Virus record (IMG/VR): IMGVR_UViG_3300021963_000022 | Reading direction: 5' to 3' (one strand) | DNA from: a virus | Taxonomy: Duplodnaviria > Caudoviricetes | Length of the DNA stretch: 64,000 nt | Shown here: positions 1 through 64,000 of the stretch, piece after piece | Position numbering within the stretch: position 1 is the first letter of the stretch | Layout of the letters: each line of letters begins with the position of its first letter | Notes under the pieces: generated by a model | Databases searched by the model: none | What the model was told of the DNA's origin: nothing | What the model saw: the letters and a program-made list of their open reading frames with translations, nothing else | Translations under genes and position numbers: made by a program

Positions 1-21
1 CAGATTAAAGCAACAACAGGA

Positions 22-1245
22 ATGGACATTGCACTAATCGAAGAATTCGGAGAAAAACATACAGAATGGTTCTTAGAAGAATTTGAATCCTTTACTAAAC
101 GACAAGAACTAGAACGTGCAATTCTTAAGTCAGCCGATATGCTTGAGAAGGGAGATTTTGGTCCTGTTGAGAAACTAATCAAAGATGCGGTACAAATCAG
201 TTTGCAAAGAGACATGGGTACAGATTATTTCGCTGATCCTAAAAGTCGTATCAACAAATATTTTAATGCAGGTGGACAAGTTAGTACAGGTTGGCCCCAG
301 ATGGATAGATTGTTGTATGGTGGCTTTAGTCGTGGTGAATTGAATATCTTTGCAGGTGGCTCAGGTTCAGGTAAATCATTGGTCATGATGAACATTGCAT
401 TGAACTGGTTACAACAAGGATTAAGTGGTGTTTATGTTTCATTGGAACTTAGCGAAGAACTAACGTCATTGCGTACAGATGCAATGTTAACAAGTATGAG
501 TACCCGAGATATTCGTAAAGATATTGAGGGCACTGAACTTAGAGTTAAGATGGTAGGTAAGAAGTCAGGACAATATCGTGTCAAAGGTTTGCCTGCACAA
601 AGTAATGTTAATGACATTCGTTCATATTTGAAAGAAGTTCAGATTCAGACAGGAATCAAAGTTGACTTTGTAATGATTGACTATTTGGATCTCGTTATGC
701 CTGTATCAGTCAAAGTTAATCCTAACGATCAGTTTATTAAAGACAAATATGTTTCAGAAGAATTACGTAATTTAGCAAAAGAATTAGGTATTCTTATGGT
801 CACAGCATCTCAGTTAAATCGTAGTGCTGTTGAAGAAATTGAGTTCGATCATAGTCACATTGCAGGTGGTATCAGTAAGATTAATACAGCAGATAATGTG
901 TTTGGTATCTTTACAAGTCGTAGTATGCGTGAGCGTGGGAAGTATCAGATTCAATGCATGAAATCACGTAGCTCAACAGGCGTAGGTCAGAAAATTGATT
1001 TAGAATATAGTATTGATACCATGCGTATCACAGATAGCGATCCTGAGGGATATGGGGATAAGCAACAATCTCATTCAAGTCCCAATGACATTATGAGTAA
1101 ATTACGGACTCAATCTACTGTAGTTGACAATAATGTTGGATTTAATAATAAAATAGAATCAGAATTAGAACCAGTTACAAATCGTGTTATGGCAGATGTT
1201 CAGGGCAGTAAATTAAAATCAATGTTGAACAATCTTAAAAAGTGA
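22..1245 (+). CDS. gp41: DnaB/gp41-like replicative helicase (5'-truncated; frame is open from base 1)
   Basis: Walker A GGSGSGKS, Walker B region MIDYLD, TASQLNR and KSR motifs of SF4 helicases. Confidence 0.9.
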   Translation: MDIALIEEFGEKHTEWFLEEFESFTKRQELERAILKSADMLEKGDFGPVEKLIKDAVQISLQRDMGTDYFADPKSRINKYFNAGGQVSTGWPQMDRLLYGGFSRGELNIFAGGSGSGKSLVMMNIALNWLQQGLSGVYVSLELSEELTSLRTDAMLTSMSTRDIRKDIEGTELRVKMVGKKSGQYRVKGLPAQSNVNDIRSYLKEVQIQTGIKVDFVMIDYLDLVMPVSVKVNPNDQFIKDKYVSEELRNLAKELGILMVTASQLNRSAVEEIEFDHSHIAGGISKINTADNVFGIFTSRSMRERGKYQIQCMKSRSSTGVGQKIDLEYSIDTMRITDSDPEGYGDKQQSHSSPNDIMSKLRTQSTVVDNNVGFNNKIESELEPVTNRVMADVQGSKLKSMLNNLKK

Positions 1246-1251
1246 TAAATA
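1244..1251 (+). promoter_or_regulatory. late promoter box GATAAATA
   Basis: Variant of the T4 late box TATAAATA, overlapping the helicase stop and 20 nt before the next ATG. Confidence 0.65.
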
Positions 1252-1271
1252 CTCAATAGGGAATCTGCATT

Positions 1272-1520
1272 ATGCAAAAAAAGACACGTAGCCTGTTAGA
1301 AGAACTACAAGCCATTGGCGATCAAAAAGATACTAAGTACCTCATTGAGAGTCGTGCCGAGCATATTATTACCAGTGCTATCAACTTATTAGAAATGATA
1401 GGTAAGAACTATGATAATGAAAAAGCATCTATTTTAGAGAAAAAACTATTAAGTGCTATTAAATCACGTGATAAGAGCAGATTTTCTAAAAGTATAAGGA
1501 AAAATGATGAAAATCAGTGA
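1272..1520 (+). CDS. hypothetical protein
   Basis: 82-aa ORF after late box and AGGGA RBS. Confidence 0.8.
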   Translation: MQKKTRSLLEELQAIGDQKDTKYLIESRAEHIITSAINLLEMIGKNYDNEKASILEKKLLSAIKSRDKSRFSKSIRKNDENQ

Positions 1521-2574
1521 GATTAGACCAGTTGTTAAAGAAGACCTAGCCGATACAATTAAATCCGGTTTATATAAAGTAACTGGCGGTGGATTATATG
1601 GTCAGACTGGTCAACAGGCTGCACTTAAAAATAATTTCATAAAGAAATTTGCCAATCAATTAGCATTAAATGTTAAATCTTCAAAAAGTGCAGGAGTAGG
1701 TGGATTTGATTTAGATGATTATTTAAAAACATATGCCGCACAATATGGTTGGAATTTAACTCCTATAGAAATAGAGAATTTAACTAAACTTTCTACACAA
1801 GCCGGACCTAATCCAGGCGCAGGATCTTTACAAAAAGTTGCTAATTATATGTATATATTAGCAGACAAATACCGTGACTCTAGAAAAACTGGTGGTGCAC
1901 CAGAAGCTTCAGGTGGATCTACTCCGAGACGTGGTGGAGGTGGTGCACCAACTCAACCTACTGGTCCTACAACACCTAGCCCTACGACACCTACTGGTCC
2001 TACAACACCTAGCCCAACAGGACCAACGACACCTAATTCAAAAAATTCTCCTGCACTCACTTCACCGGTCGCACCTCTAAATAAACAAATAAATGCCAAA
2101 CCCGAAGCTTCAACTAGTACACCTAATCAAACTAGTGTAACTGCTGAGAAGATAATGGATGCATTGGGTCAACTATATAGGACACCAAATTCAGCTAGTG
2201 ATTTAGACAAGATTTTACGAGATGTTGCGTATCTACTAAGCAGAAAAGATGCCTCAAGATATGCTCATGTAATCAAAGATTTAACTTCAGGTATAGGTGG
2301 TTCAAGCGCAGCCGGAACTAAAGGTACACCTTATCCCGGCGATCAAGGAACACAACAAAATACTAGACCAACAAGTACTCAGTCTACTACACCCCCTAAA
2401 GATGCTGAACAATCAATGCCGGGATATAATAAAGCTGCCGATGAATTGTCACGTAAAATGAAATCTAATTTACCTAGAGATCCATCTATTTCAAAAGCAT
2501 ACCGTCCAGGTAGTAGACCACAAGATGTTAGTGATATACAACCAAAAGAGTCTAAAAAGTTTAAGAGAAGATAA
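1504..2574 (+). CDS. hypothetical P/T/G-rich protein, candidate internal head protein
   Basis: N-terminus (M)MKISEI resembles a capsid-targeting leader; low-complexity linker; TAATG overlap with next gene. Confidence 0.75.
   Translation: MMKISEIRPVVKEDLADTIKSGLYKVTGGGLYGQTGQQAALKNNFIKKFANQLALNVKSSKSAGVGGFDLDDYLKTYAAQYGWNLTPIEIENLTKLSTQAGPNPGAGSLQKVANYMYILADKYRDSRKTGGAPEASGGSTPRRGGGGAPTQPTGPTTPSPTTPTGPTTPSPTGPTTPNSKNSPALTSPVAPLNKQINAKPEASTSTPNQTSVTAEKIMDALGQLYRTPNSASDLDKILRDVAYLLSRKDASRYAHVIKDLTSGIGGSSAAGTKGTPYPGDQGTQQNTRPTSTQSTTPPKDAEQSMPGYNKAADELSRKMKSNLPRDPSISKAYRPGSRPQDVSDIQPKESKKFKRR
1957..2015 (+). repeat. coding direct repeat CCTACTGGTCCTACAACACCTAGCCC x2 (33-nt period, PTGPTTPS)
   Basis: Exact 26-nt copies at 1957-1982 and 1990-2015. 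Confidence 0.9.
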
Positions 2575-3881
2575 TGGATCTAAGTAACATTGTTGATAAA
2601 CTTTCAGCACTACTATTGACTGAGGCTGAATTAGCCAAAGCTCATTTAACGCATCCTGAAGATATTGTTATCATGCAAGGTAGTCGAGGGCTAGATACCG
2701 CATTGAAACACATGACAGCTACTATACAACAGCCAGATCAAGCTACAATCAAATGGGACGGTAGTCCTGCATTGATATTTGGATACGGTCCTGATGGTAA
2801 ATTCAGAGTCATGGACAAGCATATGTTTGACAAAGTAGATGACAGTGGTAGAAATGTATTCAGCCCTAAACAGTTTGCACAATATGATGTTAACAGAGGT
2901 GTAGACAGGGGTACTATGATACAGGATGTTACTAATCTATGGCCTGGATTACAAAAAGCAACTCCTAAAACACTAGGGTATTATTGGGGTGATGTACTGT
3001 TTGGTGCTCCGTTAGCAGACACAAATGGATTCTATATTTTTAGACCTAATCCTACAGGTATTGAGTACAAGATTCAAGCAAATAGTGATTTTGCAAAACA
3101 ACACATAACAGGTAAACGTGCTGGTATAGCTATACATCAGTTCATACCTGCTGATGCACATCAAAAAGCAATAGAAGCTACACAAGAAGCTAGACGACAG
3201 GGTAAAAAAGAAACGTACAAAGCAACTGATTTTGCACAATCACTCAATGGTAGCTTAGGACAACTTCAAGTTCCACCAAAGTCTAGTATAGCTATACTTC
3301 CTAGTAAGATGGCAATCACTCCTGAAATGAATTCCGGAGGATGGGATGATGCTATTGAACGAGTTAAGAAAATGTTAGCACCACTAGCTCCTAGCATTGA
3401 CAAGTTTGTAGCTGGAATACCCTTAGCCAACAAAACAACAAATGATGCTTTCCGTGGATTTCTTACCAGCTATATTAACTATGAAGTACGAAAGATTGCA
3501 CCTAGCTTAAGTGCTAGTCAAACACCCAAACAACGTGATGCTGTTATCAATAATGCATTAAAGATGATGGGTAAAGATTTTATGAACTATGTTCAAACAA
3601 AATTAGCTACTGCAAAGATGACAGATAACAATAAACAAATGATATTGAATCACATCCAAGCTAATCAAAAAGGTATGCTATATTTGTATAGAGTTTGGGG
3701 TGAGATATACAAGTTAAAAATGCACATATATAATGACTTAGACATTGCTGGGAAGCAAAGTCCAGTCAAGGGATACTTACAGGGTGGTGCAGAGAGCCAA
3801 GAAGGCTATGTAGCACACGGTGTCAAATATGTAGACCGTTTGGGTGGTTTTAGCGCACAGCACTTAGCTGGACGTGGCTAA
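2574..3881 (+). CDS. ligase-like covalent nucleotidyltransferase
   Basis: KWDG (motif I KxDG), WGD (motif III-like), QEGYV (motif IV) and a following Lys (motif V-like). Confidence 0.6.
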   Translation: MDLSNIVDKLSALLLTEAELAKAHLTHPEDIVIMQGSRGLDTALKHMTATIQQPDQATIKWDGSPALIFGYGPDGKFRVMDKHMFDKVDDSGRNVFSPKQFAQYDVNRGVDRGTMIQDVTNLWPGLQKATPKTLGYYWGDVLFGAPLADTNGFYIFRPNPTGIEYKIQANSDFAKQHITGKRAGIAIHQFIPADAHQKAIEATQEARRQGKKETYKATDFAQSLNGSLGQLQVPPKSSIAILPSKMAITPEMNSGGWDDAIERVKKMLAPLAPSIDKFVAGIPLANKTTNDAFRGFLTSYINYEVRKIAPSLSASQTPKQRDAVINNALKMMGKDFMNYVQTKLATAKMTDNNKQMILNHIQANQKGMLYLYRVWGEIYKLKMHIYNDLDIAGKQSPVKGYLQGGAESQEGYVAHGVKYVDRLGGFSAQHLAGRG

Positions 3882-3915
3882 AGTTAACCCAAAACCAACA
3901 TTTTTTTGTACCTGG

Positions 3916-3949
3916 CATAAATAAAAGTAGAGTCTATATGACTCATACT
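3916..3949 (+). promoter_or_regulatory. late box CATAAATA followed by a 5' leader hairpin
   Basis: CATAAATA 3916-3923; AGTA-GAGTC/TATAT/GACTC-A-TACT stem-loop 3926-3949. Confidence 0.6.
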
Positions 3950-3966
3950 TTTAAAGGAAAAATATC

Positions 3967-4320
3967 ATGGCATCAACAACACGTACACATGGCGACTTTA
4001 AGCCAGTAATGAATTATGACACAGCTAGCTATACAGTTGGCGCAGTTAACGCAGCTACATCGGCAGCCACAGTTCAACCACAAGGTCCTAAATTAGACTT
4101 TTTTACTATCGCTTTAGCTAATGTGGCTACTAGCGGCGCAGTATTAAAGGGAGCTATGGATGCAATTCAGCAATTAGCTACTGTATACATCTATGAAGTT
4201 ACAGACGCCTCTACTGACACTCTAGCAATTGCAGTATACCCAACAGGTGCTTGGACAACAGGTACATTGGATACTGCAACAGGCGGGACAACATCTAACG
4301 GTGCAACTTTCACAAACTAA
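3967..4320 (+). CDS. small, probably abundant virion protein
   Basis: Own late promoter, AAAGGA RBS and own terminator; Ala/Thr-rich. Confidence 0.7.
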   Translation: MASTTRTHGDFKPVMNYDTASYTVGAVNAATSAATVQPQGPKLDFFTIALANVATSGAVLKGAMDAIQQLATVYIYEVTDASTDTLAIAVYPTGAWTTGTLDTATGGTTSNGATFTN

Positions 4321-4334
4321 TCTTTAGTTTACTT

Positions 4335-4362
4335 AAAAAACCCGAGTCTCTCGGGTTTTTTT
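4335..4362 (+). terminator. intrinsic terminator
   Basis: AAAAAACCCGAG-TCT-CTCGGGTTTTTTT. Confidence 0.9.
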
Positions 4363-4410
4363 GTGGCTATAACTTAATATTCTAATTCACCTATTTTCAA
4401 TAAATACAGC

Positions 4411-4872
4411 ATGACTACTAAAATTAGATGCCACACATTATTTGATATTACAAATACTGGTGTATTAAATAGAAAACCACCATCTAACTTAGATGAGAAT
4501 GCTTTGAAGCGATGGAATAATGATAGAAACCGTCAATGTAATTTTGACACAGTACTGCAAGTTATATCATTGCGCTCACAACCTGAAGACATAACAGTAC
4601 CTGAAAAACAAGATATTACATTTACAGAGTTTCAGCATTTTGGATTTTTGTTTGATTCTACTGAAGATAAACCTGTACCTAAATGGGCATTTAATTTCAC
4701 TGTAAATTACTATAGTGTATTTGACGATGGGATAACAGAATTAGGAGCATTGTACACTGACTGTGATAGCGTACCAATGCTTACTAAATTGAATGAGTGG
4801 GACAAGTTACCTAATTTCTTAGATATAAGTCCTGAGCTTAAAAATATATACTTTGAGGTGTTACATGATTGA
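4411..4872 (+). CDS. hypothetical protein
   Basis: 153-aa ORF just after AATAAATA (4399-4406). Confidence 0.8.
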   Translation: MTTKIRCHTLFDITNTGVLNRKPPSNLDENALKRWNNDRNRQCNFDTVLQVISLRSQPEDITVPEKQDITFTEFQHFGFLFDSTEDKPVPKWAFNFTVNYYSVFDDGITELGALYTDCDSVPMLTKLNEWDKLPNFLDISPELKNIYFEVLHD

Positions 4873-5344
4873 TGAAAATAAGCTGTTCACAGCACTAACT
4901 AACATTATTAGTTCTCCTAGAACAACAAAACTACTCAAGTCATTGATACTGCCCAATGGTAATGGGGAATATTTGTTGTTTGGTATATATGTGATACTTA
5001 AAGAAAGAGATTGTTATAGCGTACATATAGGAAATGAACAGATTAACACTTTCAGCGACTTAAAGACGGCAGTAACATGGGCTACTATGGATCATAGAAA
5101 TCTTATAATGGAATCTAATAAAGTCAGTATGCTTGATAAGCAAATAAATAGTTCTGAATTCAATATAGAGTTATACAAAAAAATGTACAAAAAATCCAAA
5201 GATGTAGATATGAAAGCTATCTACTTGAATAAGTTACAGACCAACACTATAAAGAAAAAAGAATTAACATGTGAATTGGACCTTCATATAAGAAAAATGC
5301 AAAAGTGGCAGCAGAGCAAATTTGCCGAGCAAACCACAAAATAA
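4865..5344 (+). CDS. hypothetical protein
   Basis: ATG at 4865 overlaps the upstream stop; 159 aa. Confidence 0.75.
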   Translation: MIDENKLFTALTNIISSPRTTKLLKSLILPNGNGEYLLFGIYVILKERDCYSVHIGNEQINTFSDLKTAVTWATMDHRNLIMESNKVSMLDKQINSSEFNIELYKKMYKKSKDVDMKAIYLNKLQTNTIKKKELTCELDLHIRKMQKWQQSKFAEQTTK

Positions 5345-5387
5345 TTCAAAACTGATAAATACAATATTAGTACTCTGGGAAAACACT

Positions 5388-6143
5388 ATGAAACTTACAG
5401 AATTTAACATGAAACCAAGTTTAATGGCTAAGCAAGCCTTAAAAGAACAATTTAACCAAACATTCAGTGTGGATAAGTTAGGACCTTTTGAGACTAAGCG
5501 TATGCTAAACAAGGTACGAGGCTTGATTAACGAGACCAAATCCAATAAAAGCGGAGTTGGTACAGAAAAGAATTCAGCGTATCTTAAATTGATATTCATG
5601 GAACAAGCATTAACTCATCACTACGGTGAACTTAAAGCAATGCCTATGTACAATCAACGCATCGTTGTAGAAAACGAAGAAGTTGAGAAGTCACAGGTTG
5701 TTTTAGCCGCACAAGAAATGGTCGATGCAATGCAAAAAATGATTGAGCAAGTATCTGACATGCTAGTCAAAGAACTACCTGCAGTTGTTGACGGTGTCAA
5801 CAGCGAGTTTGGTACAAGCGAAGGTGAGCAATTTAACAGCCAAGTATCCGAAGCATTGAGCGCATTACAACAATCACTAACACAATCTAAAACAGGATTG
5901 CAAGGTGCACTAGGTTCTATCACTGGTCAAGGTGGTGGTTTCGGTGGTGGAGAAATGGGTGGTGACATGGGTGGTGACATGGGTGGTGACATGGGTGGTG
6001 ACATGGGTGCTGATATGGGCGGGCAAGACATGTCAGGTGACGACCTTGAAGTCGGTGGTGATATGGGAGCAGATGCTGGTCCTGAATTACCAGAAGAGCC
6101 TGAAGAAGAACCAGAATCTCCAGTCGGCAGAGCTAAACGCTAA
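5388..6143 (+). CDS. putative head core/scaffold-like coiled-coil protein
   Basis: GATAAATA at 5354-5361; start MKLTEF; helical body and acidic Gly/Met/Asp tail. Function is inferred. Confidence 0.6.
   Translation: MKLTEFNMKPSLMAKQALKEQFNQTFSVDKLGPFETKRMLNKVRGLINETKSNKSGVGTEKNSAYLKLIFMEQALTHHYGELKAMPMYNQRIVVENEEVEKSQVVLAAQEMVDAMQKMIEQVSDMLVKELPAVVDGVNSEFGTSEGEQFNSQVSEALSALQQSLTQSKTGLQGALGSITGQGGGFGGGEMGGDMGGDMGGDMGGDMGADMGGQDMSGDDLEVGGDMGADAGPELPEEPEEEPESPVGRAKR
5955..6014 (+). repeat. 12-bp tandem repeat ATGGGTGGTGAC x4 plus one degenerate copy (MGGD)n
   Basis: Perfect copies at 5955-6002. Confidence 0.95.
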
Positions 6144-6144
6144 A

Positions 6145-6465
6145 ATGAGAATATACGAATTCGCGGATAATGATCCGTTGCGTGTTAAGTTGACGGCAGT
6201 TACTAGTCAACTTAAAAGCCTATTTCAAGGTTCGCAACAACCATTATCAACAGACGAATTCTTAAGAATGTTAAAAGATCAGGGTGTTGCACTAGGCAAA
6301 TCTGATCTTTTTGATATCGTAAAAAAAGAGCCACTTAAAAATATCATAGCTGATATTAACGATGACACAGTTACATTTAAGGGCGATGAACAAATTGGAC
6401 CAGATCCGAGCCCGGACGAAAACGAAAAAATTCGTAAACAAATGGCAAACAAAGCATTAAATTGA
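6145..6465 (+). CDS. hypothetical protein (true start MRIYEF)
   Basis: ATG one base after the upstream stop; the listed extension to 5932 only reads the tandem repeat out of frame. Confidence 0.8.
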   Translation: MRIYEFADNDPLRVKLTAVTSQLKSLFQGSQQPLSTDEFLRMLKDQGVALGKSDLFDIVKKEPLKNIIADINDDTVTFKGDEQIGPDPSPDENEKIRKQMANKALN

Positions 6466-6474
6466 CCTTTTAGA

Positions 6475-6503
6475 TTGTATTACATGTAAAAGTGTAGTAC
6501 AAT
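6475..6503 (+). promoter_or_regulatory. sigma70-like promoter
   Basis: TTGTAT-17 nt-TACAAT upstream of the exonuclease. Confidence 0.6.
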
Positions 6504-6509
6504 TACCAT

Positions 6510-7196
6510 ATGTACATACCAAATAAATATAACTACGTTCCCATGAGTAGAGTGGAAGTAGACGGCAAACGCCGCTATGCTACTCCGGATGGTGAAAAAC
6601 TACCCAGTGTTACTACTGTATTAGAAGCTACTAAAAGTGAAGAAAGTAAAAAAGCTTTGCAAGAGTGGCGTAACCGAGTAGGACATCAAAAAGCACAAGA
6701 GATTACAACTGAAGCCGCAGGCCGTGGAACACGAATGCACAAATGGCTTGAGAATTATATTAAGACAGGAGCAACAGGTGAGCCCGGAAGCAATCCGTAT
6801 AGCTTGCAAAGCCATATTATGGCGCAAACTATCATTAATCAAGGTCTTGTTAACTGCAGTGAATGGTGGGGTACAGAAGTGCCGCTCTACTTTCCGAAGA
6901 TTTATGCAGGGACGACAGACTTAGTAGGTATACATGATGGCAACGAAGCTATCATGGATCATAAACAAACTAATAAACCTAAAAAGCGTGAGTGGATCGA
7001 AGACTACTTTGTTCAATTAGCAGCCTATGCTAACGCACATAATGAAGTACACGGTACAAAGATACGTAAAGGTGTCATTTTCATGTGTTCTGCTGACAAT
7101 ATCTATCAGGAGTTTATCTTAGAAGGCTCTGAGTTCGACAAATATTCTACTGTCTGGTTCGAACGTTTAGACAAATACTATTCACAGTTCCTATAA
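6510..7196 (+). CDS. PD-(D/E)xK exonuclease (Cas4/MGME1-like)
   Basis: PSVTTVL, GTRMH, E..L, AGTTDL and DHKQ motifs, QLAAY. Confidence 0.85.
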   Translation: MYIPNKYNYVPMSRVEVDGKRRYATPDGEKLPSVTTVLEATKSEESKKALQEWRNRVGHQKAQEITTEAAGRGTRMHKWLENYIKTGATGEPGSNPYSLQSHIMAQTIINQGLVNCSEWWGTEVPLYFPKIYAGTTDLVGIHDGNEAIMDHKQTNKPKKREWIEDYFVQLAAYANAHNEVHGTKIRKGVIFMCSADNIYQEFILEGSEFDKYSTVWFERLDKYYSQFL

Positions 7197-7201
7197 TAGT
7201 T

Positions 7202-7209
7202 GATAAATA
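7202..7209 (+). promoter_or_regulatory. late promoter box GATAAATA
   Basis: 24 nt before the fibre gene ATG. Confidence 0.65.
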
Positions 7210-7233
7210 GTATAATCATATAAAGATTATACT

Positions 7234-10200
7234 ATGGCTATCGTACAAATCTCCAAAATTCAACACCGTACAGGTGCAAACGTTGACTTACCCCAATTAG
7301 ATATCGGGGAGATCGGTTTTGCAACTGATGACAGGCGTATATATATAGGTAACGATCCTGTAATACATCCTGCCGCTAATTCAAGTACTACTACACAAAC
7401 AGAAATTCTCACTGAGGTTAGTAATTTAAGTTTCGGAAAAATTACAGGTACTGGTAACGGCAATATTAATTTATCAAACGTTGTTCCCGGGCAGTTAGTT
7501 GTTGCTAAAAACATCGCAAACTCTACTAACTTAGAGTGGGTTAATGCAGGTGGAAACGCTAAACAGCCTGGTAATACTAGTCAATATAATAATGTTAATG
7601 TTCACTTAGGTCATGCTGACTACGTTAAGTTAGGCGGCGGTACTAACGGTTATATATTACAAACAGACGGTACAGGTAACTTAACTTGGGCAGCATTCTT
7701 AACTGGCAACGTTGTTTCTGGAACACCAGGTGGTGCTAACAGTCAAATTCAATACAATCAAGGTGGTACTACCTTTGGTGGTAGTTCCGGCTTTGTATAC
7801 AATGAAGTTACCGGCGAACTTACTAACGCCGGTAATATTAATGTTACATCAGGTAATATATACGGTAATTTGATAGGTCCACATAACGGTACAGTGGGTG
7901 CAGGTACACCTAACACAGGTGCATTCACTAGTATTATTGTAGCTAATAATGCAACTATTACAGGAAACATTACTGGTGGCAACGCTAATATTTCAGGTAG
8001 AATAGCAGTAACAGGTAATGCTAACGTCGGTAATTTATTCAGTACTGGTTTAGCAAACGTAGGTAATCTTAGAGTTACAAGTCGTGTACAATCTAACCTA
8101 GTCCCTTCATCTGATGAAACTTTTGACTTGGGTTCTAGTTCACTTAAGTGGAGAGATTTGTATCTAAGTGGAACTACAATCAACTTAGGAACACAAAATA
8201 TTTCATCTAACACTAATGGTGTTAGTATAACAGGTAACTTGTATCTTTCAACTAACACTATCAATGTTGCATCAGTAACTGCAAATACAGTAAGCGGTAC
8301 ATTAACTACAGCCGCACAGCCTAACATTACTAGTATTGGTAATCTAAGCACATTAGCTGTAGATGGTATTAGTTATTTAGGTAATGCAGCCAATGTTAGA
8401 ATTTCAGGTGGTGTTAATGGTTATGTGTTAACTACTAATGGATTAGGTGGGCTATCATGGGAGCCGGCATTAGCTACTTCTACACCACCGGGCGGTTCAA
8501 ACACATTCATTCAATTCAACAATAATGGGTCATTCGGTGGCGACGCCGCATTAACATATGATCCTATAAATTTCTTAGCAACTGTACCAAATATAACTGT
8601 TAATGGTATACTACAGACAGCTAGCGTTTCTAACGTTAAGATACCCGGCGGTACTAGTGGTCAATTCTTAAGAACAAATGGTGCAGGTACTTTAACATGG
8701 GCTACACCTGGTGGTGGTGGTGGCACACCCGGCGGTGCTAATAGCGAAATTCAATTTAATGATGCTGGTGCATTTGGTGCAAGTTCAGCCTTCACTTTCA
8801 ATAGTGGTTCAAATACATTAACAGTAGCTAACATAGCAGGTACTATTACAACAGCCGCACAGCCTAATATTACTAGTGTGGGTAACTTAACAAGTTTAAT
8901 TGTCACTGGTAATATCACTGCAGGTAATTTAAGTGGTGCAAATGCAGTTGTTGCTAACTTCTTTGTTGGTAGTGGTGCTAATCTAACTAATATCAATGGC
9001 GCTAATGTAGGACAAGTTGCAAATGCAAACTTTGCGTCATATGCAGGCTCTGCTAATTCTGCATTAGTTGCAAATACAGTTAATGATAATGCTCAACCTA
9101 ATATAACTAGTTTAGGTACATTATCTAACTTAACTGTATCAGGTATTACCACACTGGGTAATGTAGGTAATGTTAATATTACGGGTGGAGCAAATGGTCA
9201 ATTCTTAAGAACAGATGGAACCGGCAATTTAACTTGGGTATCGGCTCAATCTCCTGACTCTAACGCAAATTCTGTACAGTTTAATGTAAGTGGTGCATTT
9301 ACTGGTAGTGCAGACTTTACATTTAACAATTCTACAAACACATTAGCAGTAACCTTAATGACTGGTACGCTAACAACTAATGCACAACCTAATATCACTA
9401 GTGTAGGTAACTTAACAAACTTGACAGTAACTGGTAATATTACTGGTGGTAATGCTAACTTAGGTAATGCAGTTATTGCTAACTTCTTTATCGGTAGCGG
9501 TGCTAATTTAATAAACTTGCCTGCAGGTAACATATTAGGTGCAGTATCTAACGCTGATATTGCAAATACTGTTTCAGTAAATGCACAGCCTAACATTACT
9601 AGTCTTGGTAATCTAACAGTGTTAGAAGTAACCGGTAATGCTAATATCGGTAACATCGAAACAGTTAATATTGTAACTGCAAATTACTTGTATGGTGATG
9701 GTAGCAACATAACCGGTATTGATGGAAATGCTATTAGCGGTGACGTAGCAAACGCAAACTATTCTGCGTATGCTGGATATGTTACAGGAGCACAACAAAG
9801 TAATATTACTAGTGTAGGTAACTTAACTTCATTACGTATATCAGGCACAAATAGTATAAATTCAACTGATGCTTTGATATTAGATGGTTCAGTGACCAAT
9901 ATGTATATATCGACTGATCCTACTGGATTCAGTATACTTGATAAGCCTGCACATTCAGGTTCAGGTATATTAGTATTTGATGCATTAGTAGGGATAGTAC
10001 CATTACAAGCTGCAGGCTTTGGAGCTCCCCAGTTAGCAAATACTGCTAACACGGATGCAATAGTATTAGCAAAGAATGATTCAACAGCACCTAACTCACA
10101 TTCGTTTATTCCAGTAAGCGACTTTACTACTAACTTGGGTGATAGTGAGGATGAAGCATTAGGTAGTTCATTCTTTAGAAATGCATACTTAGCTAGTGTT

Positions 10201-10374
10201 GTGATTAAAGATACATCTGATGCAAATACTTCTAACTGGCCAACAGCACCTAACTGGCAACTATTAGGTGGGGCAGATGGATTGTATATTACAGATGGCT
10301 TCGGTGTCTATAAAATAACAGTTGGAGTTGATGTAGCCGGTAATGTAGGCGTTCCGGTACCAATTGCTAGATAA
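7234..10374 (+). CDS. long fibre-like virion protein
   Basis: N-terminal LxxGEIGFATDxRRIYIG anchor motif; repeated TxAQPNITSVGNL, PGGxNxxIQFN and LRTDGxGNLTW modules; G/N/T-rich. Confidence 0.8.
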   Translation: MAIVQISKIQHRTGANVDLPQLDIGEIGFATDDRRIYIGNDPVIHPAANSSTTTQTEILTEVSNLSFGKITGTGNGNINLSNVVPGQLVVAKNIANSTNLEWVNAGGNAKQPGNTSQYNNVNVHLGHADYVKLGGGTNGYILQTDGTGNLTWAAFLTGNVVSGTPGGANSQIQYNQGGTTFGGSSGFVYNEVTGELTNAGNINVTSGNIYGNLIGPHNGTVGAGTPNTGAFTSIIVANNATITGNITGGNANISGRIAVTGNANVGNLFSTGLANVGNLRVTSRVQSNLVPSSDETFDLGSSSLKWRDLYLSGTTINLGTQNISSNTNGVSITGNLYLSTNTINVASVTANTVSGTLTTAAQPNITSIGNLSTLAVDGISYLGNAANVRISGGVNGYVLTTNGLGGLSWEPALATSTPPGGSNTFIQFNNNGSFGGDAALTYDPINFLATVPNITVNGILQTASVSNVKIPGGTSGQFLRTNGAGTLTWATPGGGGGTPGGANSEIQFNDAGAFGASSAFTFNSGSNTLTVANIAGTITTAAQPNITSVGNLTSLIVTGNITAGNLSGANAVVANFFVGSGANLTNINGANVGQVANANFASYAGSANSALVANTVNDNAQPNITSLGTLSNLTVSGITTLGNVGNVNITGGANGQFLRTDGTGNLTWVSAQSPDSNANSVQFNVSGAFTGSADFTFNNSTNTLAVTLMTGTLTTNAQPNITSVGNLTNLTVTGNITGGNANLGNAVIANFFIGSGANLINLPAGNILGAVSNADIANTVSVNAQPNITSLGNLTVLEVTGNANIGNIETVNIVTANYLYGDGSNITGIDGNAISGDVANANYSAYAGYVTGAQQSNITSVGNLTSLRISGTNSINSTDALILDGSVTNMYISTDPTGFSILDKPAHSGSGILVFDALVGIVPLQAAGFGAPQLANTANTDAIVLAKNDSTAPNSHSFIPVSDFTTNLGDSEDEALGSSFFRNAYLASVVIKDTSDANTSNWPTAPNWQLLGGADGLYITDGFGVYKITVGVDVAGNVGVPVPIAR

Positions 10375-10377
10375 TTA

Positions 10378-10445
10378 GATAAATATATAATACACTCTCA
10401 ATTCGGGGAGTTTATGCGGTCCCCCGCGTAGTGGATAGAACCCAC
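10378..10445 (+). promoter_or_regulatory. late box plus three-hairpin structured 5' leader (candidate cis-regulatory RNA)
   Basis: GATAAATA 10378-85; hairpins 10394-10411, 10413-10430 and 10431-10445; AAGGAG RBS follows. Confidence 0.55.
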
Positions 10446-10465
10446 AATATTCAAGGAGAAAACAA

Positions 10466-10924
10466 ATGGCAAGACCACTTAAAATAGCAAAAGACTCAAC
10501 AATCGATATCGGATTCCCAAATGACGGTACAACAGATAACGGATTTAACGGTAACGGAATAGGAGTAGTTGGTGGAAATAACGTAAGTCTTAACGTAGTA
10601 GTACGTGTAAAGATTGGCGCAAACGCAGAAGCAGACGGGTATATCTTACGTCAAAAAGCAAAACGTAAGTACTTAGTCACTGACGGTGTAAATACCGGTG
10701 TATGTACATTGGCTGATGTTGCTGATGATAGTTTAGCAGATGATGACATGACAATCACTGCAACTGATAATAACGGAGACCCAATTCGTTTTTCTACTAT
10801 GACAAACAAATGGGCATTAGACTTTTCAGATACTAAGTATTTGTTGTCATTCTTTACTACAGCGGCTGCTGGTACTACTCCTGGTACTGATTATGAAAAA
10901 GTATCAGTTGAAAACAACGATTAA
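10466..10924 (+). CDS. probable virion structural protein
   Basis: Late box, structured leader, strong RBS and terminator; 152 aa. Confidence 0.7.
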   Translation: MARPLKIAKDSTIDIGFPNDGTTDNGFNGNGIGVVGGNNVSLNVVVRVKIGANAEADGYILRQKAKRKYLVTDGVNTGVCTLADVADDSLADDDMTITATDNNGDPIRFSTMTNKWALDFSDTKYLLSFFTTAAAGTTPGTDYEKVSVENND

Positions 10925-10938
10925 TATCAACATAATAA

Positions 10939-10964
10939 AAAAAAGCGACTTAGGTCGCTTTTTT
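10939..10964. terminator. bidirectional terminator between convergent genes
   Basis: AAAAAAGCGAC-TTAG-GTCGCTTTTTT; overlaps the NUDIX stop. Confidence 0.85.
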
Positions 10965-11369
10965 TATTATCTTCTGTATCTTTTCTTGAACCACTTCAAA
11001 GTTTACTGTGTTGAATAAACCAGGATGTAGTGGTTTAGGATATCTTCTATAATCTACCCAAGCATAACCTACATGTTCTTCATTTAATATAGGAATGAAT
11101 TCATTCTCAATGATACAAAAGAATGTATGATAAGTGAATGTGTTATTCACAAATTTCTGTATAGGTATTAGTTTTGCATGTTCTGGAAAGAAGTTAATTT
11201 CTTCACTGCACTCACGTTCAACACCTTCTATTAGTGTTTCACCTTCTTCAAGCTTTCCACCGGGTAGTCCCCAATTACCAATGTTCTTTTCATCGCTTCT
11301 TAATAAGAATAGCAATCGTTTAGTTTGGGAACAATAGAAGAATACGCCCGCTGAAATATTTTTGTGCAT
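10950..11369 (-). CDS. NUDIX hydrolase
   Basis: Nudix box GGKLEEGETLIEGVERECSEEI. Confidence 0.9.
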   Translation of the reverse strand: MHKNISAGVFFYCSQTKRLLFLLRSDEKNIGNWGLPGGKLEEGETLIEGVERECSEEINFFPEHAKLIPIQKFVNNTFTYHTFFCIIENEFIPILNEEHVGYAWVDYRRYPKPLHPGLFNTVNFEVVQEKIQKIIKKAT

Positions 11370-11385
11370 ATAGTAATTTATCTGT

Positions 11386-12771
11386 TTAAATCACTATGCT
11401 AAAATCTCCTGGAGCATACCATCCTTCATACGCTTTCATCCATGACATACCATCAAAACGATATTGTACACCAGTGGTTAAGTTAGTAACAAATTGAATA
11501 TCGCTAATTATCGTAGAATTAAAACTTACTATCCAATTAGTACCATCAAACTCAATAATGTCATTTGCATGTGCAACTAAGTTACCCCATGCGTTTGATG
11601 TTTCAATATTGTTATCACTACCGATATCTTCAACAATCAAATAACGCTGACCAATTACAGGTTCAGGTAATCCATTTTCTTCACTAGGAGTGCTAGGTCC
11701 TTTTTGCAATGGATTTATAACGCTATCAACTGCATCCATAGTGTTGGCCGGTAAGGTATCAGTATCAATGTTATATATTAATAATCTATCATCTGTTGGG
11801 TTAAATGCTATAGTACCTACAATATCAGTATCCATATATGGGTTTTGTAACCATATCTGACTGATACCCGGTCTAACAGTACCGTATACATTTAAAAAGC
11901 TTTCCCATATAACCTCACTATTAGGACCTGCAGGTGTATCTAATGTATTGTTGCCAGGTGTAAATGCTGCACCATCTGGTAATACTTGTAGTGTATTACC
12001 TAATAGTAATATTTTATATCCATATGGAGTTATCTTTTGACGAGTACCTAATAGTAATTCATCGTCTTGCATATCTGACAGTGCATTACCCTTAAAGATA
12101 CTAGCAATAATCTTGTAGATGATATTCATCTTAGTAATCTTAGCCGCACTACTAATCCATATAGGCATGTAGAATTTCCAAGTCATCACATCAACAGGAT
12201 TGCCGCTACCTTGTGGAATAACACGACTACTAAATGTTAATCCATCTTGATATACAACACTTAAACTAGTCCAATCAATAAAGTTATCAGTGCTTTGTAT
12301 TTCCATGCTTGGATTAAACAATACACCTAATTGCTCAATTAATTCTAATTTCTGATTATAGTTCGTAGTCCAAAAGTCTACGGTAATTCTTAACGTATAG
12401 GGTACAGGCATGATACGTTCAACACTAAATGCTTGACCTTGTGTTGTTTCATATTGACCTGTTTGCTGATTGAATGTCTTTTGACGAACATCAAGTTGTT
12501 CAATAAAATAAGGATCTTGTGTTCTACGTTGGTCGTATTCAAGTCCGGTAATATAGTAAGTAATCAGTGGTGCGCTAGGCAAACTGCTAGGACTGTTTTC
12601 AGCTATTTGAGTAGCTGCCATACGACTTTGATCACCGTACATGATTGGCACACGTACTTGAATGTCATTGCCTGCAGGGTCTTTCCCTTTAGTAACTTGC
12701 CAGTTACTAAAGATTCTTGCGAATTGAACCAGAAACCTGCGGATCTGATTATCATAAAAGTAAGAAGCCAA
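11386..12771 (-). CDS. gp15: tail completion/sheath stabiliser (gp15-like) with C-terminal extension
   Basis: YFYDNQIRRFLVQFARIF start, RVPIMYG and PVPY motifs; TTG start at 12771 with AAGGGA RBS. Confidence 0.7.
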   Translation of the reverse strand: MASYFYDNQIRRFLVQFARIFSNWQVTKGKDPAGNDIQVRVPIMYGDQSRMAATQIAENSPSSLPSAPLITYYITGLEYDQRRTQDPYFIEQLDVRQKTFNQQTGQYETTQGQAFSVERIMPVPYTLRITVDFWTTNYNQKLELIEQLGVLFNPSMEIQSTDNFIDWTSLSVVYQDGLTFSSRVIPQGSGNPVDVMTWKFYMPIWISSAAKITKMNIIYKIIASIFKGNALSDMQDDELLLGTRQKITPYGYKILLLGNTLQVLPDGAAFTPGNNTLDTPAGPNSEVIWESFLNVYGTVRPGISQIWLQNPYMDTDIVGTIAFNPTDDRLLIYNIDTDTLPANTMDAVDSVINPLQKGPSTPSEENGLPEPVIGQRYLIVEDIGSDNNIETSNAWGNLVAHANDIIEFDGTNWIVSFNSTIISDIQFVTNLTTGVQYRFDGMSWMKAYEGWYAPGDFSIVI

Positions 12772-12785
12772 AATTAAGTCCCTTG

Positions 12786-13467
12786 TATAAATAATAGTGT
12801 AACTCGCGGTTTCGGACACCCAGTTACTCTAAAGCTATCAAGGAGCATCAGCATGACTATTTATCTTTATAAAAAGACCCATCGTATTACTGGATTACAG
12901 TACTTAGGTAAAACTACATCAAACGACCCTCACTCATATACCGGATCTGGTAAATATTGGAAATCACATCTAAAAAAACATGGATCTGATTATGATACTG
13001 AAATTTTAAGAGAATGTGCAACTAATGATGAAGTTAAACAATGGGGAGAATATTACAGTATATTATGGAATGTAGTTAGCAGTAATGATTGGGCTAATTT
13101 AAAGACAGAATCAGGTGATGGCGGTGATCCAGGACCAATAGGTCGTAGCAAAATTTCAAAGGCCCAAACAGGAAGAAAGCATACTTTTGAAGAAAATGTG
13201 AATAAAAGTAAAAGACAAACCGGGATAAAACGTTCTCAGGAATATCTTGCAAAAAAGATAGGTAAAAAATATAAAAAACCTAAAATACGAAGCAGTCCTA
13301 ATAAAAATAAAGGTCGTCCACTTCCGCAAGAATGGATTGATAAAAGTGCAAAAACTCGCACAGGTATGAAATACAAAATAGTAGAGTGCCCTCATTGTCT
13401 AAAACAAGGCGGTTCTTGTACAATGCCAAGATGGCACTTTGATAATTGTAAACTTAAAAAAGCTTAA
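12786..13467 (+). mobile_element. free-standing homing endonuclease unit (late promoter, hairpin leader, ORF)
   Basis: Perfect TATAAATA 12786-93, stem GTAACT/AGTTAC, AAGGAG RBS; sits antisense between the gp14-like and gp15-like genes. Confidence 0.7.
12853..13467 (+). CDS. GIY-YIG (Seg-like) homing endonuclease with basic NUMOD-like C-terminus
   Basis: IYLYKKTH..GLQYLGKT, YTGSG, conserved E and NL motifs; K/R-rich repeats; CPHC motif. Confidence 0.8.
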   Translation: MTIYLYKKTHRITGLQYLGKTTSNDPHSYTGSGKYWKSHLKKHGSDYDTEILRECATNDEVKQWGEYYSILWNVVSSNDWANLKTESGDGGDPGPIGRSKISKAQTGRKHTFEENVNKSKRQTGIKRSQEYLAKKIGKKYKKPKIRSSPNKNKGRPLPQEWIDKSAKTRTGMKYKIVECPHCLKQGGSCTMPRWHFDNCKLKKA

Positions 13468-15122
13468 TCTGTTTGAATTCTAAGTATAGACGACAATGCT
13501 TGTCTCTCAGGTATTGTCGTACCGTTAGTCAATACAGTTACATTGCTATTGTTAATGAATGTACTTAGCTGTGATTTATCATCGCTAGTAAATCCTAGTC
13601 CAGTTCTTACATTCTCACTTATCTTGATCCACAATACACCATCCCAACGGAATAATTGTTGCGGTAAATAATCAGTACGTAAGAAGTAATCACCTATCTC
13701 GGCTGTAGCTGGGAAGTTAGTTCCCGCTGCAACTGGTTCACCATTAGGAGCTGTGCCATCACCTGTCAAGTATCCATCAATATAACCAAAGCTTCTTGGG
13801 CTTTGACGTTTAATATATCTGAATCTAGGATCAGTATCAGCACGATAGTCAATGATGCCAGGTATAATCTCACTGTTAAATCCGGGCGCTACTGGATCTT
13901 GGTCACTGGTAATATATGTATTATCTGATGTACCATATGGGCCAGTGATTTCTCCCATAGATTTAACAGTTAATACTGTTGTACCCTCAAGTGCTCCACT
14001 ACCACTATCAGTTACTTCAGGTGGTATCTCAGCAATCTGTAAACTTGCTTGAATGAATGCACGTAATGCAGATGTATCATCAGCAGTTAAGTCCCACAAA
14101 CTCTTTAATGCGGCTGCACTAATCTTTAGTACAGGACTAGGGTTTCCGTACAATGAGCTAGTTACAAATGTAACAGTGCCTTGAACTGTAGGAGCTTCTT
14201 TAGTTATAACAACATTGACTGGGGGTGCCGGTGCATTGTTATCATATGTAGGTACAACATATAATTGACTTCTATCGTAACCTGATTTTGGAACTATTCT
14301 CATAGCTTCTGCAATAACAGCATCATTGATTTCAATGTTCTTATTGTACCTACCAATAATATCTTGTAGTGTGCTAGCCGTATCGACCTCCCAATATTCT
14401 GTATCAGTACATGGTACGCCAACTGGTGCTGGCCCGGGCGCTATTACTGTATAAGTTGTGCCACCATATGTTACTGTATATCCAACTGGATACTCTTTTG
14501 TATTATCCCAATCACCTAAGTAATTATCCTTATTAATTGGTTGATTCATAATATCTGCATATTCTTGTGAATCTACTAATGGTTCGCATTTGATACGCCA
14601 TAAGTGCGGATACCATGTAGGACTAAACCCTTCACTAGCATAATTACCATCAGTAACTTGATAATATCTTCTTAATCCAACTGGTATAGTTTCATTTAAT
14701 GGATGATAATCAGTTAGGTGCGGTAATTCTAATACGTCACCAACTATTAACTTTCTACCTATAATATTCATCATATCATTATAATGAACCGTGATAAAGA
14801 TAATATCGTTGTTTAAGAATAATCCAAACTGACTCAAATCAAAATCTAGATTCTGCACATTATAATGTCCACGTATTCTATAAATATCCGGATCATATTT
14901 TCTGTCACGATTTTCTAAGAATAGTAAGTCCTGAATATCTGTTACGTTTGGTGTAGTATATTGCGGTTGAGTAAGATCATTGCTTGGTCCATTATTCTTA
15001 ATCCCAATATATTTGTGAACAAACAAGTCGGTAGCGCCGATAGTAAACATTTCGGATATTGTTTTATCCAAAAACTTAAAATCGTTTGATTTTTGTGGTC
15101 TATAAAGTGAGAGTTTTGGCAT
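13464..15122 (-). CDS. gp14: neck/head-closure protein (gp14-like) with extra modules
   Basis: LLFLENRDRKY and FGLFLNNDIIFITVH motifs; lies next to the gp15-like gene. Confidence 0.6.
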   Translation of the reverse strand: MPKLSLYRPQKSNDFKFLDKTISEMFTIGATDLFVHKYIGIKNNGPSNDLTQPQYTTPNVTDIQDLLFLENRDRKYDPDIYRIRGHYNVQNLDFDLSQFGLFLNNDIIFITVHYNDMMNIIGRKLIVGDVLELPHLTDYHPLNETIPVGLRRYYQVTDGNYASEGFSPTWYPHLWRIKCEPLVDSQEYADIMNQPINKDNYLGDWDNTKEYPVGYTVTYGGTTYTVIAPGPAPVGVPCTDTEYWEVDTASTLQDIIGRYNKNIEINDAVIAEAMRIVPKSGYDRSQLYVVPTYDNNAPAPPVNVVITKEAPTVQGTVTFVTSSLYGNPSPVLKISAAALKSLWDLTADDTSALRAFIQASLQIAEIPPEVTDSGSGALEGTTVLTVKSMGEITGPYGTSDNTYITSDQDPVAPGFNSEIIPGIIDYRADTDPRFRYIKRQSPRSFGYIDGYLTGDGTAPNGEPVAAGTNFPATAEIGDYFLRTDYLPQQLFRWDGVLWIKISENVRTGLGFTSDDKSQLSTFINNSNVTVLTNGTTIPERQALSSILRIQTD

Positions 15123-15142
15123 CGTTTAATCCAATTGTGTAG

Positions 15143-15150
15143 TATTTATC
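15143..15150 (-). promoter_or_regulatory. late promoter box GATAAATA
   Basis: 20 nt upstream of the gp14-like ATG on the minus strand. Confidence 0.65.
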
Positions 15151-15172
15151 GTGTTGTAAGGTGAAAAAATTC

Positions 15173-15201
15173 TTGCATTTAATTGGAATCTAGTGTACAA
15201 T
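15173..15201 (+). promoter_or_regulatory. sigma70-like promoter
   Basis: TTGCAT-17 nt-TACAAT. Confidence 0.65.
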
Positions 15202-15228
15202 ACTAAGTATTATCAACTAGGAGAGCGC

Positions 15229-16395
15229 ATGGCTACACGTAAAGGCAAACATACAGAAGACCACTTTGTCAAGGCATTGAACCCAAGAGATGCAGATACA
15301 AAATATTTAGGTGACGAACCCTTCTTCCCATTGCAACCCGATGAGGATAAACGAAATGTTACACTAGCCCGAAGCTTCAATTGGTATAACCGTTTCTATA
15401 CTAAAAAAGATGCTAAGGAACTACTAAGTCAATACTTAGATTATAACAACCGCACAGAAGATGCTAAAAAGATGCGTAAGGTTCATGAAAGTGAATTCCT
15501 AATGACATTCTGCTGGTTGGCACGTATGAATCTTAGAGGGTTAGAACTGTCAGAACATGAGGAAGCTACATTACAGAACGAGATTTCCCGAGTATTAAAG
15601 TGTTTAGTTAAACCCGAAATACCTAAAGAAAAAGAAGAATCAGCTACACGTCCGAATATTCAGGACATTCTGAAAGATAAAGCACGTGATGCGGCAGGCG
15701 AACTTGAAGGTATGTTTGATGATTTTATTACAGCAGGCGCACCCACAAAACATTCATTTAAGCCTATGGATGAAGTAGCAAAAAAGAACGTAATGCCACA
15801 ACATATCAGTTTGTTAGCTGATGTATGGAAAAAGAAACAAAACGAGTTTGATGAGGTTGCAAAGGGCAAGGATGCACAACTTGTTCAGGGTTACCAGCAT
15901 TTGACAAAAACTCAAATTAAGAATATACTTAAGTTTATCGAACAAGTTCTGGGAGACCTGAACAGTTACGTTAGTGTTAAGAAAGCGGCAAAAGCCCCAC
16001 GTGCCCGAAAAGCTGTTCCTGTAGAGAAACAGGTAGCAAAATTGAAGTACTTGAAAGTATTTAAAGATACAGCAAGTAAGTTAGATTTGGCAAGCGTACA
16101 TCCCACAAAACTTCATGGTGCAAGTGAAGCTTGGGTATATGATACAGCAAAACGCAAGTTACATCATTATGTTGCAGATGATTACAGCAAAACATTTACT
16201 GTCAAAGGTAATACGTTGTTAGGATTTGATACTGCACAAAGTGAAATAAAAACATTACGTAAACCAGCAGAGCAGATTAAAGAAATTATGGGTAGCAAGC
16301 CAGCCGCTCGTAAGTACTTTAAAGATATTAAAGCAGTCAGTACTACACCTAATGGCCGCTTTAATGAAGGTATGATTATTTTGAAAGCATTTTGA
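15229..16395 (+). CDS. conserved-looking hypothetical early protein
   Basis: AGGAGAG RBS before ATG 15229; 388 aa. Confidence 0.8.
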   Translation: MATRKGKHTEDHFVKALNPRDADTKYLGDEPFFPLQPDEDKRNVTLARSFNWYNRFYTKKDAKELLSQYLDYNNRTEDAKKMRKVHESEFLMTFCWLARMNLRGLELSEHEEATLQNEISRVLKCLVKPEIPKEKEESATRPNIQDILKDKARDAAGELEGMFDDFITAGAPTKHSFKPMDEVAKKNVMPQHISLLADVWKKKQNEFDEVAKGKDAQLVQGYQHLTKTQIKNILKFIEQVLGDLNSYVSVKKAAKAPRARKAVPVEKQVAKLKYLKVFKDTASKLDLASVHPTKLHGASEAWVYDTAKRKLHHYVADDYSKTFTVKGNTLLGFDTAQSEIKTLRKPAEQIKEIMGSKPAARKYFKDIKAVSTTPNGRFNEGMIILKAF

Positions 16396-16577
16396 TGAAT
16401 GATATTCAAGAACGTATGACTGAGTTAGTCAAGCCGATTGACCAGCAAATTATGATGTGCGATGATAGGCGTGACTTGCTTATGCTTAATTGCGCTATGT
16501 TACAGCGTGTCAAAGAAGTATTTGACATGCTTGTAGGGGAAGAAGGTAGAAAAAACATGTTTAAGGACCTAGTATAA
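16392..16577 (+). CDS. hypothetical protein
   Basis: 4-nt start/stop overlap with upstream gene; 61 aa. Confidence 0.75.
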   Translation: MMNDIQERMTELVKPIDQQIMMCDDRRDLLMLNCAMLQRVKEVFDMLVGEEGRKNMFKDLV

Positions 16578-16798
16578 TGGAAGTGAAAGAATTTACAGTT
16601 AAAGATAACGAAGCTTTTAGATTGCGTGTGAAGCAATGGAGAGCTATTAATCCTAATGATCTCTATGCAGTTGAGTTTATTCAGGAAACAAAAGATAAAA
16701 AAGGTGATGTTGACATGAGTTCAACTTACAGTTTTTATATGAGTGAGAGTGAGTTAGAATCACTTGCTAAAGGTTTGTACGGATTGATTGGAAAGTAA
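16577..16798 (+). CDS. hypothetical protein
   Basis: TAATG coupling at both ends; 73 aa. Confidence 0.75.
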   Translation: MEVKEFTVKDNEAFRLRVKQWRAINPNDLYAVEFIQETKDKKGDVDMSSTYSFYMSESELESLAKGLYGLIGK

Positions 16799-17211
16799 TG
16801 TCACAAAACATTGATTTAAACAAATACAAAAATTTCGTACAGGAAGTCACTAGTGATGCTAGCAACGATACTGAAACACTTGTGGCTAGAATTCGAGAGT
16901 TAAAACAACAACAGAATATTAATCCTGCATTGCTACTAACAGCAAGCACAGGTTTAGCTAGTGAAGGTGGAGAGTTTAGCGAGATTGTTAAGAAAATGTT
17001 TTTTCAAGGTAAGCCCTTTACTGAAGAAAATCGTTTTCACATGAAGCGTGAGTTGGGAGATATTATTTGGTATTGGACTAATGCTTGTAGAGCATTGAAC
17101 TATGATCCGAATGATATCATTGCAGAGAACGTATCAAAGTTAGAATCCCGATATCCGGGAGGACACTTTGATGCATTTTATAGTGAGAACAGAAAAGAAG
17201 GTGATTTATGA
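16798..17211 (+). CDS. mazG: MazG-like NTP pyrophosphohydrolase
   Basis: GLASEGGEFSEIVKK ... ELGDIIWY. Confidence 0.85.
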   Translation: MSQNIDLNKYKNFVQEVTSDASNDTETLVARIRELKQQQNINPALLLTASTGLASEGGEFSEIVKKMFFQGKPFTEENRFHMKRELGDIIWYWTNACRALNYDPNDIIAENVSKLESRYPGGHFDAFYSENRKEGDL

Positions 17212-17927
17212 CAGCATTATATGAAGACGTAGTACATGGCCCTAGTAAGTATCCTAAAATTACACGTAAGATTACACAAGAGGGTATTGAGTTTTTGAGA
17301 GATCAATTGATTGGAAAATCAGTTCCTAAACAACATGTGGGTATTGCAAACCCACATGGCAGTACTGGTAGAGAAATTGAACGAATGGTTCTTGAATTTT
17401 TTGATCCAGTTTGCCGTAATGGTGAAACTAAAAAGGGTCCTGATGTATTAGAATATGGGCTAGATATCAAGTCCCATAACGCTACATCTATTGCAGATAA
17501 TGCGACTACAATTGGGCATTCTAAATGGTATGATTTAGTAAATAAATCTTATAGACAGTCAGATGTTTATAAAAAAATGCAAGGTCATATTGATGTATGG
17601 TATGACAATAATTTGTGTGCTATTACTGATGTAAATGTCTACTATTTTGACTATGACCACATTCAGGAAGATTTAGAAAAGTCTTACGATGAACTGCAAT
17701 CAATCGTTTCAGAACGAGGTATGATGGCATTGTTTAAGGGTGAACTGTTGGATTATGATGAAATCTATAAAGCTGATTTTACTATTAGTGCAGGACCTGA
17801 ATCATTGTTCTTGTTAGATGTGCGTGATTCAGGAGTTAACTTTAGAATCTCACATAAGAACATGAAACACCTTGCTACTAGGGCAAAATCAGCAGACGCA
17901 TTTTCTAGTAACTTTACATTTCTTTGA
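17208..17927 (+). CDS. restriction-endonuclease-like PD-(D/E)xK protein
   Basis: GREIE helix, GPDV and LDIKS spacing typical of the REase fold. Confidence 0.5.
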   Translation: MTALYEDVVHGPSKYPKITRKITQEGIEFLRDQLIGKSVPKQHVGIANPHGSTGREIERMVLEFFDPVCRNGETKKGPDVLEYGLDIKSHNATSIADNATTIGHSKWYDLVNKSYRQSDVYKKMQGHIDVWYDNNLCAITDVNVYYFDYDHIQEDLEKSYDELQSIVSERGMMALFKGELLDYDEIYKADFTISAGPESLFLLDVRDSGVNFRISHKNMKHLATRAKSADAFSSNFTFL

Positions 17928-17966
17928 TTGATAATCTCCAGATAAATACATTATCTGGAGATTATT

Positions 17967-18728
17967 ATGGCAGGTGCTACATTAGACCAATTAAAAGAAG
18001 ACTTATTTAGAAATTTACGACTACGTTTAGGTGACGGAATAGTTGACCTTGAGATTGGGCCCGAACACTTTGAATCAGCATATAGATATGCTATTAGTAT
18101 CTATCGTCAAAGGGCACAGAATTCTACTGAAGAATCTTATACATTGTTGACGTTAGAAAAGAATGTAGATGTTTACACTTTGCCTAGCGAATTCATTAAC
18201 GTAAGACAGTTATTTCGTAGAAGTATCGGGATGGAGACTGGTCCTGGTGCATCAGCATTTGATCCATTCTCAAGTGCTATTTTGAACACATACTTGCTTA
18301 ACTATAATTATGCAGGTGGTCTAGCTACATATGACATGTATGCAGGATATGTTGAACTAGCCGCACGTATGTTCGGTGGATATGTAATATTCACATTTAA
18401 TCCAGTAACTAAAGAATTACGTATTGTACGTGATGTAAAAGGTAGCGGAGAGCATGTATTGATTTGGGCAGACATTCAGAAGCCTGAAGCAGTATTGCTA
18501 CAGGATCCGGGTGCAGGTGTTTGGATTAGCGACTGGATCTTAGCTATCCTTAAGGGCATCATCGGTGAAGCACGTGAGAAGTTTGCTAGCATTGCAGGAC
18601 CAGGTGGCGGTACAAGTTTGAACGGTGCAGCCATGAAAGCAGAATCCAAAGAGATGCAAGCACAGTTACTAGAAGACTTAAAGCGTTATGTAGATTATAG
18701 TCAACCATTGACTTGGGTACAAGGTTAA
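17967..18728 (+). CDS. gp13: neck protein (gp13-like)
   Basis: GATAAATA 17941-48; LRLG..VDLEI start, W..DW.LA.LK..IGEAREKF and GGTSLNG motifs. Confidence 0.7.
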   Translation: MAGATLDQLKEDLFRNLRLRLGDGIVDLEIGPEHFESAYRYAISIYRQRAQNSTEESYTLLTLEKNVDVYTLPSEFINVRQLFRRSIGMETGPGASAFDPFSSAILNTYLLNYNYAGGLATYDMYAGYVELAARMFGGYVIFTFNPVTKELRIVRDVKGSGEHVLIWADIQKPEAVLLQDPGAGVWISDWILAILKGIIGEAREKFASIAGPGGGTSLNGAAMKAESKEMQAQLLEDLKRYVDYSQPLTWVQG

Positions 18729-19373
18729 ATGAGAGCTATTGAATTTTTACAAGAGAGCTTAACTCCGCCTAATAAGTTTTTATCTAAAGCAGAAAAATTA
18801 AAAGCCGGCAATAAAGTTTTCTATAAAGGCAAATTAGTAGGTATTGCCACCGGTGAAATTAATGGTGATAGAGTTATTTTTAAACCTTTTGCATCTTACG
18901 GTAACTCTGGCAATTTTGCTAGTTTACCTATTGACCAAATAAGCTTACGAGAAGGTAAACATGTTCAAGGTGTGGCGGAAGGCTTCCCTCAACCGGGACC
19001 AAGTTCAGGTGCTCCACAACAGTTTGGCTCCGATGCTAAAATACAAACTCGCCAAATGACTGTAAAAGATATTATATCATCTATACCCGGTGTGCCTTAT
19101 TACAATAATGTAGTCGATGATTGGGACGCCAAAGATTATAGTTGGAATACTACAGAAAAGGTTATAGAGTATGCTACTTACTTAAAGGATCATCCAGAAA
19201 GTTTAGCAAAGTTGCCACCAATCATAGTATTAAACGGTAAGTTTGAAGATGGTGCCCATAGGGTATCTGCCATATGGTTGCTACAACAAAGAATGGATCC
19301 TAAAAATCCATTGTGGAAAAATGCTAAATTAAATGTTCAATTTGTTAAGCAAGGTATGGCGGAAGATAATTAA
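18729..19373 (+). CDS. modular candidate internal head protein with ParB/Srx-like cassette
   Basis: MRAIEFLQE leader; QGVAEG and KQGMAED linkers; PPIIV..FEDGAHRVSA motif. Confidence 0.75.
   Translation: MRAIEFLQESLTPPNKFLSKAEKLKAGNKVFYKGKLVGIATGEINGDRVIFKPFASYGNSGNFASLPIDQISLREGKHVQGVAEGFPQPGPSSGAPQQFGSDAKIQTRQMTVKDIISSIPGVPYYNNVVDDWDAKDYSWNTTEKVIEYATYLKDHPESLAKLPPIIVLNGKFEDGAHRVSAIWLLQQRMDPKNPLWKNAKLNVQFVKQGMAEDN
18966..19367 (+). mobile_element. in-frame 384-bp cassette between 16-bp direct repeats
   Basis: CAAGGTGTGGCGGAAG at 18966 and CAAGGTATGGCGGAAG at 19350 (1 mismatch), same frame. Confidence 0.55.
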
Positions 19374-19382
19374 CCTAAACAG

Positions 19383-19411
19383 TTTACTTTACAACTCTCC
19401 TGTAGTACAAT
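19383..19411 (+). promoter_or_regulatory. sigma70-like promoter
   Basis: TTTACT-17 nt-TACAAT; shares TGTAGTACAAT with the promoter at 6493-6503. Confidence 0.55.
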
Positions 19412-19432
19412 ATGTATTACAGGAGTTACCAT

Positions 19433-20065
19433 ATGATTATTGGAGTTACAGGATTAATTGGGTCAGGCAAAGATACGATTGCTGACTATCTTTGCACATT
19501 TCACGGGTTCAAACGTGTTAGTTTTGCGGCCTCATTGAAAGACGCAGTAGCCGCAGTATTTGGTTGGAATAGAGATTTACTAGAGGGTTCAACTAAGTCT
19601 AGTAGAGAATGGCGTGAAAAACGTGATGAATGGTGGAGTAATCGTTTAGGTATGGAAATCACCCCACGGTGGGTACTACAATACTGGGGCACAGAAGTCT
19701 GTCGTAACGGTTTTCACAAAGATATCTGGGTTGCTAGTGTAGAGAACAAACTACGTCAGACAGACGAAAATATTGTTATTACTGATTGCAGATTTGCAAA
19801 TGAAGTTAATTCAATTAAAAGTGTAGGTGGTGTGACTATGAGAGTTAATCGTGGGTCACGTCCAGTATGGTATAGTGCCGCAGTTGATTACAACAATGAA
19901 TCTGAAAGTAGCGAACAATATCAAAAAGCCAAGTTAATACTAGAAGGGCACAATGTTCATGCAAGTGAGTACAGTAGTGTAGGATTGTTGTACGACTACT
20001 ATATTGACAACAACGGAAGTATTGATTCATTACACGGGCAAGTAAACTCAGTAGTCAACTTCTAA
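19433..20065 (+). CDS. deoxynucleoside monophosphate kinase (T4 gp1-like)
   Basis: IIGVTGLIGSGKDT, FAASLKDAV, PRWVLQYWGTEVCR, ITDCRF.NE. Confidence 0.9.
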   Translation: MIIGVTGLIGSGKDTIADYLCTFHGFKRVSFAASLKDAVAAVFGWNRDLLEGSTKSSREWREKRDEWWSNRLGMEITPRWVLQYWGTEVCRNGFHKDIWVASVENKLRQTDENIVITDCRFANEVNSIKSVGGVTMRVNRGSRPVWYSAAVDYNNESESSEQYQKAKLILEGHNVHASEYSSVGLLYDYYIDNNGSIDSLHGQVNSVVNF

Positions 20066-20392
20066 GTCACCCCTACGCCAAGTAACTTCTTTACGTTTGA
20101 CAACTTCTACACAGTTAAGACAGATACTACGTAAGTTTATTAGTTCGTTATTATCTAAGTTACCGTCAATGTAGAAGACGGTAAGCTGACTAGTAAACAA
20201 TCCCTTAAAGCCGCATAAATCACATGCGGCTTTTTTCTTGTATCCTGCTTTTTGCCAGCTGGGTACTCTAGCTTTTTTCTTATTATTCTTACGACCACAC
20301 TCATCACATTTAGACCGATAGTGTATTATGTCATTACGTTTGTAATTAATAGCGCAAAAGTTCTTATTGCATTGCTTACATATAGGTCTCAT
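20048..20392 (-). CDS. Zn-binding HNH-like protein
   Basis: Four CxxC pairs; VFYIDGNLDNN..NL..ICLNC; CATAAATA at 20398-20405 on the minus strand. Confidence 0.7.
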   Translation of the reverse strand: MRPICKQCNKNFCAINYKRNDIIHYRSKCDECGRKNNKKKARVPSWQKAGYKKKAACDLCGFKGLFTSQLTVFYIDGNLDNNELINLRSICLNCVEVVKRKEVTWRRGDLEVDY

Positions 20393-20452
20393 AGTGATAT
20401 TTATGATAGGAACCTTCGAAGGCACCATTTTCGGCAGTTTTTACGTCCTTCT

Positions 20453-20484
20453 GATAAATATTAGTACGTTAGGGCGTTAACCCT
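20453..20484 (+). promoter_or_regulatory. late box GATAAATA plus small leader hairpin
   Basis: GATAAATA 20453-60; AGGG-CGTTAA-CCCT 20471-84. Confidence 0.6.
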
Positions 20485-20512
20485 CAAAATCATAACACAA
20501 AAGGAAAACAAC

Positions 20513-23500
20513 ATGGCACTAGTATCACCAGGCGTACAAGTTACGATCATTGACGAAAGTCAATACGTTCCATCAGCCTCAAATTCAGTCCCTTTAATTA
20601 TCTTAGCTACCGCACAGAATAAAACAAATGCAGCCGGTACTGGGGTAGCAGCGGCAACTACAAAAGCTAACGCTAATAAATTATATCAAGTAACAAGTCA
20701 ACGTGACTTAGTAAACTTATACGGAAATCCATTTTTCTATAAGACAAGTACAAATGTACCTATTCAAGGGTATGAGTTAAATGAATATGGTCTACTAGCC
20801 GCTTACTCATTATTGGGTACAACAAATCGTTGCTTTGTACTACGTGCAGACGTAGACTTAGCAAGTTTAACAGGATCTATTTCCCGTCCATTGGGTGACC
20901 CAGCTGATGGCACTTATTGGTTAGATACTACATCAAGTGATTGGGGAATTTACGAATGGAACAGTACAACACAGAAATTTGTAGAGAAGACTCCGTTAGT
21001 AATTACTGACAGTACAGATTTGACTGGCGACTATCCAAAAGTTAGTTTAGGTAATGTTGGTAGTTACGCAGTTATTGCATCCCAACCAACAACAGGTCCT
21101 ACAAGTAATTCTACTTATTTTTATAAAAACTTGGATAATGTCTGGGTTCAATTGGGTGGTGTTGACTGGAAGAAGAGTGTCCCTACTGCGATCGGTGCAA
21201 CTTACAATCCTACAGTAACAGTGGGTGACAAGTTTGAAATTATTACTTCTAATTTTACATTAGAAATTACAGTACCTAACAGTCCTAATAACGATATTGA
21301 TGGTGTAGTATCTGCTATCAATGATTATGGAATCGATGAAGTATTTGCGGAAAATGTAGGTAACAAGTTATACATATATTCTGCACAAGTAAGTGCTAAT
21401 TCTTATGTTACTGTAAACAATCTAACAGGAACTCCTTTAGAAGATTTAGGGTTAGTAGATGGTAAAACGTATTACCAATCACTTACTACATATGGCACAT
21501 CTGCTCAGATGCCATTATGGGGTAGCTCACAATCTCAACCTAGAATATCAGGTTCAGTATGGATTAAGACAAGTGTTACAGGCAGTGGTGCAAATCTATT
21601 ACTTTCTAAGTACAATAGTATACTAGATCAGTATATTGTACAAAATTGCAATATGTATTCTTCTGATTGGGCAGCTACATATGCGTTAGACAGTACAGGA
21701 GGAAAAGCTATTCCAGCTGGTTCTACTTATGGTCAATATGGTTATATGAATAGTTGGACCAGTGCTCCTGTTATTCTTAAAGAAAGACTGGCAACAGGTG
21801 CTACAGTAGCGACTGGTACAGACACAAGCCCAACATTTACTAACAATGCATGTATTAATGTACAAGTTAGTGTACCGGGTAGTAGCAGTTTGTCTAGTGT
21901 CTACACAGTGCAAATGCCATCAAGTGGTACAGTTGATGCAGTAGATTTTGTTACTGCATGGCAAGCTGCTGGTATACCAAATACTACAGCAATTGTTACG
22001 AATGAAGGTTCAATTCAACTTTCACACACTCAAGGTGGTCAGATTATCATTGATGACTATGTTAATAATTTTGGTGTTGTGCAAGGTACTAGCAATGGAA
22101 CTATTTCTGATTCAGGTTTAGATGGTGCAATTAATGCAGGATTTGGTCCTTTCAGTGTGTTTACAGCAGTAGGCGAAACAACAGGCGGTACCGGACAAGC
22201 TGAACCAGCTGGTCCAGCAACGTTTACTATTACTGCAGCTGGTCTTAGTTATACTGCAAATGCTACTCCAGTAAATGCCGGTGAAAACTATTCAGTAGGT
22301 GACGTATTGACTATTACAGGTACTCAACTAGGCGGTGATGCTCCTGCTAACAATTGCTCTTTGATAGTAACTGCAGTTGATACACTATCTGGTGCTATTA
22401 TTAGTGCTAGCGTATTGCAAACAAGTGTTGCTAAAGCTAGATATACTACTCAAATAAGTAACTGGATAAGTTTAGATTATACAGCTAATGAAGGTGCTCC
22501 TGCATCTAATCCACTCAACAACACTAACTGGTTCTATTCAGTAGCTGATGAAGTTGATATTATGGTTAACCAATCAGGTACTTGGAAAGGTTACAGAAAT
22601 GTAAACTTCAATAGCGATGGTTTCCCGTCAGCAACTGGTTCACCTGCAACTGATCCCGATGGTCCAATCTGTGCCGCAGTTGCTCCAACTGAACAAAGTG
22701 ACGGTACTGCGTTGGTATATGGTGATCTATGGATTAGCACAAGTGCTGCTGACCTAGAAAACTATCCAGTATTAAGTCGTTGGCAATCAGTTGACGGTGT
22801 AGATCAATGGGTGTTAGTTGATACTACTGACCAAGTAAGTAGTGAAGGTGTATTGTTTGCTGATGCACGTTGGGCTAGTTCTGGCGCAGTTGATCCAGTT
22901 AACGATCCGATCCCAACAATCGTTTCTATGCTAACAAGCAACTTTACAGATTTAGATTGTCCAGACCCTGATTTGTACCCAACAGGTATGTTGTTATTCA
23001 ACACACGCCGTAGTGGCTACAATGTAAAACAGTTTAGAACAAACTATTTCACTGCAAACAACTATCCAAGTGGTTCATTACCGAGTCAATCATATACATG
23101 GGTATCCGCAAGTGGTCTAAACACTAACGGTTCACCATATATGGGTCGTAAAGCTCAACGTAACATAGTTGTACAAGCATTGCGTTCAGCAGTATCTACA
23201 AATATGTCAATTCGTGAAGAGGACACATATTTCAACTTAATGGCTGCTCCTAACTATGTTGAATTACAGCCTGACATGGTTACATTGAACAATGAGAGAA
23301 ACAATACAGCGTATATCGTTGGTGACACTCCATTGCGTTTAGCAGACCAAGCAACTGATATTCAGAATTGGGCTACAAATGCAGCCGGTGCAAGCTCATC
23401 AGGTGAGGATGGTTGGGTTACACGCAACGAATACTTAGGTGTATTCTATCCAAGTGGTATCACAACAGATACAACTGGTGCACAAGTTGTTGTTCCTGCA

Positions 23501-24088
23501 AGTCATATGATGTTACGTACATTCTTACGAAACGATGCTGTAGCTTATCCTTGGTTAGCGGCAGCAGGTACACGTCGTGGTACTATTGACAACGCATTGA
23601 ATATTGGTTACTTAGATGCAACTACTGGTGAATTCCAAGTTATCAAGAATCGTCAAGGCATTCGTGATGTATTGTATACAAATCAAATCAACCCATTAGC
23701 ATTCTTTACAGGTGTTGGATTACTAAACTATGGTAATAAGAACAGTAAAGACACAATGAGTGCGATGGATAGAACAAACGTAGCACGTTTAGTTTGCTAC
23801 ATCCGTGAACGTCTACAAGTTCTTGCAAGACCATTTGTGTTTGAGCCTAATGATGCATTAACACGTAATCAAATTGCAGGTGTTGTACAAACATTGTTTA
23901 TTGACCTAGTTGCAAAACGTGGTTTATATGACTACATCGTACAGTGTGATACACAAAATAACACACCAGCACGAATCGATAGAAATGAATTATGGATTGA
24001 TATTGCAATTGAGCCAGTGAAAGCGGCTGAATTCATTTACATCCCGGTTCGTATTGTTAACACTGGGGCCTTATCAGCATCAGCATAA
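20513..24088 (+). CDS. gp18: tail sheath protein (gp18-like)
   Basis: MALVSPGVQV.IIDES start; YPW.AAAG..RG, INP, RTNVARL, FVFEPND and IAIEPVKAAEFIYI C-terminal motifs. Confidence 0.95.
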   Translation: MALVSPGVQVTIIDESQYVPSASNSVPLIILATAQNKTNAAGTGVAAATTKANANKLYQVTSQRDLVNLYGNPFFYKTSTNVPIQGYELNEYGLLAAYSLLGTTNRCFVLRADVDLASLTGSISRPLGDPADGTYWLDTTSSDWGIYEWNSTTQKFVEKTPLVITDSTDLTGDYPKVSLGNVGSYAVIASQPTTGPTSNSTYFYKNLDNVWVQLGGVDWKKSVPTAIGATYNPTVTVGDKFEIITSNFTLEITVPNSPNNDIDGVVSAINDYGIDEVFAENVGNKLYIYSAQVSANSYVTVNNLTGTPLEDLGLVDGKTYYQSLTTYGTSAQMPLWGSSQSQPRISGSVWIKTSVTGSGANLLLSKYNSILDQYIVQNCNMYSSDWAATYALDSTGGKAIPAGSTYGQYGYMNSWTSAPVILKERLATGATVATGTDTSPTFTNNACINVQVSVPGSSSLSSVYTVQMPSSGTVDAVDFVTAWQAAGIPNTTAIVTNEGSIQLSHTQGGQIIIDDYVNNFGVVQGTSNGTISDSGLDGAINAGFGPFSVFTAVGETTGGTGQAEPAGPATFTITAAGLSYTANATPVNAGENYSVGDVLTITGTQLGGDAPANNCSLIVTAVDTLSGAIISASVLQTSVAKARYTTQISNWISLDYTANEGAPASNPLNNTNWFYSVADEVDIMVNQSGTWKGYRNVNFNSDGFPSATGSPATDPDGPICAAVAPTEQSDGTALVYGDLWISTSAADLENYPVLSRWQSVDGVDQWVLVDTTDQVSSEGVLFADARWASSGAVDPVNDPIPTIVSMLTSNFTDLDCPDPDLYPTGMLLFNTRRSGYNVKQFRTNYFTANNYPSGSLPSQSYTWVSASGLNTNGSPYMGRKAQRNIVVQALRSAVSTNMSIREEDTYFNLMAAPNYVELQPDMVTLNNERNNTAYIVGDTPLRLADQATDIQNWATNAAGASSSGEDGWVTRNEYLGVFYPSGITTDTTGAQVVVPASHMMLRTFLRNDAVAYPWLAAAGTRRGTIDNALNIGYLDATTGEFQVIKNRQGIRDVLYTNQINPLAFFTGVGLLNYGNKNSKDTMSAMDRTNVARLVCYIRERLQVLARPFVFEPNDALTRNQIAGVVQTLFIDLVAKRGLYDYIVQCDTQNNTPARIDRNELWIDIAIEPVKAAEFIYIPVRIVNTGALSASA

Positions 24089-24091
24089 TAT

Positions 24092-24113
24092 AGTCCCCCT
24101 CGGGGGACTTTTA
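24092..24113 (+). terminator. intrinsic terminator after sheath
   Basis: AGTCCCC-CTCG-GGGGACT followed by TTT. Confidence 0.7.
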
Positions 24114-24119
24114 TGATAA

Positions 24120-24127
24120 GATAAATA
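24120..24127 (+). promoter_or_regulatory. late promoter box GATAAATA
   Basis: Before the tube gene and AGGAG RBS. Confidence 0.7.
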
Positions 24128-24146
24128 ATTATATAGGAGAAATAAC

Positions 24147-24776
24147 ATGGCAACAGCCTCACAATCACTGTTCAATATGACCGTAGGAGCAGACAACACA
24201 CCTAGCTCTCAGGGCCTATTGATGCCTAAATTGCAATATCGTTTCAGAGCATTATTTTTGAACTTTGGTACAGGTGGCTCTACACAAGAGCTAACCAAAC
24301 AAGTTATTGATATTGCAAGACCCAGTGTTTCATTTACGGAAATACCAATTGATATTTACAATAGTAAAATATATCTAGCTGGTAAACATGAGTGGACCAC
24401 TACAACTATCAACATGCGTGATGACGCAGGTGGTAACGTTAGTAAATTAGTAGGTCAACAAATTCAGAAACAAATGGATTTTGTTGAACAAGCTAGTGCC
24501 GCAACTGCACAAGATTATAAGTTTGAAATAAACTATGAAGTACTAGATGGCGGAAATGGTTTAGCTACACCAACAGTATTAGAGAAATGGGAACTTTATG
24601 GTTGCTTTATTCAGACTGTTAACTACAACAACATGAATTATAGCTCAAACGAAATGGCTACTATCTCATTGACTGTACGTTATGATAATGCTATTCAAAG
24701 CCCATTGACATCTGGTATTGGTACTAGTGTAGGTCGTGCATTTGGTGGTACAGCAGTAACTGGTATTGGTAGTTAA
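24147..24776 (+). CDS. gp19: tail tube protein (gp19-like)
   Basis: Follows the sheath; YRFR, GKHEW...INMRDD, W.LYGCF and ISLTVRYD motifs. Confidence 0.85.
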   Translation: MATASQSLFNMTVGADNTPSSQGLLMPKLQYRFRALFLNFGTGGSTQELTKQVIDIARPSVSFTEIPIDIYNSKIYLAGKHEWTTTTINMRDDAGGNVSKLVGQQIQKQMDFVEQASAATAQDYKFEINYEVLDGGNGLATPTVLEKWELYGCFIQTVNYNNMNYSSNEMATISLTVRYDNAIQSPLTSGIGTSVGRAFGGTAVTGIGS

Positions 24777-24782
24777 TAACTA

Positions 24783-25967
24783 ATGGCAGGATTCTTCCAA
24801 GACTTGTTAAAGGACACTGTCAAAGGATTCTTTGGCAGTGAGTACCTTCGTGATTATACTCACGCTAGTAAAACGTTTAGAACTAACTCTTATCAGTTTT
24901 CTCCTAAATATAAGTTCTTGTTTCATGTCTACTTTGACATAAACTATCAACTATTAGGTGATAGCTTTCAATTTCCTGATGGGACTAAAAACTTTTTCGG
25001 GTTAGCAGTTAAAACTGTTCAATTGCCTAAGTATACATTTGATTTGCACACAATGAATCAGTACAATCGTACTAGAATTGTGCAAACCAAAATCAAATAT
25101 GATCCTATCAATATCACATTCCATGATGATAATGGTAATTTGATTAGAAAGTTATGGTATAACTACTATTCATACTACTTCAAAGATAGTGTACAAACTG
25201 ATCCATACGAATCATATACACCTACTCCATCATCATATGGTGGTAAACCTTCATACGGTAATTCAGGTCAATTAGATATGAACACACGTAATCTATATCA
25301 ACCTTCTATCACGGGTAATGATGATTGGGGTTATGTAGGTGAGTCAGGCAACGGACAACAAACTAATCTAGGCGCAACTATTGGATCTAGTAAAGCTCCG
25401 TTCTTTAGATCAATCAACGTATATGGTTTTAATCAACATAACTTTGTAATGTACAAGTTAGTTAATCCTATCATTGAGAGTTTTAGCCACGATACATATG
25501 ATTACTCTGCTAGTAACGGTATCATGGAACATCAAATGACATTGCGTTACGAGACAGTTAAGTATTACGAAGGTGCAGTTGATGGAAAAAATCCTAGCAA
25601 ATATGTTCCTGAGTTTGGTGATATAGAACACTATGATAGAACACTTAGCCCTATTGCAAGACCTGGTTCTAATTCAAGTATATTAGGACAAGGTGGTTTA
25701 GTTGATGGCATCGGTGGTACAATGCAAGACTTAAAAGACGGTAACTGGATTGGTGCTATACAAAAAGCAGGAGCAATGAAGAACACGTTTAAGAATCCTC
25801 AAAATATTCTTAAGATTGCTAAATCAGAAGCTTTATCTACCGTAGCTAATTCGATTAACCCTCCTCCTAATTCAAATAATCCGTTTAAGTTTCCTGTAGC
25901 TGACATAGCTAACAATATCAACGGCAACATATCAAACTTTTTAGGTAAACCACCTAGAGTGGGTTAA
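24783..25967 (+). CDS. tube-paralogous baseplate/tail-tube initiator (gp54/gp48-like)
   Basis: VKTVQLP..NQYNR..YDPINITFHDD parallels the tube fold; adjacent to the tube gene. Confidence 0.6.
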   Translation: MAGFFQDLLKDTVKGFFGSEYLRDYTHASKTFRTNSYQFSPKYKFLFHVYFDINYQLLGDSFQFPDGTKNFFGLAVKTVQLPKYTFDLHTMNQYNRTRIVQTKIKYDPINITFHDDNGNLIRKLWYNYYSYYFKDSVQTDPYESYTPTPSSYGGKPSYGNSGQLDMNTRNLYQPSITGNDDWGYVGESGNGQQTNLGATIGSSKAPFFRSINVYGFNQHNFVMYKLVNPIIESFSHDTYDYSASNGIMEHQMTLRYETVKYYEGAVDGKNPSKYVPEFGDIEHYDRTLSPIARPGSNSSILGQGGLVDGIGGTMQDLKDGNWIGAIQKAGAMKNTFKNPQNILKIAKSEALSTVANSINPPPNSNNPFKFPVADIANNINGNISNFLGKPPRVG

Positions 25968-25986
25968 ATAATATAGAACTAATATT

Positions 25987-26346
25987 ATGGCCCTTATTGA
26001 CGAAACATATTCAAATTTAGATAATACTGTAAAGATTTTTGATTCTTTCTACAACTTCCAAACGGTAGTAAACTCAAACGAATATGATATAGTGTATTCG
26101 TACTTCTTAGAAATATCACAGAGTAAAAGCATAGCAAAAAACTTCACAGCCTTTTTATTTAGAATTGCTAATGTCATTGGGGAAGATGCATTATCATTAC
26201 TAGACTATATTAAAGGTAAAAGTAAGTTACAAACTACTGCACTTATGGCGTACTATCTCAACGGTATAAAAAGCAAAACAACTTTATACGGTGTTAGTAT
26301 AGAGCCAGTACCAAACGAACCTGTTCAACGTAACATTGTGGTATAA
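25987..26346 (+). CDS. hypothetical protein
   Basis: 119-aa ORF coupled to the next gene. Confidence 0.8.
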   Translation: MALIDETYSNLDNTVKIFDSFYNFQTVVNSNEYDIVYSYFLEISQSKSIAKNFTAFLFRIANVIGEDALSLLDYIKGKSKLQTTALMAYYLNGIKSKTTLYGVSIEPVPNEPVQRNIVV

Positions 26347-26786
26347 TGGCAAACTTTGCACAAGGTGTATTCGTACCAACTAAACCAGAAAAATATGTAG
26401 GTAAACATAAACCTAGATATCGTAGCGGTTGGGAGTTTACATTCATGCAATTCTGTGATAAGAATGATGCAGTATTGCAATGGGCAAGTGAAGCAATTTC
26501 AATACCCTATCGTAACCCATTGACGGGTAAGCCATCTATGTATATCCCTGACTTTTTTATTGTATATCAGAATAAGTTTGGTAAACAAATAGCAGAGATG
26601 GTTGAAATCAAACCCAAGAAACAAAGTATTATTGAAAGCAAAAAAGCTAATGCTAGAGATAGAGCAGTGGTAGCACTTAATCATGCTAAATGGGCAGCAG
26701 CCAATACATACTGCAAGCGAAGCGGCATCACATTTCGTGTAATTACTGAGGATGACCTTTTCTACAAGGGCGGCACCCGCAAATAA
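26346..26786 (+). CDS. gp4: head completion nuclease (gp4-like, TnsA-N fold)
   Basis: KPEKYVG, YRSGWE, WASE.ISIPY, YIPDF and EIKP. Confidence 0.85.
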   Translation: MANFAQGVFVPTKPEKYVGKHKPRYRSGWEFTFMQFCDKNDAVLQWASEAISIPYRNPLTGKPSMYIPDFFIVYQNKFGKQIAEMVEIKPKKQSIIESKKANARDRAVVALNHAKWAAANTYCKRSGITFRVITEDDLFYKGGTRK

Positions 26787-26810
26787 ATACTACTATAATA
26801 GGATAGTTGT

Positions 26811-27311
26811 ATGACCAAAAAACTAAGTGAATTGTTTGATCTTCCTGATTTTGAATCAGAAAAGGAAATAAACGAATCCAACATTGAAAAAGCTGAAGCT
26901 CAAGTAATCACGCAAGAAGCATATTCTAATCTAGAAAAGATTGAGAATGCACTTCCTCAAGTTAGGGGATTAGAAGCAAGCGACATTGAGATGGATGAAT
27001 TAGCTAGTCTAGCAACTAACAGCTATAAAGACTTGATGGATCTAGGTATGCAAGTTGATAGTAGATTTGCTAGTGAAATCTTCAATAGTGCTAGTAGTAT
27101 GTTAGGTCATGCAATCACAGCAAAAACAGCTAAAATCAACAAAAAACTTAAAATGATTGACTTACAACTTAAAAAAGCATCATTGGATCATAAAACACAG
27201 TCTAAGATAGAAGAAATACAAAGCACCCCACTGGGCGAGGGCAATCTATTAGATAGGAATGAACTACTAAAAACATTGTTGGCAAACAAAAAAGACAATA
27301 GTGATAAATAA
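26811..27311 (+). CDS. helical protein, possible terminase small subunit
   Basis: AATAAATA 26782-89; size, helicity and SRFASEIF segment recall gp16-type subunits; weak. Confidence 0.4.
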   Translation: MTKKLSELFDLPDFESEKEINESNIEKAEAQVITQEAYSNLEKIENALPQVRGLEASDIEMDELASLATNSYKDLMDLGMQVDSRFASEIFNSASSMLGHAITAKTAKINKKLKMIDLQLKKASLDHKTQSKIEEIQSTPLGEGNLLDRNELLKTLLANKKDNSDK

Positions 27312-27330
27312 TTAATACAGGAATAAAACA

Positions 27331-27927
27331 ATGAAGAGCCTACGTCATTATCTAACAGAGAGTGTCAGAACATATCAATATACTATCAAAATCTTAGGTG
27401 ATTGCGATGCAAAGTTTATGGAAATGTTCAAATACAATCTAAGTAAATTCGATCCAGTAAAGATCGACACACCTAAATCCACACCTATAAGAAAATCTAT
27501 TCAAGGTTTTCCTGATGCATCAAATGATTCGTTGACTATCATTAAAGTTGAGTTTAAATACCCAGCTACTGAGCCAATGATTCAACAATGTGCTCAAGCA
27601 TGTGGTTGTAATATTAATCGTGTTAGAATGCAAACAACTGAGTTTGCTGATAGCATTGAACATACAGCGGAGCAGTATGCTAATCAAGTTGATGACAGTC
27701 CATTGTTGTTAAAAACTGAAATGGCAGATGATGGTAAAGAAGCTAGCAAAGAATATGCTAATCAATATCTTGACCGTGTCATCCCTAAAAAATCTAGCAT
27801 TAATATTCCATACGATGCACCAAAGACTGCTACTCAGCCTAACAAGAGTAAAGAAGGTATTAATACAATTAGTCCTATGAGTAAAATGACTAGGCCGCAA
27901 CTTCCTCCTACAGGAGCAAGAAGATAA
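27331..27927 (+). CDS. hypothetical, candidate head protein
   Basis: GATAAATA 27303-10; MKSLRHYLTE leader. Confidence 0.75.
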   Translation: MKSLRHYLTESVRTYQYTIKILGDCDAKFMEMFKYNLSKFDPVKIDTPKSTPIRKSIQGFPDASNDSLTIIKVEFKYPATEPMIQQCAQACGCNINRVRMQTTEFADSIEHTAEQYANQVDDSPLLLKTEMADDGKEASKEYANQYLDRVIPKKSSINIPYDAPKTATQPNKSKEGINTISPMSKMTRPQLPPTGARR

Positions 27928-28151
27928 TGATTGACTTTTCTACTACACAAATTAGTTGGATATTAATTGGTGCCTGCAGTATAGGTGGCACTGGTTATAT
28001 GACAATGGATGGTAAAATAGGTGAGATGGATAAAAAACTTGCAATAGTACATACTAAAGTAGAAGCAAGTGAAAAAAGATTAAGTGATGCTAATGCTCAA
28101 TTAGACCGCATTGAGAACTTAATCATAAATCAAAATAAAGGATCAAAATAA
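27927..28151 (+). CDS. small single-TM coiled-coil protein
   Basis: Hydrophobic ISWILIGACSIGG followed by heptad-like segment. Confidence 0.65.
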   Translation: MIDFSTTQISWILIGACSIGGTGYMTMDGKIGEMDKKLAIVHTKVEASEKRLSDANAQLDRIENLIINQNKGSK

Positions 28152-30643
28152 TGGATTTCAGAAGCATGTTAGAATCATTAAGCCAATTATCCGAGGCTAC
28201 GAAAGAAGTCAAGGGTGGCAGAGTACATACTGCTGAACCAGGTGGATATGGTCGCAAGGATGACGAAGATGAAGAAGGCAACAAAGTTAAAGCCAAATCA
28301 ACCGAGAAAAAAGGTCGTGGTCGTCCCAAGAAAGACGCTGACGAAACAGGTGAAGTAAAGAAGTATGACACTAAACATCTTCACAATGTATTTGGTGGCG
28401 GCAAAAAGCCAGAAAAAGATATTGGTAAGAAAAGTAAAAAGCACAGCTTAAAAGAGTTCATTGAAGAAGTTGAAAGTCAGAAGACTCTTAATGAGAATGA
28501 TGATTACGAAATATCAGCAGACAGAATTGCCGGTATGAATAAGATTCATAGAGATTATTATGAAAAGAATCCGCATTTTGCACGTAGCCATGAGAAACAA
28601 GCTATAGGTAAAACAATTGATGCTAGCGGTAAACCTGTTACAGCACTTGCAACAAAAGTCACACCTAAGTTTATTAAACCACAACAAGTTAAACGTATAC
28701 CAAGTGGTTCTTTCAAATCGAATGTAGAAGAAGAAAGTCCAATTCCAATGACAGGTACTGCTCCTCAAGCAGGACAAAAAGTAATTGTAAAGCCAGGCAT
28801 GCCAGCTGGCAAACCATCTGCAACAATGACTACACAAACAGGTCAACAAGTTGCTAGTGGACCAGCAGATCAAATTAAAAAGTTAGGTGATTTAGTTAAC
28901 ATGGGCAACGTTACGTTAACTAAGCCGGGTTCCAATCAACCATTAGCTGAAAAAGCAGTAAGTAAGAAGCAACAAAAATTCATGGGTATGGTACACGCCG
29001 CTCAAAAGGGTGAAAAGCCAGCAAGTAAAGAAGTTGGTAAAGTAGCAAAGACTATGAAGAAATCTGATGCTAAAGACTTTGCAAGTACTAAACATAAAGG
29101 CTTGCCAGAGAAAGTTAAAGAAACAAAAGATTTACCAGGTGATCAAGATAAATTAGATGTTGCACCACCAAAAGGTAAATTGACTAAGGCTGATTTTGAA
29201 GCCTTAGGTAAGAAGAAGAAAGTAGATGAAAGTATGAACATTTATGAAAGTGCGGTCAAACATTTTGTTGATGATTTGATTGCTGATATTGATAGCGCAC
29301 CTTTCCGTAGCGCATTTAACATTAAAGGTCATAATGCTGAACGTGCGGAAAAACAAATTCTTGCGGCAGTACAGCATGATGACAAGTATAATGGTCTAAG
29401 TGATGGCGCACAGCGTTCTCTTGTAAAGATTGCATTAGACTTCTTTAAAGATGAAGGTGAATTAGATGAAGGAATTAGAACAGGTACTGTTCCAATGGGA
29501 AATACATCTACACTACCGTTTGGTGCTAGGCCAAACATTGTGCAGAAACCTGCAGTTATGCGTAAGCAAGCAGGATCTGATTTCCCGTTGAGCCTCGGAC
29601 AAGTTAATGATACAAGTAATACATTAACTGATCCTAAAACAACAACTGGTTTAATGAGGGACTTAGCCAAGAAAAGTCCTTTTGCCCTAGAAGGAAAAAA
29701 CATGAAAGATATGCAAGTTGAAAGTTGGGAAAAGGAACTTAACTCATTATTAAATGAAGGCATTACAGTTTCTAGCAGTACAGGTCAGCAAGGCTCACCT
29801 GATTCAGTAAGTATTAATGCTACTGATGCAGATGCACAAGAATTGTTAGCTATTGTACGTCAAGCAGGGTTAGGTGTATTTGGTGGTGATAAGCCTACTA
29901 GTGCTTATGGAGCGCCAATAGATGCACATGCACATGGTGCAGAACCTGAGGGTCACGGTGTTGAGCCTGAAATGTCACCCTCAGTAGTTGGTGACGGCGA
30001 TGATATGTTAGCATTGATTAAAAAGATGACCGGTATTGAGACTGGTGCAGAAGCTCCAGCTACTGGTGAATTAGAAGTTACTTCTGACTACGAAGATGAA
30101 GAAGGCGAAGAAGATTCTGATAAACAGTCTTATGATGACGAAGAAAATTCTAAAGAAGAAACTACTGATGAGGGCGTTGTAGGCGCTGGCATCGGCGCCG
30201 GTCTTGGTGCACTAGTGGGTGGCCCGATGGGTGCCGCAGCAGGTGGTGCAATGGGTGGTAGCTTAGAAGAAGAAGAAGTCGAAGAAGGCAATAAGTATGC
30301 ATATAACGTATTAAAGGCTAAACAAGCAGGTAAGAAAAAGGCTGATTTAGACGGTGACGGTGATATGGAGCAAGTAAAAGAAGAAGGTGATCAGACTTGC
30401 AACGAATGTGGCGGAGCTATGTATGAGGGTCACTCATGTGATAGTGAACAAGTAGAAGAAAACTTCTCTAATGACGCCGGTGGTGATGCAATGGCTAACA
30501 CAGAAATGATGAAGCTAAAAGCATTGTTATCTATGGGAAATGATATGCACAAAATGAAGCATAATAACACTGTTGGTAACCCAACACAAGTAGCATTCCG
30601 TGAATCAATCAATGATTGGATGAAATTAAGCGGTATTAGGTAA
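28151..30643 (+). CDS. 830-aa mosaic candidate internal head polyprotein
   Basis: Many (L/V/I)xE junctions separate modules of different composition (DUF3008-like, EF-hand-like loops, Gly zipper, CxxC..HxC). Confidence 0.7.
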   Translation: MDFRSMLESLSQLSEATKEVKGGRVHTAEPGGYGRKDDEDEEGNKVKAKSTEKKGRGRPKKDADETGEVKKYDTKHLHNVFGGGKKPEKDIGKKSKKHSLKEFIEEVESQKTLNENDDYEISADRIAGMNKIHRDYYEKNPHFARSHEKQAIGKTIDASGKPVTALATKVTPKFIKPQQVKRIPSGSFKSNVEEESPIPMTGTAPQAGQKVIVKPGMPAGKPSATMTTQTGQQVASGPADQIKKLGDLVNMGNVTLTKPGSNQPLAEKAVSKKQQKFMGMVHAAQKGEKPASKEVGKVAKTMKKSDAKDFASTKHKGLPEKVKETKDLPGDQDKLDVAPPKGKLTKADFEALGKKKKVDESMNIYESAVKHFVDDLIADIDSAPFRSAFNIKGHNAERAEKQILAAVQHDDKYNGLSDGAQRSLVKIALDFFKDEGELDEGIRTGTVPMGNTSTLPFGARPNIVQKPAVMRKQAGSDFPLSLGQVNDTSNTLTDPKTTTGLMRDLAKKSPFALEGKNMKDMQVESWEKELNSLLNEGITVSSSTGQQGSPDSVSINATDADAQELLAIVRQAGLGVFGGDKPTSAYGAPIDAHAHGAEPEGHGVEPEMSPSVVGDGDDMLALIKKMTGIETGAEAPATGELEVTSDYEDEEGEEDSDKQSYDDEENSKEETTDEGVVGAGIGAGLGALVGGPMGAAAGGAMGGSLEEEEVEEGNKYAYNVLKAKQAGKKKADLDGDGDMEQVKEEGDQTCNECGGAMYEGHSCDSEQVEENFSNDAGGDAMANTEMMKLKALLSMGNDMHKMKHNNTVGNPTQVAFRESINDWMKLSGIR

Positions 30644-30656
30644 TATAAAAAGCTAT

Positions 30657-30687
30657 AAAATAGCTCGGTTAACCGAGCTATTTTTTT
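30657..30687 (+). terminator. intrinsic terminator
   Basis: AAAATAGCTCGG-TTAA-CCGAGCTATTTTTTT. Confidence 0.9.
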
Positions 30688-30711
30688 GGAACCTAATGTG
30701 CTACAAAATTT

Positions 30712-30719
30712 GATAAATA
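30712..30719 (+). promoter_or_regulatory. late promoter box GATAAATA
   Basis: 20 nt before the fibre ATG. Confidence 0.65.
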
Positions 30720-30739
30720 CTCAATAAGGTTGGATATTT

Positions 30740-33700
30740 ATGTCTCAAGAGCTAATAGACTTTGGCGTGTTCCCTAATGATCCTGATGCGGATGCCATTA
30801 GAACTGCCTTCCAAAAATCACAAAACAATTTCACTGAACTATATACGTTAACGGTATCTACTGGTGTTGTAAGCGTACAGCCGGGTGCTGGTATATCAGT
30901 AAATCAAACACAGGGTAATGTTACTGTTACTGCTAATATTTCTAGCGTCACAGTTCAAACTGCTAACAATTTACGTGTTGGTATAGGTACACCAACAGGT
31001 CAGACTGCTACAATCACAACAGCAAGTACCCCTATTGCAATGGATTTGGCAGCTAATATTGTAGTTAATAAAGTAACTGCTAATTTTATTTCAGGTGCAT
31101 TAACTGCAGGACCACAACCGGGTATTACTGGTATTGGTGCTTTAAATAACTTAACTGTTACAGGTGATATTACTGCAAGTAACTTCCGTGGAAATGTTAT
31201 TGGTGGTACCATAAAGGGCACATTTAGTGCACCTGGATCAAACACACAAGTTATGTATAACAATTCTGGTGTGTTTGATGGTTCACCTAATTTAACATGG
31301 GATGGATTGACTTTAACAGTACGAGGTGATATTGATGCTGATAATATACAGTCTAATACTGTAACTGCTGTAGGGACTATAATAGCAGGTAATGCTAATT
31401 TAGGTGATACAGCATCAGCAAATCATTTTATAAGTCTTGATATTAATACCGGTAATGCAACTGCTAATTTCTTTATAGGTAATGGTAGTCTATTAACTGG
31501 AATAGAACTTGCTAATATGGCTAACTATGCTAACTATGCTAATTTTGCAGGTGGTATTATTGGTGGTAATGCAGGACAACTATTAATTCAAACAGGTGTA
31601 GATACAACAGGATTTGCTAATGTTGGAAACGTAGGTGATGTACTTATAAGTGATAGTGCTAACGGTATATACTGGGCTAATGGTACAATTTCTGGTATTG
31701 CATTAGGTAATACACTAGCGGCGTTAAAAAATGGTAATTGGATATTATCAAATGCAAATGCATATAACGGTAATATAGATGTTCAATTTGATGTTGATGG
31801 ATCAGTAACTGCTGATCCAGATAAAGTAGTAGTTCGTGATCCGGGTGGTAATGTCTTTGCAGAATATATTTTTGCTAACATATTGAATCCAGTAAGTGCT
31901 ACAATAGATATAGCTAATTTGCATATATCAGGTGGTACAATAAACTATGTATTAACTACTGATGGTGCAGGTGCCTTATCATGGCTAGATGTGTCGGGAA
32001 TTGTTGGTAGTAATCCTTTACCAGCATCTTCTGTAGTTGCTGCCGGTACTGATACACAAGTTCAATTTAATGATAACGGTAGTACTGCAGGACACGCAAA
32101 CTTCACATGGGATAAAACAACAGAAACATTATTTGCTACTAATTATGAAGGTAATGGCTTTACATTAAAATGTACATCAGGTCCAAATGTATTAGGGCCA
32201 GTATTATGGGCACGTAATTTATTTGAAGGTACAGGCGGTGAAGTACCATATCAAGCACAACCTAATGTAACAAAATTTGTTCCTCCTGGAACAAATGGTG
32301 ATGCGTTTATATCTACTGGTACAGGTTCTCCTAAGTGGGTAAAGGGGACAATTAGTGGTACACCAATTGGTCAAAATTTACCTAAACTATTACCTGGCAG
32401 TTTCTTAACAGGCTCTACTGGTTATGACGGCACATCAGGACAAACATTTAGCGTTGATGCTACATCTGCACCTACTGGAAGTAAAATTGTTGTTAGAAAT
32501 GCATCAGGTAATATTGAAGCTAAAGGTATATCAGGTACAACAATAATATTGACAGACGCTACACCTAGTATATCTTACACAACAGGTGCAGCAATCATAA
32601 CAGGTGGTATGGGTGTTGGTGGTAATATTATATCTAATGAAAATATTAGTGCTAAAAGTTTCTTTGGTAACTTTTACGGTAACTTTGTAGGTTCATTTGA
32701 AACGGACGCGCCTACAAAAACTGTATTGTTTATGGAGCCTGGCGGCAAAGTAGGTAATGATTCAAAGTTCTATTATGATAAATCACAAGAATCATTAGTT
32801 GCTCCTATCTTTAGGGGTCTAGGATCCGGATTAGATGATATACCAGGTAGTAATGTAACCGGTAAAGTGGCAACTGCAATTCTTGCAGATAATGCAACAA
32901 AAGCGGCCACAGCCGATCTTGCAACTAGAGCAATAAATTTTGACGGTGGTAGTGCAGGTGGAGTTGTATATCAAAAAGCAACCGGATCTACTGGAATAAC
33001 ATCCCCGGGTGATGCGGGTCAATTCTTAAAATCATCTGGTGGCGGAGCTCCTACATGGGCAGCAGGAACTATTTCTACAATTCCTTTAGGTGATAACTTA
33101 AAAACATTGACATTTGGTACAGGGTTTGAAAAATCTGGTTCAACGTACATAGGTAAAGATGCACTTACTATTGCAGTAGATTTAGATGTAGCAGGTACTG
33201 CTGATAAAATTGTCAAACGTAAATCAGACGGTGGTATTAATGCAAGTGGTGAAAGTAATTTAGGTGATAAAGTTACAGCTAAGTTGTTTGTTGGTGATAT
33301 ACAAGGTAGTATAACTGATGCAGTTAATGCAACGTTTGCAGGCACTGTTAAAACAGCGGATCAGCCTAATATTACTGCAGTCGGAACTCTAACTAAGTTA
33401 GCTGTAACAGGTGGAATAACATCGGGTGGCACAATTGAAGGTAAATCATTTACTGGTAACGGAGCAGGTCTTACTAACATCAAAACTGCAGATGTTGCAA
33501 ATCTTGTAGTAGGTGCAAATGTAACAGGTAAGGTTGCAAATGCAACTTATGCTGATACTACCGGAGCGTCACTGAGTGCGGCAAACATATTAGGCGGAGT
33601 CTTTGGTTCAATACCTTATCAGAATGGTATTAGTACTACAGCTATGCTTGCCCCCGGAACAGCAGATCAGGCATTAATATCTGGTGGTACTGGTGCTGCC

Positions 33701-34714
33701 CCTAAATGGGTAGCAGGAACTATATCTGGTATTAAATTAGGTAAAGATTTAAAAGACCATTCGAATGGTGCATACATAATAGGTGGTAAGTACAATGGAA
33801 GTGGTGATATAATTTGGTCAGTCGATGCAGTATCAGGAAATACAGCTAATAAGATTGTATTACGTGATACAAGTAGTAACTTTGAAGCAGGTAACATTAC
33901 TGCTGTACAATTCATTGGTAATCTTAAAGGTAATATATCAGGTGGTGGTGATACGACGGTTATATATCAAACTGCAAAAGATACTACTGCGTTTTTAACT
34001 AAAGGACAACCAAATCAAGTATTGACTATGGCTCCTTCAGGTACAGGTTTGGCATGGACATTACCTCAGATATCTGGTGTAGGTTTAGGTGGCACATTGA
34101 AAAACTTAACAGCTGGTTACGGCCTTGCTGGTGGTTACTATAATGGTACAGGTGACATTACATTTACAGTTGATTCTACCCCATTAGCATTAGCAAATAG
34201 AGTTGCAAATCGTGATAGTACCGGAAGTATGTATATGAATGTTGCATATGCAATAGGATTAAATGCAGGAAGTGCATCAGCTGCAGGTACAATTACTGGT
34301 AATTGGGTGTTGTCAAGTGGATCTAAATTAATGGCAACATACTCTGACTTAGCAGAATACTACGCAGGTGATAAAGATATTGAATCAGGTACTGTAGTAG
34401 AATTTGGAGGTGATAATGAAATCACTACTTCAATGACTCCAATGTCAGCAAAAGTAGCCGGTATTGTAACAACTGCTCCAGCATATGTAATGAATAGTAA
34501 TATTGATTGTGAATTCCCTGTATCATTAGCATTGCAAGGTCGTGTACCTTGCAAAGTAGTGGGTGATATTGCCAAAGGTGATATAATGGTTAGTGCAGGC
34601 AACGGTAGGGCAATGGCATGCAGTCAGCCTATCATGGGTTCAATAATAGGTAAGAGTTTAGAGAATTTTACCGGCACAGAAGGTATAGTTGAAATTGCAG
34701 TTGGTAGACTATAA
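30740..34714 (+). CDS. tail fibre/baseplate-attached fibre
   Basis: gp9/gp10-like start (NDPDADAIRTAFQK..NFTELY); repeats; C-terminal YSDLAEYY..GTVVEFGG..ALQGRVPCKV chaperone-like domain. Confidence 0.8.
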   Translation: MSQELIDFGVFPNDPDADAIRTAFQKSQNNFTELYTLTVSTGVVSVQPGAGISVNQTQGNVTVTANISSVTVQTANNLRVGIGTPTGQTATITTASTPIAMDLAANIVVNKVTANFISGALTAGPQPGITGIGALNNLTVTGDITASNFRGNVIGGTIKGTFSAPGSNTQVMYNNSGVFDGSPNLTWDGLTLTVRGDIDADNIQSNTVTAVGTIIAGNANLGDTASANHFISLDINTGNATANFFIGNGSLLTGIELANMANYANYANFAGGIIGGNAGQLLIQTGVDTTGFANVGNVGDVLISDSANGIYWANGTISGIALGNTLAALKNGNWILSNANAYNGNIDVQFDVDGSVTADPDKVVVRDPGGNVFAEYIFANILNPVSATIDIANLHISGGTINYVLTTDGAGALSWLDVSGIVGSNPLPASSVVAAGTDTQVQFNDNGSTAGHANFTWDKTTETLFATNYEGNGFTLKCTSGPNVLGPVLWARNLFEGTGGEVPYQAQPNVTKFVPPGTNGDAFISTGTGSPKWVKGTISGTPIGQNLPKLLPGSFLTGSTGYDGTSGQTFSVDATSAPTGSKIVVRNASGNIEAKGISGTTIILTDATPSISYTTGAAIITGGMGVGGNIISNENISAKSFFGNFYGNFVGSFETDAPTKTVLFMEPGGKVGNDSKFYYDKSQESLVAPIFRGLGSGLDDIPGSNVTGKVATAILADNATKAATADLATRAINFDGGSAGGVVYQKATGSTGITSPGDAGQFLKSSGGGAPTWAAGTISTIPLGDNLKTLTFGTGFEKSGSTYIGKDALTIAVDLDVAGTADKIVKRKSDGGINASGESNLGDKVTAKLFVGDIQGSITDAVNATFAGTVKTADQPNITAVGTLTKLAVTGGITSGGTIEGKSFTGNGAGLTNIKTADVANLVVGANVTGKVANATYADTTGASLSAANILGGVFGSIPYQNGISTTAMLAPGTADQALISGGTGAAPKWVAGTISGIKLGKDLKDHSNGAYIIGGKYNGSGDIIWSVDAVSGNTANKIVLRDTSSNFEAGNITAVQFIGNLKGNISGGGDTTVIYQTAKDTTAFLTKGQPNQVLTMAPSGTGLAWTLPQISGVGLGGTLKNLTAGYGLAGGYYNGTGDITFTVDSTPLALANRVANRDSTGSMYMNVAYAIGLNAGSASAAGTITGNWVLSSGSKLMATYSDLAEYYAGDKDIESGTVVEFGGDNEITTSMTPMSAKVAGIVTTAPAYVMNSNIDCEFPVSLALQGRVPCKVVGDIAKGDIMVSAGNGRAMACSQPIMGSIIGKSLENFTGTEGIVEIAVGRL

Positions 34715-34724
34715 AGGAAAAAAG

Positions 34725-35348
34725 ATGATAACTATTGAGATTTTACAAAAAATATGTCCTAAAACAAGAACTAGCATATTAGAAACATATGCGATGCCAC
34801 TACATGAAGTAGCAGAGTATTATGATATGTACACTAATCCTAAACGTGTGGCAGCATTTTTAGCTCAAACAGCACACGAATCCGGTGGATTTAATTTTGT
34901 AAAAGAGAACTTGAACTATAGTGCTAAAGGATTAATGGGTACGTTCAAAAAGTATTTTCCTACAGAAGATTTAGCAAGACAATATGAACGTCAGCCAGCT
35001 AAAATCGCTAACAGAGTATATGCAAATCGTATGGGTAATGGACCAGAAGAATCAGGCGACGGCTACAAATTTTGTGGTCGTGGTTTAATTCAATTAACCG
35101 GTAAACAAAACTATACCAAATTTGCTGAAGATTTGGGTATTAGCTTAGAAGATACAGTGGCATATTTAGAAACATCAGCAGGTGCAGTAAGTAGTGCGGG
35201 ATGGTTTTGGGATAACAATAACTTAAATCAATATTGCGATAAAGATGATTTTGTTACATTGACAAAACGTATCAACGGTGGAACTATTGGTTTAGAAGAT
35301 AGAAAACATCACTACGAAATTGCATTACATGCATTAGGCGCACATTAA
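34725..35348 (+). CDS. glycoside hydrolase family 19 endolysin
   Basis: FLAQTAHESGGF, ENLNYS, GRGLIQLTGKQNY, INGGTIGLEDR; AAGGA RBS before ATG 34725. Confidence 0.9.
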   Translation: MITIEILQKICPKTRTSILETYAMPLHEVAEYYDMYTNPKRVAAFLAQTAHESGGFNFVKENLNYSAKGLMGTFKKYFPTEDLARQYERQPAKIANRVYANRMGNGPEESGDGYKFCGRGLIQLTGKQNYTKFAEDLGISLEDTVAYLETSAGAVSSAGWFWDNNNLNQYCDKDDFVTLTKRINGGTIGLEDRKHHYEIALHALGAH

Positions 35349-35349
35349 T

Positions 35350-37527
35350 ATGGCACAACCAGTTTGGATAACTAATGCAGGAAGTCTAGGTACTTACCCG
35401 TCTAATTCAGTCATATCTATTCCGGTAAGTGCTCAGGCAGTATTACCTGCTACTTCAGTCACTTACAAATTATTAAGCGGTAGTCTCCCTGCAGGCGCAA
35501 ACGTTTCTATAAATAAGAATGGTTTAATAACTGGTATATTAGATAGTGTAGCTGTTAATATAAATTATACTTTCACTATAAGATGCACGGATGACAAATT
35601 TAACCTCACTGATAGAACATTCTCTATCACTACATCCGCTGCCGCTGAACCTAAACTGACTACCCCAGCTGGTAAGATTTTGCAAACGTTCGATAGTAAG
35701 TGGGTAGACATTCAATTAAATTATACCAATCCAGTAAGTACTAATACAGTAGTTATAACAAAAACTAGTGGCTTGCTTCCTCCTGGTTTGGAAATTAATG
35801 AGACAGGAAGAATCAGAGGGTATCCTGCTCCTCCGGTTAATGCTTCAAATGCGCCTACTACAAAAACATATAGCTTTACCGTATCGTTAGCGAGCCCATT
35901 AGGCAATGACGTAAAAATTTATTCAATAACTGTTAACAATTGGAATTTATCTAATCCTGGAAAAACAAGGGTACCGGCAATACTGAACTTAAATCCAGCA
36001 ACATTTAATATAAGCCCAACTGACTCGTATTATGATTACTATATAACATCTAATTATATTCCCACAGTTACTAGTAGTGACTTCTTTTCATTTAAAATAT
36101 TAGGTAAAGATTTTGATGGATCAAATTTATATTATGATTTTAGAGGTCTACCATTAGGTTTGACAGGTGATACTAATACAGGCTGGATTACAGGTAAACC
36201 AGTTTTGAATTCAACTGGTATCTCTCAATTTAGTTTTACTGTAAGTGTTCAAAAAGCTGACACCAGGTCAATTGCATCCCCGTACCAACCATTCTTAATT
36301 ACTGTAAGTAATAATGTTGTAAATGATGTAGTATGGATAACTGAAGAAGATTTAGGTTACATTTCTAATGGTGCTATCAGTGATTTGTATGTAAACGCAG
36401 ACTCACAATATGCATTGTCATACAGATTGATTAGTGGTGACTTTCCTCCTAACCTAACATTATCTTCAAACGGTGAAATTATAGGTAGAGTAGCCCAACA
36501 ACCTAAAACTACTATGATGGAAGAAGGTGATACTTCTGAGTACATATTTTTAATAGAAGCGTTTTCTCCTACCTATCCTTTATTAGCAATACAAAAACAA
36601 TTTAAATTAACAATTCGTATTGATTATCCTGCAGTTTATGAAAACTTGTACTTCAAAGCCACACCTAGTCTAAATGATAGAGATGTGTTGAATACATTAT
36701 TAGTTAATGATGAACTTATACCACCTGAATATTTGTATAGACCAACCGACCCTTACTTTGGTAAAGCAACTAATGTGTCATATGTACATGCATATGGAAT
36801 GAATTCTAGTTCAATAGAAAGTTACATTGACGCTGTGCAGAAGAATCATTACTGGAGACAAGTTATCTTGGGTGATCTTAAAACAGCAGTAGCAAAAGAC
36901 AAAAACGGTAATGTGATATATGAAGTCGTTTATAGTCAAGTAGTTGATGAGTTAGTCAACAGTCAAACAGGTGTAAGCGTACCACCTGAGATATATTGGC
37001 CCAAGTATATTGACTTAAACTTAGGTCCATGGCAAATTAGTAGTACAAAAATCTTCACTAGTTTTGAAGAAGTATTAGGGCAAGATTACACAACAAGTTT
37101 AACACCGGGACAAGTTAGAAAACTTTACCCTGCTAGTTTTAAAAACATGCGAGAAGAAGTATCGTCTATCATTGGTAATAACTACAATGTAGATTTACTT
37201 CCTAAATGGATGACTACTCAACAGTCTAATGGTGTTATTTTGGGATACATTCAAGCGTGGGTAATATGCTATACATTACCTGGCTACTCTGATACTATTA
37301 AAGAAAATATAGTCAACAATTGGGATTATCGTATCAATAGAATTAACTTCCAAGTTGACCGATATCTTGTAGATAAAACTGCAACATTTGACTACAACAA
37401 TTACTTGTCACCTGCTCAATGGAATGAATTACCTAGCGGTACTCCTGAGCCTAACCCATTAGATATTAATGACTTTGCTGTATTGTTCCCGCAGAAAACT
37501 ATTTTACCAAAGCAAGTTGACTACTAA
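35350..37527 (+). CDS. baseplate-type protein with tandem putative Ig (He_PIG-like) repeats
   Basis: Four GxLPxGLxxxxxGxIxGxP-type repeats. Confidence 0.65.
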   Translation: MAQPVWITNAGSLGTYPSNSVISIPVSAQAVLPATSVTYKLLSGSLPAGANVSINKNGLITGILDSVAVNINYTFTIRCTDDKFNLTDRTFSITTSAAAEPKLTTPAGKILQTFDSKWVDIQLNYTNPVSTNTVVITKTSGLLPPGLEINETGRIRGYPAPPVNASNAPTTKTYSFTVSLASPLGNDVKIYSITVNNWNLSNPGKTRVPAILNLNPATFNISPTDSYYDYYITSNYIPTVTSSDFFSFKILGKDFDGSNLYYDFRGLPLGLTGDTNTGWITGKPVLNSTGISQFSFTVSVQKADTRSIASPYQPFLITVSNNVVNDVVWITEEDLGYISNGAISDLYVNADSQYALSYRLISGDFPPNLTLSSNGEIIGRVAQQPKTTMMEEGDTSEYIFLIEAFSPTYPLLAIQKQFKLTIRIDYPAVYENLYFKATPSLNDRDVLNTLLVNDELIPPEYLYRPTDPYFGKATNVSYVHAYGMNSSSIESYIDAVQKNHYWRQVILGDLKTAVAKDKNGNVIYEVVYSQVVDELVNSQTGVSVPPEIYWPKYIDLNLGPWQISSTKIFTSFEEVLGQDYTTSLTPGQVRKLYPASFKNMREEVSSIIGNNYNVDLLPKWMTTQQSNGVILGYIQAWVICYTLPGYSDTIKENIVNNWDYRINRINFQVDRYLVDKTATFDYNNYLSPAQWNELPSGTPEPNPLDINDFAVLFPQKTILPKQVDY

Positions 37528-37548
37528 ATACAATATCGGAATAATATT

Positions 37549-38355
37549 ATGAGTACAATTGACACAAACGGAATAGACCCAAATTACCCAGTACCCGGAG
37601 TAAACAATAGCTCCCAAGGTTTCAGAGATAATTTTTCTAGTATTAAGGTTAACTTAGATACTGCTGCCACTGAGATTACAGATTTACAAAACAAAGTAGT
37701 TGTAAAGTCTGCATTAACCGGATCAGTAGTTGATAACAACATGGCTAACACATTGATTAGCAATGCTTTAGTGAGAAGCTTTAGAGCAACCACATTTAAT
37801 TTAGGTAATAACATATCAGGCACAGCGACTATTGATGTAAGTAAAGGTGACGTACAATATGGTACAATCGTAGCTAATACTACTCTTAACTTTGGCGGAT
37901 GGAGTCCTTCTAGTACACAAAGCAATGTGCAATTACAATTAACTGTTGCTAATGCTAATGCTGTAGTTTCTTTCCCTGTTACTACTAATGATGCTAATGC
38001 AAAACCAGTATTAGGTATGACAAAAACAGCATCGCTATTAGAAAATTATACAAGTAACTTAGCCACACCTATTGCTAATTCAGTATATACTAATAAAATT
38101 ACTGCACCATACAATACAAAGAATCTATCGTATAACATCACTACAACCGATTGCGGTGTAACACTAGATATTGAACCATTAACTCGCCCACAAAAAACAA
38201 CACAAGTAACTGGTAATAGAACTATAACTGCTATTGGTGCACAGGGTGACTTACCCGGTGCGATAGCTACTGATGGTGCTAACTTGTACTTTTGTACAGG
38301 TACATATGACGGCTCTACTGTTATATGGAAAAAAGTTACTCTAGGTAGTGTGTAA
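37549..38355 (+). CDS. probable virion structural protein
   Basis: IDPNYPVPG.NNSSQGFRDNF start; fibre-tip-like C-terminus. Confidence 0.65.
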   Translation: MSTIDTNGIDPNYPVPGVNNSSQGFRDNFSSIKVNLDTAATEITDLQNKVVVKSALTGSVVDNNMANTLISNALVRSFRATTFNLGNNISGTATIDVSKGDVQYGTIVANTTLNFGGWSPSSTQSNVQLQLTVANANAVVSFPVTTNDANAKPVLGMTKTASLLENYTSNLATPIANSVYTNKITAPYNTKNLSYNITTTDCGVTLDIEPLTRPQKTTQVTGNRTITAIGAQGDLPGAIATDGANLYFCTGTYDGSTVIWKKVTLGSV

Positions 38356-38365
38356 TAAATACCTA

Positions 38366-38596
38366 ATGCAACATCCCTTCATACATAACTTAGAAGATAA
38401 AACTATAGACGAATTGCAGAAAACTATTTCTCAATTGAATTCTAGGTTATTTCAAGCTAGTAGAACACTACACCCTACGTTGGTTCCGCAAATACAAATG
38501 GCATTAGAAAGCTATAATGCAGAGTACACCCGCCGTATAGATGAAGTATACAAGAAACAAAATTTAGAAAACAAAATTAACATTACCAAATCATAA
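38366..38596 (+). CDS. hypothetical coiled-coil protein
   Basis: AATAAATA 38354-61, ATG 38366. Confidence 0.7.
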   Translation: MQHPFIHNLEDKTIDELQKTISQLNSRLFQASRTLHPTLVPQIQMALESYNAEYTRRIDEVYKKQNLENKINITKS

Positions 38597-39210
38597 TGAC
38601 AGCTAGAATTAATAGAAGTTTTGACTTCCAAACAGGCGTACACTTCAGTGATGATTTTTTTATGAACTTGTACGATGTAGATATTGACTTTATGGTAGAA
38701 TCAGAATCTATAAGAGAACAAAACATTGCACTAGAACGAATAAAATACTTCTTACAAGAAAGTATTGAGAATTGCATCTTTGTACAAGACACTGAAACAA
38801 TAGCTATTGAAAAATATGCTGAAGCTAACATGAAGGTCTGTATACTACCAGAAGAACCGTATGACCAAATCATAGGCATCATGCTTATGGTAAAACTAAA
38901 CGCTATCACAGAGGGTAGATTATCTATCACTGACCTTTCTATCTGTAGTAAAATGAGCGATGGTGTACGTTGTCTACATGGATATGATGAGAATACCGGG
39001 CCATTCAAGTTACCCGGATGGTGGCATGATAGTAACACTAAAATTTCTAATCTATTATCTAATAGCAAAAACAAGAAGATTCTTAAATTGTCCAAACCAC
39101 CTGTTGATTGGGAAGACGTTTTTTTGGGTTGGGAAGAGAAACCACAATTGGGTAAAAGCACACCAAGCGCAGAAATAGTTTTTGGCATATTTGACAACAA
39201 AAATAAATAA
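38596..39210 (+). CDS. hypothetical protein
   Basis: 204-aa ORF, TAATG-coupled. Confidence 0.8.
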   Translation: MTARINRSFDFQTGVHFSDDFFMNLYDVDIDFMVESESIREQNIALERIKYFLQESIENCIFVQDTETIAIEKYAEANMKVCILPEEPYDQIIGIMLMVKLNAITEGRLSITDLSICSKMSDGVRCLHGYDENTGPFKLPGWWHDSNTKISNLLSNSKNKKILKLSKPPVDWEDVFLGWEEKPQLGKSTPSAEIVFGIFDNKNK

Positions 39211-39219
39211 CCATAATAG

Positions 39220-39248
39220 TTGATTATTACAATTAACTATGCTATCAT
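39220..39248 (+). promoter_or_regulatory. sigma70-like promoter
   Basis: TTGATT-17 nt-TATCAT. Confidence 0.55.
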
Positions 39249-39253
39249 ATGGT

Positions 39254-39760
39254 ATGCATGTAGATAAACATAGTAGGCAAATTCTAACTGAACAAGATTT
39301 ATGCAATCTGTATATGTCTGATCCTACACGTTCAATCAGAAATGCATTAGTTGATACTACTATAGATTTTTCAGATATATTGGGTATTACAAATTTACCT
39401 ACAATTACTCAATATCAACCTGAAGATATATCAACAATCGAATTTGATAATCGTAGTCAGAACAATTGGAATATGCCAACTGAATATAGTGAGTTAGATA
39501 TCGCTAAATTTGTGTTGGACCAATGTAAAACTGAAGAAGAATTACAACGTGCGGGAAAAGAACTAATAATGTTTCAAGAACGGGAGATGTTCCCGCTGTT
39601 ACAATATTTAAAGTATCTCGTAGATACAATGCGTAAGAATAATGTAATTTGGGGAGTAGGTAGAGGAAGTAGTGTATCTAGTTATGTTCTTTACCTAATA
39701 GGAGTACATAGGATAAATAGTTTGTTCTACGACCTTTCTATAGACGAATTTTTAAAATAA
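39254..39760 (+). CDS. dnaE: stand-alone fragment of DNA polymerase III alpha (C family)
   Basis: R..KEL...LLQYL..LVD....VIWGVGRGSSVSSYVLYLIGVHRIN..YDL..EFL matches the DnaE GPGRGSAAGSLVAY region. Confidence 0.8.
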   Translation: MHVDKHSRQILTEQDLCNLYMSDPTRSIRNALVDTTIDFSDILGITNLPTITQYQPEDISTIEFDNRSQNNWNMPTEYSELDIAKFVLDQCKTEEELQRAGKELIMFQEREMFPLLQYLKYLVDTMRKNNVIWGVGRGSSVSSYVLYLIGVHRINSLFYDLSIDEFLK

Positions 39761-39771
39761 GGAGAAAAATC

Positions 39772-40077
39772 ATGTCAATGTACAAATCAGCAAGAGGTAA
39801 AACAATTGATATGTCCACATTAGCTACAAAGAATGAAAAGACACGTGCTGTGGGCAATATGAATGTTAATGCAAGAGGGGATATTATTGATCCTCATGGT
39901 AAGATAGTACGTGATTCTACTAATAGAATCAAAAACTCTTACAATAAAACAGTTACTACTGCTCCTAACAATTTGAATCGATCACCTATTGAAGCAGATA
40001 AAACAATCGATAAAAACGAGTTGACTGCTGAAGAATTAGAATTTGAAGAAGATGATGACGAGGAAATTAAAAAGTGA
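39772..40077 (+). CDS. hypothetical protein
   Basis: AAGGAG RBS; acidic tail. Confidence 0.8.
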   Translation: MSMYKSARGKTIDMSTLATKNEKTRAVGNMNVNARGDIIDPHGKIVRDSTNRIKNSYNKTVTTAPNNLNRSPIEADKTIDKNELTAEELEFEEDDDEEIKK

Positions 40078-40442
40078 AATTAGCATTTGAACCACATAGA
40101 TTCAACAAGGATCAATTTAAACCATTAGGTGAACATGTCATTGTATATGACATGACATTTGATGAACGTATCACGCACAGTGGTATCATTTTACCAAACG
40201 ATGATATGAAGTCATCAGGTATCAGACCTCGTTGGGCGCAGATTTATGCAGTAGGACCCGATCAAACTGATCCTGAATTAGTTCCGGGTAAATGGATCTG
40301 TATATCACACGGAAGATGGACTCGAGGTGTCGATATTGAAGATGAAACGGGCAAACACACCATACGCAGAGTAGATATTAATGATATACTACTTGTAAGT
40401 GACGAGCCCGTCTACGATTTAACAATGAGTGACAAAGTATAA
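40074..40442 (+). CDS. groES: GroES-like co-chaperonin
   Basis: KPLGEHVIV, SGIILP mobile loop, IYAVGP, DILLV; GTG start. Confidence 0.8.
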   Translation: MKLAFEPHRFNKDQFKPLGEHVIVYDMTFDERITHSGIILPNDDMKSSGIRPRWAQIYAVGPDQTDPELVPGKWICISHGRWTRGVDIEDETGKHTIRRVDINDILLVSDEPVYDLTMSDKV

Positions 40443-40451
40443 AGGAACACA

Positions 40452-40754
40452 ATGATAAACTGGTTAAGATTAAAACTACATAATTTTATTTTTCCACAGG
40501 ATATTAATGAGGTGGTAGAATCAAAACATCCTTCTACTAGAAGAGGTGTTGCCCTTGTTAGTCGCGGCTCACACCTCGATAGTAGAGGTATGAATTTTAC
40601 AATTCATATGGCTAATGGTGGTTATGTATTGGAGTATTCATCGTATAATGAGAAAACAGACAGGCACGATACCGCACTACATATTATCAATAGTGAAACT
40701 GATTTAGGTCAAGGTATTGCACACGTTATTACATTGGAAATGTTAAAAAAATGA
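40452..40754 (+). CDS. hypothetical protein
   Basis: AAGGA RBS; 100 aa. Confidence 0.8.
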   Translation: MINWLRLKLHNFIFPQDINEVVESKHPSTRRGVALVSRGSHLDSRGMNFTIHMANGGYVLEYSSYNEKTDRHDTALHIINSETDLGQGIAHVITLEMLKK

Positions 40755-41674
40755 AGAATCAACTATGGGTTGAGAAGTATCGTCCTAATATAATTGAGGA
40801 CTATGTTTTTGTAGATGACAATCAACGACAACAGGTTACTGGCTGGGTTAAGACTCAGAGTATCCCTCACTTGTTGTTGAGTGGTGAGCCAGGTACAGGT
40901 AAGACCACACTAGCAAAAATATTGATTAATGAACTAGGTATTAATGAATACGATACACTAGAAATCAATGCTTCACGTGAAAATAGTGTTGACGTTGTAC
41001 GTGACAAAATTTTAGGATTTGTGCAAACAATGCCATTTGGTAAGTTTAAAGTCGTATTATTAGATGAAGCTGATTACTTGACCCCAGCTGGTCAGGCAGC
41101 ATTGCGTAATGATATGGAAGCGTATCATATGACTGCACGATTCATTCTAACATGTAACTATCAGCATCGTATTATACCAGCACTTAAGAGCAGATGTCAT
41201 GAGTTTCACATCACAAAGACAGACAGAACAGAGTTTACTACACGTGCGGCAAAAGTGTTGTTAACTGAGGGTGTTGAATTTGATTTAGATGTATTGGATA
41301 ACTATATACGTGCTACATATCCAGACTTACGTAAGTGTTTGAATCAACTTCAAGTCAACAGTAGTACTGGTAAACTTATCAATACATCCACTACAACAGA
41401 CGGAGAAGACAGTTTGTTAGCAGAAGCTACACAGTTGTTTAAGTCCGGTAAGATTATTGAAGGTCGTCAACAACTACTTCAATATCTTGCGTTGTATCCA
41501 AGTCGTATTGAAGATACATACAGATGGATGTACGAAAATTTAGATTTGTGGGGAAATTCACAAGAACGCAAAGATGCGTCAGTTATTATAATTCGTAATG
41601 GTTTGGCAAACTTAAGTCTTGTGGGTATTCCAGAAATCAATCTAGCAGCCACAATTATTGAACTTACCAGTTAA
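40751..41674 (+). CDS. gp44: clamp loader AAA+ subunit (gp44/RFC-small-like)
   Basis: WVEKYRP, GEPGTGKTT, LDEAD, SRC motif, DLRK. Confidence 0.9.
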   Translation: MKNQLWVEKYRPNIIEDYVFVDDNQRQQVTGWVKTQSIPHLLLSGEPGTGKTTLAKILINELGINEYDTLEINASRENSVDVVRDKILGFVQTMPFGKFKVVLLDEADYLTPAGQAALRNDMEAYHMTARFILTCNYQHRIIPALKSRCHEFHITKTDRTEFTTRAAKVLLTEGVEFDLDVLDNYIRATYPDLRKCLNQLQVNSSTGKLINTSTTTDGEDSLLAEATQLFKSGKIIEGRQQLLQYLALYPSRIEDTYRWMYENLDLWGNSQERKDASVIIIRNGLANLSLVGIPEINLAATIIELTS

Positions 41675-41682
41675 GGAAAAAC

Positions 41683-41934
41683 ATGAGATATTTTTTAGTT
41701 ACATATACCACCAAAGCAGGTGGACAGATCGATGAAGTTGTTAGTGTTAGTAAAAATACTAGACCAAATGACATTCAGACTTGTAATGTGATTATGGATT
41801 ACAAGAATCGGAGAGTAGATAAGTGTGTTATTGAAGGAAAGAAAGTAGATACTGATTGGGAAAAGTTAGATGCCTATTATAGGCAATTATACCCTAACAT
41901 TATTGAACGGTTAGAAGCAGAAGCTAAAACATAA
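41683..41934 (+). CDS. hypothetical protein
   Basis: AAGGA RBS; 83 aa. Confidence 0.8.
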   Translation: MRYFLVTYTTKAGGQIDEVVSVSKNTRPNDIQTCNVIMDYKNRRVDKCVIEGKKVDTDWEKLDAYYRQLYPNIIERLEAEAKT

Positions 41935-41958
41935 AAGAGGGCTTTCGCCCTCTTTTTT
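41933..41958. terminator. bidirectional terminator
   Basis: AAAAGAGGGC-TTTC-GCCCTCTTTT between convergent genes. Confidence 0.85.
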
Positions 41959-42739
41959 ATAAGTACAATTTAAGTACATGCTCAATTATCTTGTGTCTTT
42001 GAACATCTTTCAGCTCAAAGTGGCACTGTTGCAACCCTGGAATCACCCCCTTCCTCAATCGATTTTGTAAGTCTAGTAGCCCATTGTCGGCTGTTTTTCT
42101 ATCGGCTTGTTCAATGTCGCCAGTAATTACAATCTTACTACCAACGCCGATTCTAGTCATAATCATTTTGAGTTGACCAGGTGTTGCATTTTGAGCTTCA
42201 TCTAATATTATATAGCTATTTTTAAAGTTTCGACCTCGACAGAATGCTAGGGGTGCAATTTCAACTATCTGTTCTTCTAGCATGTGGGCGATTTCCGCTG
42301 CCGTATAATATTCACGTAAAACATCAAGTAAAGGTCTTGTCCATGGTTCCATCTTTTGATTAAGATCACCTGGCAAGAATCCATGCTTTTCATCGTCTAC
42401 ACCCACTGCCGGGCGTGTTAAGATAATACGATCTACCTCACCTGCTTTTAATGACTTAATAGCAGCCAGCATTGCAAGATACGTTTTACCTGTCCCAGCC
42501 GGTCCTCCAACCACAACTATATCAGTATCTTTATCTAAAAGAGCTAGAATGTATTTTTCTTGATTTAAAGATTTGGGTACCAGTTGTATCGGTCTACGGT
42601 CTAGTTTGATGCGACTTTGGTCAAAATTGATTGTTTTGCTTTCTTGTTTATAGAATGTTTGTGGATCATGTTTTTTACTGTGTGAATAACGTGTGTCTTG
42701 TTCTTGTTTGCGTAATGCGCCTGTTTTGCGTTTGCTCAA
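41957..42739 (-). CDS. phoH: PhoH-like ATPase
   Basis: GPAGTGKT, LTRP, GFLPG, PLAFCRGR, DEAQN, TRIG and GD.EQ.D; TTG start after AAGGAG. Confidence 0.95.
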   Translation of the reverse strand: MSKRKTGALRKQEQDTRYSHSKKHDPQTFYKQESKTINFDQSRIKLDRRPIQLVPKSLNQEKYILALLDKDTDIVVVGGPAGTGKTYLAMLAAIKSLKAGEVDRIILTRPAVGVDDEKHGFLPGDLNQKMEPWTRPLLDVLREYYTAAEIAHMLEEQIVEIAPLAFCRGRNFKNSYIILDEAQNATPGQLKMIMTRIGVGSKIVITGDIEQADRKTADNGLLDLQNRLRKGVIPGLQQCHFELKDVQRHKIIEHVLKLYL

Positions 42740-42908
42740 AGTATTCTCCTTTGTATCGAGCCGAGTTCTCATAACACTCAAGTCTATTTACATCCATATG
42801 GATCATGCAATATAGAGTAGTTTTTAAGTAATGAAAAACGATAAATATTAGGCTCAGTCCGTTTTTTGATTATCAATACAATGTGTTGATAAAAGATAAA
42901 TACTAATT

Positions 42909-43538
42909 ATGAGCAAACTTCCAGCAGACGATTTCTTTACCAACATTGATTACCCTAGTATTATAGATACTGTCAAGGGTATATATACCAGTGATGCTTC
43001 CATTAACACTTTATTAGATTTTGAACGTGTTTTGGATGAAGCTGACTTGTATGCATACAAAAACTGGGGACTAGGTGAACTAGTAGACGGTCCGGACAGT
43101 AAACGATATAGTGTTTCTTGCATTTTTATGTATCCTGAAAAACTAATGCCAGACCCAAGAGGTGGCAAACGTTTAATAAATTTAGGATGCACTATACAGT
43201 TTAAGAAAACTACAATTAAAGTACCAGTAGATATAAAGACTCCTGAAGACTATAAACCAGGAACACATTACCCTAAACTAACTGAGCGCATGGTTTGGTT
43301 AGTTAGAATTGAAATCCCTAGAGAATTGATGAATGATATCCGTGAGGGTAGTATTGATTTAGCAGACCAAACTATTGACCTAGAAGAACTAGATAGTGCA
43401 TACGATGATGATTTAGATAAAGAAGGTTTAGAGGGTGAAGAGGGCAAAGCACCCGCAGATCAAATGGGAGGCATGCCAGCACCCGGAGGACCTGCATTAC
43501 CAGTAGGCGGACAAATTCCCCTAGGCGGAGGTCTATAA
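42909..43538 (+). CDS. hypothetical late protein
   Basis: Two GATAAATA boxes at 42840-47 and 42895-902. Confidence 0.8.
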   Translation: MSKLPADDFFTNIDYPSIIDTVKGIYTSDASINTLLDFERVLDEADLYAYKNWGLGELVDGPDSKRYSVSCIFMYPEKLMPDPRGGKRLINLGCTIQFKKTTIKVPVDIKTPEDYKPGTHYPKLTERMVWLVRIEIPRELMNDIREGSIDLADQTIDLEELDSAYDDDLDKEGLEGEEGKAPADQMGGMPAPGGPALPVGGQIPLGGGL

Positions 43539-44077
43539 TGAGAAAAATTATTAATGAAACATTAGATTACCATGATTTAGAAAACATGGTAGTACCTATA
43601 GCAACAATAGATAAGTATGAAGCTAAAATGGGCGATGATGACGAAATCGTTACAGTGACTTTCACGGTTAAGGGCAAACAAGTTGCAGAAGATTTAGTAG
43701 ATTGGTTAGAGCGTGGTTATGACTATGTACTAGATGCACAAACAAGCGAAGGTGAAGTAAGTCCAGGCAAATATTTAGTATTTGTTGAAATGGATCGTAG
43801 AACAAGAACACCTGAACGTATTATTGAAATGATAGAAGATATGGATACATTAACTGATCTTTCTTTAAAAGATTGGTCTGTAATCATTGACGAAGAAGAA
43901 CATGAAGTTACTGTGGAATTATTAAAATCTAAAATAATACTAAGTCCACATGAGTATAGAAAATTAAAAGAAACGGATCTCAATGAGATGCGTAGTCGTG
44001 CTGGATTAGAACCGCACAATGTGTATTTTGAAAAAGATAACATACTAAAAGATTTTATAGCAAAAGCTGGATTATAA
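43538..44077 (+). CDS. hypothetical, candidate head protein
   Basis: MRKIINE leader; TAATG-coupled. Confidence 0.75.
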   Translation: MRKIINETLDYHDLENMVVPIATIDKYEAKMGDDDEIVTVTFTVKGKQVAEDLVDWLERGYDYVLDAQTSEGEVSPGKYLVFVEMDRRTRTPERIIEMIEDMDTLTDLSLKDWSVIIDEEEHEVTVELLKSKIILSPHEYRKLKETDLNEMRSRAGLEPHNVYFEKDNILKDFIAKAGL

Positions 44078-44087
44078 GGAGAACATA

Positions 44088-44696
44088 ATGGCGCAAACGC
44101 TACTAGCAAGAAAATCGGGACCACAAGACAATACAATTGCAAAAGATGACGATCACTATGAGCAATTAGCGGCAGATCCTACTGTTAGTGAGTTTTCGAA
44201 AAATAGTAGTTTTGGAGGTTCAAGTAATGCATTCAGTACATCAGCAATCGGTAGTTCAACAGGAGACTTTGGCTCATTTGGTTCACCAACCACAAACAAT
44301 TTTGGATCACAACCATATGGCAGCAGAGGCGGCTTTGGTAGCAATTCAAACTTTGGAGCGGGAGCGAATTCATCTGGATCGACACCAAATCTTACACAAG
44401 CAGGATCAAATGCCGCACAAGGGGCAGACGTATTAGTAGCTAATGACAATACTGATTGGATTAACAAAAAATGGCGTCCAGTTATGGGCTGGGTATATAT
44501 GTTAACTTGTACAGTTGACTTTGTTATATTCCCGGTATTATGGAGTTTATTACAAGCATTAAGTAAAGGTTCAGTAACAAGCCAGTGGCAACCATTAACA
44601 TTACAGGGTGCTGGTCTTTACCACATTGCTATGGGTGCAGTTCTAGGTATCGCCGCGTACGGTAGAACAAAAGAAAAAATTGAGGGTAAATCTTAA
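44088..44696 (+). CDS. 3-TM holin family protein with long G/S-rich N-terminus
   Basis: WRPVMGWVYM..DFVIFP.LW, WQPLTLQGAGLYHIAMGAVLGIAAYGRT.EK. Confidence 0.75.
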   Translation: MAQTLLARKSGPQDNTIAKDDDHYEQLAADPTVSEFSKNSSFGGSSNAFSTSAIGSSTGDFGSFGSPTTNNFGSQPYGSRGGFGSNSNFGAGANSSGSTPNLTQAGSNAAQGADVLVANDNTDWINKKWRPVMGWVYMLTCTVDFVIFPVLWSLLQALSKGSVTSQWQPLTLQGAGLYHIAMGAVLGIAAYGRTKEKIEGKS

Positions 44697-44697
44697 T

Positions 44698-44725
44698 TTG
44701 ACTTTTAACACTAAGGTGTTATAAT
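44698..44725 (+). promoter_or_regulatory. sigma70-like promoter with extended -10
   Basis: TTGACT-16 nt-TATAAT, with TGn before the -10. Confidence 0.65.
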
Positions 44726-44731
44726 TATCTG

Positions 44732-45496
44732 ATGGATCATTATCAAATTTTAGGGGTAGCAAAAAACGCTACTCCTGACGAAGTAAAAAAAGCATATCGT
44801 AGACTTGCAAGTATTCATCACCCGGATAAGGGCGGTGATACTGCCCAGTTCCAAAAAATTCAAGTAGCATATGACACATTAAGCGACCCGCAGAAAAAAC
44901 AAGACTATGACAATCCACATGCACAAGGTTTCCCCGGTGGATTTCACTTCTCTAACCAAGGATTTAACATCAACGATTTATTCGGTCAAATGTTTAGTCA
45001 GAGACAACAACCTTCTAATCCAACCTACAAAACCGATGTATGGATATCATTGGAACAGGTGTACACTAGCGGAGAACAGGTATTACATTTCAATGGTAAT
45101 AACCTTAACCAAACCATAAGGGTAGAAATACCACAAGGTATAGAAAACGGTCAACAAATACGCTATGAAAATATGCTTCCTAACGCTATACTTATAGTAG
45201 AGTTTAGAGTTAAACCTCATCATAAATTTGAAAGAAGAGGTATGAACTTGTACTCTACACACAAAATAAGTGTTTTGGATCTAATCGTAGGTGATAGCTT
45301 TGAGTTTACTACTATCAGTGGTAAAACTTTAGCAGTAACAGTTAACCCAAAAACACAACCTGGAAGTTTACTACGTATTTCGGGACAGGGTTTAATTAGA
45401 AATGGTATAGCAGGGGACCAAATGATCTTGCTTGATCCATTCATTCCTGATATAATTGACAGTTCTATCACTAATAGCATTATTGCTAGTAAATAA
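44732..45496 (+). CDS. dnaJ: DnaJ/CbpA-type co-chaperone (no Zn finger)
   Basis: J domain with HPDKGG, short G/F region, DnaJ C-terminal motifs. Confidence 0.9.
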   Translation: MDHYQILGVAKNATPDEVKKAYRRLASIHHPDKGGDTAQFQKIQVAYDTLSDPQKKQDYDNPHAQGFPGGFHFSNQGFNINDLFGQMFSQRQQPSNPTYKTDVWISLEQVYTSGEQVLHFNGNNLNQTIRVEIPQGIENGQQIRYENMLPNAILIVEFRVKPHHKFERRGMNLYSTHKISVLDLIVGDSFEFTTISGKTLAVTVNPKTQPGSLLRISGQGLIRNGIAGDQMILLDPFIPDIIDSSITNSIIASK

Positions 45497-45514
45497 CTTA
45501 AAAGAGGTAACATA

Positions 45515-47791
45515 ATGAATCATAGCCCAGAAATTGAACATATTATTGAACAGGCAATAGGCCTAGCAAAAGTTCGTAGACATGAATATTGCACTATTGA
45601 ACATTTATTATTGTCTCTAATAACATATTCACCCTTTAGTAAAGTTTTAGACGACTTTGGAGTTGATACTGCAACTATGGTTAAAGATGTAAGTGGATAC
45701 CTAGATAACCAACGTAGTATTGAAGCATCTTCTGATATTGAACAAGAAATTCAACCACGTAAAACAAATAGCTTAGAACGTGTAATGAATCGTTCGGTAA
45801 CACAAGTATTGTTTACTGGTCGTAAATTTGTTACAACTATTGATTTGTATCTTAGCATCAGTAACGAAACAAATACACACGCACATTACTTCTTCTTAAA
45901 GTATGGTATTAATAAAAACGAATTTATACCATTCTGGCAAAAATACTACAAAAACAATGAAGGCGAAGCACCATTAACTACCGATCGGGCTGATGAAATC
46001 TTGGAAGAATATACAACCAACTTAACTGATTTGGCCCGTCAAGGTAAACTTGAACCAATGATAGGTCGTACTAAAGAAGTAGATGACATAGTTAACGTTC
46101 TTGCTAAACGATTTAAATCAAATGTATTGATGGTAGGTGATCCTGGTGTAGGTAAAACTGCAATTGCAGAAGGTCTAGCAAGTAAAATCATCAACGATGA
46201 GGTACCCAAGTTCTTAAAGGATCATGAGTTGTATTCGCTTGAAGTGGGATCATTACTTGCTGGTTCTAAATATCGTGGTGACTTTGAAGAAAAGATTAAA
46301 TCGGTACTAGAAGCATTAGTTACTAAAAAGAAAGCAGTACTATTCATTGATGAAGCGCATACTATGAAAGGCAGTGGTTCAGCTAACAATGGTAGTGTTG
46401 ACTTTGCTAACATGATTAAACCGGCTATTACTAAAGGTAACTTGAAAGTTATTGCTAGCACTACTTGGGAAGAGTACTATGAATCATTTGAGAAGGATCG
46501 TGCATTGATGCGTAGATTCTATCGTGTGGGCGTAGATGAGCCGGATCGTGATTCTACTATTCGTATCCTTAAAGGTCTAAGCACACGATTGAATGACTTC
46601 CACTCAGTAAACATTACCGATGATGCAATTACAGCGGCAGTTGATAGTGCTACACGTTATATGCATGACCGTAAGAATCCTGACAAATCCATAGATTTGA
46701 TTGACGCGGCTTGTGCCAAACAACGTGTATTAGGTAATCAACAAGTAGATATTACAAAAGAGTTAGTATATGAACAAGTTGAACGCATGACTAAAGTTCC
46801 TGCTGATAAACTAAACAGTGATAGTTATGAACGTATCTTTAGTTTAGAAGCTAACATTAAGAATAAGCTTTATGGTCAAGAAGATACAGTTGATAAAGTA
46901 CTTGAGCGTATCTATGTGTCGTTTGCAGGTATCGGTAATCAAACACGACCAATGAGTAGTTTTTTGTTCTTAGGCCCGACTGGTACAGGTAAAACTGAAC
47001 TAGCTAGATTATTGAGTAGTAGTTTAGATATGCCCTTACTCAAATATGATATGTCAGAGTATTCAGAGAAGTATTCAGTTTCTAGTTTGATTGGTCCCCC
47101 ACCGGGTTATGTTGGATTCAATGATAGCCAAGTATCAGGTGGACGATTGATTAATGACTTAAGCAAGAATCCTCACAGTATATTGTTGTTTGATGAAGTT
47201 GAAAAAGCTCATCCTGATATATTTAATATCTTCTTGCAGATGTTAGACGAAGGACGTATTACCGGATCTAATGGTAAAGAAGTTAACTGCAAGAATACTA
47301 TCATTATCTTAACAAGTAATTTAGGTGCAAGTGATAGTGAACGAAATCAGATCGGGTTTGGTAATCAAGAACGTACAGGTGATGATGACCGAGCATTAAA
47401 AGAGTTCTTCAAACCAGAGTTCCGTAATCGGTTAGATATGATATGTAAGTTCACTAAACTTGATATGTTGGCTATTAAGAAGATTGTTATCAAGTTTACC
47501 GATGAGTTGAAGAAATCGTTAAAAGAAAATAACGACATCACAATCAATCTGACTGAACCTGTAGTAGAATATCTAGCAGAGCATGGATATGATAGCAAGA
47601 TGGGTGCTAGACCATTGAGTAGAAAAATTGATGAACTTATTAGAGTTCCTTTAAGTAAGAAGATTCTATTTGATAGAATCAAAGGTGCACATATCAATAT
47701 CAATTTAGTAGATTACAAGATTATGTTTGATGTACAACCTAAATTAACAGCAACGGTGGGTGAGAATGGGATTATTGAAATCAGTCAGTGA
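45515..47791 (+). CDS. clpA: ClpA-like two-ring AAA+ ATPase
   Basis: Clp N domain (HLLLSL), GDPGVGKT, YRGDFEE, IDEAH, GPTGTGKT, GYVG, LFDEVEKAHP, IGF loop, GARPL; no ClpB M-domain insert apparent. Confidence 0.9.
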   Translation: MNHSPEIEHIIEQAIGLAKVRRHEYCTIEHLLLSLITYSPFSKVLDDFGVDTATMVKDVSGYLDNQRSIEASSDIEQEIQPRKTNSLERVMNRSVTQVLFTGRKFVTTIDLYLSISNETNTHAHYFFLKYGINKNEFIPFWQKYYKNNEGEAPLTTDRADEILEEYTTNLTDLARQGKLEPMIGRTKEVDDIVNVLAKRFKSNVLMVGDPGVGKTAIAEGLASKIINDEVPKFLKDHELYSLEVGSLLAGSKYRGDFEEKIKSVLEALVTKKKAVLFIDEAHTMKGSGSANNGSVDFANMIKPAITKGNLKVIASTTWEEYYESFEKDRALMRRFYRVGVDEPDRDSTIRILKGLSTRLNDFHSVNITDDAITAAVDSATRYMHDRKNPDKSIDLIDAACAKQRVLGNQQVDITKELVYEQVERMTKVPADKLNSDSYERIFSLEANIKNKLYGQEDTVDKVLERIYVSFAGIGNQTRPMSSFLFLGPTGTGKTELARLLSSSLDMPLLKYDMSEYSEKYSVSSLIGPPPGYVGFNDSQVSGGRLINDLSKNPHSILLFDEVEKAHPDIFNIFLQMLDEGRITGSNGKEVNCKNTIIILTSNLGASDSERNQIGFGNQERTGDDDRALKEFFKPEFRNRLDMICKFTKLDMLAIKKIVIKFTDELKKSLKENNDITINLTEPVVEYLAEHGYDSKMGARPLSRKIDELIRVPLSKKILFDRIKGAHININLVDYKIMFDVQPKLTATVGENGIIEISQ

Positions 47792-48494
47792 CGTTCCGGG
47801 TATTGATTTTTTCGATTACCGAGATGATAATTACTATGGTAAATATAAGTATAGAGTACGATTCACTATAGAGGGTATAAGATATGCCACATATGAAAAA
47901 AATATTGAAGGTTTAATAAAGCGATATAACGCTACCACAGGTTGGAAAAAAATCAGAAAAGAAGATTTACCTGTTGTAACTTTTAACTTAGAAGCTCTTA
48001 AACTGTTTATAGAACTTCGCAATTCTTTCAAAGAAAACGTTGCAGGAACAGTTAGAGTAGAACATAATAAAATAGCATTTTTTAGTAATGATTTAAGTTT
48101 GTTAAAAACTGTTGAGACCATTAAACCGGGAATATATTATGATTATACCGAAGTACAAACTAGCAATTTTATAGGGGTAAAGTCTTTTGTCAATAACCCC
48201 AAACATAGATTCAGAGTATATCTAAAATCTAAAAAAGTTGAAAATAATTTTGCTATACAACTGAATGATTTATTCAACCGTATTTCGGGATTACATCCTA
48301 GCCCGTCTTTAAAATATTGGGTAAAAGGGTCTACTGACGGTACATCACCTCATTGGAGTTGGCGTTATAGATTTACTAATCCTAATCATTTCATTGATTA
48401 TGATGATGAAAGCGTGTTAAGTTATCTATCATTAATGCATGGTGAATTTTTAGGAAAACGCTACAAATTAGAAAAACGACCTGAACCTATCTAA
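47766..48494 (+). CDS. hypothetical protein
   Basis: 242-aa ORF overlapping the clpA end. Confidence 0.75.
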   Translation: MGLLKSVSDVPGIDFFDYRDDNYYGKYKYRVRFTIEGIRYATYEKNIEGLIKRYNATTGWKKIRKEDLPVVTFNLEALKLFIELRNSFKENVAGTVRVEHNKIAFFSNDLSLLKTVETIKPGIYYDYTEVQTSNFIGVKSFVNNPKHRFRVYLKSKKVENNFAIQLNDLFNRISGLHPSPSLKYWVKGSTDGTSPHWSWRYRFTNPNHFIDYDDESVLSYLSLMHGEFLGKRYKLEKRPEPI

Positions 48495-48529
48495 AATGAT
48501 AAATACTCTATTACAATAGGGTATATACC

Positions 48530-48694
48530 ATGGCAAAGATTGTCGAAGATGTATTAGTCATCAAATTTAGCAGAATAGTTAAGGACAGTGATGAAGGTAC
48601 TAGCATAACTAGTGCTGAAATTCAGGCTGCATTAGAACAAGTCGCCCAAGAATTAGTAGGCGATTCCGTTGTTGTTGAAGTAGAAAGCGCATAA
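48530..48694 (+). CDS. 54-aa hypothetical protein missing from the ORF track
   Basis: GATAAATA 48498-505, AGGG RBS, MAKIVEDVLVIKFSR...VEVESA, TAATG-coupled to the next gene. Confidence 0.75.
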   Translation: MAKIVEDVLVIKFSRIVKDSDEGTSITSAEIQAALEQVAQELVGDSVVVEVESA

Positions 48695-49029
48695 TGAGCC
48701 AAGTTACTACAATAACATTATTACCACAGACGCCGCATACGTCGGGGCCTAATGTGACAGGTACTGCACAACCCGGAGCGGGCTATTACATAAATCATAA
48801 CTATCAAACATTCTCATGGAGTTTGACTAATTTCACAGGTCTTATTATAATACAAGCTACAATAGTAGATGAGCCTTCTGCTACTGATTGGATTAACATA
48901 TATACTATTAATGGTACTAATTTAACTCAAAGAAGTTTTACAAATATACGTGGTAATTTTACATACTTACGTGCTATAGCCGCCGGGTTTACTAATGGGT
49001 TAATTGATAACGTTAAGGTAGCATACTAA
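48694..49029 (+). CDS. probable small virion beta-sandwich protein
   Basis: Late operon position; beta-rich composition. Confidence 0.6.
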   Translation: MSQVTTITLLPQTPHTSGPNVTGTAQPGAGYYINHNYQTFSWSLTNFTGLIIIQATIVDEPSATDWINIYTINGTNLTQRSFTNIRGNFTYLRAIAAGFTNGLIDNVKVAY

Positions 49030-49030
49030 A

Positions 49031-50851
49031 ATGGCGGTAGTTGTTGTTTATGGTGGAGGGTTTCAACCCTTTCATGCAGGACATTTGAGCAGTTATGTAG
49101 AGGCTAAACGTGCCTTTCCTGATGCTGAATTCTTTGTTGCCGCCAGCAATGATGTTAAACAACGACCTATTCCTTTTAAAGTAAAGAAGTTTCTAGCACA
49201 ACAAGCAGGTGTTAGAGATGCGTTTGTTGAAGTAAGGCAGCCGCTCAATCCTAAAGAAATTTTAGAAATATTTGACCCTGCAAAAGATATATTTGTATTA
49301 GTACGTAGTGAGCGTGACCCTATGCCATACACTAAAAAAGATGGTAGTCCCGCATACTTCCAACCATTTGTCAGTTTAGACCAATGTAATCCATATGGTA
49401 AAAATGCTTATGTACTAGTCACAAAGAAAAAAGATTTTACTGTTAATGGTCAAGAAGTATATTCTGGATCACAAGTACGTGACATGTATACTAATGCAGA
49501 CGATGTAAATAAAGAACAAATCATTAGTCAGTTATATCCTAAGAGTAGCCACAAAGATACAATCAAACAAGTTTTGGATCAATATTTGCAATCTACACCT
49601 AAAACAGTTTTGGAGCCCAAAGTGCCAGCAGCTAAACAATTAAAGAATAAGAAACTAGCAGAGATGATTAAACAAGCTAGACCTTTACTAAAAGAAGCAT
49701 CAATTGAAAAGAAAGTAAAGTTTCTTAAGTTGTTAAAAGATTATGCAATAACAAATATAGAAGAAGCAGTTAGTCCTACGTATGGTGACGTAATTAAAAC
49801 ACGTAATAAGATAGCACAACAAACTAATCCTACTCGTAATAAGTTTATATGGAAACGTCCTAATCAGATCCGTGGTAGTTATACTGACCAACAATTAATT
49901 TCACAAGGTTTTCGTAAATCAGCACAAAACAATCTATGGGGCGGTACACAAGAAATGTGGGATCGTTTATCAGAATCATTGAATGAATTTGCCCCACCAA
50001 GTAGAGATGACGGCGGTGGCGAGAATGATAGAAATCGTAGAATAAGAAAACTATTAGAAATTGCCATACAAGTAGCAAAAGAAAAAAATGTCGATGAATT
50101 GGGTATGATACATGCTATGAATATGATAGCAGGTGATGAATTTTTTAATACAGCAGTTGAAGGTATATTACCTGATATAACAGATAAAGAATATATGTTT
50201 GTGCTACAAAGTGCTTATAAAACAGTAAAGCAAGGTTTAGCAGAAGCAAAGAAAAAAAGAAAAAAGAAAAGTAAAAACCGTAGTATTGGAAGATATTTCT
50301 TTCCAGGATATAATTACTACGGTGGCGGCAGTGGAGAATCTGGTGAGAGTGGAGGAGATGGCGGCGGTGAAGGTGTGGCGGAAGGCTCCTTAAACGAACT
50401 TGCACCAGGTGGGAATGGTGGCGACGGAGGAGATGACAGATATATCCCGCCAAATTTTGGTAAGCCCTACGCGGCAAAATATCTAGGCAAGAATGAATTT
50501 GAAGTATTTTGCCGCCCGGATAATGATCCATCTAAAGTGATTAAGTTACGAGCCATCGTTCAAAAATATGGTTTAGAATTTGATGATGACAACTATGATG
50601 AAGAAACTGGCGAAGGCGGCCGATGGTATTTAGACAGTCCCGGTGCTGTATGGCTTGGTTGGCAATATGGTGAAATCCCATTACCTAAGGCCATTGATCA
50701 AGTACGTAATCCAGGACATATTCACGATTTAGTTACCGACTATCTTACCAATGCACATAATTTTGAGATACAAAAAATAGCAATAGAATATTTTGGTTTT
50801 ACTACAGATGGTGAAATGAATGAATCTGTGGATTATTTAGACGAGAAATAA
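49031..50851 (+). CDS. HIGH-family (cytidylyltransferase-like) nucleotidyltransferase followed by an array of Glu-delimited modules
   Basis: YGGGFQPFHAGH motif; SGSQVR (KMSKS-like); linkers IEE|A, LSE|SLNE|F, KQGLAE|A, EGVAE|GSLNE|L, MNE|S. Confidence 0.8.
   Translation: MAVVVVYGGGFQPFHAGHLSSYVEAKRAFPDAEFFVAASNDVKQRPIPFKVKKFLAQQAGVRDAFVEVRQPLNPKEILEIFDPAKDIFVLVRSERDPMPYTKKDGSPAYFQPFVSLDQCNPYGKNAYVLVTKKKDFTVNGQEVYSGSQVRDMYTNADDVNKEQIISQLYPKSSHKDTIKQVLDQYLQSTPKTVLEPKVPAAKQLKNKKLAEMIKQARPLLKEASIEKKVKFLKLLKDYAITNIEEAVSPTYGDVIKTRNKIAQQTNPTRNKFIWKRPNQIRGSYTDQQLISQGFRKSAQNNLWGGTQEMWDRLSESLNEFAPPSRDDGGGENDRNRRIRKLLEIAIQVAKEKNVDELGMIHAMNMIAGDEFFNTAVEGILPDITDKEYMFVLQSAYKTVKQGLAEAKKKRKKKSKNRSIGRYFFPGYNYYGGGSGESGESGGDGGGEGVAEGSLNELAPGGNGGDGGDDRYIPPNFGKPYAAKYLGKNEFEVFCRPDNDPSKVIKLRAIVQKYGLEFDDDNYDEETGEGGRWYLDSPGAVWLGWQYGEIPLPKAIDQVRNPGHIHDLVTDYLTNAHNFEIQKIAIEYFGFTTDGEMNESVDYLDEK
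50369..50387 (+). repeat. cassette-junction repeat copy GAAGGTGTGGCGGAAGGCT
   Basis: 18-nt exact identity (AAGGTGTGGCGGAAGGCT) with 18967-18984; degenerate copy CAAGGTTTAGCAGAAG at 50231. Confidence 0.85.
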
Positions 50852-50907
50852 AAATATTTCGGGCCCCTCTTTATAGTGTAAATATCTTTATCTTTAAAGA
50901 GGACCAA

Positions 50908-51864
50908 ATGGCAACAAAGAAAACAACTAAATCATTAAAAGACGCTAAATCAGAAGCAAAGACCGTACCCATTGAAAAAGTACAAGAAATTGCTGAACAG
51001 GCAGCACAGCAGCAACCAGCTGGCAATCAAGTACAAGTTAATGTAGATTATCTACGCACAACAAGGGTACATATTGCAATGCCATGTTATGGTGGTATGC
51101 TAACAGAATCAACATTCATGTCATTCATTAAGTGGGCAAATACAGCCCGTCAACTTGGTATTGATTGGACACTAGAAACAATGGTTAATGAGTCATTGAT
51201 TTCACGTGCAAGAAATACATTAACTGCTAAGTTTTTAGAACAAAAAGATTCAACTCATTTGTTTTTTGTTGACGCAGACATTGGATGGGAACCATGGCAT
51301 TTACTAGTTCTATTGAACCGTGATGTTGATGTTATCGGTGGACTATATCCAATGAAGACAATGCCAATCAAGTGGGTTGTTAATGGATTTGAAGGTGCCG
51401 AAGAAGGTGCCGACGGATTACAAGAAGTATCTAAAGCAGGTACAGGTTTCTTGTTAATGAAACGTCATGTATTTGAAAAATTAAAAGCACACCCAGCTGT
51501 CAAACAATACAAGAACGACATTGGGCTAGATCCAAAGTATGACCAACACTTAAAAACATATTTTGATACAGCAGTTCGTCAGAATCGCTATTATAGTGAA
51601 GATTGGACATTCTGTGAAAACTGGCGTGATTTAGGTGGTAAAATCTGGATTGACAAACGTGTATTACTACGTCACTCCGGATCATATGTATTCTGTATGG
51701 AAAATCAACAGCATTTAATGGACACAATTGGTCCAATGTATGTACAAGAATTACAGAAAAAACAACAACCTTCAGTAGCGACTCCAGTTGATACACAACC
51801 TGAAATTGTGCCAACATCTGCCCCTGCTATTAAAAAAGCGGCAGCAAGAAAGAAAAAAGTTTAA
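50908..51864 (+). CDS. GT-A fold glycosyltransferase-like protein
   Basis: IAMPCYGG, FFVDADI (DxD), GTGFLL, SEDWTFC and RHSG motifs. Confidence 0.7.
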   Translation: MATKKTTKSLKDAKSEAKTVPIEKVQEIAEQAAQQQPAGNQVQVNVDYLRTTRVHIAMPCYGGMLTESTFMSFIKWANTARQLGIDWTLETMVNESLISRARNTLTAKFLEQKDSTHLFFVDADIGWEPWHLLVLLNRDVDVIGGLYPMKTMPIKWVVNGFEGAEEGADGLQEVSKAGTGFLLMKRHVFEKLKAHPAVKQYKNDIGLDPKYDQHLKTYFDTAVRQNRYYSEDWTFCENWRDLGGKIWIDKRVLLRHSGSYVFCMENQQHLMDTIGPMYVQELQKKQQPSVATPVDTQPEIVPTSAPAIKKAAARKKKV

Positions 51865-51883
51865 TATAAACTAATCTTAGCAC

Positions 51884-51909
51884 AAACGGCTGGCATCTGT
51901 CAGCCGTTT
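51884..51909 (+). terminator. hairpin, probable terminator or processing site
   Basis: AAACGGCTGGC-ATCT-GTCAGCCGTTT. Confidence 0.6.
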
Positions 51910-51932
51910 CCATATTTACGAATAAATACTAT

Positions 51933-53375
51933 ATGCAGTTAAACGAACTAGATAATTTCAGCCTCAGCGATGCGGTCTTCTTTCATGACGAGTTAAATCC
52001 CGCTATATTTGCCGGTGACCATATGAAATACGATGTTAGAGAACAACTATTACATATTGCTGAAGACTTTGTAGAACATCTTGGCATACCGAATATAGAC
52101 ATAGTAGACATTACTATATCAGGTAGTAGTGCAGCCTATTCGTATACAAAATACAGCGATATTGACCTACATATTCTAGTTGACATGAACAAATTCTCCG
52201 ATGATGATGTATATCGTGAACTATTTGATGCTAAAAAAGTCGTATATAATGACCAACACGATATTGTTATTAACGGATATGAAGTAGAGTTATACGTACA
52301 AGATACAAATCAGCCTGTAATTAGTTTAGGTGAGTATTCAGTAATGAATGACAAGTGGATCAAACTTCCTAGAAAACGTAGAGCACATTTAGATCAGGCT
52401 GCTACTAAAGCCAAGTTTGAGAAGTTATATAAGTTATCAGAATATGCTGTAAAATCTAAAAATTTAGAAAAGATAAGACAAGTATTAAAGACAATTAAGA
52501 AGTATAGACAAGCAGGATTAGATGTTCATGGGGAGTTTGGTCCTGAGAATTTAGCATTTAAAGCAATACGTAGTAAAGGTATAATAAAGCATCTATATAA
52601 TATGGTAGATGAATTGCATAGTAAACAGTTAAGCATACCTGAGAGTAAATTGTTAGGTCAACTAGATGAAATCATTGACATGCCTCCAGTAAAAAAACGA
52701 TTGGATATAGAATCAATGTATAATGATTTACAGTACAAAATTAGATACCATGAAGCCAGTGAATTAACTTCAATAAAATTTTCAATGAAAAATCGTGTAT
52801 TTCGTGATGGAGATCATGGATTAAAATTTTTCTTATTTAATAAAGATAAACCAGTCTTTTATCTTGGTATAAGTAAATTCCATGATGGATTTAAAACAGG
52901 TGCGGTTGCTAGTAGTCCTGAAGTACAGGGTCAGGGTTTAGGTTGGAAATTATATAAAGCTGTTAGTGAGTATCTAAATGTACCGTTATATAGTGACAGC
53001 ACACAAACACCTGACAGTAAGAACGGCATTTGGCAGAAATTGATTCAAAATTATCCTAAGCAAGTTATAGGATATAATCAAATATTGCGTAGAAATGTTC
53101 CTATTAATAACATATATCAAACATTGCCTCAAGATCAATTAAAAGATATAGAGGATGATACTAGAAAAAATACATTATTATTAAAGTTATTGCCCATAGC
53201 AGTAACAGATATGTATGAGGCATCAGGTTATATCCCTAGTGAAGGTGAAAAGAACGACCCTAGATGGGAACGTGCATTAAGTATAGATGTGCATCCAGAT
53301 ACAATGAAAAAGCAGGCTAAGAAATTCGGTTGGAAGATTAGTCGTGCCGGAATTCCCCCATTGCTAAGAAAATAA
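51933..53375 (+). CDS. Pol-beta-fold nucleotidyltransferase fused to a GNAT module and a short C-terminal module
   Basis: SGS-x10-DIDL and EVELY; LDE|II junction; VQGQGLGWKLY acetyl-CoA motif A; MYE|ASGY junction; AATAAATA 51921-28. Confidence 0.75.
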   Translation: MQLNELDNFSLSDAVFFHDELNPAIFAGDHMKYDVREQLLHIAEDFVEHLGIPNIDIVDITISGSSAAYSYTKYSDIDLHILVDMNKFSDDDVYRELFDAKKVVYNDQHDIVINGYEVELYVQDTNQPVISLGEYSVMNDKWIKLPRKRRAHLDQAATKAKFEKLYKLSEYAVKSKNLEKIRQVLKTIKKYRQAGLDVHGEFGPENLAFKAIRSKGIIKHLYNMVDELHSKQLSIPESKLLGQLDEIIDMPPVKKRLDIESMYNDLQYKIRYHEASELTSIKFSMKNRVFRDGDHGLKFFLFNKDKPVFYLGISKFHDGFKTGAVASSPEVQGQGLGWKLYKAVSEYLNVPLYSDSTQTPDSKNGIWQKLIQNYPKQVIGYNQILRRNVPINNIYQTLPQDQLKDIEDDTRKNTLLLKLLPIAVTDMYEASGYIPSEGEKNDPRWERALSIDVHPDTMKKQAKKFGWKISRAGIPPLLRK

Positions 53376-53387
53376 GGACAATAAGAA

Positions 53388-56300
53388 ATGGCAACGTCAA
53401 ATCAAAAACCAGTAAAAACAGTTACAATCAACTATGTTGATCCTGCTCCTGGACAATCCACTCAATTAGAAATTATTAATGACCCGGGCGGTAACGTAGG
53501 TGAAGTGCAATTTAATGCAAAAGGTGGCCTCTTCGGAGGATCTAATGCCTTTGTATGGAACAATACTACTAGCAATTTAGGAGTTCGTGGTAACCTCAGT
53601 GTTACGGGTAATATTTATGGAAATATAAGTGCTAGCTCTACAAACTTAAAAATTAAAGGTGGGGTGTCAGGTGACGTTTTAGTTACTGACGGTACTGGTA
53701 ATTTAACTTGGACAAGTCTTCAAGATGCAGGTGGTTACGGTAACAGTGAAGTTGCTAACTATCTACCTACATTTGAAGGTGAGTTATCTGCAGGTAATGC
53801 TGATTTAGGTAATGCGGTTACTGCAAATTACTTTATTGGTAATTTTTATGGTACAGCAAATCTAGCTACATTTGCAACAACTGCAAACGGTGTTGCGGCT
53901 GCAAACGTTTCAGGTCTGGGTAATATAGCTACACTTAACTTAGATGGTAGTAATAACAATGTGTTGTACGGCAACGGAGTGTTTGCTTCAATACCCTCAG
54001 GTGCTAATACAGGTAATGTTACATTTAATGACATTAGTATTATTGGCACTAGCAACTTAAAGTTACAACCTGATTCTGCTAATAGTAGTGCTTATTTAGA
54101 TATCTATCTAACCAGTGGTCCAGACATTCATATTGCTGGAAACGGTGAAACTGTTATTCTTGGAACTGATGACTATGCAAATGTCGCCGTCAATATTGAT
54201 GGTAATGTGTCTATACAAGCCGGTGATGCCAATGGAACACAAACTTGGAACTTTGGTACAGATGGTAATACTACCATCCCAGGTTTTATCACATCAAACA
54301 ATACAATAACTATTGACAATCAAAATTCAGGTAATTCAGCAGATATCAACATTTATTCAGCAGATAATATTTTACTACAAGGTAAAGATATGCCTGTAGG
54401 GGCTGATGCTGAAGGCGGTGATATCAACATCTATGGTGGTGATGGTAGCCCAGATGATGGTACAGACACATCAGGCACTGGTGGAGATATACATATCTCC
54501 GCTGGTGTGGGTGGATATGCTAATACATTTAGTGCATCAGGCGGCGGTACTATGCGACTAAGAGGTGGGGGCGGTGGTGATGCAAGTGTCACATCACAAG
54601 CAGGTAACGGTGGCTATATTGAAATTACTGGGGGGTATGCCGGCAGTGATGGTGGAAACACAGCATTAGGTGCTGCCGGCGGATATGTTGAAATTATTGC
54701 TGGCGGTAGTACTCAAGAAGGAATCAATGGGGCTAGTGTTACTATCTCTTCAGGGGTAAGTGGTCCTAATGCACTAGCAGGTTCTGTAGAAATCTCTACG
54801 CCAATAAGTGCTAATGGACCAGGCGGTACTTGGACATTTGACGGTAACGGTATATTAACATTACCAGATGGGGCAATCATTGATACTATAGGTAATAACT
54901 TTGAAGTTCGTGCAATTGAGAATGTAAACTTTGAAGCAAATGCTGTTGTTAACATTTATACTGATGGATCAAACAATGCTTATCAATGGCAGTTTGATGC
55001 AGACGGTAATTTAACATTACCACGTGGTGGTATGATCTATGAAACTAACATTCCAGGTGGTGTATTAAGCGGCAATACTATTGTTCTAAAACCACAGGGC
55101 GGAACCAATGCTGACCAACAGTTACTTGTTTATCCAACAGCAATTGGTTCTGACTTCAATCACTTACATATGACCTCAGGTAATTTGTACAATACTGAAC
55201 TATTCTTAGGTAATGATGACTTTTATATTAAGCTAGCAAACACCGGTAATGTTGTTATCAATAGTAATGATGGCACTGGCAATACTGCACAGTGGACCTT
55301 TGGCAGTAATAGCAACTTTACGTTACCTGGCGGTAGTTTAATCGATGACACACCAACCGGTGTGCAAATATCCGGAGCGGGACAGACCGCTGTTAATCGT
55401 TTTTATACAAAAGTAAGCAACACCTTATATGAAGCTGTAGATGCAGGCGTTACCTATAGACTAATAGATCAAGGCATTTGGAGTCTTGATGTGGTAGGTG
55501 AGAGCAATCCTCGATATACTTCCGCTGATCTCATAACTTGGGCCGATACTGGAGGCGGCCTTCCTGCTCCAACTGGCACAATAATCAACGGATCAGCCAA
55601 TATCACAGTAAGCGGAAATACTTGGACCTTTAACTCAAATGGTAACTTAACAGTTCCGGGTAGTTTGATTAATGATACGTCAATGGTTCTATCGGCGCCA
55701 GCTGTCTTCAACATCTGCACTATATCTAATGCTGGTAGTGGATATAACACTGGAAGCAGTTTGAAGGCAACTACTGGTGGTTCAGGCACAGGAATGACAG
55801 TAGGCATAGGCTACGGACTGAGCGACCAATTAACAAGTGTCACTGTAGTAGATCCAGGAACAGGCTATGTTAATGGTGATGTGATTACCGTGTCTGAAGG
55901 CACTGGTGGAACATTTGTAATAACCAAATATAATCAATTAGCCAATCAAACTAATAATAATACTGTTCAAACTAATCTTACATTTGCTGATAATACATTA
56001 ACACTACCAACATACGGTGAAATTATTGCTCCCGGCAATATTACAGCAAACAATATTGGTAACATTACACCAATAAACTTAGATGGTAGTTCAAGTAATG
56101 TGTTGTATGGTAATGGTGTGTTTGCTCCTCAGACAGGTGGCGGAGGTGGTGGCGCCGCAATAAGCAATGGCACAAGTTATGCTAATGTTGTATCAAGTGA
56201 CGGCAATGTAGTAATCGGCGTAGATAGCAATAATATGACATGGACATTTGCTACTGACCGTAAGATTTATGGTAAGTTAGATGAAGATGTTACTATCGTA

Positions 56301-57479
56301 GCAGTTGATGATGGCAATGATTCCAGTGTGCGTCAACAAATTGTAGATGACAATCTTGATGCCTTATCACAAACAAGGCTTGAGCCTGGTGATTTTTATA
56401 TTCAGTTTGACCTTGATAGCGGAGGAAATTCTTGGCGCTTTGACAACGGTAGTCTAAGACCACCAGAAGGCGGTGCGTTTGAGCAGTTTGACGGCAATAT
56501 CAGAATGTATGCTATGAATGCAGGTAGTAATCCTGTAGCAAGTTTACAGTCAGTCAGCAATCAGAACGATCCTAACATCTTTACTACTATTGATGCAACA
56601 ACTACTGGGGCTAACATCAGTGTATATAACGGTGGTTCAAACGGTGGCACTGGATATACTTGGCAGTTTGCTAACGACGGTAGTTTAACATTACCAGCAA
56701 ATACGTTTGCTATTAATTACGCTAACGGCACACAAGTATCATTGGGTAGCGGTAGTAGTTCAAATATTAGTAACGGTAATAGTAATGTTAATATAGCAAC
56801 CGCAAACGGTAATGTAACTATTTCCTCTGCCGGTAATACAACGATGACTATTACTGGTACAGGAGCAAATATCACCGGTACACTAAATGTCACTGGTAAT
56901 ATTTCAACATCAACTGGTACATTTGTGGGTAACGGTGCTGGCTTAACTAACGTTACAGTTAATGCCGCAGGTAACATTCAAGGTACAAGTAGCAATGTTT
57001 CATTAGTTGCTGGTAGCTATACAATGACCTTTGACAACACTGGTAACTTGACTTTACCCGGCAACACATTCTCTGTAAACTATGCCAATAACACACCGGT
57101 GAATGTGGTCACTAAGTTTGAGAGTTCCTGGACAGTGCCTGTGGGCAACAGCACTCAAAGTTTCACAGTGGGTGCCAACGAGACCTACTACATGTGGGTT
57201 GATTGCAATATACCCAATGGTATCTTGACTTGGAACGCTACGGCTACTGTTACCAACACCAATGTGCCTGTTGTGGGTGCTCAGTATGCCTGGGTCTACA
57301 ACGGTGGTGGAACACCTATTGATTTTACCAGCATACCCAATCAGTTTATAGGCACCTCAAACACCATAGTTCGTAGCAATGTGGCGCCCAGTTCAACTAC
57401 CAATAGATTTGACTTTGGCATCAACAACACCAGCGGCGGCAATGTCACTGTGCGTTACGGTTGGATCGTAATCAGTTAA
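53388..57479 (+). CDS. mosaic long tail fibre-like protein
   Basis: Shares anchor modules with the other fibres; about 9-10 WxFxx(D/N)GxLTLP linkers bracket unrelated segments. Confidence 0.8.
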   Translation: MATSNQKPVKTVTINYVDPAPGQSTQLEIINDPGGNVGEVQFNAKGGLFGGSNAFVWNNTTSNLGVRGNLSVTGNIYGNISASSTNLKIKGGVSGDVLVTDGTGNLTWTSLQDAGGYGNSEVANYLPTFEGELSAGNADLGNAVTANYFIGNFYGTANLATFATTANGVAAANVSGLGNIATLNLDGSNNNVLYGNGVFASIPSGANTGNVTFNDISIIGTSNLKLQPDSANSSAYLDIYLTSGPDIHIAGNGETVILGTDDYANVAVNIDGNVSIQAGDANGTQTWNFGTDGNTTIPGFITSNNTITIDNQNSGNSADINIYSADNILLQGKDMPVGADAEGGDINIYGGDGSPDDGTDTSGTGGDIHISAGVGGYANTFSASGGGTMRLRGGGGGDASVTSQAGNGGYIEITGGYAGSDGGNTALGAAGGYVEIIAGGSTQEGINGASVTISSGVSGPNALAGSVEISTPISANGPGGTWTFDGNGILTLPDGAIIDTIGNNFEVRAIENVNFEANAVVNIYTDGSNNAYQWQFDADGNLTLPRGGMIYETNIPGGVLSGNTIVLKPQGGTNADQQLLVYPTAIGSDFNHLHMTSGNLYNTELFLGNDDFYIKLANTGNVVINSNDGTGNTAQWTFGSNSNFTLPGGSLIDDTPTGVQISGAGQTAVNRFYTKVSNTLYEAVDAGVTYRLIDQGIWSLDVVGESNPRYTSADLITWADTGGGLPAPTGTIINGSANITVSGNTWTFNSNGNLTVPGSLINDTSMVLSAPAVFNICTISNAGSGYNTGSSLKATTGGSGTGMTVGIGYGLSDQLTSVTVVDPGTGYVNGDVITVSEGTGGTFVITKYNQLANQTNNNTVQTNLTFADNTLTLPTYGEIIAPGNITANNIGNITPINLDGSSSNVLYGNGVFAPQTGGGGGGAAISNGTSYANVVSSDGNVVIGVDSNNMTWTFATDRKIYGKLDEDVTIVAVDDGNDSSVRQQIVDDNLDALSQTRLEPGDFYIQFDLDSGGNSWRFDNGSLRPPEGGAFEQFDGNIRMYAMNAGSNPVASLQSVSNQNDPNIFTTIDATTTGANISVYNGGSNGGTGYTWQFANDGSLTLPANTFAINYANGTQVSLGSGSSSNISNGNSNVNIATANGNVTISSAGNTTMTITGTGANITGTLNVTGNISTSTGTFVGNGAGLTNVTVNAAGNIQGTSSNVSLVAGSYTMTFDNTGNLTLPGNTFSVNYANNTPVNVVTKFESSWTVPVGNSTQSFTVGANETYYMWVDCNIPNGILTWNATATVTNTNVPVVGAQYAWVYNGGGTPIDFTSIPNQFIGTSNTIVRSNVAPSSTTNRFDFGINNTSGGNVTVRYGWIVIS

Positions 57480-57489
57480 TGGATCAACT

Positions 57490-58875
57490 ATGATAATACA
57501 AGGTGTAACACTTAACGGCATATCAGCATACGATTCATCGTTTAACTCAAACGGTGCATTACTATACTTAGACGCAGGCAATACAGCCAGTTATCCTGGC
57601 TCAGGAACAACCTGGACAGACCTTAGCACTTATGAAAACAATGCTACCTTAATTAATAGCCCAACTTTTACTAATGCCGACACTGCTAGTTACTTTACTT
57701 TTAATGGCACTAATCAATATGCCCCGGTGACACAATCTAAATTCAATGTAACCTACACAGGTAAGACTACACTATTTTCTATTAAGACTATTAATGCTAA
57801 TACCGGTAATCTAATTTATCGTTGCTTGTTTGGCGGAGATAACCTTCGTAACTTCAATACCTATATGTATCATGTTTCAGGAAGTACTTGGCAAATACAT
57901 TTTAGTTCTAATGGTCAGGGTAGTATTTCTAATTCTTTTACAATAACAGATAATCAGTGGGTGGTTATAGCTGTTACACAAACTACCGGCGGTGTATTGA
58001 CTTATTATGTCAATGGACAACAGCTAGGGTCAGCACAAACTGGCGTAACATTTTCACAATATCTAAGTGGTGGAGTAGAAGCGGTAGCTAAGGCAGACAA
58101 CTATTGGAATGGTTCTATGGGAGTATGTGCTGTATATGGTAGAGCATTGAATGCCAATGAGATACAACAAAACTACAATGCACTATCTGCTAGATATTCT
58201 CCAGTGACTAATAACTTAGTTGCTTATTATAACCCTGACTTGACCAGTAGTTATCCAGGGACAGGAACTACATTATTTGATATTTCTGGCAACGGATTAA
58301 ATGGTACAATGAGTAACATCACTTACACCGATCCGTACTTTACGTATAACGGGACAAATAGTCAGGTTACTATACCCGACAATGCATTATTAGAACCTGG
58401 ATCTGGAAGTTGGACTATGGAAGCGTGGGTTTATCTTAGCAATACAGGTGCAGGAACTAAAACTATTCTAGGTAAATTTGATCCAGGTGGTAACTCACAA
58501 GATGTATCCTATTCTATGCGTATAAGCACAGCCAATGCGTTTGCTCAGATTGGTGACGGTACCGGTGCATACGTTGACAGTACATTATATACTTTAACAA
58601 TCAATACATGGACACAGATTGTTTATGTTTGGACAAACGGTGCTACTAAAACACTACAAACTTACATCAATGGTGCCAGCATAGGTTCTGTCAATCATAC
58701 TCTAAACAGCATATTAAATACACCATCTAACCTATATCTAGGATCATACAACGGTGGCGAGTACGCTCAGTGGATGAATGGTAGAATAGGTATAACTAGA
58801 CTGTATAATGCCGCACTCACTGCGTCTCAAGTATTACAGAATTACAACGCTAATAGATCAACTTACGGGATATAA
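57490..58875 (+). CDS. tandem ConA-like lectin/LamG domain protein
   Basis: Two LDA/YNP..SYPG.GTTW.D.SG.G repeats with F.FNG.NQY, W..I..T and YN.ALTA..V.QNYNA. Confidence 0.8.
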   Translation: MIIQGVTLNGISAYDSSFNSNGALLYLDAGNTASYPGSGTTWTDLSTYENNATLINSPTFTNADTASYFTFNGTNQYAPVTQSKFNVTYTGKTTLFSIKTINANTGNLIYRCLFGGDNLRNFNTYMYHVSGSTWQIHFSSNGQGSISNSFTITDNQWVVIAVTQTTGGVLTYYVNGQQLGSAQTGVTFSQYLSGGVEAVAKADNYWNGSMGVCAVYGRALNANEIQQNYNALSARYSPVTNNLVAYYNPDLTSSYPGTGTTLFDISGNGLNGTMSNITYTDPYFTYNGTNSQVTIPDNALLEPGSGSWTMEAWVYLSNTGAGTKTILGKFDPGGNSQDVSYSMRISTANAFAQIGDGTGAYVDSTLYTLTINTWTQIVYVWTNGATKTLQTYINGASIGSVNHTLNSILNTPSNLYLGSYNGGEYAQWMNGRIGITRLYNAALTASQVLQNYNANRSTYGI

Positions 58876-58934
58876 TCCAGGATTTTGAGATACGTTAAAT
58901 TTTGATAAATATATAATATATTGGAAAATATGTT

Positions 58935-64000: not shown

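Follow-up and report, generated by a model that had tools for sequence, protein, structure and literature searches.

What an enzyme of the HIGH nucleotidyltransferase family is doing at the head of a chain of unrelated segments, and how such a chain is put together, are the questions raised by the gene at 49031..50851 (+) in a 64,000-nt stretch of Caudoviricetes DNA (IMG/VR record IMGVR_UViG_3300021963_000022; the whole stretch is referred to here as the window). An initial annotation, based on the letters alone, had proposed an integron-like array within one ORF, growing between a fixed core and a fixed tail, with SLNEFAP as the 5' signature of the cassettes.

Architecture of the gene product

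The reading frame is open and encodes a product of 606 aa composed of a nucleotidyltransferase core, a cassette array and a tail, all given here in + strand coordinates. The strings used to delimit these segments were all found in the translation: YAITNIEE (aa 238-245) at the end of the core, AVSPTYG (from aa 246) and DRLSE (311-315), SLNEFAP (316-322) and KQGLAE (400-405), AKKKRKKK (406-413) and GEGVAE (446-451), GSLNELAP (452-459) and GEMNE (594-598), and finally SVDYLDEK (599-606).

The core (aa 1-245; 49031..49765, +) was delimited by PF01467, conserved residues, AlphaFold2 (AF2) and Foldseek, and contains a Rossmann-like HIGH nucleotidyltransferase domain (aa 1-186) followed by a helical hairpin (aa 200-246). 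The HxGH motif is present as HAGH (aa 15-18, nt 49073-49084), and SGSQVR (aa 145-150, nt 49463-49480) corresponds to the second, ISxTxxR-type signature of HIGH nucleotidyltransferases. Residues G9, H18, P46, K52, D96, Y127 and R150 are invariant among 93 sequences, in which H15, G17 and S145 are each at least 90% conserved. The PF01467 score of the core itself is marginal (22.1 bits, cut-off 21), and 39 of 62 homologues reach this model at E<=1e-4. Scores with the NCBIfam equivalog models were far under their cut-offs, and a sequence search of the PDB with the core returned only noise. The AF2 model of the core (pLDDT 87) gave NadD, PPAT and NadM as best Foldseek matches (E 1e-5, prob 1.0), among 35 matches at E<=1e-3 and prob 1.0 that included FAD synthetase. 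The core resembles the NadD, NadM and PPAT adenylyltransferases in its HxGH motif, SxxxxR motif and Rossmann-like fold, but identity to them is only 12-17%, TM-scores are 0.4-0.6, and an extra conserved KKDGSP loop and the helical hairpin are the core's own. On its modelled fold, the core is a NadD/PPAT-like adenylyltransferase-type domain with putative activity. A NARP2-type role in rebuilding NAD was also considered, and lost its support because no NAMPT was found in the relatives.

Module M1 (aa 246-315; 49766..49975, +), recognized from AF2 and from its occurrence elsewhere, is a small alpha/beta unit ending in RLSE (pLDDT 56-79). Module M2 (aa 316-405; 49976..50245, +) is composed of an SLNEFAPP leader, a Gly/Asp linker disordered to aa 331 and a helical bundle (pLDDT 71-79), and ends in KQGLAE. 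The next segment, M3 (aa 406-451; 50246..50383, +), is Lys-rich, then Gly-rich, and ends in GEGVAE. Module M4 (aa 452-598; 50384..50824, +) opens with GSLNELAP and a Gly/Asp linker, which lead into a beta-rich domain (aa 473-598; pLDDT 65-95 for the module) with EMNE at its end. The tail, SVDYLDEK with the stop codon, occupies 50825..50851 (+).

Four modules had been counted after the core in the initial annotation. Three of them (M1, M2 and M4) are folded in the AF2 models, whereas M3 is predicted to be a disordered, basic and Gly-rich stretch (pLDDT <50), and the gene is therefore counted as having three folded modules plus one spacer. The models show separate folded units and no continuous fold across the junctions, which are located in predicted disordered linkers (pLDDT <50 at aa 315-331, 405-472 and 599-606). 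The modules are unrelated to each other, as had been proposed, the only BLAST similarity between them being that of the leaders. The modular array in this ORF is thus confirmed.

No convincing fold match was found for M1, M2 or M4 with Foldseek against the PDB and AFDB clusters or with VIA-align; the best structural score was Z 6.7, for the helical M2. AcrIF13 was considered as a relative of M4 and rejected, its Z of 5.2 being within the range of noise. Phage records in GenBank contained no match to the modules and one uncultured record matching the core (29% identity), and PHROGs held no protein family for the 606-aa product.

Exchange of cassettes at short junctions

A word-index search recovered 568 homologues of the 606-aa protein, and 1424 cluster representatives were found at E<=1e-3; the core-gene family comprises at least 1400 cluster representatives at 50% identity. 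Among 154 leaderless relatives (245-1102 aa), the modules vary in number, kind and order between a core and a DYLxEK tail that are fixed. Alignment of the homologues thus bore out the prediction that a constant core and a constant tail, here DY(L/I)xEK, would enclose a variable array.

Each module has its own distribution. M1 was found at other positions and in proteins without the core (P0200, P0205, P0226 and P0243). M4 occurs in further long proteins, as the first module, or inside short proteins after a leader such as M-R-L-S-E-F (P0153, P0164 and P0192). P0011 and P0164 have their modules in the opposite order. The M3 spacer mostly accompanies M2 and is missing from P0006-P0008. M2 is 86-93% identical in proteins whose cores share just 34-45%; against the complete relative genome G001 its DNA is 91% identical, with flanks at ~72%. 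Divergence at four-fold sites is 0.21 for M2 and 0.47 for the core. Pfam domains detected in 62 homologues are of the conflict-effector type, among them ParB_N, HD, GNAT, Zeta_toxin, Amidoligase_2 and Sigma70_r4.

The same cassettes are shared with three other genes of the window. The first (18729..19373, +) encodes an MRAIEFLQE leader, one module and a ParB/Srx-like cassette, which is bracketed by the junction word described below (18967-18983 and 19351-19367) and is 91-92% identical to cassettes in the nucleotidyltransferase genes P0003, P0004, P0019, P0021 and P0024. The second (51933..53375, +) is a neighboring leader gene that starts with MQLNELDNF and has modules in common with nucleotidyltransferase-family proteins of other phages; a QLNEL(N/D)LF string lies immediately after the core in P0027, P0040, P0057, P0059, P0063 and P0081. 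The third (58935..61679, +) encodes a 914-aa polyprotein with an MKISKLLE leader, drawn from the same cassette pool. A Tat-signal-like segment was also seen in this polyprotein. The cassettes are separate evolutionary units that have been acquired and lost, have changed order, and have moved between distant phages as well as from one gene to another, and in this exchange we place high confidence.

The position of the exchanges is indicated by near-identical syntenic phages, in which the sole differences from the window are in-frame insertions, each bounded by a direct repeat of the GC-rich word AAGGTGTGGCGGAAGGC. This word is 17 nt long and encodes Q/E-G-V-A-E|G; in the gene under study it lies at 50370..50386 (+), where it reads (E)GVAE|G and marks a crossover or insertion point as well as a putative protease site. 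Up to the junction, three loci (L001, L003 and L005) share 98-99.9% identity with the window, the flanks beyond the junction being at 80-96%, and their insertions are bracketed by these repeats, which are direct and not inverted. The window contains two exact copies of the word (50370-50386 and 18967-18983; 0.07 expected), written in rare codons (GTG 10%, GCG 7%, GGC 16%). More than 120 viral contigs in IMG/VR carry it; in 80 IMG/VR loci, all 108 matches are in frame and each of the 28 spacings is a whole number of codons.

When indel borders were scanned without bias, xAE|G and GSLNEF emerged as recurring strings, together with LNEFVPP and xLTE. The proposal that SLNEFAP is the cassettes' own 5' signature holds in part: (G)SLNEF(A/V)PP followed by a Gly/Asp-rich linker opens many cassettes and recurs at indel borders, but the repeat at the DNA level is the preceding QGVAE|G word. 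The exchange points are short conserved junctions, chiefly this 17-nt in-frame word.

The variable architectures could in principle be artefacts of metagenome assembly or gene calling, with contigs misjoined at the repeated word, since all the data are metagenomic, L005 has a frameshifted copy, and P0166, P0101 and P0118 look chimeric or truncated. But P0001, the product of the gene under study, was recovered on four independent contigs, P0003 on three contigs from two archives and P0004 in two samples, and recurrence on independent contigs together with variants in separate samples indicates that this is not an assembly artefact. Moreover, synteny is intact on both flanks of every variant, the reading frames are all open (up to 1022 aa), and a repeat of 17-26 nt is shorter than the usual assembler k-mers. 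We give this explanation next to no credence.

A true site-specific cassette system is a second possibility, in which a dedicated phage nuclease or recombinase would act on the 17-nt word, like an integron or a homing element. T4-type phages are rich in homing endonucleases, exact direct repeats bracket the insertions, and the word is conserved as DNA far past what the peptide requires, across phages that are only ~70% identical. Against this, no tyrosine integrase (PF00589) was matched in two complete relatives, the control being positive in 14 of 14 genomes, and none was found among the scanned ORFs of the window. The word is not palindromic, and folding of the junction as a hairpin was no better than that of shuffled sequence (z = 0.67). 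The use of GSLNEF, LNEFVPP and xLTE as further indel borders is what homology-driven exchange would give, and in T4-type recombination short homologies suffice, cassettes being shuffled at PeSL elements without a dedicated enzyme (PMC2839356). A site-specific system is thus very unlikely. With the same junction at both ends of every cassette, ordinary homologous recombination would probably be enough to insert or delete cassettes in frame. "Integron-like" is apt as a description, given the insertions exactly between repeated junction sequences and the fixed core and tail, and not as a mechanism, given that neither integrase nor hairpin was found and that the units are in-frame domain segments.

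Junctions, leaders and tail as candidate maturation signals

The complete relatives, jumbo phages of the T4 type, each encode a prohead protease of the gp21 type. PF03420 was matched in both syntenic genomes (G001, 97 bits; G002, 89 bits), which also encode scaffold (gp22-like) and capsid (gp23-like) proteins; these relatives are ~70-75% identical to the window in DNA. The T4 gp21 protease cleaves after L/I-X-E, and Asp at P1 prevents processing (PMC9026906; PMC8442874). A hydrophobic-x-Glu motif, which could be a cleavage site, is found at every junction of the gene, and LLAE|S is found in the relatives at the position equivalent to the T4 gp23 maturation site. P1 is Glu at 40 of 46 sites before leaders and in 115 of 117 leaders, and in QG[VLMI][AST]x[GA] strings it is Glu in 109 cases and Asp in four. 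In G001, QG[VLM]xE[GAS] occurs seven times (1.55 expected), six of them in leader proteins or in the homologue of this gene. Two observations temper the reading of junctions as cut sites: [LIVM]-x-E is short and also occurs within folded domains, and the strong conservation of the junction Glu could be partly due to homogenization of the word as DNA rather than to protease specificity.

The leaders were compared with those of T4, where targeting is conferred by the first 10 residues and Alt undergoes C-terminal processing as well (PMC9026906; PMC8442874). True N-terminal leaders are present in 25 homologues. G001 encodes leaders of the type MRAIEFVTE, MRAKEFITE and MRATEFIIE, and the tight form of the pattern was found at four of 384 N-termini and at one of 1926 internal Met. 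The SLNEF(A/V)PP strings, which exist as internal copies, resemble the N-terminal leaders M-R-x-x-E-F-x-x-E of stand-alone cassettes. Across the six frames of the 64-kb window, the only two matches to LNE[FL]AP are in this ORF; the DNA of these copies differs at 7 of 24 bases, each difference being synonymous or F/L, and SLNEF(A/V)PP is conserved as peptide and not as DNA.

The leader and the tail are mutually exclusive. Of the 173 leaderless homologues 148 have the tail, and the 25 that start with a true leader all lack it, giving 148 proteins with the tail only, 25 with the leader only and none with both. It is predicted disordered by AF2 and varies at synonymous sites, indicating that selection acts on the tail peptide. 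In G001 it is unique to this gene, which would be odd for a general targeting signal.

The presence of a gp21-type protease and the absence of an integrase in the two complete relatives point to a capsid-targeted polyprotein cut at its junctions as the best model. The product would be a polyprotein made up of the NadD/PPAT-like core, three unrelated folded modules, a disordered spacer and a short acidic-aromatic tail. The junctions, [V/L/M]-x-E followed by G/A/S/F, may be prohead protease cleavage sites, and the (G)SLNEF leaders may be internal copies of M-R-x-x-E-F-x-x-E that act like the T4 leader MKTYQEFIAE. In leaderless versions the DYLxEK tail would replace the N-terminal leader, probably as a C-terminal targeting signal or pro-peptide, by analogy with the processing of T4 Alt. 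The polyprotein would be loaded into the prohead and then cut into modules, which could enter the host together with the DNA and serve there as a set of early effectors. Ordinary phage homologous recombination would add and remove cassettes in frame, each newcomer bringing its own release site. Cleavage and packaging are inferred from sequence. The fit of the junctions to prohead-protease sites and of the leaders to capsid-targeting peptides, overlooked in the initial annotation, may be the functional reason for the architecture. As a whole, a capsid-targeted effector-cassette polyprotein, cut by the head protease and shuffled at junction words, is a model to which we give slightly better than even chances.

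Several observations count against this model. P0001 has no N-terminal leader and starts directly as core (MAVVVVYGGGF), and the T4 literature consulted here offers no precedent for internal or C-terminal targeting signals. The immediate gene neighbors are not head genes; they are ClpB-like, DnaJ and glycosyltransferase-like genes. Nor is the T4 late promoter word TATAAATA enriched in the window, and no copy of it precedes this gene.

The missing leader of P0001 would also suit an uncleaved multidomain "polyvalent" enzyme, acting as one chain in the cytoplasm or the virion, with the junctions as flexible linkers and harmless joining points. Polyvalent proteins typically contain such mixtures of ParB, HD, GNAT and kinase domains, and some of them enter the virion without processing (PMC5512222); conservation of the word as DNA could alone account for the constant Glu. 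In addition, the window contains a DUF6267 (ligase-like) gene (2574..3881, +), a domain that directly precedes the same HIGH core in fusion proteins of other phages (P0155, P0162, P0189, P0208, P0209 and P0238), suggesting that some domains cooperate in cis. However, a plain linker needs neither two Glu sites four residues apart nor conservation of SLNEF as peptide, and both P3 and P1 of the junction fit the protease motif, Glu greatly outnumbering Asp. The same motif is present at the inferred capsid-protein maturation site of the relatives, junction motif and T4-like leaders co-occur within the same genes, and stand-alone cassettes begin with the same leader peptide. We regard a single uncleaved chain as rather unlikely.

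Within the cleaved-polyprotein model, a dual coding of the junction is proposed tentatively and at less than even odds: the ~17-nt word could be both a homology patch for in-frame splicing of effectors and a cut code for the head protease. If this were true, it would amount to a natural plug-and-play "domain integron" for injected proteins, with several genes per genome in very many uncultured phages.

Significance and comparison with known systems

In-frame swapping of cassettes at one short word that also spells a likely protease site, seen here in a giant lake-type phage and its relatives, looks like an undescribed phage way of shuffling proteins that are probably injected. If correct, the model would describe a general and very widespread diversification of the proteins that giant T4-type phages inject with their DNA, unite capsid-targeting peptides, head-protease processing and short-sequence cassette shuffling in one system, and explain why cassette borders are conserved as DNA and as peptide alike. 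The injected effectors of uncultured phages could then be recognized from sequence, either by a leader or by junction words on both sides. Many small domains without known fold, such as M1, M2 and M4, would be catalogued in this way as candidate anti-defence proteins, and the system would offer a natural design for loading T4-like capsids with multi-protein cargo.

The closest parallel for the leaders is found in the T4 internal proteins and Alt, since M-R-x-x-E-F-I-x-E closely resembles MKTYQEFIAE, and a propeptide at the C-terminus has its precedent in Alt (PMC9026906, PMC8442874, PMC3012670). A hydrophobic P3 and Glu at P1 of the putative cut sites, a gp21-family protease in the relatives, and diverse, fast-evolving cargo resembling anti-host effectors are further points in common. 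In T4, however, each internal protein has one gene and one N-terminal signal, whereas here cassettes are fused in frame with internal leader copies, and some chains are leaderless with a conserved C-terminal tail.

Polyvalent proteins (Iyer et al. 2017, PMC5512222) likewise combine many unrelated enzymatic domains in a polypeptide (ParB/Srx, HD, acetyltransferase, kinase), with extremely mosaic architectures, a location among late or virion genes and predicted delivery with the DNA. Their hub domains, the zincin-like metallopeptidase and ArdC-N, were not detected by Pfam in 62 homologues, a search that divergent versions could escape. The domains described here are much smaller, a single stereotyped junction containing a conserved DNA word links them, and their predicted processing is by the head-maturation protease and not by a built-in peptidase.

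PeSL shuffling in T4-type genomes (Arbiol et al. 2010, PMC2839356; PMC4122927) belongs to the same phage lineage and also uses short conserved flanks as points of homologous recombination, an arrangement likened to integrons by its own authors (PMC2839356). A PeSL is an intergenic promoter plus stem-loop of ~100 bp that moves whole genes, whereas the element found here is a coding word of 17-26 nt inside an ORF that moves domains in frame and would double as a peptide signal. With integrons themselves, the gene shares an array of unrelated cassettes that grows at a fixed platform and has recognizable borders, but not the IntI integrase, the hairpin attC sites or the Pc promoter logic; and while integron gene cassettes are promoterless genes, those of this family are domain segments translated as one protein.

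Organization of the putative polyprotein gene

The window comes from a T4-type jumbo myovirus, carrying a tail sheath gene (20513-24088) and a T4 gp15-like gene (11386-12819), and is syntenic with the complete 348.7 kb IMG/VR genome G001 at ~70-75% DNA identity. The polyprotein gene is an open ORF on the plus strand (49031-50851, 606 aa, here P0001), preceded just upstream, at 44732-47791, by genes for DnaJ and a 758-aa ClpA/ClpB-type double-AAA chaperone. All the peptide strings listed for this ORF in the initial annotation were confirmed in place, and a six-frame scan of the whole window detected LNE[FL]AP twice, both times inside it. No cultured relative was found among GenBank phage records. 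The spacer following the stop codon (50852-50907) is kept across relatives, at the same spot in loci L008-L018 of other phages, reading TTTGAC.C.CTTGTTTTGATGTAAATAATA or a variant of it, and possibly acts as promoter or ribosome-binding region for the glycosyltransferase-like gene downstream. No enrichment of the T4 late promoter word was seen within the window.

Residues 1-245 form a genuine HIGH-family nucleotidyltransferase. The Pfam score for PF01467 is marginal (22.1 bits; cut-off, 21); the predicted core has a pLDDT of 87 (AlphaFold2), and H18 (HAGH), R150 (SGSQVR), G9, P46, K52, D96 and Y127 are invariant among 93 aligned cores. The top Foldseek matches were NaMN/NMN adenylyltransferases (NadD, NadM) and PPAT (E 1e-5, prob 1.0, identity 12-17%). 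A two-enzyme NAD-rebuilding route is known from phages (10.1101/2024.02.11.579819), but a role of the core in such a route is without support, since the NAMPT gene is missing from two complete relatives. At least six other phage proteins have a ligase-like DUF6267 domain directly in front of the same HIGH core, a fusion that suggests a functional link and a two-enzyme pathway; here DUF6267 is a separate gene (2574-3881), 45 kb from the nucleotidyltransferase gene.

Homologues of P0001 were retrieved by a word-index search (568) and by an exhaustive HMMER search (1424 cluster representatives). An N-terminal core together with a DY[LIVM]xE(K) ending was found in 154 of the 247 fetched sequences; these 154 range from 245 to 1102 aa and differ in the modules between, as the initial annotation had predicted. 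The core also occurs mid-chain in longer proteins (e.g. P0142, P0155 and P0209), and module order varies, with M4 before M3 in P0011 and before M2 in P0164. In a sample of 62, Pfam domains of the modules included HD/HD_4, GNAT, ParB_N, Zeta_toxin/AAA_33, Sigma70_r4, Amidoligase_2, DUF6934, DUF6321, DUF5824, DUF5661, PGDYG and a Tat signal; most modules, M1, M2 and M4 included, matched no family.

AlphaFold2 modelling of aa 246-606 with a clean alignment of 107 rows yielded folded units at aa 246-314, 332-404 and 473-598, with pLDDT up to 95 in the third. The stretches with pLDDT below 50 are precisely the junction strings, the Lys/Gly-rich spacer M3 and the tail, so the array consists of separate predicted units and not of the one continuous fold that would have contradicted a modular reading. 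Structure searches gave no convincing relative for any of the three units.

Cassette borders and the junction word

Proteins with cores only 34-45% identical to that of P0001 carry M2 at 86-93% identity. Compared with G001, M2 has 96% protein identity and a four-fold-site divergence of 0.21, against 46% and 0.47 for the core. This points to recent exchange and not to constraint alone. A 244-aa database protein (P0166) joins a ribosomal-protein-L11-like N-terminus to M2 and a DYLEEK tail, which probably reflects a chimeric contig or gene call.

In three contigs from other samples the gene is longer. Their identity to the window is 98-99.9% in the upstream genes and in the part of the gene preceding the junction, and 80-96% past it. 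Between M3 and M4, L001 (1022 aa) has three additional cassettes and L003 (726 aa) has one. In each, the two alignment blocks share 19-26 nt of the window at 50370-50395, so the junction is present as a direct repeat on both sides of the insertion. Every internal cassette border of L001 has the word CAAGGTGTGGCGGAAGGC, reading QGVAE|G. The cassette gained by L003 is ParB/Srx-like, and its window copy lies in another gene (18729-19373), also between two copies of the word. That gene encodes 214 aa, with an MRAIEFLQE leader and the cassette, bearing a DGAHR motif, as its second half; it is absent from the syntenic spot of G001, where window positions 18728 and 19370 map to adjacent bases. An unbiased scan of all fetched proteins recovered xAE|G, GSLNEF, LNEFVPP and [LIV][NT]E as repeated strings at indel borders. 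Exchange of cassettes among these phage genes is, in our judgement, very probable. In a near-identical phage (L005:6001-9298) the gene copy is frameshifted, the chain stopping after M1 with M2-M4 in other frames, through either sequencing error or decay.

SLNEFAP had been proposed as the cassette's own 5' signature. The motif is kept as peptide and not as DNA, since the two SLNE(F/L)AP sites differ at 7 of 24 bases. The QGVAEG word is conserved both as peptide and as DNA: its codons GTG, GCG and GGC account for 10%, 7% and 16% of their codon families in this phage, and the same choice is repeated at junctions of phages ~70% identical. The window has two exact copies of the 17-mer (0.07 expected), which is also present in at least 120 IMG/VR stretches among the matches listed. 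All 108 word matches in 80 examined loci are in the GVAEG frame, and adjacent copies are spaced by multiples of three in 28 of 28 cases. The ORFs carrying them are long (median 556 aa), the few exceptions being ORFs cut by contig ends.

Leaders, tails and the head protease

T4 gp21 cleaves after L/I-X-E, and replacing Glu by Asp stops processing; the T4 capsid-targeting sequence is the initial ten residues of internal proteins (MKTYQEFIAE), and Alt is trimmed at both its N- and C-terminal ends (PMC9026906, PMC8442874). A gp21-family prohead protease (PF03420) was found in the relatives only, G001 and a second complete genome (97 and 89 bits), adjoining a gp22-like scaffold gene in both. The N-terminal part of their gp23-family capsid protein ends in LLAE|S, at the position of T4 gp23 maturation. 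Polyprotein junctions fit this cleavage logic: at sites before cassette leaders V, L or M occupies P3 in 41/46 and Glu occupies P1 in 40/46, the acidic residue of the leader is Glu in 115/117, and QG[VLMI][AST]x[GA] strings have Glu in 109 cases and Asp in 4.

Many word-bearing genes start with MRAHEFIVE, MRATEFIIE, MKINEIISE, MNFKELFE and similar peptides, and the internal GSLNEF leader becomes M-R-L-S-E-F or M-R-L-N-E-F in protein-initial cassettes (P0153, P0164). N-termini of G001 proteins show a ~20-fold enrichment of the tight leader pattern over internal Met, and 6 of the 7 junction motifs of this genome lie inside leader genes or the nucleotidyltransferase gene. P0001 itself is without an N-terminal leader. 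From these motifs we infer cleavage and packaging, and slightly favour a capsid-loaded polyprotein cut by the head protease.

The tail is attached behind differing last modules, usually after [LIVM]-[ST/N]-E, differs at synonymous sites and is predicted to be disordered (AlphaFold2). Tail and leader are strictly complementary: 148 leaderless proteins have the tail and 25 of 25 true-leader proteins lack it, two seeming exceptions being mis-called starts. At its core, D-Y-L-E-E is similar to E-F-I-x-E in the core of the leaders, and the tail would act as a C-terminal targeting or pro-peptide; within G001 it is confined to the nucleotidyltransferase gene, which counts against a general signal. 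Other recurrent endings (...STLLLKH, ...EELAKK, ...NMRALRLIK, ...FMGH and ...(K/R)LSGL/LAGI; loci L042-L121, proteins P0200-P0243) mark further polyprotein families, possibly as alternative tails for capsid docking; the gp22-like scaffold of G001 ends in ...KRLAGL, similar to the last of these endings.

The neighbouring 480-aa protein (51933-53375) starts with MQLNELDNF, matches phrog_36119 and has, around aa 60-85, the GS...DxD signature of Pol-beta-type nucleotidyltransferases. Its residues 242-422 match one of the modules of P0172, a protein of the nucleotidyltransferase family. Tat signal-like segments (PF10518, E 8.5e-5 and 6.6e-5) lie midway in two leader-bearing polyproteins, at 58935-61679 (aa 318-337) and in P0010 (L005:6001-8211). 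If chains are cut at junctions, such a module would begin with an export signal and could reach the host periplasm after injection.

Relation to known systems

The integron-like array put forward in the initial annotation fails on defining features, since no tyrosine recombinase was detected in the two complete relatives, no folding of the junction sequence was found and the junction repeats are direct. The closest precedent is PeSL-mediated shuffling in T4-type phages, where conserved intergenic promoter/stem-loop motifs are the recombination points, and which its authors likened to integrons (PMC2839356). Unlike the intergenic PeSL, the polyprotein junction element is inside an ORF, in frame and also a peptide signal; no description of an in-ORF shuffling element doubling as a peptide signal was found in the literature. 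The polyvalent-protein concept (PMC5512222) accounts for the mosaic effector fusions of these polyproteins, whereas their stereotyped junction and head-protease logic fall outside it.
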